This document shows positions 1 through 32,000 of a stretch of 32,000 bases of DNA, piece by piece. The DNA is from Lysinibacillus odysseyi (lineage in GTDB: Bacteria; Bacillota; Bacilli; Bacillales_A; Planococcaceae). The DNA lies in NCBI GenBank assembly GCA_014595895.1, contig JABUKB010000002.1:152770-184769 (forward strand), read 5' to 3'. The notes beneath the pieces are model-generated. The model did not search any database. It was given only the letters and a program-made list of their open reading frames with translations, and was not told the origin of the DNA. The position numbers were made by a program, and so were the translations under genes. How positions within the stretch are numbered: position 1 is the stretch's first letter; the number at the start of each line of letters is the position of its first letter.

Positions 1-425
1 TGATACTGGTGAATTGCCGTTTTTTCATTCTCTTTCCAAAGTGTAGATAAATAAGGCTCTACATCTAAGTGTATTGCTGCAAATTTCGATGCAGGATATT
101 CCTGGTGGTACTGACTTAACCAGTTCCATAAAGTATCGAAGTCTGTTGTAGTCCAGTTAGGCGCACCGTCTAGGGCCTGCACTTTAATATTTGCATTCTG
201 CATCTTATCGATAAAAGCGGCGTACTGATTATTCGGCAATGTTGGATCGATTTGCAAATAGACTGTCGTTACCTTTTTATCGATGAGGAATTTGGCCGTT
301 TGCTCATCTGTAATTGTCTCTGTATTCCAAAGCCAAGTTGCTTTTGTATATTTTTGCTGTGCCTGTGCATCGTTCAATAGAAAAATAACTCCCAACAAAA
401 CAAAAGTAGAGATTAATTTTTTCAT
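1..425 (-). CDS. secreted protein of unknown function, C-terminal part cut off by the window edge (first 141 aa visible)
   Basis: Open minus-strand frame running off the window start, which is why it is absent from the ORF track. ATG at 425-423 is preceded by GGGGGAG (complement of 431-437). Translation starts MKKLISTFVLLGVIFLLNDAQAQQKYTKATWLWNTE, a signal-peptide-like N-terminus. No stop down to position 1. Function not recognised. Confidence 0.6.
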   Translation of the reverse strand, partial: MKKLISTFVLLGVIFLLNDAQAQQKYTKATWLWNTETITDEQTAKFLIDKKVTTVYLQIDPTLPNNQYAAFIDKMQNANIKVQALDGAPNWTTTDFDTLWNWLSQYHQEYPASKFAAIHLDVEPYLSTLWKENEKTAIHQY

Positions 426-626
426 ATTCTCTCCCCCATCTAAAATATTATTTTTTCCACTTTTATACCATTTTATTAACTTGATATAAACGTTTTTTAC
501 TATATTTATATCGGACAGAAAGAATAGTTCATAATAATATAACTTTTATTTTTTTATTAATCCTTACATCCATATATAGAAAACTGCACTTTTTCTTCAC
601 AATTTATCAATTTTCAAATAAAAGCT

Positions 627-655
627 TTGACATCGTCACTTGAATAAGGTAAATT
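627..655 (+). promoter_or_regulatory. putative sigma-A promoter of guaC
   Basis: TTGACA (627-632), 17-nt spacer, TAAATT (650-655), about 65 nt upstream of the guaC ATG. Confidence 0.45.
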
Positions 656-660
656 ACCAA

Positions 661-698
661 AGGGCGAACATTTTGCTCATTTAATCAAAAAATATTCG
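661..698 (+). promoter_or_regulatory. PurBox-like inverted repeat (candidate PurR operator)
   Basis: CGAACATTTT (665-674) and AAAATATTCG (689-698) are inverted copies with 1 mismatch, lying between the putative -10 and the guaC SD. They resemble the CGAACA-containing PurBox pairs of B. subtilis, where guaC belongs to the PurR regulon. Confidence 0.45.
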
Positions 699-718
699 TA
701 TTTAAGAGGTGCTTTTCG

Positions 719-1702
719 ATGGATAACGTATTTGACTATGAAGATATTCAACTAATCCCAAATAAATGTATTGTAAACAGCCGTTCTGAATGTGATACTT
801 CTATTGTGTTTGGTGGACATACATTTAAATTACCGGTTGTACCTGCTAACATGCAGACAATTATTGATGAATCCATTGCGATTAAACTTGCTGAAAACGG
901 TTACTTTTATATCATGCACCGTTTCAATCCAGAAGCACGTGCAGAATTTATTAAAGACATGCATGCACGCAAACTGATTGCTTCTATTAGTGTCGGTGTA
1001 AAAGAAGATGAGTATGATTTTATCGAACAATTAGCGACGCAAGAATTACGTCCTGATTTTATTACAATTGATATTGCACACGGTCATTCAAATGCAGTCA
1101 TTGATATGATCAAACATATTAAAACACATTTACCAAATTCATTTGTAATTGCAGGGAATGTCGGTACTCCTGAAGCGGTAAGAGAATTAGAAAATGCAGG
1201 GGCTGACGCAACGAAAGTCGGCATTGGACCAGGTAAAGTTTGTATTACAAAAATTAAAACTGGTTTTGGTACAGGTGGCTGGCAATTAGCAGCTCTTCGC
1301 TGGTGTGCAAAAGCAGCTACAAAACCAATTATTGCAGATGGTGGTATTCGTACACATGGCGATATTGCAAAATCAGTACGCTTCGGTGCCTCAATGGTCA
1401 TGATCGGCTCTTTATTCGCAGGTCACGAAGAATCACCAGGTCAAACAGTTGAAAAAGACGGAAAACTGTATAAAGAATACTTTGGTTCTGCGTCAGAATT
1501 CCAAAAAGGTGAAAAGAAAAACGTAGAAGGCAAAAAAATGTATGTAGAACATAAAGGTGCATTGATGGATACATTGACGGAAATGGAACAAGATTTACAA
1601 TCTTCTATTTCTTATGCGGGCGGCAAAAAATTAGAGGCCATTCGTACAGTTGACTACGTAATCGTAAAAAATTCAATCTTCAATGGGGATCGCGTTTATT
1701 AA
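719..1702 (+). CDS. guaC: GMP reductase
   Basis: 327-aa ORF with SD AAGAGGTG upstream. IMPDH/GMPR-family sequence throughout ([19 protein letters not shown]..., [11 protein letters not shown] catalytic-Cys loop). Length is typical of Bacillus GuaC. Confidence 0.93.
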
Positions 1703-1752
1703 TAGATGGTATCTCGTTAAGAGCTTCTTCTATTTATAATGTAAATTAAATA

Positions 1753-1803
1753 AAGGAAACGAATCGACTTGATAGCTGGGTCTATTCGTTTCCTTTTAAT
1801 TTG
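1753..1803 (+). terminator. rho-independent terminator of guaC
   Basis: Perfect 12-bp stem AAGGAAACGAAT (1753-1764) / ATTCGTTTCCTT (1784-1795) followed by TTTAATTTGTTT. Confidence 0.7.
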
Positions 1804-1816
1804 TTTGCCATTGTAT

Positions 1817-1866
1817 CCGCTTCGATTGATATTCTACTAAATCCCCACTAGTTATTTGATTACCTT
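1817..1866. repeat. 50-bp direct repeat, copy 1 (partner at 3200-3249)
   Basis: ccgcttcgattgatattctactaaatccccactagttatttgattacctt differs at 2 positions from 3200-3249. Weaker similarity continues on both sides (ttgcc upstream, agaattttttt downstream). Confidence 0.9.
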
Positions 1867-1942
1867 TGAAATATGAAATCACATTTCCTCAGAATTTTTT
1901 AAAAATAGTAACACATAATGATGTATTAGCATTTTTGTATGA

Positions 1943-2254
1943 TCAAATCGCTTTGTTAAAATAAGGAGCTTTGTTTCCTTTACTTTTCTTTACGGCAAGA
2001 AGCTCTTCCAATTTCTGAATATATTCATAATCCTTTGATATTCTTGTAAGGCTTATTAATAAATAGGGTCTTAATCCGGAATTTATTTTTTTGCATCGTG
2101 CAAGATTGATTAAATACTTGGCCATCTTAAATGACTTTAAGTGGGTATGTCCATTTTTGAATTCCTTCTTCGTATTGACGACCATAAATTCCTGCTTTCG
2201 CCCTTTATAAAAAGGAATAATAATAAACTCATCTTTTTTGAAAATTTGATTCAT
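1943..2254 (-). CDS. hypothetical basic protein (103 aa)
   Basis: ORF with ATG at 2254 and an AAGGGA SD-like motif 10 nt upstream. Lys-rich; no family recognised. AT-rich, and lies between the 50-bp direct repeats. Confidence 0.5.
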   Translation of the reverse strand: MNQIFKKDEFIIIPFYKGRKQEFMVVNTKKEFKNGHTHLKSFKMAKYLINLARCKKINSGLRPYLLISLTRISKDYEYIQKLEELLAVKKSKGNKAPYFNKAI

Positions 2255-2510
2255 ATTATCTTCATCCCTTTCCGAATATATTCAAAAACAATCTTACACA
2301 TATGGAGAACTATAAATCACAAATCTCCCCATTTTGCCCCTTCCCTCTCGGTTTTATGTGTATACATCTCTTTAACCTAATTATCGGTTACTATATCTAA
2401 GATCCGCGGAAAAAATCACTTCTTTAGCTATCATTAACAATCTCCGGATGTTTTTACATTAGGTTAAAAGAGAGTTGTTGAGTTGAAAATAGTGTGCAGA
2501 GCAGATCCGA

Positions 2511-2599
2511 TTCTTATACGGACAAATGTTTGTGAAAAAAGCGAGCAATAAAGCGAGCCTAAACCTTTGTTATTTTTTGGCATAATGTCCGTATAAGAA
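2511..2599. repeat. 14-bp perfect inverted repeat separated by 61 nt
   Basis: TTCTTATACGGACA (2511-2524) and TGTCCGTATAAGAA (2586-2599). The interior carries tandem GCGAGC motifs (2541-2546, 2553-2558). No U-tract follows on either strand. Confidence 0.8.
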
Positions 2600-2642
2600 A
2601 AGCGATAGTAATGAAATTAATCGAAACTACCGCTCGCATTAT

Positions 2643-2915
2643 CTAATTATTTTTAATGAGTACTCGCTTTTGTTTTTGCTTTTTCATCACGTACTTCTCT
2701 TTTAATTTGGCGTAATAAGCCGCTGCATGTACTGAATCTACATCGGTCTGACGTAAAGCATACTCGAATGCTTCCACTAAATGCTCTGTTGTGACAAATT
2801 CATTTTTAATTTTAATTAAATCGTAATGCGCATAGTTGTCAGGAATTCTCGATAAAATTTTTTGATCCCCCGTAATCGAAATTAATTTGTTATCGTTTAA
2901 AAAAATTTTTAGCAT
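2643..2915 (-). CDS. hypothetical protein (90 aa)
   Basis: ORF with ATG at 2915 preceded by AAGGAGAG at 8-nt spacing. No family recognised. Confidence 0.55.
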   Translation of the reverse strand: MLKIFLNDNKLISITGDQKILSRIPDNYAHYDLIKIKNEFVTTEHLVEAFEYALRQTDVDSVHAAAYYAKLKEKYVMKKQKQKRVLIKNN

Positions 2916-3069
2916 TCTTCCTTCTCTCCTTTTCTGTTTCTTTTCTAAGCTGCTATTTCACCATTCGAAAGGCGTTGCTTAGTTTGTTTTCTACGATAAT
3001 TATTGGTTTATTACTATGTACCCCAATTTGCTAGGTAATCAATCGCTAAATTGATCATTATAGATTGTT

Positions 3070-3147
3070 TTAATTATTAATTAGCTCTAAAGCGTCATTC
3101 ATATACTCAATGTCCGTTGGTCTGACACCATGTGTGAATTTACTCAC
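3070..3147 (-). CDS. possible 25-aa micro-ORF (MSKFTHGVRPTDIEYMNDALELINN)
   Basis: GTG at 3147 preceded by GGGGGAG (complement of 3156-3162) at 8-nt spacing; stop TAA at 3072-3070. Not in the ORF track because it is too short. No homology recognised, so support rests on the SD only. Confidence 0.25.
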   Translation of the reverse strand: MSKFTHGVRPTDIEYMNDALELINN

Positions 3148-3199
3148 TTCTTCTACTCCCCCTCGAACAATTAAAGGTGATGAGAAATGGACTAAATTG

Positions 3200-3249
3200 C
3201 CGCTTCGATCGATATTCTACTAAATCCTCACTAGTTATTTGATTACCTT
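3200..3249. repeat. 50-bp direct repeat, copy 2 (partner at 1817-1866)
   Basis: ccgcttcgatcgatattctactaaatcctcactagttatttgattacctt; 48/50 identical to copy 1. Confidence 0.9.
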
Positions 3250-3364
3250 GTCATCCTTCTTAAGAATTTTTTTCAATTCACTCCAAAACCTAAAAGGCGA
3301 ATTTGTATAAATAGCTTTGCTACAGGGTAGCCTTTTTAAAGGAAAATCTGGAGGTGCGATTTAC

Positions 3365-3574
3365 ATGTTTGAGAAAAAATTAGCACTTCATGAAACAATG
3401 GAATTTCATGAAGTCATAAACTTTATGACAACTAGTTTACTTAAATCGAAGCTGAGTCAAGGTGTAGTCTTTGATGATGATTTAAGAGCGTTATTAGATA
3501 AAAATGTAAAGTTATCTACCCCGGCGCTCACTGCTATGGTTAAGCTCTACGCTAAATCGGAATTAGAATATTAG
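3365..3574 (+). CDS. small CotF-domain spore coat-like protein (YraG/YraD-like, 69 aa)
   Basis: ATG at 3365 with GGAGGTG SD (3349-3355); the TTG start at 3317 in the ORF track has no SD. LALHETMEFHEVINF matches the CotF-type LAxHE..ElHE motif. The gene order small-CotF, CotF, adhB mirrors B. subtilis yraG-yraF-adhB. Confidence 0.7.
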   Translation: MFEKKLALHETMEFHEVINFMTTSLLKSKLSQGVVFDDDLRALLDKNVKLSTPALTAMVKLYAKSELEY

Positions 3575-3586
3575 GAGGACAATTGT

Positions 3587-3949
3587 ATGGAAGACTATTT
3601 AGATCCTATAAACTCAATTGGGATGCCTGAATTAACTGATTCGGGGGTTGCTCTTGAGTTTTTACTTACAACAAAAACGGGTATTCGAAACCTTTCGATC
3701 GCCTTAACTGAAACAGCTTCCCCTGCACTACAAAAAATCATGAGAACTCAGTTAGATGTCATGATTGATTTATATTTTGAGATTTCTGAACTAATGCTGA
3801 AAAAAGAATGGCTTAAGCCCTTTGATCTTGAAGGTCAAAAGGAACTGGATATTAAATCTGCAGAAAATGCGATTACTATTGCGCAGTTGGATTTATTCCC
3901 TAAGAACAGGAATCGCAAGGGAATGTTCCCTACCCCACCCAAAAATTAA
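3587..3949 (+). CDS. CotF-family spore coat-like protein (YraF-like, 120 aa)
   Basis: ATG at 3587 with AGGAGG SD, 12 nt after the stop of the previous gene. Size and position correspond to B. subtilis YraF. Confidence 0.65.
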   Translation: MEDYLDPINSIGMPELTDSGVALEFLLTTKTGIRNLSIALTETASPALQKIMRTQLDVMIDLYFEISELMLKKEWLKPFDLEGQKELDIKSAENAITIAQLDLFPKNRNRKGMFPTPPKN

Positions 3950-3971
3950 ATGGAAAAGAGGGATTTTTTTA

Positions 3972-5108
3972 ATGAAAGCTGTTACTTTTCAAGGCATTAA
4001 AAATATTGAAGTAAAGGAAGTAAAAGATCCTAAAATAAAAAAAGCGGATGATATTATTGTCAGATTAACGACCACTGCTATTTGTGGATCGGATTTGCAT
4101 TTACTTCACGGGATGATTCCGAACCTTGGACAAGATTATGTCATTGGCCATGAACCGATGGGCATTGTAGAGGAAGTCGGTAAAGATGTGACAAAGGTTA
4201 AAAAGGGTGATCGGGTTGTCATTCCTTTCAATATCGCTTGCGGAGAATGTTGGTATTGCAATAACCAATTGGAAAGTCAATGTGATAATGCAAATGATAA
4301 TGGTGAAATGGGGGCCTACTTCGGATATTCAGACACAACAGGCGGATTTCCTGGAGGACAAGCAGAGTATATGCGAGTTCCCTACGGCAATTTTATCCCT
4401 TTCAAAATTCCAGAGAAATCCGAAGTGCCTGATGAAAGTCTAGTACTCCTTGCCGATGCAGCCTGTACTGCTTTTTGGAGTGTAGAGAATGCCGGCGTAA
4501 AAAGAGGAGATACGGTTGTTATTCTTGGCTGCGGACCTGTTGGATTATTAGCGCAAAAATTTGCTTGGTTGAAAGGTGCCGAAAGAGTAATTGCAGTGGA
4601 CTACATCGGGTATCGACTTAAACATGCTAAGAAGACAAATAACGTCGAAATCGTCAATTTCGAAGACCACGAAAATTGTGGAGAATATTTGAAAGAGATT
4701 ACCAAGGGCGGTGCAGACGTTGTTATTGATTGTGTAGGGATGAGCGGAAAAATGACGCCTTTAGAATTCCTTGCAAGTGGAGTAAAACTGCAAAGTGGTG
4801 CTATGGGAGCCATTGTCACAGCCAGCCAAGCTGTAAGAAAAGGTGGAACAATCCAAATTACAGGTGTTTATGGTGGACGGTACAATGCCTTCCCACTAGG
4901 TGACATTTTCCAACGCAATGTAGCGATACGCACTGGACAAGCACCAGTAGTTCACATCATGCCTCATGTCTATAACCTAATCGAGGAAGGCAAAGTAAAT
5001 GCTGGTGATATCATCACCCATGTCCTACCTCTTGAAAAGGCAAAACATGGATATGAGGTATTTGATACAAAACAAGAAGATTGCATTAAAGTAGTTTTAA
5101 AACCCTAA
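3972..5108 (+). CDS. adhB: zinc-dependent alcohol dehydrogenase (AdhB-like, 378 aa)
   Basis: ATG at 3972 (MKAVTFQG...) with AAGAGGG SD; the ORF-track start at 3822 overlaps the previous gene and is rejected. Motifs: GHEPMGIVEEVG catalytic zinc, CGECWYC structural zinc, GCGPVGL Rossmann. Confidence 0.85.
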   Translation: MKAVTFQGIKNIEVKEVKDPKIKKADDIIVRLTTTAICGSDLHLLHGMIPNLGQDYVIGHEPMGIVEEVGKDVTKVKKGDRVVIPFNIACGECWYCNNQLESQCDNANDNGEMGAYFGYSDTTGGFPGGQAEYMRVPYGNFIPFKIPEKSEVPDESLVLLADAACTAFWSVENAGVKRGDTVVILGCGPVGLLAQKFAWLKGAERVIAVDYIGYRLKHAKKTNNVEIVNFEDHENCGEYLKEITKGGADVVIDCVGMSGKMTPLEFLASGVKLQSGAMGAIVTASQAVRKGGTIQITGVYGGRYNAFPLGDIFQRNVAIRTGQAPVVHIMPHVYNLIEEGKVNAGDIITHVLPLEKAKHGYEVFDTKQEDCIKVVLKP

Positions 5109-5280
5109 ATGGACCAATGAAAAGGTACTTTTGAGTGGATTTGGCAATCCAAGGATGGTCATTGGTTTCAGGCTGAACTCCAAAACATTCTATATACTTT
5201 CACACATGCTAAGCATGATGAAACACTTAATAATGCAAAAGCTTTCACTCAAACTAGTTAAGATCTATCATGAAAAGTCA

Positions 5281-5312
5281 AAATGAAGCTCCTTTTAAAA
5301 GAAGCTTCATTT
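5281..5312. terminator. bidirectional hairpin between the convergent adhB and citM genes
   Basis: AAATGAAGCTCCTTTT / AAAAGAAGCTTCATTT form a near-perfect palindrome (1 mismatch). The A/T-rich arms supply U-runs on both strands. Confidence 0.55.
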
Positions 5313-5365
5313 CACATTTGTTATTCATATTATCTAGGCTGTCTTCCTAAGCCATTTGATACTAT

Positions 5366-6679
5366 TTAAATTTGTATCACACCTAATAAAACCGCGATGA
5401 ATAGTAGTGTAATACTTAATCCCCACATCCAAAGGAATGAGAATTTTAAGTGTTTCCCCATCTCTAAACCTGATAAACCAAGCGCAAGCCACACAGCTGG
5501 TGCAAGTGGAGAAACGAATGTTCCGACAATGTTACCGATAATCATAGCATAGGCTGTCGAGAACGAATCGATTCCATACGTTAAACCGATTTGATCCACG
5601 ACTGGGAACAAGGCAAAGTAATAAGCATCCGTACTTAATAGCAAATCAAATGGTACACCAAGTACCCCGATAATAATATGTAAGTATTGTGCTAAAAAGC
5701 TTGGTAAAATATTTACGGCATTATTCGCAATAGCAGTTAACATACCTGTACCGTTTAATATTCCTAAAAACAATCCGGCAGCAATAATGATCGAAGCCAT
5801 CGTTAAGGCGTTCGATGCGTGTGCCTGGATACGTCCCATCTGTTCTTTCGGTGTACGATAGTTCAATGGTAAAGCGATTGCTACACCGATTAAGAAGGCT
5901 AAGCCCGCCGGTAAAAGACCTGACATTAAAACAGCAAGAACAACAATTGCTAAAATGGCATTTGCCCAAATCAGCTTTGGACGTTTCAAAGATTCATCTA
6001 TTTCACTGTTAAGTACACTGTGACTTAAATCAAATTTTAATGTTTCTCCTGTCTCCGCTCGTTTTGCAATTAAGCGTTTTTCACGGAATCCCATAAATAC
6101 AGCGAGTAAAAGCATTAACACAATACCGATTACTTGAATTTGGATTAATGGATGCCAAAGCTCTGTTACATCTGTCTCGAGAACGGAGGCAACACGCCCT
6201 AATGGACCACCCCACGGAATCATATTCATGATTGCCGCAGAACCAGCGATTAATAATAAGAGTAAGTACGGGTTCATACCAAGTCGAACATACAGTGGTA
6301 ACAGTGCTGTGATCGAAATTAAAAAGGTAGATGCACCGGAACCATCCAGCTGCGCGATGACAGCGACAATTACTGTTACAACCGCAACAAGCACGACGTT
6401 TCCTTTTGACAGCGCTACCATTTTATTGATAATTGGTTCAAACAACCCCACATCCTGCATAACTCCAAAAAAGATAATCGCAAAAATAAACATAACCGCA
6501 ACGTTAATTACGGAACTAATCCCATCTCCGAAAAATACGCCTAAATCATCAAACGAATATCCCGCAATAAACATTGCAATGACAGGTGGAATAACCATTG
6601 CAACAATTGGTGATACACGGCCGCTAATTAACAGACTAACAATAACTAAAATCGTTATAATTCCTATAACACTTAACAT
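5366..6679 (-). CDS. citM: CitMHS-family citrate/divalent-metal:H+ symporter (437 aa)
   Basis: ATG at 6679 (MLSVIGIITILVIV...) preceded by a GGGGG SD; the ORF-track start at 6751 lacks an SD. Polytopic hydrophobic protein whose N-terminus resembles B. subtilis CitM. Lies immediately downstream of a CitS/CitT-type two-component system. Confidence 0.8.
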   Translation of the reverse strand: MLSVIGIITILVIVSLLISGRVSPIVAMVIPPVIAMFIAGYSFDDLGVFFGDGISSVINVAVMFIFAIIFFGVMQDVGLFEPIINKMVALSKGNVVLVAVVTVIVAVIAQLDGSGASTFLISITALLPLYVRLGMNPYLLLLLIAGSAAIMNMIPWGGPLGRVASVLETDVTELWHPLIQIQVIGIVLMLLLAVFMGFREKRLIAKRAETGETLKFDLSHSVLNSEIDESLKRPKLIWANAILAIVVLAVLMSGLLPAGLAFLIGVAIALPLNYRTPKEQMGRIQAHASNALTMASIIIAAGLFLGILNGTGMLTAIANNAVNILPSFLAQYLHIIIGVLGVPFDLLLSTDAYYFALFPVVDQIGLTYGIDSFSTAYAMIIGNIVGTFVSPLAPAVWLALGLSGLEMGKHLKFSFLWMWGLSITLLFIAVLLGVIQI

Positions 6680-6773
6680 AAAACAACCCCCATCGTTTAT
6701 AATTGTAATAATTTTATGACAATTATGCGTGTGGAGGAATAATGTGTTCATTTATTTAATAAATACAATAAAA

Positions 6774-7469
6774 TTAATTTTGTTCATAAGTTTCACAGAG
6801 GACATAATTGCGCTCCGGACGACCGACTGTCCCATAAAGAAGCTTCGTTTCTAGAACATTCATTTCAACCAAATACTCTAAATAGCGCCGAGCAGTAGAG
6901 CGACTTGTCCCAATAATTTCACTTAACTGGGTAGCAGTTAAAGTCGTGTACATTTGCTCATTAAATAAGTGAATGACCCGTTCGAGCGTAAATGTATCAA
7001 TCCCTTTCGGTAACCTCTTTTCTGCTGCCGAATTATTTTGCCGATAAAACAGCAAATCCAAATCTTGCTGTGTAAAGTGGGGTTTCTTTTGAAAAGCTGC
7101 ACGTGTAAGGCGCAGCTGTCGAAATGCTTTTTGGAGTCTTGCCTCATCAAACGGCTTCGCAATATAATCAAATACCCCATACGAAAATAATGCTTTCACA
7201 TGTTCATGTTCGGCTGCTGCAGTAACCATGATAATGTAAATATTCGGAAAATGTGTTCGTACATAGGTAACCAATTCATAGCCTGTGACATCTGGAATAA
7301 ATAAATCCATCAACAGAACCGTTGGCGGCGTTGCCGTCTGTACGAGTGCCTCTTTTAATGATGCGCCACTTAGAAATTGCTGTACTTGTGCCTCTGGTTC
7401 AATCGCTTTTATATAGTCGGCATGAATAGCCGCAATGCGAAAATCATCTTCAATTAGCCAAATGTCCAT
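6774..7469 (-). CDS. citT: CitT/DcuR-family response regulator
   Basis: 231 aa. Receiver domain (LLMDLFIPDVTGYEL) plus C-terminal HTH (SEIIGTSRSTARRYLEYL). Overlaps the kinase gene by 20 nt. Confidence 0.8.
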   Translation of the reverse strand: MDIWLIEDDFRIAAIHADYIKAIEPEAQVQQFLSGASLKEALVQTATPPTVLLMDLFIPDVTGYELVTYVRTHFPNIYIIMVTAAAEHEHVKALFSYGVFDYIAKPFDEARLQKAFRQLRLTRAAFQKKPHFTQQDLDLLFYRQNNSAAEKRLPKGIDTFTLERVIHLFNEQMYTTLTATQLSEIIGTSRSTARRYLEYLVEMNVLETKLLYGTVGRPERNYVLCETYEQN

Positions 7470-9030
7470 TAAATCCCTTCCTTTGTAAAATGATTAAAAA
7501 GCAAGCTCCGCCTAAATCACTTTCTTCTAATAATAATGAGCCCCCGACTTTTCGGAGTGCCTGCTCACTGATCGTTAAACCATACCCTCGGTCATAGCCA
7601 TCCTTTGTCGTATAACCAAGTGTAAAGATTTGCTTTACCATTTCTGCATCTATACCTGGTCCGTTATCATGTACCTCAATAATGAGTTCATGACTAAACT
7701 GATGAATAAACAAGTGAATTTGCTTATTCGGTATATCTGTCTTATGTAACGCATCCATCGCATTCTGAAGTACATTGCCCAGCGCTGTTAATAATGCATC
7801 TACTTCTTCATCACTATAATCTATTAAAACGTCATCCGTTTCAATGGTAATTGCAATACCGCGCTCCTTAGCCTCCGATATTTTCCCCTCTAATAATGCC
7901 TGCACTAGGATGGAAGGCTGTGCTGCAAGCGCCTGCTGCTGTTTCGTTGCATCCTGCTGCTCTTGCCGAATAAATGCAATTGCCTGTTCAATATGAGATT
8001 GCTTTAATAACCCGAGTAGCACATGTAGTTTATTGGCAAATTCATGCGTTTTCGCACGTTGCATTTGTGCTTGCTGCTTCGCAAGTGTCAGCTCATTAAT
8101 CACTGTTTCATATTCAAGCTTCGCACGTAGGAAATATAAGTAGCCGAGTCGCTCACCATGCTTTAAGGGTGCCTTCGAAATAATAATCTCTTGCTGTTGC
8201 AACGGAAACTCCAGAGCACGAATAGCCTCTTCTTTAAAAAGACGTTCAGGTAGTACCGTATGTAATGATATGTCTTCTGTTAATGGCGAAATGAGTTCTC
8301 TTGCGCGGGAATTACAGATCACTACATCATTATTAAGTGTCGTTAATATGATGCCATCCGTCGTTTCCTCTAATATTGTGTGATACGCCGAATAAAGCTT
8401 CGCAATTTGAGCAGGCTGCATATTTAGCAATTGCTTCTTTACATAAAGTGATAACAGCACTGCACCAATAATACCTAAAACTGCAACAAGGAGTGTTGTT
8501 TGAAGCCATCCCTCAAACGCCGTATCTACTGTTTTTTGAATATCCTTTGTTAAAAAGCCGACGGAAACAATCCCCATTACTTTGTCATCTACGATAACAG
8601 GTACCTTCCCGCGGATGGATTCTCCCAGTGAACCTGTCGTGATTGAAACAATGGGCTCTTTGTTAATAAGGGCTGAATCATTATCCCCTCCGACCATGGA
8701 TAGGCCGATTTTTTCAGGGTCAGGGTGTGTATATCGAACACCTTGTTCATTCCCAATCACCACAAAGCTAGCTCCGATCTGCTGCCGGATGTCCTCTGCG
8801 ATTGGCTGGAGAATAGAAGACGGATCTTCCATTGAAAATGTGGAAATGACATCTGGACGTTCAGCGATCAAATAAGCACTTGTTAATGCCTTCTCCCCCA
8901 TCTCTTCTATAACCGATTTATTTAAATAATGATCGATCAATAATAAAAACAGCACACAAATCACAAAAATAATCCCACTCATCGTAATAATGAGACGTGC
9001 CGTCAAAGATTGCTTCAGACGAGTAACCAT
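7450..9030 (-). CDS. citS: CitS/DcuS-family sensor histidine kinase
   Basis: 526 aa. Two TM segments flank an extracytoplasmic sensor domain. H-box THEFANKLHVLLGLL; ATP-binding boxes DNGPGI and GYGLT. Confidence 0.8.
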   Translation of the reverse strand: MVTRLKQSLTARLIITMSGIIFVICVLFLLLIDHYLNKSVIEEMGEKALTSAYLIAERPDVISTFSMEDPSSILQPIAEDIRQQIGASFVVIGNEQGVRYTHPDPEKIGLSMVGGDNDSALINKEPIVSITTGSLGESIRGKVPVIVDDKVMGIVSVGFLTKDIQKTVDTAFEGWLQTTLLVAVLGIIGAVLLSLYVKKQLLNMQPAQIAKLYSAYHTILEETTDGIILTTLNNDVVICNSRARELISPLTEDISLHTVLPERLFKEEAIRALEFPLQQQEIIISKAPLKHGERLGYLYFLRAKLEYETVINELTLAKQQAQMQRAKTHEFANKLHVLLGLLKQSHIEQAIAFIRQEQQDATKQQQALAAQPSILVQALLEGKISEAKERGIAITIETDDVLIDYSDEEVDALLTALGNVLQNAMDALHKTDIPNKQIHLFIHQFSHELIIEVHDNGPGIDAEMVKQIFTLGYTTKDGYDRGYGLTISEQALRKVGGSLLLEESDLGGACFLIILQRKGFNGHLAN

Positions 9031-9309
9031 AGTAGCCTTCCTTTCAAGCGTTGTTTTTACTATCTTACCATGGAAATTTCAGAAAAATGGCGGTGGGAAG
9101 ATAGAAATGTCCTAATATTACCTCAATTAAAGGGGTTATTGGAAAGTTAGGTGAATGGATTGACCTGGATGAAGCGAATGATGTATGGTCGAGCGAAACT
9201 AAATCTCCTTGAGAAACATAGGTAATAGTCGTATGAGTGATATTATTGAATAACACTCTTAGTTTGCGAATGTTAGAATTGTATGCGTATCTTAGTGATT
9301 TCTATATTT

Positions 9310-9846
9310 TTACCGTTTGTTCATCAATTCAATTTGTTCTGCAATTACTTGTGCTGATAATTTATTTTCATGTTGTAGCCACCACATGATGACACCAATA
9401 ATCGATGCAGTTTTTACATCGCTATCAATATAAAAATCTCGCTTTGGTTTCATCGGATTGCGTCTGCGAGCAGTGATCAATTCTTTAAATAGCTCAAACA
9501 AATGGTGTTCAACCGCTTCTTGTTGCACAAGCACCGTAATCATAGACCAACGCTCTTGCAAATAATGGAGTAAGTCCACTACTTGCTCTTGTCTCGAGCT
9601 ATTTTTTTCATGCATGAGTGCATTGATTTTAAGTGTTAGCTGCTGTAAAATTTCTTCCGTCATTTGCTCCTGTAAATCTTCAAGATCCTTAAAGTGTAAA
9701 TAAAATGTCGTACGATTAAGTTTTGCATGCTTCGTTACTTTTTGTACCGATAATTGATGAAGTTGATTACCTTCTAGCAATAATTCCATCAACGCCTCTT
9801 TTAACATTTGTTGTGTTCGTAACACACGCGGATCTTCATATTGCAC
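9310..9846 (-). CDS. TetR/AcrR-family transcriptional regulator
   Basis: 178 aa. N-terminal HTH LSVQKVTKHAKLNRTTFYLHFKD. Divergent from the MFS efflux gene. Confidence 0.8.
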   Translation of the reverse strand: MQYEDPRVLRTQQMLKEALMELLLEGNQLHQLSVQKVTKHAKLNRTTFYLHFKDLEDLQEQMTEEILQQLTLKINALMHEKNSSRQEQVVDLLHYLQERWSMITVLVQQEAVEHHLFELFKELITARRRNPMKPKRDFYIDSDVKTASIIGVIMWWLQHENKLSAQVIAEQIELMNKR

Positions 9847-9954
9847 TAATTCACCCCCAATTTTTATAGACAGTTTTCTCTAAATTGTCTACTATAGAAC
9901 ACTTCGTCTACGATTGTTCATGGTCAGCATCTAATCCCTATTGATATGATACTT

Positions 9955-9975
9955 TATAGACACTGTGTCTATAAT
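9955..9975. promoter_or_regulatory. palindromic operator overlapping a TATAAT box (candidate TetR site)
   Basis: TATAGACAC-T-GTGTCTATA (9955-9973) is a 9+1+9 perfect palindrome. Its right arm overlaps TATAAT (9970-9975), 20 nt before the MFS ATG. A related TAGACA-N14-TGTCTA pair sits at 9867-9892. Confidence 0.5.
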
Positions 9976-9995
9976 ATATCTGGTAAGGAGTCTTT

Positions 9996-11396
9996 ATGCA
10001 AAACGAAATATCATCTAAAATGAAAAAGTTGCTTGTGACGATTCTAATTGTCGGTTGCTTTTTTTCAACATTAAATCAAACATTACTCAATGTTGCACTC
10101 AGTGAACTAATGCAAATTTTTAATGTGACACCTGCGACTATTCAATGGTTAGCAACAGGTTTCATGCTCGTAAATGGTGTACTTGTACCCATCACAGCTT
10201 ACTTAATGAAACGTTTTTCAACACGCAAAATGTTCATTAGCTCAATGGCTTTTTTACTCATCGGTTCGATTGTTGCAGCATGTGCACCAAATTTCGGTAT
10301 GCTACTAGCTGGGCGTATGATCCAAGCAGCAGGAGCCGGAATTATTTTACCGCTTATGATGACTATTATTGTCTATTTATATCCAGCTGAACAACGTGGG
10401 GCGATTATGGGGAAAATGGGCTTTGCCATTATTTTTGCACCAGCCATTGCGCCAACAGTGGGTGGATTTATACTTGAGTTTGTTTCTTGGCGTTATCTGT
10501 TCATCATGATGATTCCAATTTCAGCTGCAATCATTCTATTGGCTTTTAAATACATGATTAACATTGAAGAAGGCTCAAAGTTATCACTTGATTTAACAAG
10601 TGTCATCTATTCAACAATCGGCTTTGGGGCGGTACTTTACGGATTCAGTAGTGCTGGTAGTCGTGGCTGGGGCGACTGGCTCGTGTTGGCGACTATCTTT
10701 GTTGGAGGCGTATGTATTTATCTATTTAGCCGCAGAATGCTAGCCTCCAAGGAGCCATTACTAAATTTACGCGTGTTTACCTATAAAATGTTTACAATGA
10801 CGAGTATTATTAATATCGCCATTACGATTCTTATGTACGCAGATTTAATTTTACTGCCGATTTATTTACAGGACGGCCGTGGCTTTAATCCCTTTATAGC
10901 GGGGTTAATTTTACTGCCCGCTGCGATTATTAATGCCTTTTTATCACCTGTAACAGGTAAATTATTCGACCGCTTTGGTGCCAAACCGCTCTTCATTATT
11001 GGGACCATGCTTATTGCCCTCTCAATGTTGCTCGTGATCGATTTATCAACAACAATGTCTGTGACATATATCGTCATACGTACGATTATTTTACGTATCG
11101 GTTTAGCCTTCATAACGATGCCACTCAATACAGCTGCGCTAAATGCATTGCCACAAGAGCTCGCTTCACATGGCTCAGCCGTTAATAATACTGTACGTCA
11201 ACTAGCAGGTGCGATTGGAACAGCAGTCATCGTGACAATTTACACAATGCAGTTAAGTAACATATCACTCACTGCAAATGAAGGCTATGCTACTGCAGCT
11301 GGCAACACATATATATGGATGCTTGGCCTTGCGGTAATAGCAATTGGCATCACATTATTTGTGCCCACTAAAATTGTGCAAAATAAGACTTCATAG
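9996..11396 (+). CDS. MFS transporter, DHA2 (14-TMS drug:H+ antiporter) type
   Basis: 466-aa polytopic protein with AAGGAG SD. Size and hydrophobic pattern fit EmrB/QacA-type exporters. Paired with the TetR regulator. Confidence 0.8.
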   Translation: MQNEISSKMKKLLVTILIVGCFFSTLNQTLLNVALSELMQIFNVTPATIQWLATGFMLVNGVLVPITAYLMKRFSTRKMFISSMAFLLIGSIVAACAPNFGMLLAGRMIQAAGAGIILPLMMTIIVYLYPAEQRGAIMGKMGFAIIFAPAIAPTVGGFILEFVSWRYLFIMMIPISAAIILLAFKYMINIEEGSKLSLDLTSVIYSTIGFGAVLYGFSSAGSRGWGDWLVLATIFVGGVCIYLFSRRMLASKEPLLNLRVFTYKMFTMTSIINIAITILMYADLILLPIYLQDGRGFNPFIAGLILLPAAIINAFLSPVTGKLFDRFGAKPLFIIGTMLIALSMLLVIDLSTTMSVTYIVIRTIILRIGLAFITMPLNTAALNALPQELASHGSAVNNTVRQLAGAIGTAVIVTIYTMQLSNISLTANEGYATAAGNTYIWMLGLAVIAIGITLFVPTKIVQNKTS

Positions 11397-11546
11397 TGAA
11401 TTTTAATTTCATTTTTACTCCAAAAAACAGAATAAGAGGTGCAACGAATTACATTGTTTAAGGAAACTTTTATCGTGACGGGAAAAAAGTTTTAAAAGAT
11501 CTAGATTTACCTACTAATACTGATTATGAATTCGTCTAACCTTATA

Positions 11547-11588
11547 ACCAGTAAGTCCATTCATTTGACCTTACTGGTTTTTAGTTTT
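11547..11588 (+). terminator. rho-independent terminator downstream of the MFS gene
   Basis: AACCAGTAAG (11547-11556) / CTTACTGGTT (11570-11579) followed by TTTTAGTTTT. Confidence 0.6.
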
Positions 11589-11630
11589 AACTACGACTAA
11601 ATGCTATTAGATGAATTTCAATCACAAAAT

Positions 11631-11680
11631 GACAAAAGAAAAAAAGAAATAAATATGTACCAACGGCATACTTATTTCTT
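11631..11680 (-). terminator. rho-independent terminator of the sbp-cysTWA operon
   Basis: 14-bp stem (11644-11657 / 11667-11680, 1 mismatch). On the minus strand it is followed by TTTTTCTTTTGTC. Confidence 0.6.
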
Positions 11681-11796
11681 TTACCTATTAATATATTTAA
11701 GATACACACCGCTAACATCATGCTGTCAAAGTGGGACATTATTCATCACTATCAAAATGTTAACAATAGAAGCAAGACAAAATTAAAATCCCTCAA

Positions 11797-12867
11797 TTAA
11801 ATCGAAAAATCCTCAGGTACAAATACTTTCAACTGTTTTGGACGAATGTAGACAACATCCCCTTTTTGGAGCTCCAACCCATTGTACTGTTCCTTCGTGA
11901 CCTCGGCTTCCAGATATTCGTCACTGTCCTCCCGCTTTAATTCGATTTGGACAATGGGACCCAAAAGATGAATGTGCACAATGGCCGCTGCAACGGTATC
12001 ATTGCTGCCCTTTTCTTTTTCGATATGAATATCATGAGGACGTACGTAGCCCACTGCTTCCTCATGAGAACCTGAATACGTCGGTACATTTATTTCAAAC
12101 TGTCCCTGTGTCAATTTCCCGTTGTGCAGTCTGCCTTTAAATAGATTCACATTGCCCAGGAAGTCGTACACGAAAGGACTTTTCGGGTTTTCATAGACTT
12201 CATCGGGCGTTCCCACCTGCTCGATCTTGCCGTTATTCATGACGATGATTCGGTTCGCCACATCCAATGCTTCCTCTTGGTCGTGTGTAACAAAAATACT
12301 TGTCACATGAAATTCATTGTGGAGTTTACGAAGCCAGCGACGTAGCTCTTTTCTTACCTTTGCATCCAGTGCGCCAAACGGTTCATCCAGCAATAACACT
12401 TTCGGCTCCACTGCAAGGGCCCGCGCCAAGGCGACACGTTGCCGTTGCCCCCCCGACAGTTGTGAAGGGTAGCGATCCGCTAAGTTATCCAGTTTCACAA
12501 GAGCCAATAGTTCATTCACCTTTTTGGCAATCTCCTCTTTTGATGGACGTTCTTTTCTTGGACGTACCTTCAACCCATATGCGACATTATCGAAAACTGT
12601 CATGTGACGGAATAGTGCGTAATGTTGAAATACAAATCCGATTTTACGTTCTTTCGGACTGACATTGGTAATATTCTGACCATCGAATAAAATGGCTCCT
12701 TCATCCAATCCTTCTAAACCTGCTAAGATGCGTAAAAGGGTAGTTTTCCCAGAACCGGATGGACCAAGCAACGCGATGAGTTCCCCTGATTCGATGTCGA
12801 TTGAAATGTCACTTAATGCTTGAAATGACCCGAACGTTTTTGAAACATTTTGAATTTGAATACTCAT
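11797..12867 (-). CDS. cysA: sulfate/thiosulfate ABC transporter ATP-binding protein
   Basis: ATG at 12867 ([12 protein letters not shown]...) with a GGGGG SD; the ORF-track start at 12906 is rejected. Walker [10 protein letters not shown], signature [15 protein letters not shown], Walker [12 protein letters not shown]. Confidence 0.9.
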
Positions 12868-12880
12868 TGATGTATACCCC

Positions 12881-13759
12881 CTACACTTCTTTTGCTTTCC
12901 ACTCAATAATATTTTTAATGATGATTGTAATAATCGCGATTACCGACATTAGGGATGCAACGGCAAAAGCAGCTGTAAATTGATATTCATTGTATAAAAT
13001 TTCAATATGCAATGGCATCGTATTAGTCATCCCTCGTATATGCCCCGATACTACGGAGACCGCGCCAAACTCTCCAATGGCACGCGCATTGCATAGGATA
13101 ATTCCGTATAATAAACCCCATTTAATATTTGGAAGTGTCACTAAGAAAAATGTCTTCAATCCGCTCGCTCCTAGGGAAAGTGAAGCTTCCTCCTCCGTTA
13201 CCCCTTGCATTTGCATAAGTGGAATCAGCTCCCGCGCAACGAATGGGAATGTGATAAAAAGAGTTGCGATGACAATTCCAGGCAGAGCAAAAACGATTTT
13301 TATATCATTCTGAAATAGCCACTCTCCAAACAACCCTTGGGCACCAAATAATAAAATGAAAATTAAACCTGCAATAACAGGAGAAACTGCAAAAGGTAAA
13401 TCGATTAATGTAAGTAAAAAGTTCTTTCCTCTAAATGAAAATTTCGTAATCACCCATGCCGCGGCGACACCAAAAATCGCATTTAATGGTACAACGATGA
13501 CCGCTACAATCAAGGTAAGTTTTATAGCTGAGAGTGCGTCGGGATGTGTAATAGATGCTATATATGTTTCCCAGCCCTTTTCAAAAGCCGTAATAAAAAT
13601 AGAAACAAGAGGCAAAATCAAAAATAACGCCAAAAATAAGAGAGAAATTGTAATTAAAGACCATTTTACAATGGCGGATTCCTCCAAAGCATAGGACTTT
13701 GCAGAAGAACGATTTATTGTAATAGGGGCTTCTTGCCCGACTCCAATTGGTTTGACCAT
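12881..13759 (-). CDS. cysW: sulfate ABC transporter permease
   Basis: 292 aa with AAGGAGGG SD. EAA-loop [24 protein letters not shown]. Sits in the cysT-cysW-cysA order. Confidence 0.87.
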
Positions 13760-13774
13760 AGAATCTAACCCTCC

Positions 13775-14611
13775 TTATATGTGATTAAATTTTCGGTTTG
13801 TATACCATTGAATCATATTAATTACAAAGATAAATAAAAAGGATGTAACCAACATGACGGTTGCGATTGCTGTAGCGCCAGCATAATCGTATTGTTCCAG
13901 CTTCGTCATAATAATGAGCGGCGTAATTTCTGTTTTCATTGGCATATTTCCGGCAATAAAAACAACGGAACCATATTCACCAAGTGCACGCGCAAAGGCT
14001 AATGAAAATCCAGTTATAATTGCCGGGAAAATTTCCGGGAAAATAACTTTTAAAAATGTTTGTAAACGATTGGCTCCAAGGCTGGCCGATGCTTCTTCCA
14101 CTTCGCCGCCTATGTTTTGCAAGACAGGTTGCACGGTTCTCACGACAAATGGCAGCCCAATAAATGTTAAAGCAATAATAATCCCAAGTGGCGTAAAGGC
14201 AATTTTAAAATCAAAAAATTGGCCAATCCAGCCATTCGGTGAATAAAGTGTCGTTAACGCAATACCTGCTACGGCAGTCGGCAGGGCGAATGGAAGATCG
14301 ACAAGTCCATCTACAATTCTCTTCCCTGGAAATTCATATCGGATTAAAACCCATGCGATAATCGTCCCGAAAACAACATTGATTAACCCAGCTACGAAAG
14401 ATGTGCCAATCGTAACTTTATAAGAAGCAACTGCTCGTGGATGAGTAACGGTTTCATAAAATTCAGACCAACTCATCGATATAGTATTGAAAAATATCAT
14501 TGATAATGGAAGCAACACAATAATGCTTAAATAAATCATCGTATATCCAAGTGTTAATGAAAAACCAGGAATAATTGTGTTCTTTTTTCTCTTCTTTAGC
14601 GCTAGTTGCAT
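13775..14611 (-). CDS. cysT: sulfate ABC transporter permease
   Basis: ATG at 14611 (MQLALKKRKK...) with GGGGG 5 nt upstream; the 14632 start has no SD. EAA-loop EEASASLGANRLQTFLKVIFPEI. Confidence 0.87.
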   Translation of the reverse strand: MQLALKKRKKNTIIPGFSLTLGYTMIYLSIIVLLPLSMIFFNTISMSWSEFYETVTHPRAVASYKVTIGTSFVAGLINVVFGTIIAWVLIRYEFPGKRIVDGLVDLPFALPTAVAGIALTTLYSPNGWIGQFFDFKIAFTPLGIIIALTFIGLPFVVRTVQPVLQNIGGEVEEASASLGANRLQTFLKVIFPEIFPAIITGFSLAFARALGEYGSVVFIAGNMPMKTEITPLIIMTKLEQYDYAGATAIATVMLVTSFLFIFVINMIQWYTNRKFNHI

Positions 14612-14642
14612 GTGTACCCCCGACCCTTTCATATTTACTAAA

Positions 14643-14671
14643 GGAGGTGCCCCAAATCTAGTGGCCCCTCC
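14643..14671 (-). other. intercistronic GC-rich hairpin between sbp and cysT
   Basis: GGAGGTGCC (14643-14651) / GGCCCCTCC (14663-14671), 1 mismatch. On the minus strand only a short U-run follows. Could be a partial terminator or an mRNA stabiliser that uncouples binding-protein and permease levels. Confidence 0.35.
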
Positions 14672-14724
14672 CCTGCATCAATCTCTCTTCTGCTTGACGC
14701 AATTAACTCTTTAATATATTTAGA

Positions 14725-15780
14725 TTATTGATAGATTTCGTCAAATGTCCCACCATCAGCAAAGTGCGTTTTTTGAGCTTCTTGCCAGCCACCGAACTCA
14801 TCGATCGTGATTAAGTCTAAAGTTTGGAACTGATCTTTATATTTCTCAGCAACCGTTTCATTCCGTGGACGGTAATAATTTTTAGCAGCAATTTCTTGCC
14901 CTACTTCTGTATATAAGTAATTTAGGTAGGCTTCTGCTACTTCACGAGTTCCTTTTTTATCTACAATTTTGTCGACTACAGCAACTGGCGGTTCAGCTAA
15001 AATACTTAATGATGGCGTGACAATTTCAAATTCATCTTTACCGAGCTCATTTAAAGAAAGATAAGCTTCATTTTCCCAAGCGATTAATACATCACCAATT
15101 TCACGTTCAACAAAGGTTGTTGTGGCACCACGCGCACCAGAATCCAATACTTCCACATTGCCATATAAATCTTTCATAAATTGTTTAGTTTTTGCTTCAT
15201 CGCCGTTAAATTGTTTATCAGCAAATCCCCAAGCAGCTAAATAATTCCAACGTGCACCACCGCTTGTTTTAGGATTTGGCGTAATAACTGAAACATCTTC
15301 TTTCGTTAAGTCATCCCAATCTTTAATCCCTTTTGGATTCCCTTTACGAACTAGAAAAACAATCGTTGAAGTATATGGCGAAGAATTGCTTTCGAGTTCC
15401 GTTTGCCAATCTTCATTTAATAATTGGCGAGCTAAGGCAATTTCATCAATATCATACGCAAGAGCCAGGGTAACAACATCTGCTTCTAGTCCATCAATAA
15501 CAGCACGGCCTTGTTTACCAGAACCCCCATGCGATTGTTGGAAGGTTACTTCTTGACCAGTTTCTTCTTTCCAATGTTTAGCGAATGCCTCATTAAATTC
15601 TACATACAGTTCACGTGTCGGGTCATAAGATACATTTAAAAGTTCAACAGGCTCTTTTGAGGAAGTTTCTCCCTTTCCTTCACTTGCGTTGTCTTTGTTC
15701 TCTCCTCCACCGCATGCGGCTAGCACCAGCACCAACGCAGCAATCAGGAATGGAACTAACAGTTTTGTAGATTTTTTCAT
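14725..15780 (-). CDS. sbp: sulfate/thiosulfate-binding lipoprotein of the ABC transporter
   Basis: Start taken at ATG 15780 ([25 protein letters not shown], lipobox LAAC) with AAGGAGAG 8 nt upstream; ATG 15786 is an alternative. [13 protein letters not shown] and [29 protein letters not shown] closely match Sbp/CysP. Confidence 0.88.
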
Positions 15781-15857
15781 TTTCATCTCTCCTTTTCTCT
15801 TAATCAAATTAGGGGGCTTTATCTCCATTCAGCTGTGATGAAATCCCTTTACCAAAT

Positions 15858-15912
15858 GAAGATAAAAATAAAAGGTTACATACTTATCCAAAAGAAATAA
15901 GTGTGTAACCTT
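15858..15912 (-). terminator. terminator-type hairpin inside the sbp leader (candidate attenuator)
   Basis: 16-bp stem AAGGTTACATACTTAT (15872-15887) / ATAAGTGTGTAACCTT (15897-15912), 1 mismatch. On the minus strand it is followed by TTTTATTTTTATCTT. It lies ~90 nt upstream of the sbp start, and no minus-strand gene upstream could need it as its terminator. Confidence 0.55.
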
Positions 15913-16099
15913 CAGTTCGTCTGATCAGTTCATATTCATTTATTGGTTAGGGATTCATTGCGAAATGAACTAACCAAGTTTCTTTAAAAACACATTAAAC
16001 AAATATATCCGATAAGTCAACATGGAATTTAAAAATAATTTCCTTTTTTTATGTAATTTTTATCCTTTCCTATATTAGAAAAAATATCCAAAATAATAG

Positions 16100-16127
16100 T
16101 TGACTAATCCCAGTAATATAGTATACT
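16100..16127 (+). promoter_or_regulatory. putative sigma-A promoter of cysH-sat-cysC
   Basis: TTGACT (16100-16105), 16-nt spacer, TATACT (16122-16127). Confidence 0.45.
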
Positions 16128-16197
16128 TTAAATTACAAATCGAGAATAAGCAACGGTTGCTTGTTCATAAATATTCAATTGCTGACTAGTTAACTAG

Positions 16198-16250
16198 AGG
16201 CGTTTTAATGCACATCATCTTATGGTGGCGGCATTAAAACGCCTTTTTCT
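16198..16250 (+). terminator. terminator-type hairpin inside the cysH leader (candidate attenuator)
   Basis: Perfect 14-bp stem AGGCGTTTTAATGC (16198-16211) / GCATTAAAACGCCT (16231-16244) followed by TTTTTCT. It ends 3 nt before the cysH SD TAAGGAGGG. Confidence 0.6.
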
Positions 16251-16266
16251 ATTAAGGAGGGATTTT

Positions 16267-16968
16267 ATGCTTACTTATAGCACTTGGCAGGATGCATTCA
16301 CCGACTTTGAAGTAGATGACACCTATAAAGGAGCTCTCAATGTTTTACAATGGGCTTACGATCATTACGGAGAAGATGTGGTGTATGCATGCAGTTTCGG
16401 TATCGAAGGAATTGTGCTAATTGATTTAATTGCAAAGGTAAAACCTGATGCGAAAATTGTGTTCCTCGATACAGATGTTCATTTTAAAGAAACCTATGAA
16501 ACGATTGAACGAGTAAAAGAAAACTATCCACAGTTAAATATCCAAATTAAAAAACCTGCACTCACTTTAGAAGAACAAGCAAATCAATTTGGTGATGAAT
16601 TGTGGAAAACCAATCCAAATAAATGCTGTGAAATTCGAAAGTTAGTGCCATTACAAGAAACGCTTACTGGTGCAAAAGCTTGGATTTCTGGATTACGACG
16701 TGAACAGTCTGAAACAAGAAAAAATGTAAATTTCCTGAATCAAGATAATAGGTTCCAATCTGTCAAAATCTGTCCCCTTATTCATTGGACATGGAAAGAT
16801 GTGTGGCGCTACGTAAGTAAACATAATTTAACTTATAACCCGCTGCATGACACAGGCTATCCAAGCATCGGCTGCTCACACTGCACGAAGCCAGCCTTTA
16901 CGATGGATGACTTACGTTCGGGAAGATGGTCAGGTTCAACGAAAACAGAATGCGGATTACACGAGTAA
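16267..16968 (+). CDS. cysH: phosphoadenylyl-sulfate / adenylyl-sulfate reductase (thioredoxin-dependent, Fe-S type)
   Basis: ATG at 16267 ([11 protein letters not shown]...) with AAGGAGGG SD; the ORF-track start at 16222 lies inside the leader hairpin. Cys pairs CCEIRK and GCSHCT, C-terminal ECGLHE. Confidence 0.92.
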
Positions 16969-17005
16969 AAACAAATACTATAAAATTTTAGGAGGAAATA
17001 AAACA

Positions 17006-18145
17006 ATGAGTATTCAACCACATGGAGGAAAACTAGTTTATTCTTACGATCCAAATGCATCTTTTGAAAACATCGAAAAGGAAATTCAACTTGATGCCAT
17101 TGCACTAAGCGATCTTGAGCTAATCGGTATCGGAGCATATAGCCCAATTGAAGGCTTTTTATCAAAAGAAGACTACGAGAATGTCGTGGAAAAAATGCGC
17201 CTTGCTTCAGGTATCGTTTGGAGTATTCCGATTGCCCTGCCGGTTTCAGAAGATATAGCAGCTGCTTTACAAGTAGGCGAAAAGGCAAAACTGGTTTTTG
17301 AAGGAGAAGTATTTGGCTTAATCGAAATTAGCGATATCTACTCGCCTGATAAACATGTTGAAGCGGTATCTGTTTATGGTACAGATGACTTAAACCACCC
17401 AGGTGTGAAAAAATTATTCGATCGCCCTAATACGTATGTAGGTGGAAAAACAATATTAATTAAAAAAGCAACGAAGGAATTCCCTTCTTACAGTTTCGAA
17501 CCAAAAGAAACAAGAGCTATTTTCGAGGAAAAAGGCTGGGAGACAATTGTTGGGTTCCAAACGAGAAACCCAGTACACCGCGCCCATGAATATATTCAAA
17601 AAGTCGCTTTGGAAATCGTAGATGGTCTTTTCTTAAACCCGCTTGTCGGGGAAACAAAATCAGACGATATTTCAGCAAAAATCCGCATGGAAAGCTACGA
17701 AGTATTGCTTGATCAATATTATCCAAGAGAACGTGTACAATTAGGTGTTTTCCTGGCTGCGATGCGTTATGCAGGTCCTAGAGAAGCGATTTTCCATGCA
17801 CTTGTTCGCAAAAACTATGGCTGTACACATTTTATCGTCGGTCGTGACCACGCTGGAGTTGGCGATTATTATGGCACGTACGATGCTCAGAAAATTTTCG
17901 AGCAATTTACTCCTGAAGAAATTGGCATCACGCCATTAAAGTTTGAACATAGTTTCTATTGTACTGCTTGTGAAGGCATGGCCACAACAAAAACGTGCCC
18001 GCATGATGCGTCTTCACGCATTATCTTATCAGGTACCAAAGTACGCGAAATGTTAAGAAACGGAGAAATTCCTCCAAGCACATTCAGCCGTAAAGAAGTA
18101 ATTGAAGTGTTAATTAAAGGGTTGCGTCAAGAAATTCATTCATAA
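17006..18145 (+). CDS. sat: sulfate adenylyltransferase (ATP sulfurylase)
   Basis: ATG at 17006 ([11 protein letters not shown]...) with AGGAGG SD; the ORF-track start at 16847 overlaps cysH and is rejected. Motifs [11 protein letters not shown] and GRDHAGVG. Confidence 0.92.
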
Positions 18146-18162
18146 TAAAGAGGTGTAGAATT

Positions 18163-18756
18163 TTGAGTACAAATATCGTTTGGCATGAAGCATCCATCAG
18201 TAAAGCAGAAAGAAGAGAAAAAAATAAACATCACAGCTTTATCCTTTGGTTTACGGGACTATCCGCATCCGGAAAATCATCCATCGCAAATGCTGTGGCA
18301 AGTAAGCTGTTTGAACAAGGAAACCAATCATTCGTTTTGGATGGAGATAATATCCGTCATGGCTTAAACAAAAATTTAGGCTTTGATGAAGAATCGCGCA
18401 AAGAAAACATCCGCCGAATTGGTGAAGTATCCAAACTATTTTTGGAGAGCGGTCAAATCGTCTTAACAGCTTTCATCTCCCCTTACAAAGAGGACCGAAA
18501 TGTCGTAAGAGCCCTTGTTGAAGACGGTGAGTTTGTTGAGGTGTATGTACAATGTTCTGTAGAAGAATGTGAACGCAGAGATCCTAAAGGACTTTACACT
18601 AAAGCCCGCAATGGCGAAATTCCAAACTTCACAGGGATTAGTGCTCCCTACGAAGCGCCAGACAATCCTGAATTAGTGGTCGATAGCGAGAACTTCTCAG
18701 TGGAAGAGTGCACAGAGCAAATTATTCAATATCTGACTGAGAAAAAGTATATATAA
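18163..18756 (+). CDS. cysC: adenylyl-sulfate kinase
   Basis: TTG start at 18163 with AAAGAGGTG SD. P-loop GLSASGKSS. 197 aa. Confidence 0.92.
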
Positions 18757-18870
18757 CTTTCATTCAATTTAGGCGAGGGTTGTGCCTTCACTAAAATGGT
18801 TAATTTTCTAAATTCATCTTAACTTTTAGAAGTGAGGCTGTTTAAACTACGTATTAATTTAATTTATTAT

Positions 18871-18912
18871 AAAAAATCGAGCGTTTAATAGCGCTCGATT
18901 TTTTGTTTTTTT
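18871..18912 (+). terminator. rho-independent terminator of cysH-sat-cysC
   Basis: Perfect 13-bp stem AAAAAATCGAGCG (18871-18883) / CGCTCGATTTTTT (18892-18904), with the T-run continuing to 18912. Confidence 0.7.
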
Positions 18913-18916
18913 CAAT

Positions 18917-18951
18917 ATAAAAAACCTCCTAATCGTTTTAATTAGAAGGTT
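18917..18951 (-). terminator. ssrA-type terminator hairpin left beyond the partial ssrA copy
   Basis: CCTCCTAAT (18925-18933) / ATTAGAAGG (18941-18949); on the minus strand it is followed by TTTTTT (complement of 18919-18924). A homologous hairpin sits downstream of the intact ssrA at 26572-26604. Confidence 0.55.
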
Positions 18952-19083
18952 AAATAAACTGCATTCAATTATATGTAATTCACCAAAAAGAAAAGACATT
19001 ATCCAATGGGTAATACACCCTTGAATAACACCTTAACTGTTAAAAACGTTGATATACCGCCATTTCTGACGACTACCTATGTA

Positions 19084-19183
19084 TGGAGACGGCGGGAGTC
19101 GAACCCGCGTCCAGAAACTCCAATACTCCAGCTTCTACGCGTGTAGTTTGCCTATTTGCAATTCGCGAGTCTTTATGCCGACA
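19084..19183. repeat. direct repeat: duplicated 3' end of ssrA (distal att site of the island)
   Basis: 19084-19171 is identical at all 88 nt to 26738-26825. 10 of the next 12 nt also match (TTTATGCCGACA vs CGTATGCCGACA). Confidence 0.92.
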
Positions 19184-19308
19184 CCTAGAACGACAAGGGT
19201 TTACACACTTTTTAGCCGCGCTCATTTCAACTATTTTTATCCACTAGGGAGTATTACATATTTACGAACTTGGTTCAAAGACCGTCGAGTTAATTGTACC
19301 ATACATAT

Positions 19309-20319
19309 TTATTTGTTAACGTGCTTATTTAACTCTTCTCGTACTATATCCCTTGTTAATTTTCCTAATACCTTCTTTTTATCATCTATGGGTTCATTAA
19401 ACAGAGAATTATGTAATTCTCTTTCATCTTTAAAAATTAAGGTATTAGAAAAAGCTAATTGTTGTAAATATACTTCGTTATAAATCAAGCCTTTTTTTAT
19501 AATATCTTGTACATAGAACTTATGAAATTCATTATAAATTTTTTCAAGATGAAATAATGTTATATTGCCCTTGATTTTTTTACCATAATACTCCTCTTTT
19601 TCATCATAATCAAAAATTATATTAAAATCTTCATTCACACCTAGTATAGTCGCTACATAATCTTCGAGACCTGAGTTATTATCAGATATAAGTTCTTCAG
19701 ATTTAACAATCTTTCTTTTTATGTTTATTCGTTCACTAATTTCTTTCTCAAATGGGGAATAATGCGTTCGCAAACTAACTGATTGTTTATTTTTTAAGTC
19801 TGAATTACAAACTTTACAAGATGGCACTAAGTTATACAACGAAAGTGCCAATAATGGATATGAGGCTTTATCAAAGAAATGGTCAAGAGTAGCACGTGTC
19901 CTTCCTTCGGAACTTTCATATATAAATGTAAACTGAGAATTACAATAAGGACATACCATTATCTCTAGTTCTTTTAAATATTTATATGCATTCCATTCTG
20001 CTGCTTTCCCAAAATATTTATATTCATCTATAAAAATTTCCAACTTATCTGAGATATATTTTTTATCTTCAACGGAAAGTGATTTTAACATCTTTTCATA
20101 TTGATTCACAGCAATATCCAATATTTCTAAATTACCAATGATAATCTCTTCTAAATTATCTAATATCCACCTAAAAACACGTTTAAGAACTACCTGTTTT
20201 TCTTCGTCAACAATCTTTTTTAACTTTTTATATAGCCTTTCATTCTTATTTTTGTTACTACCAAAAACTAATTTCTTATGACTTTCTAAAATAGTATCAT
20301 TTAAAATAAGTTCAATCAT
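19309..20319 (-). CDS. ptuB: HNH endonuclease-domain protein (PtuB-like, Septu-type partner)
   Basis: HNH motif CPYCNSQF-x14-ATLDHFFDKASYP-x9-NLVPSCKVCNSDLKNK in mid-protein. Preferred start is ATG 20319 (AGGTGA SD, complement of 20331-20336), which overlaps the upstream gene's stop as ATGATTGA. GTG 20334 (ORF-track start) is the alternative. Confidence 0.65.
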   Translation of the reverse strand: MIELILNDTILESHKKLVFGSNKNKNERLYKKLKKIVDEEKQVVLKRVFRWILDNLEEIIIGNLEILDIAVNQYEKMLKSLSVEDKKYISDKLEIFIDEYKYFGKAAEWNAYKYLKELEIMVCPYCNSQFTFIYESSEGRTRATLDHFFDKASYPLLALSLYNLVPSCKVCNSDLKNKQSVSLRTHYSPFEKEISERINIKRKIVKSEELISDNNSGLEDYVATILGVNEDFNIIFDYDEKEEYYGKKIKGNITLFHLEKIYNEFHKFYVQDIIKKGLIYNEVYLQQLAFSNTLIFKDERELHNSLFNEPIDDKKKVLGKLTRDIVREELNKHVNK

Positions 20320-22126
20320 GTGATTGGTTTTCACCTAGCTTTTTCAAATCATTTATTTTCATTTCAAAAATATCAATTAGTTCTATTAAATCTTGTGACT
20401 CAAATAACTTTAATTTACTTTTGTATATGTCATAAACCTTATTTCTTAAGATTGGTTCTCCTATTAAGTCAATAAATTTGATTATACTCTCTCTCTCTTT
20501 ATAAACTTTTGTTGGAGAAGCTTCTAAAAGCCATCTAATACAACTATTTATTCTTTCTTTTGCAAATTGCCCTATTAAACCTTCTTTAATGAAAAAAGAA
20601 TTTGATAGTAACTCACTTATATTAGCTGCAAAAGTTCTTGGACTTCCTTCTAGTTCTTTTATAGTATCATTATTTATTTCTTTTTCTTTTGTTAGGAAAG
20701 TAACATTAGTATTGGGAATATCAGATAATACGAATGGTGAATGTGTAGTAAGAATAACTTGTATATTTCCTTCAAAAATAACATCTACCATCTTAACAAA
20801 GTAATATAACCAATCCTTTTGTAACTGAGGGTGAAAGTATAAATCTCCTTCATCAATTAGCAATAAAAAGGAATCATATTCCCCTGGTTTTATTAACTTT
20901 TCTATTACATAAGCAAAACGAGAAAATAAAGTAAGAAAACTAAATTGACCACTACTTAATTCCAACCATGAAAATTTTAAAAACTCATAATCTAAAAACT
21001 CATCAATATATAAATTTATAAATTCTTTTGAATTAGATAATGTACCATCAATTTCTATGTATTCATACATCAAGTCTTCTCCAGTTAATAAATCCACACT
21101 ATAATCCGTTCGTAATTTTATTCTTAAATTTGAAAATAAATTATAGAGATTGAGATATCTATTTGCTAATACATCTACTTCTTTCATAAATTTTAAGCTG
21201 GCAAATAGTTCACTGGCTGATTCATTTATTTTATGCTTTATTAAATTCATAAAGTCTTTTTCACTTTTAGCATTTTTTATAGCTGATGATAAAATTTCTC
21301 GTAATTCTTCAAGAGAAATACCAATACTTGATTCTATAAGTATATTTTCAACTTCTAACATAAAACTTTCAATAAAGTTCAATTGGAAAACCTTTTTAAA
21401 ACTTGTACTTTTTTTAAGATTATTACTTCTAAATATATTTATTTCATAGTTATTTAGGTATCTATAATCTTTTCTTTTAGCGTTTACCTTGTTTTCAATT
21501 TTAATTCTTGAAGGTAACTCTATTATTCTATTGATATCATATTTATTTTTATATTTATTAACAAAGAAAATTTGTTTCTGTAATTCTTCATGTATAAATT
21601 CATTTACATTTTCATGTCTACTTAATAATGCATTTGTAGATATATTTACTATTTCATCAGTATCTTCTGAGAAATTGCTATTTAAATATCTTACATCAAA
21701 TATATTTGAAAAGAATATTGTTAAATAATTTGGGTGGTAAAAGTTTCTTGTTTCTATGTTGAATGTTTTATTCCCTAGAAATTCAATTTTCATATCATTT
21801 GAAAATCTGTAGTCTTTATATATTTTTTTATTATTCGAATAAATTATCAGATAATCATTTAATCCAGAATCGGTCATAAGGTTCACCAAAAAATCTAATA
21901 TAGTTGATTTACCCGAACCATTTTCCCCAACAAATGCAGATATATCAAAATTTCCAATACCACTATTTTTCAAACTATTTTTAAAAAAGTCCGATATGTA
22001 AATATCGTTCTCTTTTACTGTCAATGAATCATTCCCATCAAAATGAAAATTGTACCTACTTCCAAAATTAGCTTGAAAATTATTTATTGCTTTATATTTT
22101 TTAAACCATATAAATAGAATTTGCAT
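20312..22126 (-). CDS. ptuA: ABC/SMC-type ATPase (AAA_15/AAA_21-like; PtuA-like)
   Basis: 604 aa with GGAGGAG SD. Walker A GENGSGKST, ABC signature LSSGQ, Walker B LLLIDEGDLYFHP, H-loop ILTTHSP. A long, poorly conserved insert separates the N- and C-terminal ATPase halves. Confidence 0.7.
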   Translation of the reverse strand: MQILFIWFKKYKAINNFQANFGSRYNFHFDGNDSLTVKENDIYISDFFKNSLKNSGIGNFDISAFVGENGSGKSTILDFLVNLMTDSGLNDYLIIYSNNKKIYKDYRFSNDMKIEFLGNKTFNIETRNFYHPNYLTIFFSNIFDVRYLNSNFSEDTDEIVNISTNALLSRHENVNEFIHEELQKQIFFVNKYKNKYDINRIIELPSRIKIENKVNAKRKDYRYLNNYEINIFRSNNLKKSTSFKKVFQLNFIESFMLEVENILIESSIGISLEELREILSSAIKNAKSEKDFMNLIKHKINESASELFASLKFMKEVDVLANRYLNLYNLFSNLRIKLRTDYSVDLLTGEDLMYEYIEIDGTLSNSKEFINLYIDEFLDYEFLKFSWLELSSGQFSFLTLFSRFAYVIEKLIKPGEYDSFLLLIDEGDLYFHPQLQKDWLYYFVKMVDVIFEGNIQVILTTHSPFVLSDIPNTNVTFLTKEKEINNDTIKELEGSPRTFAANISELLSNSFFIKEGLIGQFAKERINSCIRWLLEASPTKVYKERESIIKFIDLIGEPILRNKVYDIYKSKLKLFESQDLIELIDIFEMKINDLKKLGENQSHD

Positions 22127-22624
22127 AGTTAATTACTCCTCCTAATAGAACCATTATACATTATTTCCCACGCACGAATTGTGCACAAAAAAATCACTGT
22201 GTATATTTTACATTCACTTATCCATAGTACAGCTCCCCCTATCCCCTAGGGTAGGGCTTATGCTATATTTCATTTGAACAATTTTGTATAATTACTAACT
22301 CAATTACATCTTGTATTAGTAGAACTATTTTATTTTTCAGTTACCATTTGCATTGCCTGAGATTTACCATTCAGTATCCCCCTTACCTTGATTCCTATTT
22401 GTTTAGTTGCCATGACTTTTAGTATTTCTTCTATATAGAGAACGCATGGATACTCTGATATCTTTTGAATATGGTTATGACAGGAGTTAAATACTTTTAT
22501 TGACAGTATATTGTTTAAAACTCTAATGGTAATTTAATTTATAACATTTTTACCAAAATTAATTAAAATATTATCTTTATTAATATATTATAAAGATAAA
22601 TATTTATTTAGGAGGAGAAATACT

Positions 22625-23269
22625 ATGATTTACAATACACATTCATTTAGGTATGGATTGGACTTATTCCAAACTAATCCACAGTTTACAGAGCTTTGGA
22701 ATGAAATTCAGTCTGTACTAGATAACATTACTGATCAGGATTTAATAAATTATTATAATGCTAATTCTAGAACATCAAAGAAAAGCCTATCCGAAGCTAT
22801 AAATACATTGATTGATGAACGATTAGTAGCATTACAATGGACTCGTCAAAGTCCAATATTTAATAATTCTGAGTATAGACCTACAAGTAGAAATAGATGG
22901 TGGACACTTGATTTCACAAAAGAATCTTTAGCGGTAGAAGTAGCATTTAATCATGGTGAAGCTGTAGCTTGGAATCTAATTAAACCTGTACTTTCGAGTG
23001 AATTAAATCATGTTGAAAAAGCAATTCAAACTCATGCCGGAGTAATAATTACGGCAAAAGATTCACTTAAACGTGCAGGGAATTTTGATAGTTCCATTGG
23101 CACTTACGAAAAATTCCTACAATACTTAGCGCCTTTTAGAAATATTTTATCGGTACCAATGGTAATTATCGGTCTAGATGCACCTGAAACATTTATTATT
23201 GACCGAACAACAAAAGAAGTTAGTTATATAGAACCACAATTAGAAACCCAATATAACCTATTTGATTAA
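22625..23269 (+). CDS. BglII/BamHI-family type II restriction endonuclease-like protein (214 aa), no cognate methyltransferase nearby
   Basis: GGAGGAG SD 7 nt upstream. As far as I recall BglII, similarity runs end to end: N-terminal NPQ..W.EI, WTLDFTKESLAVEVAF vs BglII TDIDFGKRDTLVEVQF (D-x8-E-x-Q/A catalytic spacing), and AGVIITAK / VPMVIIGL vs VAIIITKG / VPIRLVGL. Confidence 0.55.
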   Translation: MIYNTHSFRYGLDLFQTNPQFTELWNEIQSVLDNITDQDLINYYNANSRTSKKSLSEAINTLIDERLVALQWTRQSPIFNNSEYRPTSRNRWWTLDFTKESLAVEVAFNHGEAVAWNLIKPVLSSELNHVEKAIQTHAGVIITAKDSLKRAGNFDSSIGTYEKFLQYLAPFRNILSVPMVIIGLDAPETFIIDRTTKEVSYIEPQLETQYNLFD

Positions 23270-23271
23270 GT

Positions 23272-23330
23272 AAATAAAAATAAGCTGCCACTAGTTATAT
23301 AGACTAATGACAGCTTCTTTTATATTTTGG
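23272..23330. terminator. bidirectional terminator between the convergent nuclease genes
   Basis: Imperfect 14-bp stem (23282-23295 / 23301-23316) flanked by an A-run on the left and CTTTTATATTTT on the right. Confidence 0.5.
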
Positions 23331-24333
23331 CTCTATAAACAGTAGGCCGCAAGTTAAGTGAGTTTTCAAGGTTACCTTCTACTCTAAAAAACTTCCCTGA
23401 ATTTGATTTATGGTCATAATGATAGACTCTATACAATTCATAGTTACTTGGATACTCTGAAGAAAATGCCAGTTCATTTGCAGTTATTATAAAAGGTGTA
23501 TTAATGCCACCTTTTGTAGTTTTAACTTCAATATATAATGATGTGTTATCATCTTTAATTAGCTCTATATCGTATCCTGCGCCATCTCCTTCTATGACAG
23601 AAGTATGAATGACTTTATTTACATCATATCCCAGATTATTTATTAGATAATCTACAACCAGTAATTCCCCTTTTAGACCTAGTTCACGATTCCTTTCACC
23701 ATTCTCAGCATAATCAGGTTTGGAAGTATGAAAGTTTCTTGATGTATTACTTGTATCTAGCACCGGATTGGGCCTTTGGGTTTCAGTTAAATGGTCACTG
23801 GTAATATCATCATTTTGATTAATTAATGTATTTAGTGTTAAGTCCATTCTAGCTAATATACTAGAAGGAGGGATTTCCCAATCCACAATCTGCCATTTAA
23901 AATAAACCGGCTGTTCTCTTGTAATATCATGTGTTACATAGGCTAACCTTCCTAAATAAGTAAAAGGTTCAACTTGTTTAGTTAAATTATTTTTTTTCTT
24001 AGTTCTTAAGAAAAGGTATATATTATCTACTAAATGGTTATGGTTAATCAGTTGTAAAATTATCTCATTATTTAAAGTCTGTTTAGGTTGTGATTGCCAA
24101 GTCAATATACCATCTTCAGTAATACTTTCATCGAAATCATGCCCTAGTTGTTTTTGGCCAAATGTAACAAAAAACACAAAATCTTTTTTCCTTTTAGGAA
24201 TCTTAACAAGTCCATGTATTCCCCAAGTCCCTGATCCAGTTGTAAAAGAGGTTACACCATCAAATATCTTGTACACATCTTCTCTGGAATATTGTTCGTA
24301 TAACTTTAATGGTTTAACTGACAAAATCTTCAC
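23320..24333 (-). CDS. fusion protein: N-terminal DUF3427-like domain + C-terminal DUF3883-like PD-(D/E)xK nuclease domain (candidate modification-dependent nuclease)
   Basis: GTG start at 24333 with AGGAAAGG upstream. N-terminal half: YSREDVYKIF..FVFFVTFGQ..ILTWQSQPKQ..IYLFLRTKK..FTYLGRL..VYFKWQIVDWEIP matches my recollection of DUF3427. C-terminal half: LGLKGELLVVDYL..GAGYDIELIK..LYIEVKTTKG..FIITANELAFS..YELYRVY matches DUF3883 (D..EVK nuclease motif). Confidence 0.6.
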   Translation of the reverse strand: MKILSVKPLKLYEQYSREDVYKIFDGVTSFTTGSGTWGIHGLVKIPKRKKDFVFFVTFGQKQLGHDFDESITEDGILTWQSQPKQTLNNEIILQLINHNHLVDNIYLFLRTKKKNNLTKQVEPFTYLGRLAYVTHDITREQPVYFKWQIVDWEIPPSSILARMDLTLNTLINQNDDITSDHLTETQRPNPVLDTSNTSRNFHTSKPDYAENGERNRELGLKGELLVVDYLINNLGYDVNKVIHTSVIEGDGAGYDIELIKDDNTSLYIEVKTTKGGINTPFIITANELAFSSEYPSNYELYRVYHYDHKSNSGKFFRVEGNLENSLNLRPTVYRAKI

Positions 24334-24381
24334 CCTTTCCTATCTTCCCAATCACTATTTATCGTTCAGCGTCCTCTTATT

Positions 24382-24390
24382 ATTATAACA
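24382..24390 (-). promoter_or_regulatory. extended -10 element (TGTTATAAT) upstream of the DUF3427-DUF3883 gene
   Basis: The complement of 24382-24390 reads TGTTATAAT (TGnTATAAT consensus), about 50 nt upstream of the GTG start. Confidence 0.35.
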
Positions 24391-24436
24391 ACTTAAATAT
24401 CCAGTAAAAGTAGTAATAAGTACATTTGAATAAAAT

Positions 24437-24952
24437 TTATTCTAAACAATCAATAACTTCTTCGTACTCAGTATCTTCAAAGATATAAGTATCTGAATCG
24501 ACAAAAACTTTATCTACATAACAATTAACAGGATTATATACACACATACTATGATTTCCTCCCTTATTCAACTTCACAGCTTTTAATAATTTTTTACCAC
24601 CAAATTCCATATTAACTAATGATGTATTAACGGTTTTCCCCACCTGTTGCCTAGAAATACCCACTAACTCACCAATCTTTTCTTGTGAAATCCATGAATA
24701 TCCATCGTTATCAGTAAAACTTGCTATTACTAATAGAATTTTTAGAGCTGTGGGGGAAAGCTCCTTCAATCCCCCACTAGCTATATAATCCTTATCTAAA
24801 GAAACAAATACTTTGAATTTTTCCTGATCATTCTTATCTTGTGTACAGTATAATTTAATGAAAGGTTGTTGTTCTATTTCATCTTTTGTATATGTACTTG
24901 AAATATATTGTTTAGCTTTATTAATTAATTTATTATCAATCTTGTTAGCCAC
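24437..24952 (-). CDS. winged-helix/HTH DNA-binding protein (171 aa), island regulator or replication-initiator-like
   Basis: GTG start at 24952 with a GGAGG SD 8 nt upstream. LSPTALKILLVIASFTDNDGYSWISQEKIGELVGISRQQVGKTV is a typical wHTH segment of phage/plasmid Rep- or DnaD-like proteins. Acidic C-terminus. Confidence 0.5.
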   Translation of the reverse strand: MANKIDNKLINKAKQYISSTYTKDEIEQQPFIKLYCTQDKNDQEKFKVFVSLDKDYIASGGLKELSPTALKILLVIASFTDNDGYSWISQEKIGELVGISRQQVGKTVNTSLVNMEFGGKKLLKAVKLNKGGNHSMCVYNPVNCYVDKVFVDSDTYIFEDTEYEEVIDCLE

Positions 24953-24968
24953 TCTAAATTCCTCCTGT

Positions 24969-25304
24969 TTAATTACTAACTGCTAATTCAGAATAAATAA
25001 TGTAAACTGTATCACCTAACAATTGTTTTTCATCAACAATTTCCAAAACTGATACCCCAAACAATGTTTTATTAAGTAACTTATCATTTATAATTTCTAC
25101 TAAAGCATCTTCTTTCATTTTAGTAACTGCTAACAGGCTTTCTACATCTAAAATTCCATATCCATTATCATCACAATTTTTTAATATAGCTTTTGATACT
25201 GTAATACACTCATCTTCTAAATATTTATGTACAATACAATCATCAAAAAATTTCTCTAAAAATTCCTCATGTGTGTAACCTACATAATAATAATTTAATC
25301 CCAT
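24969..25304 (-). CDS. hypothetical acidic protein (111 aa)
   Basis: ATG at 25304 with an AGGAG SD. Its stop lies inside the SD region of the downstream wHTH gene, suggesting an operon. No family recognised. Confidence 0.45.
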   Translation of the reverse strand: MGLNYYYVGYTHEEFLEKFFDDCIVHKYLEDECITVSKAILKNCDDNGYGILDVESLLAVTKMKEDALVEIINDKLLNKTLFGVSVLEIVDEKQLLGDTVYIIYSELAVSN

Positions 25305-25361
25305 TTTGTAACAACTCCTAAATTTATTTATTGTGTTATTTTGATGCTTGGGCTTTATAAT

Positions 25362-25392
25362 CTTTATACTCTTTCAACCCTTTATACTCTTT
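25362..25392. repeat. 13-nt direct repeat x2 (CTTTATACTCTTT) with an 18-nt period
   Basis: Exact copies at 25362-25374 and 25380-25392, plus a degenerate third copy GCTTTATAATC at 25352-25362. They sit 58-90 nt upstream of the 111-aa ORF (minus strand). Confidence 0.7.
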
Positions 25393-25480
25393 AGTGTCAA
25401 CTTTCCTTTCCCCCTGACATAGCTATAATTAGATAATGATTTAAAAGTGTGACATCCAAATAAAAAAATATTGTAGAAAT

Positions 25481-25507
25481 AAAAAAGAACCTAACTGATT
25501 AGCTAGG
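25481..25507 (-). terminator. putative terminator of the integrase gene
   Basis: On the minus strand CCTAGCT-AATC-AGTTAGG forms a 7-bp stem with one G-U pair, followed by TTCTTTTTTA. Confidence 0.4.
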
Positions 25508-25596
25508 CTCTAGGGTATCCCCAGGGGGATGGGATGTCTCATTCTGATACAAAACAAGGCATTATTTATTTTTTGTAGTCTCGGATATTCTCCTGA

Positions 25597-26571
25597 TCAT
25601 AGATAATCGCGTAAATTAGTTGCTACTTCATTAACATCTAAATCAAGGTATTGTGTTGTTACCTCTAAATTTGAATGTCCTAATGCTTTTGAAATTAATG
25701 CAATACTTGCCCCCTTACTATACAAATTCTTTGCATATGCGCGGCGAATTGCGTGAGCATTGATATTCTCTAAATTGAACCGCTTTGCATACTTGTGTAG
25801 CTGCTTTGAAATAGCACAATTAGAGGATTTACTATTATTCATCGGTGAGCCATTTTGAGTAATAAATATATAGTGGTTATCCATATCAAAATGAGCGCGG
25901 ATGCCATTGTTTAATTGAATAAGTAGCTTTAACATTTCTACTACCTCCTCATCAATCGGGAGCTTTAAAAACTTATGATTCTTTAATGTAGAACCATCTA
26001 GGTTCAAACAAAAATTTTCAAAGTCGATATGACGTTCTCTCAGCTCTCCTAATGTACGAATACGGATACCTGTCTTATACATTAATTTAATAGCGGCGGC
26101 ATCCCTAAAACCAATAAAGGTTGTTTGGTCAATTAACTGTAAAAGCTTTTCTATATCAGATTGCCGCGCTCCCTTTTTTACTTCCTTATCAATTTTAATT
26201 TGAATGTTGCTCCAGAAACGGTCTTTTACCCATCCATTGTTATAAAACTTGCTCAGTACCGCTTTAATCGACTTCAAGCGTATTAGTTTAGTCGCGGGAG
26301 TAACCGCTAGCACATCTAAGTAATGATAGAGCTTATCCAAGTTAATATCCTCTACATACTCAATACGGCAAACTCCAACAAACTGTTTAAAAATATATTC
26401 ATAACTTTCAATTGTGCGTGGTCTATTTCCAGCGATACGCATTTGATTAAATACTGTATCAAGTGCATAACTAATCTGCATACAATCATCTCTTGCATCC
26501 TTACTATTGGATAGAACAACTACATCACCATTTACCGCGAATATACCATGTTTTCGCTTTCTATTTACCAT
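25597..26571 (-). CDS. int: tyrosine-type site-specific integrase
   Basis: 324 aa. Catalytic motifs TGIRIRTLGEL (Arg), HAIRRAYAKNL (His-x-x-Arg) and LGHSNLEVTTQYL (His...Tyr). Adjacent to the intact ssrA. Confidence 0.9.
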   Translation of the reverse strand: MVNRKRKHGIFAVNGDVVVLSNSKDARDDCMQISYALDTVFNQMRIAGNRPRTIESYEYIFKQFVGVCRIEYVEDINLDKLYHYLDVLAVTPATKLIRLKSIKAVLSKFYNNGWVKDRFWSNIQIKIDKEVKKGARQSDIEKLLQLIDQTTFIGFRDAAAIKLMYKTGIRIRTLGELRERHIDFENFCLNLDGSTLKNHKFLKLPIDEEVVEMLKLLIQLNNGIRAHFDMDNHYIFITQNGSPMNNSKSSNCAISKQLHKYAKRFNLENINAHAIRRAYAKNLYSKGASIALISKALGHSNLEVTTQYLDLDVNEVATNLRDYL

Positions 26572-26604
26572 AGAAAAAACCTCCTAATATGTTTTATTAG
26601 AAGG
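26572..26604 (-). terminator. terminator of the intact ssrA; its 3' arm contains the integrase SD
   Basis: CCTCCTAAT (26580-26588) / ATTAGAAGG (26596-26604). The minus strand reads ...ATTAGGAGGTTTTTTCTATG, so AGGAGG forms the hairpin's 3' arm and the U-tract is the spacer to the int ATG (26571). Confidence 0.55.
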
Positions 26605-26737
26605 TCTTTGAATAAGCTCAAAATATGTAATTTCCATAGGGATAAGAAAAGGGATATTCAACAAGAGTTCAACCCCCGTTCAATATCCCTAGTCTGTTAA
26701 AACGTTGAAATGACTGCATTTACAGCCACTTATGTAA

Positions 26738-26837
26738 TGGAGACGGCGGGAGTCGAACCCGCGTCCAGAAACTCCAATACTCCAGCTTCTACGCGTGTAG
26801 TTTGCCTATTTGCAATTCGCGAGTCCGTATGCCGACA
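26738..26837. repeat. direct repeat: 3' end of the intact ssrA (proximal att site)
   Basis: Partner of 19084-19183 (88 nt identical, then 10/12). Confidence 0.92.
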
Positions 26838-26966
26838 AACAGGCGTCTAGATCGCTAGCTTGGAAATCTCTTGACGGTGACTCAAGCGGCACCACCGACC
26901 GTATCCCACTAAAGTTGGGCCCGACGTACTCTACATGGGCGATAGAGAGGCCGAGCGCTTAAGAGC

Positions 26967-26999
26967 TTACGCTGCTAAAGCTAAGTTTTGTTGTTTGCC
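26967..26999 (-). other. tmRNA tag-peptide reading frame, (A)GKQQNLALAA-stop
   Basis: The minus strand reads GGC AAA CAA CAA AAC TTA GCT TTA GCA GCG TAA directly after AACT. This is the same context as the resume codon in B. subtilis ssrA. Confidence 0.85.
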
Positions 27000-27233
27000 A
27001 GTTATTATATAACTTCCGTTGTTGACGAAGACGAGACCTCCGACGCGCAACCAGAGCTTGAACCATCCCTGTCGAATCCGTAACGTCCCCGAGTATAAAA
27101 CCCGAGTAAAGTTCGGTTAAGCAAATGCTTATAAAGTGTACCGTATGAGTAGATACACACTGGCAATCTGTATACTCATTATATGTCAGATTAGGTGAAA
27201 CATCAAGTAATTGCTACGATGCAAATCTTGCCA

Positions 27234-27273
27234 ACAAAAAATACGAACCTCTACTAATGTAAGAGATTCGTAT
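27234..27273 (-). terminator. rho-independent terminator of the upstream racemase operon
   Basis: TACGAACCTCT (27242-27252) / AGAGATTCGTA (27262-27272), 1 mismatch. On the minus strand it is followed by TTTTTTG (complement of the A-run 27235-27241). Confidence 0.6.
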
Positions 27274-27314
27274 AAAATGTATGACGCAATATATGACCGG
27301 CTTTATCTATTCCA

Positions 27315-28370
27315 CTACCAGGCTACTGCACGCTTTTTGCGAATCCATGCAATGACGATAACGAAGATTAACACAAACCCTAAGTACCCCATTGTGGAAT
27401 ATACTTTACCCACTAAGTTTGTAAAACCTACTAAACTAGCAGCAAAACCTAATAAGCCGACAATCATAACAGCCGGTTTAAAGGCTTTTGATTTTGGTGG
27501 GAAGAAACGAACTGTAAAGGTATAGAACATCCCTACTGCCGTATTGTACATCATCCCCAGAAGAGCGAAAGACATTAAGACGCCAATGAAGGGATGGATT
27601 TGATTCGCTAACTCTAGTGTCGGCATATCTACCCCGCCGATCACATCGATTTTTACGAACATCGTAATATTGATGAGAATAATGAGTGCTCCCAGGAGGA
27701 TACCACCAATGATTCCACCACGACCTGCTACTTTCCGGTCTTTTTCCTCGCCACCCATGATGATGAGTAAAGCCGCGCCTGCAGCGATATTGTATGATAC
27801 ATATAAAATCGATCCTAACAGCCAGTGATCAGCAGCGGAATTTTGTTCTTTGGCTAACGCATCTGCCTGGGACCATGAAATATCCATTGTAAATAACGAG
27901 TAAATTAAAATAATAAAAATAATCGCCAATAAATATGGGGTAACCACTGCGATAATATTAAGAATGTTTTTTAAGTCCAGGAGTAACGTACTGATTACGA
28001 ACGCCACCATGATGATGCTCCCTACCATTGACGGCATACCGAACATTTGGCTGAATGTAGAGCCCGCTCCCGCAAACATCACGACAGCTACGCCAAATAA
28101 GAAAAACGTAATGATAAAATCTAAAATGGTACCAAGATAACGACCACCGATTTTGTAAATTACACCCTTATGCGAAGATTGTTGTAAATCGGAACCGAGC
28201 TGCGCTAAAGTCATTCCTAAAAAGGCAAAGACAAATGCTGCAACAATCCCCCCCATTAGCCCCATTACTCCGAAGCTTGTAAAATACTGCATGATTTCTT
28301 GACCTGAGGCAAATCCTGCACCAACAATCAGACCTACAAAGGCACCGCCTATTTGTAAACTTTTTCTCAT
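27315..28370 (-). CDS. YkvI-family membrane transporter (putative amino-acid carrier)
   Basis: 351-aa polytopic protein. The N-terminus GAFVGLIVGAGFASGQEIMQYF matches the YkvI signature. Confidence 0.7.
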   Translation of the reverse strand: MRKSLQIGGAFVGLIVGAGFASGQEIMQYFTSFGVMGLMGGIVAAFVFAFLGMTLAQLGSDLQQSSHKGVIYKIGGRYLGTILDFIITFFLFGVAVVMFAGAGSTFSQMFGMPSMVGSIIMVAFVISTLLLDLKNILNIIAVVTPYLLAIIFIILIYSLFTMDISWSQADALAKEQNSAADHWLLGSILYVSYNIAAGAALLIIMGGEEKDRKVAGRGGIIGGILLGALIILINITMFVKIDVIGGVDMPTLELANQIHPFIGVLMSFALLGMMYNTAVGMFYTFTVRFFPPKSKAFKPAVMIVGLLGFAASLVGFTNLVGKVYSTMGYLGFVLIFVIVIAWIRKKRAVAW

Positions 28371-28381
28371 CTTACACCTAC

Positions 28382-29488
28382 CTATTTATATATCTTTTTG
28401 TCTACCGTATAGGACTCGACTGTGTCCCTATTCACTTCATATCCAATACCTGCTGTTTGCGGCACTTCAATATAACCATCATTTACGATCACTTCTGGCT
28501 CAATAATATCCTTTTCCCAGTAGCGACTCGAGCCGGCTGTATCACCTGGCAATGTGAAATTTGATAAAGTTGTTAAAGCCACATTGTGTGCCCGTCCAAT
28601 ACCGGACTCTAGCATACCGCCACACCAGACTGGGATTCCTTTTGCTTCACAGTAATCATGAATTCTCTTCGCTTCTGTTAAGCCGCCTACACGACCAATT
28701 TTAATGTTGATAATTTTTGTGGATCCCAACTCGATTGCTTTTCGGGCATCCTCCAGTGAATGAATGCTTTCATCCAAACAAATTGGTGTATCCATTTGTT
28801 TTTGCAATGTTGCGTGGTCGATGATGTCATCCGACGCAAGCGGCTGCTCGACCATTGTTAGGTTAAACGCATCTAACTGCTTTAATAAGGCTGCATCTTC
28901 TAAACGGTATGCTGAGTTCGCGTCCGCCATGATGGCGACATCTGGGAAATTTTCACGTAATGTGCGCATCACGTCTATATCCCAGCCTGGCTTGATTTTT
29001 ACTTTGATACGTTTATAGCCTTCCTTGACATAGCCATCGACCAACGCCACTAAATCATCGATTGATTTTTGAATGCCAATACTAATGCCCACCTCGATTT
29101 TGTCCTTTGTGCCTCCAAGAGCTGCTGCTAAGGATTGGTTTGTTTGTTGGGCATAGATATCCCAAATAGCCCCTTCGATTGTGGATTTGGCCATATTGTT
29201 TTTACGAATCGTCTCAAACAGTTTATTTACTTCATCTGGATGATTGATTTCTTTATGTAAAATAAGCGGAATTAAGTAGTCTTCTAGCATGTGCCAGTTT
29301 GTTTTTAATGTCTCCTCGTTATACCAAGGTGAGTGAAAGGCTACCGATTCTCCCCATCCGACTGTGCCGGATTCATCCTTTGCTTCTAATAGCAAAAAGT
29401 CTCGGGTTGTAAAGGTACCAAAGCTTGTAGTGAACGGTGCTTTCAGTTCCATCTGTAAGTGACGGATTGTGATTTCTGTAATTTTCAT
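28382..29488 (-). CDS. enolase-superfamily N-succinylamino-acid racemase / o-succinylbenzoate synthase family
   Basis: 368 aa. KxK motif IKVKIKPG; metal ligands [20 protein letters not shown]; second catalytic Lys in [10 protein letters not shown]. No men genes nearby, but GNAT and M20 partners are present, which favours a racemase role. Confidence 0.8.
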
Positions 29489-30300
29489 GATGTTTTTCCT
29501 CCAAGAGCTAACATTTCTTTTTTGACAAAAATATATTCATTCCAGCTTTCTCGTTGCTGAAGACGAACAGCTGCATAGCCTGCTGTAAACAGGGCTGTGC
29601 ATGCTTTTCTGACCGCAAGACGCCAATGCATGGCGTCTTGCTGACTGCGTGTTTTGAGAGATTGAAAATCGATTGGTACTGGTAATGCATAAACATCTTC
29701 CGTTAAATTACCAAAAGATTCAGACGATAATGTGCACAATCCATCTTCTCCCTGCACAAATGTACCGAGATAAACAGGCTGTTCGATTGTCGGTTGTATA
29801 TTATGCTCTACATAAGGTGCCTTTAGATGCCAATGCACTTCAAAACGGTCAGAAGGTAATCCTTTATTAAAGCCGTCTTGCATCTCACCGTAACAATTTT
29901 CAATATAGGTATCACAAATACCGTTCAGTTTTGTTAAATTTAAATAGCCGTTACGTGTTTCAAGCGGGTCGTATGTCCATACCATTAAGTCGTAGCCTTT
30001 CGCCAGTGCGATTTCGCGTTGTGCTTGTTTTAAACGTTCGCCAATTTGTTGGGAACGGTAAGCTTCATCGATCCCGAGCATATGCGAACACAAATAGCTT
30101 TTGCCTTGCTTATAAGCCCCAAAGCCGTAACTAAAGCCGACTAATGTTTCCCCGTCATAAGCACCTACCATAATCCCCCCGTGCTTCACTGCTGTTAACG
30201 TTTGGTGAGTTGGCAATGGGGGCATTTGCCACACCTTTTCTTCTAACACTTGAACTTGTTTCATTTCCTCTAACGTTGTCAGTTCTTTTATAAAGACCAT
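29485..30300 (-). CDS. GNAT-family acyltransferase (candidate D-amino-acid N-succinyltransferase)
   Basis: 271 aa. ATGA start/stop overlap with the racemase gene and TAATG overlap with the amidohydrolase gene. Acyl-CoA-binding-like [11 protein letters not shown]. Functional call rests on context. Confidence 0.6.
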
Positions 30301-31412
30301 TATTTATCGCTTCTTTCTATATACTGTAGAGCACCGACCAATGCTTTCGAAATAATATTTACCCCTACCGCCAGTTGTGTGCGGTTGAAGGTCATCTTAG
30401 GATGATGTAGACCCGGTGTAACCCCACATCCTAAACCAAGCATAGTAGTTTTTAATTGAGGCCTTGTATAGGCGTAAAAGTGAAAATCTTCGCCTCCCGG
30501 TGTGATAATACCTGCTGTGCAGTGGTCTTCACCGACTGTGTCGATAATGGCTTGGCGCATGATCGCTTTTGCTTCTTCATCGACTTGTGCTGCTACAATA
30601 TGTGCGCCTACTTGTGTGGTAATAGTCGCACCGTATAGTGTACTGACCGCAGCAATGGCTTTTTCTAATCCAGTTGTCAGATCGGCCATCGTTTTGTTTG
30701 TCTGCGCACGTAAATCTAAACTGAAGGTTGCCGTCCCTGGAATAATATTTGTCGATGCACCGCCTGCTTGAATTTGTGTCATTTTGATTGAGGCACTTTC
30801 TGAGGGACTCACCCAGATACGTTTGAGTGCATCCACAAGCGCTGCTGCTACTTCAATGACATTGACACCCTGCTCTGGTCTCGCTCCATGTGCTTCTACG
30901 CCTGTAATGGTACCATTCATCAGTTTCGCTGCGCCGTGATATAAAGCAGGCGCATGATCACCATCAGCTAGCTCTACAAGCGGGCGTACATGAACGCCGA
31001 ATAAAAACTGCAAATCATCCACTACTCCGCGCTCAACAAATGCTTTGGCCCCTGCAGCCTTTTCCTCTGCCGGCTGAAATAAAATACGTACCGCCCCTGG
31101 TAATAATTGCTGTTGTAACGCAAATATGACACCGAGCGCCATTGTCATATGACCGTCATGTCCACATGAATGATTGGCTTGAAATACCCCGTCTACCTCT
31201 TGCCACAGTGCATCGATATCTGTTCGAAATCCAACGCGTGGTGTGCCTTCCCCGATATCTACATAAAGACCAGGTATATCATCAAACAGAATAGGCTGTA
31301 GCCTCATCTGTCGTAGCTGGTCGGCTATATAAGCGGTTGTCTGGAATTCCTGCCAGCTTACCTCGGGATTTTCATGTAAGTATGTAAATATTTCCTGAAG
31401 ACGTTGCTCCAT
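30300..31412 (-). CDS. M20-family amidohydrolase (N-acyl-L-amino-acid deacylase type)
   Basis: 370 aa. HSCGHDGH metal-binding motif and overall M20D/hippurate-hydrolase-like sequence. Confidence 0.8.
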   Translation of the reverse strand: MEQRLQEIFTYLHENPEVSWQEFQTTAYIADQLRQMRLQPILFDDIPGLYVDIGEGTPRVGFRTDIDALWQEVDGVFQANHSCGHDGHMTMALGVIFALQQQLLPGAVRILFQPAEEKAAGAKAFVERGVVDDLQFLFGVHVRPLVELADGDHAPALYHGAAKLMNGTITGVEAHGARPEQGVNVIEVAAALVDALKRIWVSPSESASIKMTQIQAGGASTNIIPGTATFSLDLRAQTNKTMADLTTGLEKAIAAVSTLYGATITTQVGAHIVAAQVDEEAKAIMRQAIIDTVGEDHCTAGIITPGGEDFHFYAYTRPQLKTTMLGLGCGVTPGLHHPKMTFNRTQLAVGVNIISKALVGALQYIERSDK

Positions 31413-31419
31413 CTTTTTT

Positions 31420-32000
31420 TCAACTCCATCGATCTACAAAAAAACTATTTTGAAAATCATCAAATTTTTCGCGTTGTTCATTATAATACGCAACATCATG
31501 CGACATCATGCCCACAACGAGGGTATTCATAAAAGCCATCAGGGCCGGCATCATATCAATAGTGGAAAGTTCCGTCTGTTGCAATACAAAAGTGGAATCA
31601 GCATAAGGTAAAATCGGTGCCACTTTTGAATCGGTAATCGCAACGATATAAGCACCTTGCTCTTGGAACATTTTTGCTAAAACAATGGGTTCCTTATGAT
31701 AACGGTGTAATGAGACTACGATTACCAAAGAGTCCTTATCGATTTCCTGTAATGTGCGAATATGAGCTCCTGTATGTCCCTCTACTACTTGTACATGGGA
31801 TCGTAAAATATTTAACGTAAATTGTAGCCACTGCGAGGCAAATTTTGAGGCTCCGGCACCAATTAAATAAATCTTGGAGGCAGTATGCATACGAGCTGTC
31901 ACTTCCTCAAATTGTTCTGGGTTAATTTGCTGTGCGATATCGGTGATTTGATGGCTGACTTGTCCCATTACTTTTTCAGCGAGCTGCCGTTCTTTAAATA
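31420..32000 (-). CDS. RpiR/MurR-family regulator; SIS domain visible, N-terminal HTH lies beyond the window
   Basis: The frame stays open to the window end (FKERQLAEKV precedes the listed Met). SIS-domain pattern IYLIGAGASKFASQW...VVSLHRY...IVAITDS. Stop is 7 nt before the M20 gene start. Confidence 0.7.
   Translation of the reverse strand, partial: FKERQLAEKVMGQVSHQITDIAQQINPEQFEEVTARMHTASKIYLIGAGASKFASQWLQFTLNILRSHVQVVEGHTGAHIRTLQEIDKDSLVIVVSLHRYHKEPIVLAKMFQEQGAYIVAITDSKVAPILPYADSTFVLQQTELSTIDMMPALMAFMNTLVVGMMSHDVAYYNEQREKFDDFQNSFFVDRWS

What the first reader, a model, noticed from the sequence alone, without database searches (positions are those of the whole stretch)
19084..26837. AT-rich 7.6-kb integrase island inserted in the 3' end of tmRNA (ssrA), bounded by an 88-bp perfect repeat
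The last 88 nt of ssrA (26738-26825) recur without a mismatch at 19084-19171, and 10 of the next 12 nt also agree. Between the copies lie 8 ORFs that are visibly far more AT-rich than the flanking cys and racemase operons (composition not computed). The ORF next to the intact ssrA is a tyrosine recombinase. This is the classical footprint of site-specific insertion into the ssrA 3' end with regeneration of the gene. There are no capsid, terminase, tail or conjugation genes. Apart from the int gene and a small wHTH module, the cargo consists of ATPase and nuclease genes. It is therefore a compact cargo (defence) island, and the place to look for anything new in this window.
Basis: partly seen in the sequence, partly recalled or inferred. 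Interest (0 to 1): 0.7.

Follow-up and report, generated by a model that had tools for sequence, protein, structure and literature searches.

The report
Small defence island inserted at tmRNA gene
A 7.65-kb AT-rich mobile island sits in the 3' end of the tmRNA gene of a Ureibacillus/Lysinibacillus-like bacterium and carries three nuclease-based anti-phage modules; it is a clean but ordinary member of a known kind of element.

Summary
An intact tmRNA gene lies at 26738-27090 (-). Its last ~100 nt recur at 19084-19183, with 88 nt perfect. The DNA between the copies has about 28% GC, against 38-43% in the flanks. A complete tyrosine integrase abuts ssrA.

The cargo has three nuclease-based modules:
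- A Septu-type ATPase+HNH pair (PADLOC PDC-M62).
- A DUF3427-DUF3883 "McaZI-group" nuclease, predicted to be modification-dependent.
- A BglII/BstYI-family endonuclease with no methyltransferase.

There are also a rare HTH_36 protein and a 111-aa ORFan. No phage, satellite or conjugation genes were found.

More than 500 homologous integrases occur in the Lysinibacillus/Ureibacillus/Sporosarcina group. Every context examined puts them directly after ssrA. The islands are small (4.8-8.4 kb), bounded by repeats, often in tandem, and carry different, mostly defence, cargo. The relatives share the ssrA fragment, a 165-bp arm with three hairpins (the integrase ribosome-binding site sits in a terminator stem), a distal arm, and a 30-nt motif inverted at both ends.

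DNA left of the distal repeat (18905-19083) looks like the scar of an older island. No empty-site allele was found, because no conspecific genome was available.

Verdict: a real ssrA integrative defence island, and a new member of a known kind.

The parts
26738..27090 (-). Intact tmRNA gene (ssrA). Its last ~100 nt (26738-26837) are the attL copy of the repeat.
   Evidence: ARAGORN; Rfam RF00023 at 195 bits; promoter-like TTGATG-17-TATAAT at 27206-27178.
19084..19183 (-). attR: a ~100-nt fragment of the ssrA 3' end. 88 nt are perfect (19084-19171), followed by 2 mismatches and then 10 matches.
   Evidence: Rfam gives a partial tmRNA hit of 33 bits. The fragment starts at the same ssrA position (GTCGGCA) as in L108, L119 and L150.
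26572..26737 (-). Int-proximal arm (P') between the ssrA 3' end and the int ATG. It has three conserved hairpins. Hairpin 1 is at 26645-26695 and is followed by UUUUCUU. Hairpin 2 is at ~26575-26609 and is followed by U6 and the int ATG; the int GGAGG sits in its 3' stem.
   Evidence: Alignments A2, A5 and A6 with compensatory changes. Folding gives -26.1 kcal/mol (z -5.5) and -15.5 kcal/mol (z -4.6). No sigma-70-like promoter is predicted on this strand in the arm.
25597..26571 (-). Tyrosine integrase, 324 aa.
   Evidence: Pfam PF00589 4e-29. NCBIfam XerA-like 4e-37, below the equivalog cut-off. PHROG integrase. R170, K197, H273, R276, H299 and Y308 are invariant in a 22-sequence alignment. 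More than 500 homologs.
25486..25511 (-). Intrinsic-terminator-like hairpin after int.
24969..25304 (-). 111-aa ORFan, the first gene of the p111-HTH36-nuclease transcription unit. Function unknown.
   Evidence: No Pfam, PHROG, PADLOC or NCBIfam hit. Only 3 homologs among 1.8 billion representatives. No plasmid match.
24437..24952 (-). HTH_36 winged-helix protein, 171 aa. A probable island backbone gene (regulator, or a relic of a replication initiator).
   Evidence: Pfam HTH_36 1e-8. PHROG DNA-binding and replication-initiator N-terminal hits. Only 9 homologs. The 74% homolog in L150 again follows an int of the same family inside an ssrA'-bounded island.
23320..24333 (-). DUF3427 (N-terminal) + DUF3883/NOV_C PD-(D/E)xK (C-terminal) nuclease, 337 aa. 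This is the McaZI-group architecture, a predicted modification-dependent (type IV-like) restriction enzyme.
   Evidence: Pfam NOV_C 1e-17 and DUF3427 2e-13. PADLOC PDC-S36 1.5e-37 over the C-terminal half. GYD...IEVK motif in the translation. Architecture and size match McaZI, BwiMMI and EfaL9I in PMC6765204. Plasmid homologs lie in defence neighbourhoods.
23282..23316 (-). Terminator-like hairpin between the convergent nuclease genes.
22625..23269 (+). BglII/BstYI-family type II restriction endonuclease homolog, 214 aa, with no methyltransferase in the island.
   Evidence: Pfam Endonuc-BglII 1.9e-12. Aligns to the BstYI active-site segment. There are four plasmid homologs, two with an adjacent dcm. 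The family-wide motif is LDF-x8-EV[AG]FNH.
22127..22624 (.). 498-bp divergent intergenic region between the PtuA-like and BglII-like genes. No gene or structured RNA was detected.
   Evidence: Only one 32-aa ORF. No Rfam hit. Folding z-score -0.5.
20312..22126 (-). Septu-type ABC/AAA_21 ATPase (PDC-M62A, PtuA-like), 604 aa.
   Evidence: PADLOC PDLC04734 2.7e-176, full length. Pfam AAA_21 and AAA_15. Walker A GENGSGKS in the translation.
19309..20334 (-). HNH nuclease partner (PDC-M62B, PtuB-like). The probable start is the ATG at 20319.
   Evidence: PADLOC PDLC04742 8e-127, aligned from residue 6. Pfam HNH match is weak, 0.0019. CxxC...DH...CxxC in the translation.
19184..19308 (.). Distal arm (P), conserved among related islands.
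   Evidence: Alignment A7 with L150, L119, L108 and L133.
19253..19283 (-). Arm motif GGTCTTTGAA-N-AAATATGTAAT, one of two inverted copies. The partner is at 26603-26631 (+).
   Evidence: Two matches in the window, 0 expected. The same inverted pair flanks the L133 and L150 islands.
26603..26631 (+). Second, inverted copy of the arm motif, inside the P' arm.
18905..19083 (-). B': a diverged (~65% identical) copy of the P' arm lying outside the island. Both hairpins are kept, part of the arm motif is kept, the int ATG is replaced by ATT, and no int follows. It is probably the scar of an older island and served as the ssrA terminator region before this insertion.
   Evidence: (D3, D16). Hairpins fold at -17.5 and -12.6 kcal/mol, z about -3.8. 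Terminator scan hit at 18951-18923.

Best explanation
The segment 19084-26737 is an integrative genomic island. An island-encoded tyrosine recombinase inserted it by site-specific recombination into the 3' end of ssrA.

**The attachment site.** The island's attP is about 390 bp. It comprises:
- a ~125-bp distal arm;
- a ~100-nt copy of the ssrA 3' end;
- a ~165-bp int-proximal arm.

Crossover inside the shared ssrA segment leaves a complete ssrA at the int side. That ssrA is now followed by terminator hairpins supplied by the island. A dead ssrA' fragment remains at the far side.

**Integrase expression (inferred).** The int start codon lies directly after the second hairpin and its U-run. The int ribosome-binding site is paired in that stem, and no promoter is predicted in the arm. 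Int is therefore probably made at a low level from ssrA read-through transcripts.

**Cargo.** The cargo is three independent nuclease-based defence modules:
- a Septu-type ATPase+HNH operon;
- a McaZI-type DUF3427-PD-(D/E)xK enzyme, expected to attack cytosine-modified phage DNA;
- a BglII/BstYI-type endonuclease without its methylase, whose activity status is unknown.

**Backbone.** A small backbone gene (HTH_36) and an ORFan lie between int and the cargo.

**Family.** The element belongs to a family of 5-8-kb islands in Lysinibacillus/Ureibacillus-group bacteria. Members share int and both arms but swap defence cargo, and they pile up in tandem at ssrA.

**Shown versus inferred.** Shown: the anatomy, the homologies, the family-wide location, and conservation of the arms and hairpins. 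Inferred: the crossover mechanism, int regulation, present-day mobility and anti-phage activity.
For: - **Boundaries and composition:**
- **Integrase:** intact, with the conserved R-K-H-R-H-Y set.
- **Location across the family:** int homologs at 75-83% identity lie immediately after ssrA in U. composti, L. sphaericus and L. fusiformis, and only int and the arm are shared.
- **Repeat-bounded relatives:**
  - L119: 8.4 kb, with a PifA-like NTPase and an Mrr-type nuclease.
  - L133: 4.8 kb.
  - L150: about 5 kb, with int', HTH36 and an ABC-3C system.
- **Tandem arrays at ssrA:**
- **Conserved arms and hairpins:**
- **Inverted arm motif:**
- **Cargo identities:**
- **Literature:** PDC-M62 is called Septu by DefenseFinder (PMC11811056). 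The DUF3427-DUF3883 enzymes bind 5mC/5hmC and restrict T4gt (PMC6765204). ssrA-specific islands with direct repeats and tandem accretion are an established class (PMC3146451).
Against: - No empty attB allele and no excised circle were observed. No conspecific genome was available.
- No recognisable excisionase is present.
- The exact crossover point cannot be placed inside 88 identical nucleotides.
- The NCBIfam PtuA and PtuB equivalog thresholds are far from met: 49.6 vs 500 bits and 16.4 vs 150 bits. The ATPase+HNH pair is therefore a Septu-like subtype and not canonical PtuAB.
- McaZI-group enzymes showed little cleavage in vitro (PMC6765204).
- The restriction endonuclease without a methylase may be inactive.
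- Read-through expression of int is inferred only from the absence of a predicted promoter and the hairpin geometry.
Confidence: 0.76

Rival explanations
1. The island is a decayed prophage or a phage satellite (PICI-like). It would have kept only int, a regulator/replication stub and accessory genes.
For: - The HTH_36 protein hits PHROG replication-initiator N-termini.
- Distant int relatives (41-64% identity) sit at the ends of IMG/VR predicted proviruses of 13-58 kb.
Against: - No structural, packaging, lysis, primase or satellite hallmark genes.
- No DNA or int match in 50,697 phage records.
- Four independent relatives are equally small (4.8-8.4 kb) and have both arms intact. They look like complete units and not random deletion products.
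Confidence: 0.07
2. The island is a fixed, no longer mobile relic. Under this view, cargo differences between relatives arise by homologous recombination. DNA taken up by transformation would recombine across the conserved flanks (ssrA + arm + int on one side, distal arm + ssrA' on the other), without int-mediated excision and integration.
For: - The conserved flanks are long enough for homologous exchange: about 1.2 kb on one side and about 225 bp on the other.
- No excisionase is present.
- Truncated or frameshifted ints exist in L150 and L119 while their repeats persist.
- Int-less arm remnants occur in L077 and in the window's B'.
Against: - The window int is full length with all catalytic residues.
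- The 88-nt repeat has no mismatch although the attR copy is under no selection. This argues for a recent recombinase-type event.
- Inverted arm motifs conserved at both ends are what a recombinase-bound attP requires.
Confidence: 0.15
3. The repeat is an assembly or duplication artefact, and the AT-rich block is ordinary strain-specific DNA.
For: A ~100-nt repeat could in principle cause mis-joins in a short-read assembly. No read data are available.
Against: - The same ssrA, arm, int, cargo and ssrA' layout, with the same fragment start point, appears in unrelated NCBI, ENA, Logan and JGI assemblies.
- The two copies have different, family-conserved flanks.
Confidence: 0.02

Closest known systems
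ssrA (tmRNA gene)-specific genomic islands. Examples are the elements surveyed in Williams' 'Traffic at the tmRNA gene' (from my own knowledge) and the Dehalococcoides ssrA-GIs (PMC3146451).
   Same: - Integration into the 3' end of the single-copy ssrA.
- A direct repeat of the ssrA 3' end at the far boundary.
- The integrase module lies next to ssrA.
- Tandem accretion of several islands.
- No self-transfer genes.
   Different: - The recombinase here is a 324-aa tyrosine integrase. Dehalococcoides uses the serine recombinase DsiB.
- The repeat is ~100 nt (88 perfect) against 20 bp.
- The cargo is anti-phage nucleases, not reductive dehalogenases.
- The integration module is minimal: int, with or without HTH_36.
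Integrase-bearing defence islands at tRNA/tmRNA hot spots. Examples include pipolins as defence platforms (PMC11551731; only the abstract seen) and the E. coli and Pseudomonas defence hot spots (from my own knowledge).
   Same: A conserved integration backbone with exchangeable defence cargo, sited at an RNA-gene hot spot.
   Different: - Much smaller.
- No pPolB or other replication hallmark.
- Different host clade (Lysinibacillus/Ureibacillus group).
- The arms carry ssrA terminators and an inverted arm motif.
Septu (PtuA/PtuB), PADLOC candidate subtype PDC-M62.
   Same: A two-gene operon of an ABC-type ATPase and an HNH nuclease. Both match the PDC-M62 profiles over their full length. DefenseFinder calls such loci Septu (PMC11811056).
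   Different: Far below the NCBIfam equivalog thresholds for retron-Ec78-type PtuA and PtuB. No retron RT or ncRNA is nearby.
McaZI / BwiMMI / EfaL9I group of DUF3427-DUF3883 enzymes (PMC6765204).
   Same: - N-terminal DUF3427 and C-terminal PD-(D/E)xK (DUF3883/NOV_C).
- 337 aa, against 323-338 aa for the characterised members.
- Located in a defence island, next to a restriction endonuclease whose Pfam family (BglII/BstYI) cuts sites with a GATC core.
   Different: - The Pfam DUF3427 match covers only profile positions 125-248.
- The neighbouring restriction endonuclease is BglII/BstYI-type, not Sau3AI/MutH-type.
- The C5 methyltransferase that accompanies BwiMMI and EfaL9I is absent.

Membership tests
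ssrA-targeting integrative island (tyrosine-recombinase type) | A direct repeat of the ssrA 3' end bounds the element, with an intact ssrA at one junction | tested here: met
ssrA-targeting integrative island (tyrosine-recombinase type) | An integrase gene adjacent to ssrA, with catalytic residues intact | tested here: met
ssrA-targeting integrative island (tyrosine-recombinase type) | Homologous integrases occupy the same site in other genomes, with different cargo | tested here: met
ssrA-targeting integrative island (tyrosine-recombinase type) | An empty attB allele in related strains | tested here: inconclusive
   No conspecific genome was retrievable. Relatives have cysC away from ssrA. The int-less loci L077 and L114 still carry variable or defence DNA after ssrA.
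ssrA-targeting integrative island (tyrosine-recombinase type) | Excision to a circular attP form | not testable with these tools
   Needs reads or PCR
Septu (PtuA/PtuB) | An ATPase with an ABC-type P-loop plus an adjacent HNH nuclease in one operon | tested here: met
   The two genes lie within a few nt of each other at about 20312-20319.
Septu (PtuA/PtuB) | Reaches the curated NCBIfam PtuA/PtuB equivalog scores | tested here: not met
   49.6 vs 500 bits and 16.4 vs 150 bits. Filed as the Septu-like subtype PDC-M62 and not as canonical PtuAB.
McaZI-group modification-dependent endonuclease | N-terminal DUF3427 sensing domain fused to a C-terminal DUF3883 PD-(D/E)xK domain, about 320-340 aa, with no helicase | tested here: met
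McaZI-group modification-dependent endonuclease | Binding or restriction of 5mC/5hmC DNA | not testable with these tools
   Needs an experiment
Type II restriction-modification system (BglII/BstYI family) | Endonuclease of the BglII/BstYI fold with the catalytic D...E | tested here: met
   D and E are conserved. The third residue Q is A or G throughout this subfamily.
Type II restriction-modification system (BglII/BstYI family) | A cognate methyltransferase encoded alongside | tested here: not met
   No methyltransferase domain in any island ORF. The 498-bp gap is too short and non-coding. Two of four plasmid homologs do have a dcm.
Prophage / phage satellite (PICI) | Capsid, terminase, tail, lysis or satellite packaging/interference genes | tested here: not met
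ICE / IME | Relaxase, coupling protein, T4SS or oriT | tested here: not met
   No such Pfam or PHROG hit. oriT was not searched.

The most novel reading that the evidence does not exclude
The island family may be a dedicated docking platform for defence cassettes in Lysinibacillus/Ureibacillus-group bacteria. The platform would consist of a minimal module: int, a ~390-bp attP with inverted arm motifs, and sometimes HTH_36. This module supplies ssrA with new terminators. It also hides the int ribosome-binding site inside one of them, so that integrase synthesis would be slaved to read-through of the highly transcribed tmRNA gene. Cassettes would be swapped and stacked at this site much as in an integron. 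A second point concerns the two convergent nucleases. A methylase-less BglII-type endonuclease sits beside a 5mC-sensing McaZI-type enzyme. This could mean that the methylase was lost because it is incompatible with its neighbour.
Probability: 0.2. Interest if true: 0.55.

Novelty: new member of a known kind. Interest (0 to 1): 0.3.

Why it matters
- It documents a compact, well-delimited family of ssrA-specific islands that shuttle anti-phage genes in a little-studied group of soil and compost Bacillales.
- It defines the family's attP anatomy: both arms, the inverted motif, and the terminator hairpins with the int ribosome-binding site inside.
- It supplies three candidate defence modules in a 6-kb package that could be tested directly.
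- It does not challenge current understanding. tmRNA genes are long known as integration hot spots, and defence genes are known to ride on such islands.

Tried and rejected
**Exact-protein look-ups.** Look-ups of three window proteins found nothing. The 100%-identical entries P0001, P0121 and P0241 exist, but their contig could not be retrieved this way.

**Search for an empty site.**
Synteny ends exactly at the cysC stop and no tmRNA lies within 10 kb, so this route failed.
- YkvI relatives gave one informative locus, L077. The others have the operon elsewhere.
- L114 first looked like an empty site. Its downstream genes turned out to be a protein kinase, GmrSD and DUF4007, so I do not call it empty.

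**Other searches that led nowhere.**
- The single-sequence int scan of viral contigs found nothing.
- The whole island has no near-identical DNA in plasmids or phages.
- No int homolog occurs in sequenced phages.
- The 498-bp gap was tested for a hidden RNA or structure, with negative results.
- p111 is unrelated to the 111-aa ORF of L108.
- p111 and HTH36 have no plasmid homologs.

**Tool loss.** The Python machine was lost, so no further scripted comparisons were possible.

**Idea rejected.** I considered that ssrA plus the island had been transposed as a unit, because neither flank matched the relatives at first. L077 shows smpB, the five-gene operon and ssrA as a native arrangement in the closest relative, so I rejected this.

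Full report
**1. The observation**

ARAGORN and Rfam agree on one intact tmRNA gene at 26738-27090 on the minus strand. Its last ~100 nt recur at 19084-19183. The repeat is 88 identical nt, then two mismatches, then ten identical nt. A 31-mer from it occurs exactly twice in the window, with none expected by chance.

GC is 0.23-0.32 (mean 0.28) from 19.5 to 25.5 kb. The cys-operon flank averages 0.375 and the right flank 0.43.

**2. Host and flanks**

CysC is 96% identical to that of Lysinibacillus antri and 87-92% identical to those of Ureibacillus xyleni, U. endophyticus and L. telephonicus. Nucleotide identity is only about 80%, so these are different species.

In five relatives, homology stops exactly at the cysC stop codon and no tmRNA lies within 10 kb.

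The right flank is an operon: a SIS regulator, an M20 amidohydrolase, a 271-aa protein, an MR_MLE racemase-type enzyme and a YkvI membrane protein. In the closest available relative, metagenome contig L077 (YkvI 82% identical), the order is secG, est, rnr, smpB, that operon, then ssrA. The window's right flank is therefore native, and smpB should lie just beyond position 32000.

Other relatives have smpB directly next to ssrA, or carry the operon elsewhere.

**3. The recombinase and its family**

The 324-aa ORF beside ssrA is a tyrosine recombinase. More than 500 homologs at 64-86% identity occur in Lysinibacillus, Ureibacillus, Sporosarcina, Psychrobacillus, Rummeliibacillus, Viridibacillus, Planococcus and Exiguobacterium. 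The catalytic R, K, H-x-x-R, H and Y residues are invariant.

In U. composti, L. sphaericus and L. fusiformis the homolog sits immediately after smpB-ssrA and is followed by unrelated genes. By tblastn, only int is shared with the window island.

A metagenome scan with a 25-nt ssrA motif gave 36 loci. Notable ones:
- **L119** has two ssrA-3' copies 8.4 kb apart. They enclose a frameshifted int of this family, a PifA-like KAP NTPase and an Mrr-type nuclease.
- **L133** has a 4.8-kb island.
- **L108, L119, L129 and L133** show a second island type, with a 381-408-aa integrase stacked behind the repeat.
- **One contig** carries three ssrA-3' copies.

The closest relative of the window's backbone is L150, a Solibacillus MAG. 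Its layout is a 22-nt ssrA' junction, the arm, an int truncated after residue 155, an HTH_36 gene (74% identical), a Metallophos/MC6/DUF2326 system, and a ~100-nt ssrA'. A type I R-M island precedes it.

**4. attP anatomy**

*Int-proximal arm.* The 165 bp between the ssrA 3' end and the int ATG are 85-95% conserved among family members. They contain three hairpins with some compensatory changes.
- Hairpin 1 folds at -26.1 kcal/mol (z -5.5) and is followed by UUUUCUU.
- Hairpin 2 folds at -15.5 kcal/mol (z -4.6) and is followed by U6 and then the int ATG. The GGAGG of int lies in its 3' stem.
- The hairpin-2 arrangement persists even in a 64%-identical int (L091).
- No sigma-70-like promoter is predicted in the arm on that strand.

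From this I infer that the island supplies the terminators of the regenerated ssrA. I also infer that int is expressed weakly from read-through transcripts with an occluded ribosome-binding site.

*Distal arm.* The distal 125 bp (19184-19308) are likewise conserved in L150, L119, L108 and L133.

*Inverted motif.* A 30-nt motif, GGTCTTTGAA-N-AAATATGTAAT, occurs once in each arm in inverted orientation. In the window the copies are at 19253-19283 (-) and 26603-26631 (+), with 0 expected by chance. The same inverted pair flanks the L133 and L150 islands. These are probably binding sites for Int or an accessory protein.

*Start of the ssrA fragment.* The ssrA fragment starts at the same position (GTCGGCA) in all these islands.

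**5. A relic outside the island**

Left of the attR copy, 18905-19083 is about 65% identical to the int-proximal arm over its whole length.
- Both hairpins are kept. Hairpin 1 has a largely different sequence that still pairs (-17.5 and -12.6 kcal/mol).
- Part of the arm motif (ATATGTAATT) is kept.
- The int ATG is replaced by ATT, and the cysC terminator follows at once.

Because the arm motif is specific to the island, I read this as the scar of an earlier island of the same broad family. That scar then served as the ssrA terminator region. I put this at about 0.7. The alternative is that it is the ancestral terminator region from which the island arm was derived. No third ssrA fragment exists in the window.

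**6. Cargo**

*(a) 20312-22126 and 19309-20334.* These match PADLOC PDC-M62A and PDC-M62B over their full length (2.7e-176 and 8e-127). They carry AAA_21/AAA_15 and HNH domains. Such loci are called Septu by DefenseFinder (PMC11811056). They fall far below the NCBIfam PtuA/PtuB equivalog cut-offs.

*(b) 23320-24333.* This ORF has an N-terminal DUF3427 and a C-terminal NOV_C/DUF3883 PD-(D/E)xK domain.
- This is the McaZI/BwiMMI/EfaL9I architecture of Lutz et al. 2019.
- Those enzymes bind 5mC/5hmC DNA, restrict T4gt, are toxic in Dcm+ E. coli, cleave poorly in vitro and occur in defence islands (PMC6765204).
- Plasmid homologs at 44-48% identity lie in defence neighbourhoods.

*(c) 22625-23269.* This is a BglII/BstYI-family endonuclease.
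- It has four plasmid homologs at 46-64% identity. Two have an adjacent dcm gene and two have none.
- The island encodes no methyltransferase.
- RGATCY sites exist in the host DNA of the window: 11 observed against 22.7 ± 5 expected. GATC is also depleted: 61 observed against 95.9 ± 10 expected.
- The enzyme therefore has another specificity, is protected from elsewhere in the genome, or is inactive.

*(d) Backbone genes.* HTH_36 (171 aa) has only nine homologs. The 111-aa ORF has three homologs in 1.8 billion representatives.

*Transcription units.* Terminator-like hairpins after int (25511-25486) and after the McaZI-like gene (23316-23282) suggest four units: int; p111-HTH36-nuclease; BglII-like; and PtuA/B-like. 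The 498-bp divergent intergenic region has no detectable RNA family or unusual structure.

**7. Comparison and verdict**

ssrA is a classical integration hot spot with direct repeats and tandem accretion (PMC3146451, and Williams' survey, from my own knowledge). Defence cargo on integrase-bearing islands is also well known.

This element meets the defining features that could be tested. The exception is the empty-site or excision evidence, which could not be obtained here.

All three cargo modules belong to described or catalogued families. The features specific to this family are:
- the conserved two-arm attP with an inverted motif;
- the terminators supplied to ssrA;
- the int ribosome-binding site buried in a terminator stem;
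- the cargo swapping seen between the window and L150.

These are tidy but incremental. I file the element as a new member of a known kind and score interest at about 0.3.

Noticed in passing
window 18905-19083: A diverged (~65% identical) copy of the island's int-proximal arm lies outside the island, between attR and the cysC terminator. Both hairpins are preserved but there is no int. It is probably the scar of an older island.
   Followed up: yes
window 19253-19283 (-) and 26603-26631 (+); also L133 329-359 / 4847-4879 and L150 7443-7473 / 12358-12390: A 30-nt motif, GGTCTTTGAA-N-AAATATGTAAT, is present once in each island arm in inverted orientation and is conserved across related islands. 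It is a candidate recombinase or accessory-protein binding site.
   Followed up: partly
window 26566-26612 (-): The integrase GGAGG ribosome-binding site is paired in the 3' stem of a terminator-like hairpin. That hairpin is followed by U6 and then the ATG. The arrangement is conserved even at 64% int identity (L091 61-100).
   Followed up: partly
window 27315-32000; L077 5399-11675: ssrA is separated from smpB by a five-gene operon: SIS regulator, M20 amidohydrolase, a 271-aa protein, an MR_MLE enzyme and YkvI. This is seen in the window and in its closest relative L077. Other relatives have smpB-ssrA adjacent, or the operon elsewhere.
   Followed up: yes
window 18756/18757; L001-L004, L011: Synteny with five related species ends exactly at the cysC stop codon, and none has ssrA within 10 kb. 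The cys-ssrA adjacency is specific to this lineage.
   Followed up: partly
window 22625-23269 and 23320-24333: A BglII/BstYI-type endonuclease with no methyltransferase lies tail-to-tail with a nuclease of the 5mC/5hmC-sensing McaZI type. Homologs of the endonuclease on two plasmids do have an adjacent dcm.
   Followed up: partly
whole window: GATC is under-represented: 61 observed against 95.9 ± 10 expected. RGATCY is also low: 11 observed against 22.7 ± 5 expected. No RGATCY site lies inside the island.
   Followed up: no
window 22226-22256 and 25510-25545: Two short GC-rich quasi-palindromes (…ATCCCCTAGGGTAGGG… and …GGGTATCCCCAGGGGGATGGG…) stand out in AT-rich intergenic DNA. One is upstream of the PtuA-like gene and one is just after int. 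Their significance is unknown.
   Followed up: no
L150 7300-7340 and 12455-12556: This is a tandem array in a Solibacillus MAG. A type I R-M island ends in a junction that keeps only ~22 nt of the ssrA 3' end, while the next island ends in a ~100-nt fragment. This hints that the common crossover region is the last ~22 nt.
   Followed up: partly
L127, L120, L142 (contig Ga0213821_1000234): Three copies of the ssrA 3' motif lie on one 38.7-kb metagenome contig, at roughly contig positions 52, 12661 and 18341. This indicates at least two stacked islands.
   Followed up: no
L114 792-5610: An int-less ssrA locus is followed by its own terminator. After that come a GATTTT-repeat ORF, a Ser/Thr kinase, a GmrSD-type enzyme and a DUF4007 protein. 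The DNA downstream of ssrA is defence-rich even without a recognisable integrase.
   Followed up: partly
window 24969-25304: The 111-aa ORF has only three homologs among 1.8 billion cluster representatives and matches no profile. It is co-transcribed with HTH_36 and the McaZI-like nuclease.
   Followed up: partly

What the first reader, a model, noticed from the sequence alone, without database searches (positions are those of the whole stretch)
19309..22126. Overlapping ABC-type ATPase + HNH nuclease pair: Septu-like but with atypical architecture
A 604-aa ATPase (GENGSGKST, LSSGQ, LLLIDEGDLYFHP, TTHSP) is followed by an HNH protein (CPYCN...LDHFFDKASYP...NLVPSCKVCNSDLKNK). The HNH gene's ATG overlaps the ATPase stop (ATGATTGA), implying translational coupling and fixed stoichiometry. 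ATPase-then-HNH is the PtuA/PtuB (Septu) arrangement. Two things look unusual. The HNH protein is large (336-341 aa), with about 125 aa before and 160 aa after the HNH core that I cannot assign. The ATPase has about 65 aa before Walker A and a roughly 300-aa unassignable insert between the ATPase half-sites. No reverse transcriptase or retron-like ncRNA accompanies it. It may be a divergent Septu subtype or a distinct ATPase-HNH system.
Basis: partly seen in the sequence, partly recalled or inferred. Interest (0 to 1): 0.7.

Follow-up and report, generated by a model that had tools for sequence, protein, structure and literature searches.

The report
Septu-like ATPase–HNH defence gene pair
This is an intact pair of genes, an ATP-binding protein followed by a DNA/RNA-cutting HNH enzyme, that belongs to a large, already catalogued but untested family of candidate anti-phage systems (PADLOC "PDC-M62", related to Septu) and rides on a small mobile island inserted in the tmRNA gene; it is a routine new member, not a new kind of system.

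Summary
On the minus strand, a 604-aa ABC-type ATPase (20312-22126) is followed by a 336-aa HNH protein (19309-20319). All quoted motifs are present, and the genes overlap by 8 nt (ATGATTGA).

The "atypical architecture" is not atypical. Both proteins match the PADLOC candidate-system profiles PDC-M62A and PDC-M62B end to end (E 2.7e-176 and 8.1e-127). The HNH partner family has more than 3,000 cluster representatives of about the same length. The ATPase-then-HNH pair recurs in Bacillota, Campylobacterota and Bacteroidota.

A full-length B. cereus homologue pair is called "Septu" by DefenseFinder and PDC-M62 by PADLOC. Against canonical PtuA/PtuB models the window proteins match only the nucleotide-binding core and the HNH core, and they fail the NCBIfam cut-offs. 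This makes the pair a Septu-like sister clade, not an orthologue.

No reverse transcriptase or retron RNA is present. The pair is cargo on a 7.65-kb, low-GC integrase island in ssrA.

The likely function is an ATP-regulated ATPase-nuclease anti-phage complex. That function is inferred, not shown.

Verdict: new member of a known kind; interest is low to moderate.

The parts
20312..22126 (-). ABC-type ATPase gene (604 aa), PADLOC PDC-M62A. Walker A is at 67-75 (K73), the signature LSSGQ at 390-394, Walker B at 421-426 (D425, E426) and the H-loop at H462. A helical insert spans about 164-332 and a C-terminal helical extension spans 520-602.
   Evidence: The ORF is. PDC-M62A matches at 2.7e-176 over residues 1-600 of 604. 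AAA_21 and AAA_15 score above the Pfam cut-offs. The AF2 model has pLDDT 82.3, and its best PDB folds are PtuA and AriA.
19309..20319 (-). HNH nuclease gene (336 aa from the ATG; an alternative GTG at 20334 gives 341 aa), PADLOC PDC-M62B. It has an N-terminal helical domain (8-118) and an HNH/zinc-finger core (C123, C126, D146-H147, N163, C168, C171, N172). These are followed by a small beta/alpha region (199-237) and a C-terminal helical domain (246-333).
   Evidence: The ORF is. PDC-M62B matches at 8.1e-127 over the full length. The AF2 model has pLDDT 89.9 and pTM 0.86. Pfam HNH scores 18.8 bits, below its 21.4 cut-off. Only the HNH core aligns to PtuB.
20312..20319 (-). 8-nt start/stop overlap ATGATTGA between the ATPase and HNH genes. 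An AGGTGA ribosome-binding motif lies at 20336-20331.
   Evidence: The sequence is. Five homologous loci (L001, L002, L021, L022, L025) also overlap by 8 nt. L016 and L020 overlap by 14 nt and L018 by 4 nt. L024 has a 1-nt gap instead.
22138..22160 (-). Likely expression signals of the operon: an extended -10-like TGTATAAT (22160-22153) and the ribosome-binding site AGGAGG (22143-22138), 11 nt before the ATG.
   Evidence: These were read from the sequence and are conserved in L. fusiformis. The generic promoter scan was uninformative in this AT-rich DNA: 27 sites found against 26 expected.
22175..22285 (-). Conserved non-coding block of about 110 nt upstream of the operon, containing three TGCACAA-like repeats and a G-rich motif. 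It probably belongs to the island backbone (a promoter/operator at the core-cargo junction).
   Evidence: Alignments are. The block is present in the L. fusiformis, Kurthia and Sporosarcina loci and partly in an L. capsici locus. It is absent from the B. cereus-group loci. There is no Rfam hit.
19083..19183 (.). attR: a displaced copy of the 3' end of the tmRNA gene (101-113 nt, 98% identical to 26737-26837) that closes the island just downstream of the HNH gene.
   Evidence: Direct repeat D1; alignment.
26735..27090 (-). Intact tmRNA gene (ssrA; tag GKQQNLALAA). Its 3' end (26737-26837) is attL of the 7.65-kb island.
   Evidence: ARAGORN; Rfam RF00023 at 195 bits; repeat.
25597..26571 (-). 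Tyrosine integrase of the island (324 aa).
   Evidence: Pfam Phage_integrase at 4.4e-29. It is 76% identical to the integrase next to the Kurthia gibsonii M62 pair.
18923..18951 (-). Intrinsic-terminator-like hairpin after attR, the first terminator-like site downstream of the HNH gene.

Best explanation
The two genes form one operon encoding a Septu-like, two-component candidate anti-phage system of the catalogued family PDC-M62. It is carried as cargo on a 7.65-kb integrase island inserted in the tmRNA gene.

Shown here:
- Both proteins are intact, full-length members of PDC-M62A/B.
- The ATPase has every catalytic ABC motif: Walker A K73, signature SSGQ, Walker B D425-E426 and H-loop H462.
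- The partner has a complete zinc-finger HNH site: CxxC...DH...N...CxxCN.
- The gene pair and its start/stop overlap are conserved across phyla.
- The pair sits among other defence-type genes on a horizontally acquired island.

Inferred by analogy with solved Septu and retron I-A PtuAB complexes:
- The ATPase oligomerises through its long helical insert.
- Its C-terminal helical extension docks a helical domain of the HNH protein.
- While nucleotide is bound, the complex holds the nuclease inactive.
- Phage infection (a phage protein, or a fall in ATP) releases or activates the HNH subunit.
- The nuclease then nicks DNA and/or cleaves a host tRNA, stopping phage replication, probably at the cost of host growth.

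The extra N-terminal helical domain and the divergent C-terminal domain of the HNH protein are the likeliest places for clade-specific partner binding or trigger sensing.
For: PADLOC gives PDC-M62A at 2.7e-176 (residues 1-600) and PDC-M62B at 8.1e-127 (residues 6-337 of the GTG form).

Motifs are invariant across 36 homologues of each protein.

The AF2 model of the ATPase finds PtuA of retron I-A (9n6b, 1.7e-9), Ec83 PtuA, AriA (PARIS) and E. coli Septu PtuA (8eea, 5e-6) as its best PDB folds. Sequence searches agree: PDB phmmer hits PtuA chains only.

The HNH profile's best PDB hit is the PtuB chain 9n69_F, but weakly (E 0.045) and over the HNH core only.

The B. cereus VD107 homologue pair EJR56168/EJR56169 is called Septu by DefenseFinder and PDC-M62 by PADLOC. 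EJR56169 is P0083, 32% identical over 100% of the window ATPase.

In every fetched locus with a near-full-length ATPase match, an M62B-type ORF follows immediately.

Context supports defence cargo. Island GC is 0.29 against 0.38-0.42 in the flanks, and the operon itself is 0.25. The island has att repeats and an integrase. Neighbouring genes are a PDC-S36-like gene and a BglII-like nuclease. Homologues lie in prophage-like elements, integrase islands and next to a type I RM system.

The Septu/PtuAB mechanism is taken from PMC12819146 and PMC13096335.
Against: No member of PDC-M62 was found to have been tested. PDCs are described by their authors as untested candidates, and 'PDC-M62' appears in only one held paper, a genome survey.

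The proteins fail the curated Septu cut-offs: NCBIfam PtuA 49.6 bits against 500, PtuB 16.4 against 150, and TIGR02646 17.8 against 52.15.

Profile-profile comparison with canonical PtuA/PtuB aligns only ATPase residues 387-471 and HNH-protein residues 99-202. The docking surfaces that define the solved complexes are therefore not demonstrably conserved.

The HNH protein's flanking domains match nothing in PDB, BFVD or Pfam.

Complex formation, nuclease activity, substrate and trigger are all inference.
Confidence: 0.7

Rival explanations
1. It is simply a canonical Septu system. The two proteins would be orthologues of PtuA and PtuB and would assemble and act exactly like the solved E. coli 6:2 horseshoe complex.
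For: The gene order and domain pair are the same. DefenseFinder labels full-length B. cereus homologues as Septu. PtuA chains are the best sequence and fold matches in the PDB. PADLOC PtuA/PtuB profiles give significant partial hits, at 2.6e-17 and 1.9e-8.
Against: The NCBIfam PtuA, PtuB and TIGR02646 scores are 3- to 10-fold below their cut-offs. A genuine canonical pair from locus L015 scores 439 and 255 bits full-length on PADLOC PtuA/PtuB, whereas the window pair scores 61 and 32 bits on fragments. hhalign finds no similarity outside the nucleotide-binding block and the HNH core. The HNH protein is about 90-110 aa longer than PtuB, with an extra N-terminal domain. AriA (PARIS) matches the ATPase fold about as well as PtuA does.
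Confidence: 0.15
2. It is a restriction-like, ATP-dependent nuclease that attacks foreign (for example modified) DNA directly and spares the host, rather than an abortive-infection complex.
For: The ATPase gives a partial hit to TIGR04435 'restriction system-associated AAA family ATPase' at 3.5e-13. One homologue of the HNH protein is named McrA-like by its source (P0173). The PDC-M62 family was discovered embedded in BREX, DISARM or type I RM loci, and the Chitinophaga homologue sits next to a type I RM system. Stand-alone PtuAB nicks DNA in vitro.
Against: The TIGR04435 score is 49 bits against a cut-off of 300. No methyltransferase or DNA-modification gene accompanies the pair in the fetched close-homologue loci other than L001 (L016-L025), whose gene tables I read. 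No modification-reading domain was detected in either protein.
Confidence: 0.1
3. It is a selfish stabilisation or inter-element competition module of the mobile island (toxin-like nuclease with an ATPase regulator), with no role against phages.
For: The pair is always found on mobile elements: integrase islands, prophage-like regions and megaplasmids. The Pfam AAA_21 family is named after the AbiEii toxin. Over-expressed Septu is toxic to its host.
Against: Carriage on mobile elements is equally typical of true defence systems. The nearest characterised relatives (Septu, retron I-A, PARIS) are all anti-phage systems. Nothing in the data points to plasmid or island maintenance.
Confidence: 0.05

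Closest known systems
PADLOC phage defence candidate PDC-M62 (M62A ATPase + M62B HNH protein; Payne et al., bioRxiv 10.1101/2024.01.29.577857)
   Same: Both proteins match the family profiles end to end at hundreds of bits. Lengths, gene order and adjacency are the same.
   Different: Nothing substantive. The family was defined from copies embedded in BREX, DISARM or type I RM loci, whereas this copy is cargo of an ssrA integrase island.
Septu PtuA/PtuB (stand-alone E. coli system, PDB 8EE4/8EEA; Septu Ec-B88)
   Same: The operon has a two-gene ATPase-then-HNH order. The ATPase is ABC-type with a long helical insert and a C-terminal helical extension. The nuclease is a zinc-finger HNH. PtuA is among the best fold matches. 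DefenseFinder labels homologues as Septu.
   Different: The ATPase is about 140 aa longer than the 465-aa E. coli PtuA (8EE4). The HNH protein is about 90-110 aa longer than PtuB: its catalytic His is at 147, against 57-75 in PtuB. Sequence similarity is confined to the catalytic cores, and the curated PtuA/PtuB cut-offs are not met.
Retron type I-A effector PtuAB (Ec78/Eco7, Ec83; PDB 9N69, 9NNH, 9E8Z)
   Same: These give the best PDB sequence and fold hits for the ATPase. The ATPase size (550 aa) and Walker A position are similar. The PtuB chain 9n69_F is the best, though weak, PDB hit of the HNH profile.
   Different: No reverse transcriptase, msr/msd RNA or retron-specific PtuA elements are present. 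The flanking domains of the HNH protein are unrelated.
PADLOC candidate PDC-M01 (ATPase + HNH)
   Same: The M62B protein hits M01B profiles over residues of about 53-281 (E about 1e-11), and the ATPase hits M01A (1e-12). In B. cereus, PADLOC also reports M01 as a duplicate call with Septu.
   Different: Scores are about tenfold lower than for M62, and M01B proteins are shorter (about 280 aa).
PARIS AriA, Gabija GajA and OLD-family ABC ATPases
   Same: They belong to the same ABC ATPase superfamily (AAA_15/AAA_21). AriA matches the model about as well as PtuA does, at 1e-8.
   Different: Their nuclease is a TOPRIM domain or partner (AriB, GajA C-terminus, OLD), not an HNH protein. No TOPRIM was detected here.

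Membership tests
PADLOC PDC-M62 | ATPase matches a PDC-M62A profile over its full length | tested here: met
   PDLC04734 at 2.7e-176, 586 bits, protein residues 1-600 against profile 1-595 of 597.
PADLOC PDC-M62 | Partner matches a PDC-M62B profile over its full length | tested here: met
   PDLC04742 at 8.1e-127, 421 bits, profile 1-336 of 337.
PADLOC PDC-M62 | The two genes are adjacent on the same strand | tested here: met
   They overlap by 8 nt on the minus strand.
Septu (PtuA/PtuB) | ATPase reaches the curated PtuA model cut-off (NCBIfam NF041760, 500 bits) or matches a PADLOC PtuA profile over its full length | tested here: not met
   NF041760 scores 49.6 bits. The best PADLOC PtuA hit scores 61.5 bits, in two fragments. 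A control canonical PtuA (L015) scores 439 bits full-length. hhalign aligns only residues 387-471.
Septu (PtuA/PtuB) | Nuclease reaches the PtuB or TIGR02646 cut-offs | tested here: not met
   NF041761 scores 16.4 against 150, and TIGR02646 scores 17.8 against 52.15. The best PADLOC PtuB hit scores 32 bits. A control PtuB scores 255 bits. hhalign aligns only residues 99-202, at probability 46%.
Septu (PtuA/PtuB) | ABC ATPase with intact Walker A, signature, Walker B and H-loop | tested here: met
   G67, G72, K73, S391, G393, D425, E426 and H462 are invariant in 36 homologues; motif positions are.
Septu (PtuA/PtuB) | HNH (beta-beta-alpha-metal) active site in the second protein | tested here: met
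   C123, C126, D146, H147, N163, C168, C171 and N172 are invariant. Pfam HNH gives 0.0019, below its cut-off, for the window protein but reaches 4.9e-7 in homologues. Weak structural hits go to phage HNH enzymes.
Septu (PtuA/PtuB) | Called Septu by DefenseFinder | not testable with these tools
   DefenseFinder could not be run. The full-length homologue pair EJR56168/EJR56169 of B. cereus VD107 is so called in PMC11811056 supplementary data.
Septu (PtuA/PtuB) | PtuA oligomer binds PtuB through the PtuA C-terminal extension, and the nuclease is inhibited by ATP | not testable with these tools
   Monomer models show a C-terminal helical extension on the ATPase (520-602) and helical domains on the HNH protein. 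No multimer prediction or biochemistry was available.
Septu (PtuA/PtuB) | Protects against phage, dependent on both active sites | not testable with these tools
   This needs an experiment. I found no published test of any M62-type pair.
Retron type I-A (Ec78/Eco7) | Reverse transcriptase gene and msr/msd non-coding RNA next to the ATPase-HNH pair | tested here: not met
   The island ORFs are an integrase, an HTH_36 protein, a DUF3427/NOV_C protein, a BglII-like nuclease and one 111-aa ORF without a hit. None is a reverse transcriptase. Rfam found only the tmRNA in the window and nothing in 22100-22650. No reverse transcriptase appears in the homologous loci whose gene tables were read.
Gabija / OLD / PARIS | TOPRIM nuclease domain or partner (plus a helicase for Gabija) | tested here: not met
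   There is no TOPRIM or helicase hit in either protein or in adjacent genes. GajA and AriA profiles match only the ATPase core.

The most novel reading that the evidence does not exclude
PDC-M62 may not be just 'long Septu'. It could be a mechanistically separate ATPase-HNH clade. In that reading, the HNH protein's extra N-terminal helical domain and unrelated C-terminal domain, which have no match in PDB, BFVD or Pfam, build a different complex from the PtuAB horseshoe. They would then sense a different trigger or cut a different substrate. The family may also never have been tested experimentally. Separately, the conserved ~110-nt non-coding block upstream could be a regulatory element of a family of small ssrA/integrase islands that swap defence cargo.
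Probability: 0.3. Interest if true: 0.45.

Novelty: new member of a known kind. Interest (0 to 1): 0.25.

Why it matters
For genome annotation, the result shows that this pair needs no new category. It should be labelled PDC-M62 (Septu-like).

It also exposes a naming conflict. DefenseFinder calls this clade Septu, while PADLOC keeps it as an untested candidate. NCBI annotates its members only as 'AAA family ATPase' and 'hypothetical protein'.

The clade is large, with more than 3,000 50%-identity clusters of the HNH partner, and it has no solved structure. As far as I could find it also has no direct phage test. One experiment on a member like this would therefore settle how far Septu mechanisms extend.

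If the extra HNH-protein domains prove to be trigger sensors, that would add a variant to the ATPase-nuclease defence theme. The gain is modest, because the general principle is already established for Septu, retron I-A, Gabija and PARIS.

Tried and rejected
- **Retron association: rejected.** There is no reverse transcriptase among the island ORFs, and Rfam found only the tmRNA.
- **Frameshift or decay: rejected.** Both proteins align end to end with the family profiles and with homologues.
- **GTG start (341 aa): rejected** in favour of the ATG (336 aa), on homologue N-termini and profile coordinates.
- **Whether the Septu systems tested by Doron et al. 2018 are M62-type: unresolved.** These are the systems from B. 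thuringiensis HD12 and B. weihenstephanensis KBAB4.
  - The Doron paper and the Li et al. 2024 structure paper are not held.
  - Text searches gave no sequences.
  - About 30 B. cereus-group clusters of this family carry no 'Septu protein' name or KBAB4 accession.
- **Genome-contig scan:** These still served as evidence of pair conservation and as canonical-Septu controls.
- **Promoter scan:** uninformative in AT-rich DNA.
- **Inverted repeats in the upstream intergenic region:** only AT-rich chance pairs.
- **The look-up of encoding contigs for the window protein itself:** no record, so the source organism is inferred only. It looks Lysinibacillus-like: the tmRNA tag differs by one residue from L. 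fusiformis, and the best homologues are 75-76% identical.
Full report
**Observation.** The two ORFs are real and lie on the minus strand: an ATPase gene at 20312-22126 (604 aa) and an HNH gene at 19309-20319 (336 aa from the ATG; a GTG 15 nt upstream would give 341 aa). In the partner, CPYCN is at 123-127, LDHFFDKASYP at 145-155 and NLVPSCKVCNSDLKNK at 163-178. The HNH ATG and the ATPase TGA form ATGATTGA, an 8-nt overlap. An AGGTGA motif lies 11 nt upstream of that ATG, and an AGGAGG site lies 11 nt before the ATPase ATG. In DNA of this composition (25% GC; stop probability 0.10 per codon), open frames of 604 and 336 codons have chance probabilities of about 2e-28 and 4e-16. Homologues all start MIE/MIK and the family profile starts at the ATG, so 336 aa is the correct length.

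**What family it is.** Against PADLOC-DB, the ATPase matches PDC-M62A over residues 1-600 (E 2.7e-176, 586 bits). The partner matches PDC-M62B over the whole profile (E 8.1e-127, 421 bits). PDC stands for 'phage defence candidate': 145 untested single-gene (S) and multi-gene (M) candidates, predicted because copies are embedded inside BREX, DISARM or type I RM loci (bioRxiv 10.1101/2024.01.29.577857).

Pfam sees only AAA_21 and AAA_15 in the ATPase, and a sub-threshold HNH hit (18.8 against 21.4 bits) in the partner.

The lengths that looked atypical are the family norm. ATPase homologues are about 570-670 aa, and partners mostly about 300-360 aa. A profile of the partner finds 3,106 representatives of 50%-identity clusters at E <= 1e-30; most of the best 150 are near full length. 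B. cereus-group members give the same PADLOC pattern as the window proteins.

**Relation to Septu.** A survey of 6,354 B. cereus-group genomes reports that PADLOC called the same proteins both Septu and PDC-M62 203 times. It also reports that DefenseFinder's Septu calls coincide with PADLOC's PDC-M62 calls (PMC11811056). One such pair, EJR56168.1/EJR56169.1 of B. cereus VD107, contains P0083, a homologue 32% identical to the window ATPase over its full length. One standard tool therefore already files this clade under Septu.

Tested directly, membership in Septu in the strict sense fails:
- NCBIfam PtuA scores 49.6 bits against a 500 cut-off, PtuB 16.4 against 150, and TIGR02646 17.8 against 52.15.
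- PADLOC PtuA/PtuB profiles hit only fragments, at 61 and 32 bits.
- A canonical Septu pair found in locus L015 scores 439 and 255 bits full-length on those same profiles.
- hhalign against canonical sequences aligns only the signature/Walker B/H-loop block of the ATPase (387-471; 97.5% probability). For the partner it aligns only the HNH core (99-202; 46% probability, E 2e-4).
- In the PDB, the ATPase hits only PtuA chains by sequence, motif regions only. The partner's profile hits the PtuB chain 9n69_F weakly (E 0.045), again over the HNH core.

**Structure predictions.** The ATPase model (pLDDT 82.3) shows:
- an N-terminal beta-sheet leading into Walker A;
- a long helical insert (about 164-332);
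- the second ATPase lobe;
- a five-helix C-terminal extension (520-602).

Its best PDB folds are retron I-A PtuA (1.7e-9), Ec83 PtuA, PARIS AriA (1e-8) and E. coli Septu PtuA (5e-6 to 9e-5). TM-scores are low (0.2-0.3), as expected for flexible multi-domain proteins. The 'insert' and the pre-Walker A segment are thus ordinary for this ATPase clade. The retron PtuA chain 9n69_A (552 aa) has Walker A near residue 85 and the signature motif near 356.

The HNH protein model is confident (pLDDT 89.9, pTM 0.86). It has:
- an N-terminal helical bundle (8-118);
- the zinc-finger HNH core (about 120-176);
- a small beta/alpha element (199-237);
- a C-terminal helical domain (246-333).

Foldseek finds nothing for it in the PDB and only weak phage HNH cores in BFVD. 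Pfam scans of 36 family members find only HNH. The flanking domains are conserved within the family (invariant P189, Y262, K320; KLTRDI motif), but they have no known relatives.

**Conservation of the pair.** In every fetched locus where the ATPase matches nearly full-length, an M62B-type ORF follows immediately. These loci come from Lysinibacillus, B. cereus group, Kurthia, Sporosarcina, Clostridium, Sulfurimonas, Sulfuricurvum, Campylobacteraceae, Mucilaginibacter, Draconibacterium and Chitinophaga. In the eight distinct close-homologue loci with gene tables, the genes overlap by 4, 8 or 14 nt in seven and are separated by 1 nt in the eighth. No third conserved gene and no reverse transcriptase accompany it in the close-homologue loci whose gene tables I read (L001-L003, L016-L025). 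Contexts are mobile or defence-related:
- an smpB/tmRNA-linked island with RM and Mrr-like genes (L001);
- a prophage-like region with an integrase and Abi_alpha (L016);
- integrase mini-islands (L018, L025);
- a site next to a type I RM system (L020);
- B. cereus-group megaplasmids.

**Genomic setting in the window.** An intact tmRNA gene (26735-27090, minus strand) is followed by a 7.65-kb segment of 29% GC, against 38-42% in the flanks; the operon itself is 25%. The segment is bounded by a 101-113-nt direct repeat of the tmRNA 3' end, 19083-19183 and 26737-26837, 98% identical. In order, it encodes:
- a tyrosine integrase;
- a 111-aa ORF;
- an HTH_36 protein;
- a DUF3427/NOV_C protein that matches PADLOC PDC-S36;
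- a BglII/BstYI-like nuclease with no methyltransferase nearby;
- the M62 operon.

The flanks carry housekeeping genes: sulfate assimilation on one side, and enolase-superfamily, GNAT, M20 peptidase and SIS genes on the other. The pair is therefore cargo of an ssrA-integrated defence island.

**Most likely mechanism.** The shown facts are intact catalytic motifs in both proteins, a conserved operon, and a defence-island context. The rest is inferred from characterised relatives.
- In stand-alone Septu, a PtuA hexamer holds two PtuB subunits. ATP binding inhibits DNA nicking, and phage proteins or falling ATP are proposed to activate the nuclease.
- In retron I-A, PtuB docks through its helical C-terminal domain onto the C-terminal extension of a PtuA dimer, and activation leads to tRNA-Tyr loss (PMC12819146).
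- An E. coli Septu needs Walker A/B and HNH residues for defence, and acts by cleaving tRNA-Tyr (PMC13096335).

By analogy, the M62 ATPase would oligomerise through its helical insert and hold the HNH protein through helical domains. It would release or activate the nuclease on infection. The extra N-terminal domain of the HNH protein is the obvious candidate for a clade-specific interface or sensor. The overlap supports coupled translation but not a 1:1 ratio, since solved complexes are 6:2 and 4:2.

**Rivals.** I considered four:
- strict orthology to Septu (defining thresholds tested and not met);
- a restriction-like nuclease that targets foreign DNA directly (only a weak TIGR04435 hit, and no modification genes);
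- a selfish island-maintenance module (no specific support);
- a decayed pair (excluded by full-length matches).

**Novelty and verdict.** The finding is genuine but ordinary: a new member of a catalogued family. The difference, however, is the defining character of PDC-M62, not a peculiarity of this locus.

Some questions remain open. The clade has no solved structure and, in the literature I could search, no direct phage test. I could not establish whether the Bacillus Septu systems tested in 2018 belong to it.

Noticed in passing
window 19083-26837 (att repeats 19083-19183 and 26737-26837; tmRNA 26735-27090): A 7.65-kb low-GC island (29% against 38-42% in the flanks) is integrated into the 3' end of the tmRNA gene. 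It is bounded by a 101-113-nt direct repeat (98% identical) and has an intact 324-aa tyrosine integrase at 25597-26571. The island also brings its own terminator-like copy: 26564-26605 is 83% identical to 18909-18950.
   Followed up: yes
window 22175-22285 (minus strand); L001:9835-9960, L018:5805-5935, L025:4515-4640, L024:4835-4945: A ~110-nt non-coding block with three TGCACAA-like repeats and a CCxxGGGGGACxGGGGG motif is conserved upstream of the operon in four genera, even though the ATPases there are only 38-76% identical. It is absent from the B. cereus-group M62 loci. In Sporosarcina it sits about 380 nt from the ATPase start, just after a 57-aa ORF. It therefore seems to belong to the island backbone, perhaps as a promoter/operator at the core-cargo junction. 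There is no Rfam match.
   Followed up: partly
window 25597-26571 (-); L018:3893-4867; L025:1794-2768: The island integrase is 76% identical to a 324-aa integrase that lies just upstream of the M62 pair in Kurthia gibsonii. A 324-aa integrase also precedes the pair in Sporosarcina ureae. This suggests a family of small integrase islands in these Bacillales that carry exchangeable defence cargo.
   Followed up: partly
window 23320-24333 (-): A 337-aa protein has an N-terminal DUF3427 part and a C-terminal NOV_C (DUF3883-like) domain. Its C-terminal half matches the untested PADLOC candidate PDC-S36 (1.5e-37) and the C-terminus of TmtA profiles. It is probably a second defence-type cargo gene of the island.
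   Followed up: partly
window 22625-23269 (+): A 214-aa BglII/BstYI-like restriction endonuclease homologue (Pfam Endonuc-BglII 1.9e-12; PDB BstYI 0.019) is transcribed divergently from the M62 operon. No DNA methyltransferase gene is present in the island. It has no PADLOC hit. Whether a cognate methylase lies elsewhere, or the protein is not a classical restriction enzyme, was not examined.
   Followed up: partly
window 24437-25304 (-): Two small island genes are unassigned. One is a 171-aa HTH_36 protein, possibly the island's regulator or replication initiator; the Kurthia island has a DnaD_N/HTH_36 protein at the same place, but the two are not similar in sequence. The other is a 111-aa ORF with no hit in Pfam or PADLOC.
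   Followed up: partly
window 27315-28370 (-): The gene immediately upstream of the tmRNA gene is a 351-aa ORF with no Pfam hit, not smpB. In the related L. fusiformis locus, smpB sits directly before the tmRNA gene. I did not look further.
   Followed up: no
L015:7251-9282 and L013:6954-9221: The distant loci fetched with the ATPase alignment include canonical Septu pairs: PtuA of 431-493 aa plus a TIGR02646-type PtuB of 244-260 aa, from a Terracidiphilus and a Crocinitomicaceae MAG. I used them here as positive controls for the Septu profiles.
   Followed up: yes

Follow-up and report, generated by a model that had tools for sequence, protein, structure and literature searches.

The R gene of the window (the whole 32-kb stretch of DNA that was analysed) is confirmed as a genuine homologue of restriction endonucleases of the BglII/BstYI fold, and it is intact and under strong purifying selection. 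We judge it somewhat probable that this is an intact type IIP restriction gene belonging to a separated restriction–modification (R–M) system, in a host guarded by a GATC-m5C methylase whose gene lies at another place in the genome. The homodimeric enzyme would cut unmethylated GATC, or palindromes built on a GATC core, in incoming DNA, and its cleavage would be blocked by GAT5mC. The gene would have become uncoupled from its methylase (M) and now rides an R-only cassette, alongside a BwiMMI-like 5mC-reader nuclease, in an integrase island, with the chromosome most likely shielded in trans by the GATC-m5C methylase encoded elsewhere. The weight given to protection in trans comes from the intactness of the gene, the purifying selection on it, the distal methylase of Solibacillus silvestris and the methylases of related lineages.

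The initial annotation had assigned the product to the BglII/BamHI family of nucleases, and this assignment held. The protein matches Pfam PF09195 (Endonuc-BglII) at 47.7 bits (E 1.9e-12, gathering score 26), with residues 22–185 aligned to positions 11–163 of a profile that ends at position 163. Sequence searches of the PDB with the R protein recovered BstYI only, and weakly (E 0.019 with the single sequence and 3.4e-4 with a profile), and BglII was reached by neither the sequence nor the profile search, so that a comparison of folds was needed. An AF2 model built with 30 homologues (pLDDT 87, pTM 0.85) matched BglII (1d2i) in a Foldseek search of the PDB at E 1e-10 and TM 0.63, and hits 1–16 consisted solely of BglII, BstYI, BamHI and OkrAI, the next hit standing at E 0.18. 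A scan of the protein with NCBIfam returned no model, and a PADLOC scan gave a weak generic REase_II match (E 0.0014).

Residues D96, E105 and A107 lie in the segment ...TLDFTKESLAVEVAFNHGE..., at the positions originally claimed for them, and HMMER pairs them with D119, E128 and Q130 of BstYI. The subfamily motifs of the R protein read LDFxK...EVAFNHGE...WNLIKPVL, with D96, E105 and K120 as the catalytic candidates. Among 145 relatives D96, E105, N109 and K120 are 100% invariant, and the R protein agrees with all 37 of the 37 columns that are conserved at 95% or more. The alanine in the third position had prompted the suggestion that the protein is catalytically altered, which does not survive this comparison: position 107 is alanine in 133 of the relatives, glycine in 10 and valine in 2. 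Because one of these three residues occupies the position in all 145 relatives, nearly all of them linked to a methylase, Ala107 is, as far as the alignment can tell, the norm of the subfamily and no inactivating lesion. K120 or H110 might stand in for the glutamine found in the third position of BglII and BstYI. Codon comparisons with other uncoupled copies point the same way as the intact reading frame, with dN/dS at 0.116 against the S. silvestris copy and 0.067 (dS about 1.4) against the copy at a locus designated L094, which likewise has no adjacent methylase.

The database holds 1,642 homologues of the R protein, mostly of about 200 aa, and these are 41–70% identical across more than six phyla, including Bacillota, Actinomycetota, Campylobacterota, Bacteroidota, Patescibacteria and Proteobacteria, which is unusually strong conservation for a type II restriction enzyme. 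Their neighbourhoods were surveyed in a tblastn-based census of 164 loci taken from genomes, metagenomes and look-ups. A C5-cytosine methyltransferase (MTase; about 420 aa, PF00145 at 189–230 bits) was present at 139 of the 164 and lay no more than 600 bp from the R gene at 126. The linkage rises to 89 of 92 (97%) among loci with at least 1.5 kb of sequence on each flank, and all five phage-borne R copies have the MTase. The three fully flanked loci without one are L021, L153 and the locus in the window, so the initial annotation was right to treat the missing methylase in cis as atypical. The tblastn census replaced an ORF-filtered census of 6 kb, in which most of 13 methylase-less loci were artefactual. 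Nine apparent cases were contig ends beside the R gene, at two loci (L008 and L042) the MTase lay beyond the 6-kb limit or was missed by the ORF filter, and at three (L030, L049 and L067) MTase fragments remained at the contig edge.

Other companions recur in the same neighbourhoods. Vsr, which usually accompanies C5 methylases, was found at 29 of the 164 loci, and a full-length Sau3AI homologue of about 450 aa (E 3.6e-95 to PDB 4pxg) at 20. In Rossellomorea the genes form a compact module in the order BglII-like R, M, Vsr and Sau3AI-like R. Given this module and the linkage seen in the census, the subfamily normally serves a Sau3AI-type methylase as its restriction partner, and the copy in the window is a rare exception. 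Full-text literature searches found no biochemical characterisation of the subfamily.

In the window itself no MTase domain was detected by Pfam scans of 33 ORFs (7 of the island at E ≤ 0.1, 20 large ORFs of the flanks at E ≤ 0.001 and 6 leftover small or unannotated ORFs at E ≤ 1), and tblastn of the window with 72 cognate-type MTases, 12 Vsr and 8 Sau3AI-like proteins gave a best match of only E 0.07, in agreement with what had been reported from inspection of the ORFs. Neither a C5 MTase nor a Sau3AI-like gene nor Vsr was found in these 32 kb, and the linked cognate MTase that defines a classical type II R–M system is absent from them. That the methylase was found nowhere in this 32-kb window of a 286,867-bp contig is an observation against protection in trans. 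The flanking 24 kb of chromosome holds 57 GATC sites, so that an active, unprotected GATC cutter would kill the host. The AGATCT sites at 5261 and 11497 and the RGATCY site at 2400 are where the initial annotation placed them; ten more RGATCY sites occur in the window, and none of the RGATCY sites falls in the island.

The R gene sits in a 7.6-kb integrase island inserted in ssrA (Table 1), with a GC content of 23–32% as against 35–46% in the flanks. The tmRNA gene bounds the island at one end and a displaced copy of that gene's 3' end bounds it at the other, the att repeat there consisting of this copy (19082–19183) and about 175 bp of downstream sequence. The island is mobile as a discrete unit and brings its own integrase, so the R gene would kill any unmethylated host that it reached, which counts against protection in trans. 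A close relative of the integrase, from the same 90% cluster, occurs with other cargo in unrelated surroundings of phage-like or satellite-like character. The host belongs to Solibacillus, and its sensor kinase is 87% identical to the S. silvestris counterpart. The 337-aa DUF3427/NOV_C protein convergent with the R gene belongs to the BwiMMI/EfaL9I/McaZI class of modification-dependent antiphage nucleases, which bind DNA carrying 5mC/5hmC and act in restriction of phage T4gt (PMC6765204); a PDB sequence search with it returned nothing. Such a BwiMMI-like neighbour fits a host bearing GAT5mC, and is no proof of one.

Table 1. Features of the integrase island and its boundaries (positions in the window; evidence where given)
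Feature	Position	Strand	Evidence
Far-end att repeat, 275 bp, 78% identical to 26564-26837	18909..19183		
PDC-M62B, PtuB-like HNH nuclease, partner of PDC-M62A	19309..20334	-	
PDC-M62A, Septu/PtuA-like ATPase, divergent from the R gene, independent candidate defence gene	20312..22126	-	
Non-conserved AT-rich spacer	22127..22576		blastn, Rfam, blastx, ORF checks
Cassette common with the Solibacillus silvestris ssrA island, 82% DNA identity	22577..23437		blastn
Two-gene block (R gene and convergent DUF3427/NOV_C gene), 80% DNA identity with L094	22584..24334		
Shine-Dalgarno AGGAGG, 9 nt before the ATG of the R gene	22610..22615	+	read from sequence
R gene, 214-aa BglII/BstYI-fold type II restriction endonuclease homologue	22625..23269	+	ATG-to-stop ORF, Pfam, AF2 model, Foldseek
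Hairpin, 14-bp stem then T-run, between the convergent R and DUF3427/NOV_C genes	23282..23316	- (as called by scan)	
DUF3427 + NOV_C (DUF3883) protein, 337 aa, convergent with the R gene	23320..24333	-	
Two small genes: 171-aa HTH_36 protein and 111-aa protein of unassigned function	24437..25304	-	
Tyrosine recombinase (integrase) of the island	25597..26571	-	
tmRNA gene (ssrA), integration target, tag peptide GKQQNLALAA	26735..27090	-	

The comparative record gives this cassette a history of its own. The DNA homologous with S. silvestris, the closest named relative, comprises only the R gene, the 48 bp before it and the 168 bp after it, and the R protein is 87% identical to the S. silvestris copy and 86–89% identical to that of L094. 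S. silvestris keeps a 23-codon remnant of the DUF3427/NOV_C neighbour, and this remnant, taken with the two-gene block at L094, indicates that the cassette of R and NOV_C genes is ancestral to a small clade; the cassette is present in at least three lineages. In S. silvestris the R gene shares one smpB/ssrA-adjacent island with a C5 methylase (416 aa) and a Sau3AI-like gene at a distance of 8.5 kb, R and M being split by an inserted three-gene helicase system. With M at this distance in the closest named relative, protection encoded elsewhere, one of four ways in which the initial annotation had tried to reconcile the nuclease with a living host, fits the comparative data best. Similar layouts, with M about 8.2 kb from R, occur in Bacillus mycoides and Bacillus sp. 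CH140a, and these separations of 8 kb look like intermediate stages of the defence-island shuffling that pulls R and M apart; in the window the pair of R and NOV_C genes has come to lie on an integrase island of its own. Among the best 120 matches to the S. silvestris methylase are cognate-type MTases in S. silvestris, S. isronensis and a Solibacillus MAG, and many from Caryophanaceae at 70% identity or more.

Upstream of the R gene the intergenic stretch 22127–22624 is 498 bp long and AT-rich, just as the initial annotation had described it, and it is the proposed role of a special control region that has to be given up. Homology with relatives begins only 41–48 bp upstream of the ATG, and the remainder of the spacer matches the DNA of none of the related loci. 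In the spacer blastx picks up no protein remnants and Rfam no family, the longest ORFs are of 32 aa or less, and the nine promoter-like sites are no excess over the 8.7 found in shuffled controls. A conserved control region was rejected on these grounds, and the best reading of the spacer is that it is the junction where two cassettes, each acquired independently, meet. The failure of the promoter-like matches upstream of the R gene to rise above shuffled controls is also an observation against protection in trans.

The same spacer bears on the possibility, which we consider unlikely, that the R gene is a silent leftover that lost its promoter or control elements when shuffling removed the methylase, and that is now tolerated because it is expressed too little to matter or not at all, and will decay in time. 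Beyond 48 bp upstream of the ATG the DNA bears no relation to that of homologous loci, promoter-like matches are no commoner than in shuffled sequence, no M gene lies in the 32 kb, and Ershova et al. suggest the same fate for solitary type II R genes (PMC3488263). A silent leftover is nonetheless hard to reconcile with the dN/dS values of 0.067–0.116 between uncoupled copies, accumulated over a dS of 0.6–1.4, or with the lack of a single substitution at the 37 near-invariant positions. The ORF is intact, a strong Shine-Dalgarno sequence precedes it and a terminator follows it, and the persistence of the cassette in at least three lineages likewise speaks against a silent leftover.

It is improbable that the R gene acts independently of any methylase, as an effector of the abortive-infection or toxin type that has no cognate methylase and is held back in some other way, for instance by tight repression released upon infection or by dependence on the BwiMMI-like partner. 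Its place in a defence island, with a Septu-like system on one side and a 5mC-reader nuclease on the other, is compatible with such a role, as are the convergent pairing with the DUF3427/NOV_C gene, conserved in L094 and visible as a remnant in S. silvestris, and the lack of a methylase at the fully flanked loci L021 and L153. However, the NOV_C pairing is limited to the small clade, with weak matches at 2 of about 160 other loci, and at conserved positions the R protein is indistinguishable from its methylase-linked relatives. S. silvestris, moreover, has an M gene in the same island, and no regulator, antitoxin-like gene or RNA element is found beside the R gene. We would give equally little credence to the notion that a classical type II restriction fold has been recruited as a methylase-free abortive-infection effector that moves between defence islands.

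As to the recognition site, the evidence favours a predicted target of GATC, blocked by GAT5mC, rather than the AGATCT or RGATCY implied by the initial annotation. One methylase would guard against both the Sau3AI homologue and the BglII-like enzyme, and the target of the latter should therefore contain GATC and be blocked by GAT5mC. Curators assign the partner type of MTase to GATC (Lutz et al. 2019, PMC6765204), the structural relatives BglII, BstYI, BamHI and OkrAI are all cutters of GATC-core sites, and Nph3I, a characterised member of PF09195, reads a GATC core and cuts RGATCY (PMC10734518). Avoidance of the site was assessed in 1.29 Mb around 85 loci having only M and the BglII-like R, where GATC is the most depleted palindromic 4-mer (O/E 0.58, followed by CTAG at 0.72, as a comparison within these loci with no matched control genomes) and is among the three most depleted at 57 of the 85. 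In the same 1.29 Mb AGATCC/GGATCT stands at O/E 1.03 and the palindromic hexamers at 0.75–0.87, with no NGATCN hexamer prominent. The target-recognition domain of the MTases is only moderately conserved, at a mean pairwise identity of 37%, which tempers the case for GATC.

The window itself contains 61 GATC sites where about 101–108 are expected, and the depletion is strongest in the island, with 4 sites against 17–20 expected. This depletion in window and island also fits protection in trans.

These observations make it very unlikely that the R protein is a true BglII or BstYI isoschizomer, cutting AGATCT or RGATCY in a host that encodes a hexamer-specific N4mC or N6mA methylase elsewhere. 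An island devoid of RGATCY would suit such an enzyme, and the characterised members of PF09195 do all cut 6-bp sites, AGATCT for BglII and RGATCY for BstYI and Nph3I (PMC10734518). Yet the partner of the subfamily is a C5 methylase and not an N4 or N6 enzyme, and it is a partner held in common with Sau3AI (GATC) homologues; the depletion is seen at the level of the 4-mer, with no palindromic hexamer standing out, and the R protein is only some 20% identical in sequence to BglII and BstYI. A methylation-dependent nuclease (type IIM or type IV), in need of no protective methylase, would agree with the lack of a methylase in cis and with the adjoining modification-dependent nuclease, but is scarcely credible and is rejected because of the 97% methylase linkage of the relatives, an adjacency, often with Vsr, that would not be expected of it, and the R protein is by Pfam and the AF2 model a single BglII-fold domain with no modified-base reader domain.

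If protection in trans is true, the R gene would be a clean natural case of a type II restriction gene kept by selection apart from its methylase and borne on an island. Defence islands could then trade R genes alone within lineages of common methylome, and a resident GAT5mC in Solibacillus and its relatives would be the prerequisite for gaining such a gene. The subfamily is widespread, its third catalytic position is non-canonical and its partner is a C5 methylase, which makes it a reasonable target for enzymology in any case. There is also a lesson for annotation, namely that orphan R genes should be judged by the neighbourhood of their family and over at least 10 kb, since for the apparent orphans of S. 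silvestris and Bacillus sp. CH140a a methylase came to light at a distance of about 8 kb.

Solitary type II R genes, and clusters of GATC-m5C methylases with Sau3AI-like and DUF3427 proteins, are recognised as already described (PMC3488263, PMC6765204), and the R gene can be set against three bodies of earlier work. With BglII, BstYI and Nph3I the R protein has in common its Pfam family and its fold (Foldseek E 1e-10 to 1e-8, TM about 0.6), and with BglII and BstYI the D-x8-E catalytic spacing on the same strands. It differs from BglII and BstYI in that its subfamily has alanine, glycine or valine instead of glutamine in the third motif position, together with the extra invariant N109-H110 and K120. 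Unlike BglII, BstYI and Nph3I, the subfamily is partnered by a C5 enzyme and not by an N4mC or N6mA enzyme, and its predicted target is the 4-bp GATC rather than a hexamer.

The Sau3AI-type clusters of Bacillota consist of a C5 MTase and a Sau3AI-like R gene, with or without Vsr and with or without a DUF3427-DUF3883 nuclease (PMC6765204). Such clusters include relatives of the R gene, as in the R-M-Vsr-Sau3AI-like arrangement of Rossellomorea and the related layouts of B. mycoides, S. silvestris and Intestinibacter. The window resembles these clusters in keeping the BwiMMI-like neighbour, and departs from them in that it retains nothing more than this neighbour, the 5mC-reader nuclease, and the BglII-like R gene, both now carried by an integrase island.

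The closest precedent for the solitary state is the survey of 272 solitary R genes, of which 57 were predicted to have distant methylases, 99 were fragments and 116 received tentative explanations; the proven separated systems were all of type I, and the type II candidates needed experimental proof (Ershova 2012, PMC3488263). Like the solitary type II genes of that survey (about 21 cases, PMC3488263), the R gene of the window is of full length and has its orthologues among the R genes of complete systems, while its surroundings contain neither an M gene nor a fragment of one. In contrast to those cases, purifying selection has here been measured in the uncoupled state, S. silvestris shows an intermediate in which M lies at a distance of 8 kb, and the R gene of the window is carried on a discrete mobile island.

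Two features of the island that inserted into ssrA, the tmRNA gene, accompany the BglII/BstYI-fold restriction endonuclease gene (R). The 337-aa DUF3427 + NOV_C (DUF3883) protein belongs, with BwiMMI, EfaL9I and McaZI, to a class of antiphage nucleases that bind 5mC/5hmC, and its gene is convergent with R, a pairing that is also kept in the closely related locus L094; in S. silvestris (L093) the NOV_C partner is reduced to a 23-codon remnant. The second feature is a Septu-like candidate defence system composed of a 604-aa ABC/PtuA-like ATPase (PDC-M62A, E 2.7e-176) and a 341-aa PtuB-like HNH protein (PDC-M62B, E 8.1e-127), whose genes share a 23-bp start/stop overlap.

Features in and beside the island (window coordinates)
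Feature	Coordinates	Strand	PADLOC match
PDC-M62A + PDC-M62B, candidate two-gene defence system	19309-22126	-	
DUF3427 + NOV_C (DUF3883) protein, 337 aa	23320-24333	-	PDC-S36, E 1.5e-37
351-aa ORF directly past ssrA	27315-28370	-	

The island (window 19081-26736) is strongly depleted in GATC: it has 4 sites where 17-20 would be expected. TGATCA accounts for three of these, including one at 22733 within R itself, and neither RGATCY nor CGATCG occurs in the island at all. The chromosomal flanks in the window are also GATC-depleted, at an observed/expected ratio of about 0.6-0.7.

Relatives of R occur in Sau3AI-type GATC-m5C restriction-modification clusters, in which other modules recur. A four-gene block encoding proteins of ~75, ~650 and ~285 aa together with a DUF6339 protein of ~260 aa is found in Intestinibacter bartlettii (L002 2731-6533) and Bacillus mycoides (L088 11715-15555), and may be an unnamed defence module. 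GATC restriction-modification genes in S. silvestris (L093 3356-9639) and Bacillus sp. AK128 (L090 12361-18635) are adjoined by a three-gene system of ~820-aa, ~428-aa and ~850-aa proteins, the last a PLD/SNF2-helicase protein, and in S. silvestris this system keeps R apart from the C5-cytosine methylase gene. The B. mycoides island carries, ~6 kb downstream of its BglII-like gene, a second, longer PF09195 paralogue (258 aa, L088 16901-17677) that is truncated to 82 aa in a sister strain (L089), and some members of the R-protein family (P0049, P0053) reach ~300 aa with a conserved ~95-residue C-terminal extension (columns 232-325 of the family alignment, A1).

The direct repeat of the island spans 275 bp at 78% identity (window 18909-19183 vs 26564-26837) and runs ~175 bp past the tmRNA 3' end. 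Because this length exceeds that of a simple att core, and because Rfam gives a weak partial tmRNA match at 19091-19375, successive or tandem integrations at ssrA are suggested. A protein closely related to the integrase, from its 90%-identity cluster, is encoded in a different element (L172 1-10756), which looks like a phage satellite given its cI/Cro-like HTH pair, RelA_SpoT protein and weak small-terminase match; the integrase module is therefore common to elements with differing cargo. For the ORF directly past ssrA, a Pfam scan as permissive as E<=1 gave no match. Whereas smpB does not adjoin ssrA in the window, the two genes lie side by side in S. silvestris.
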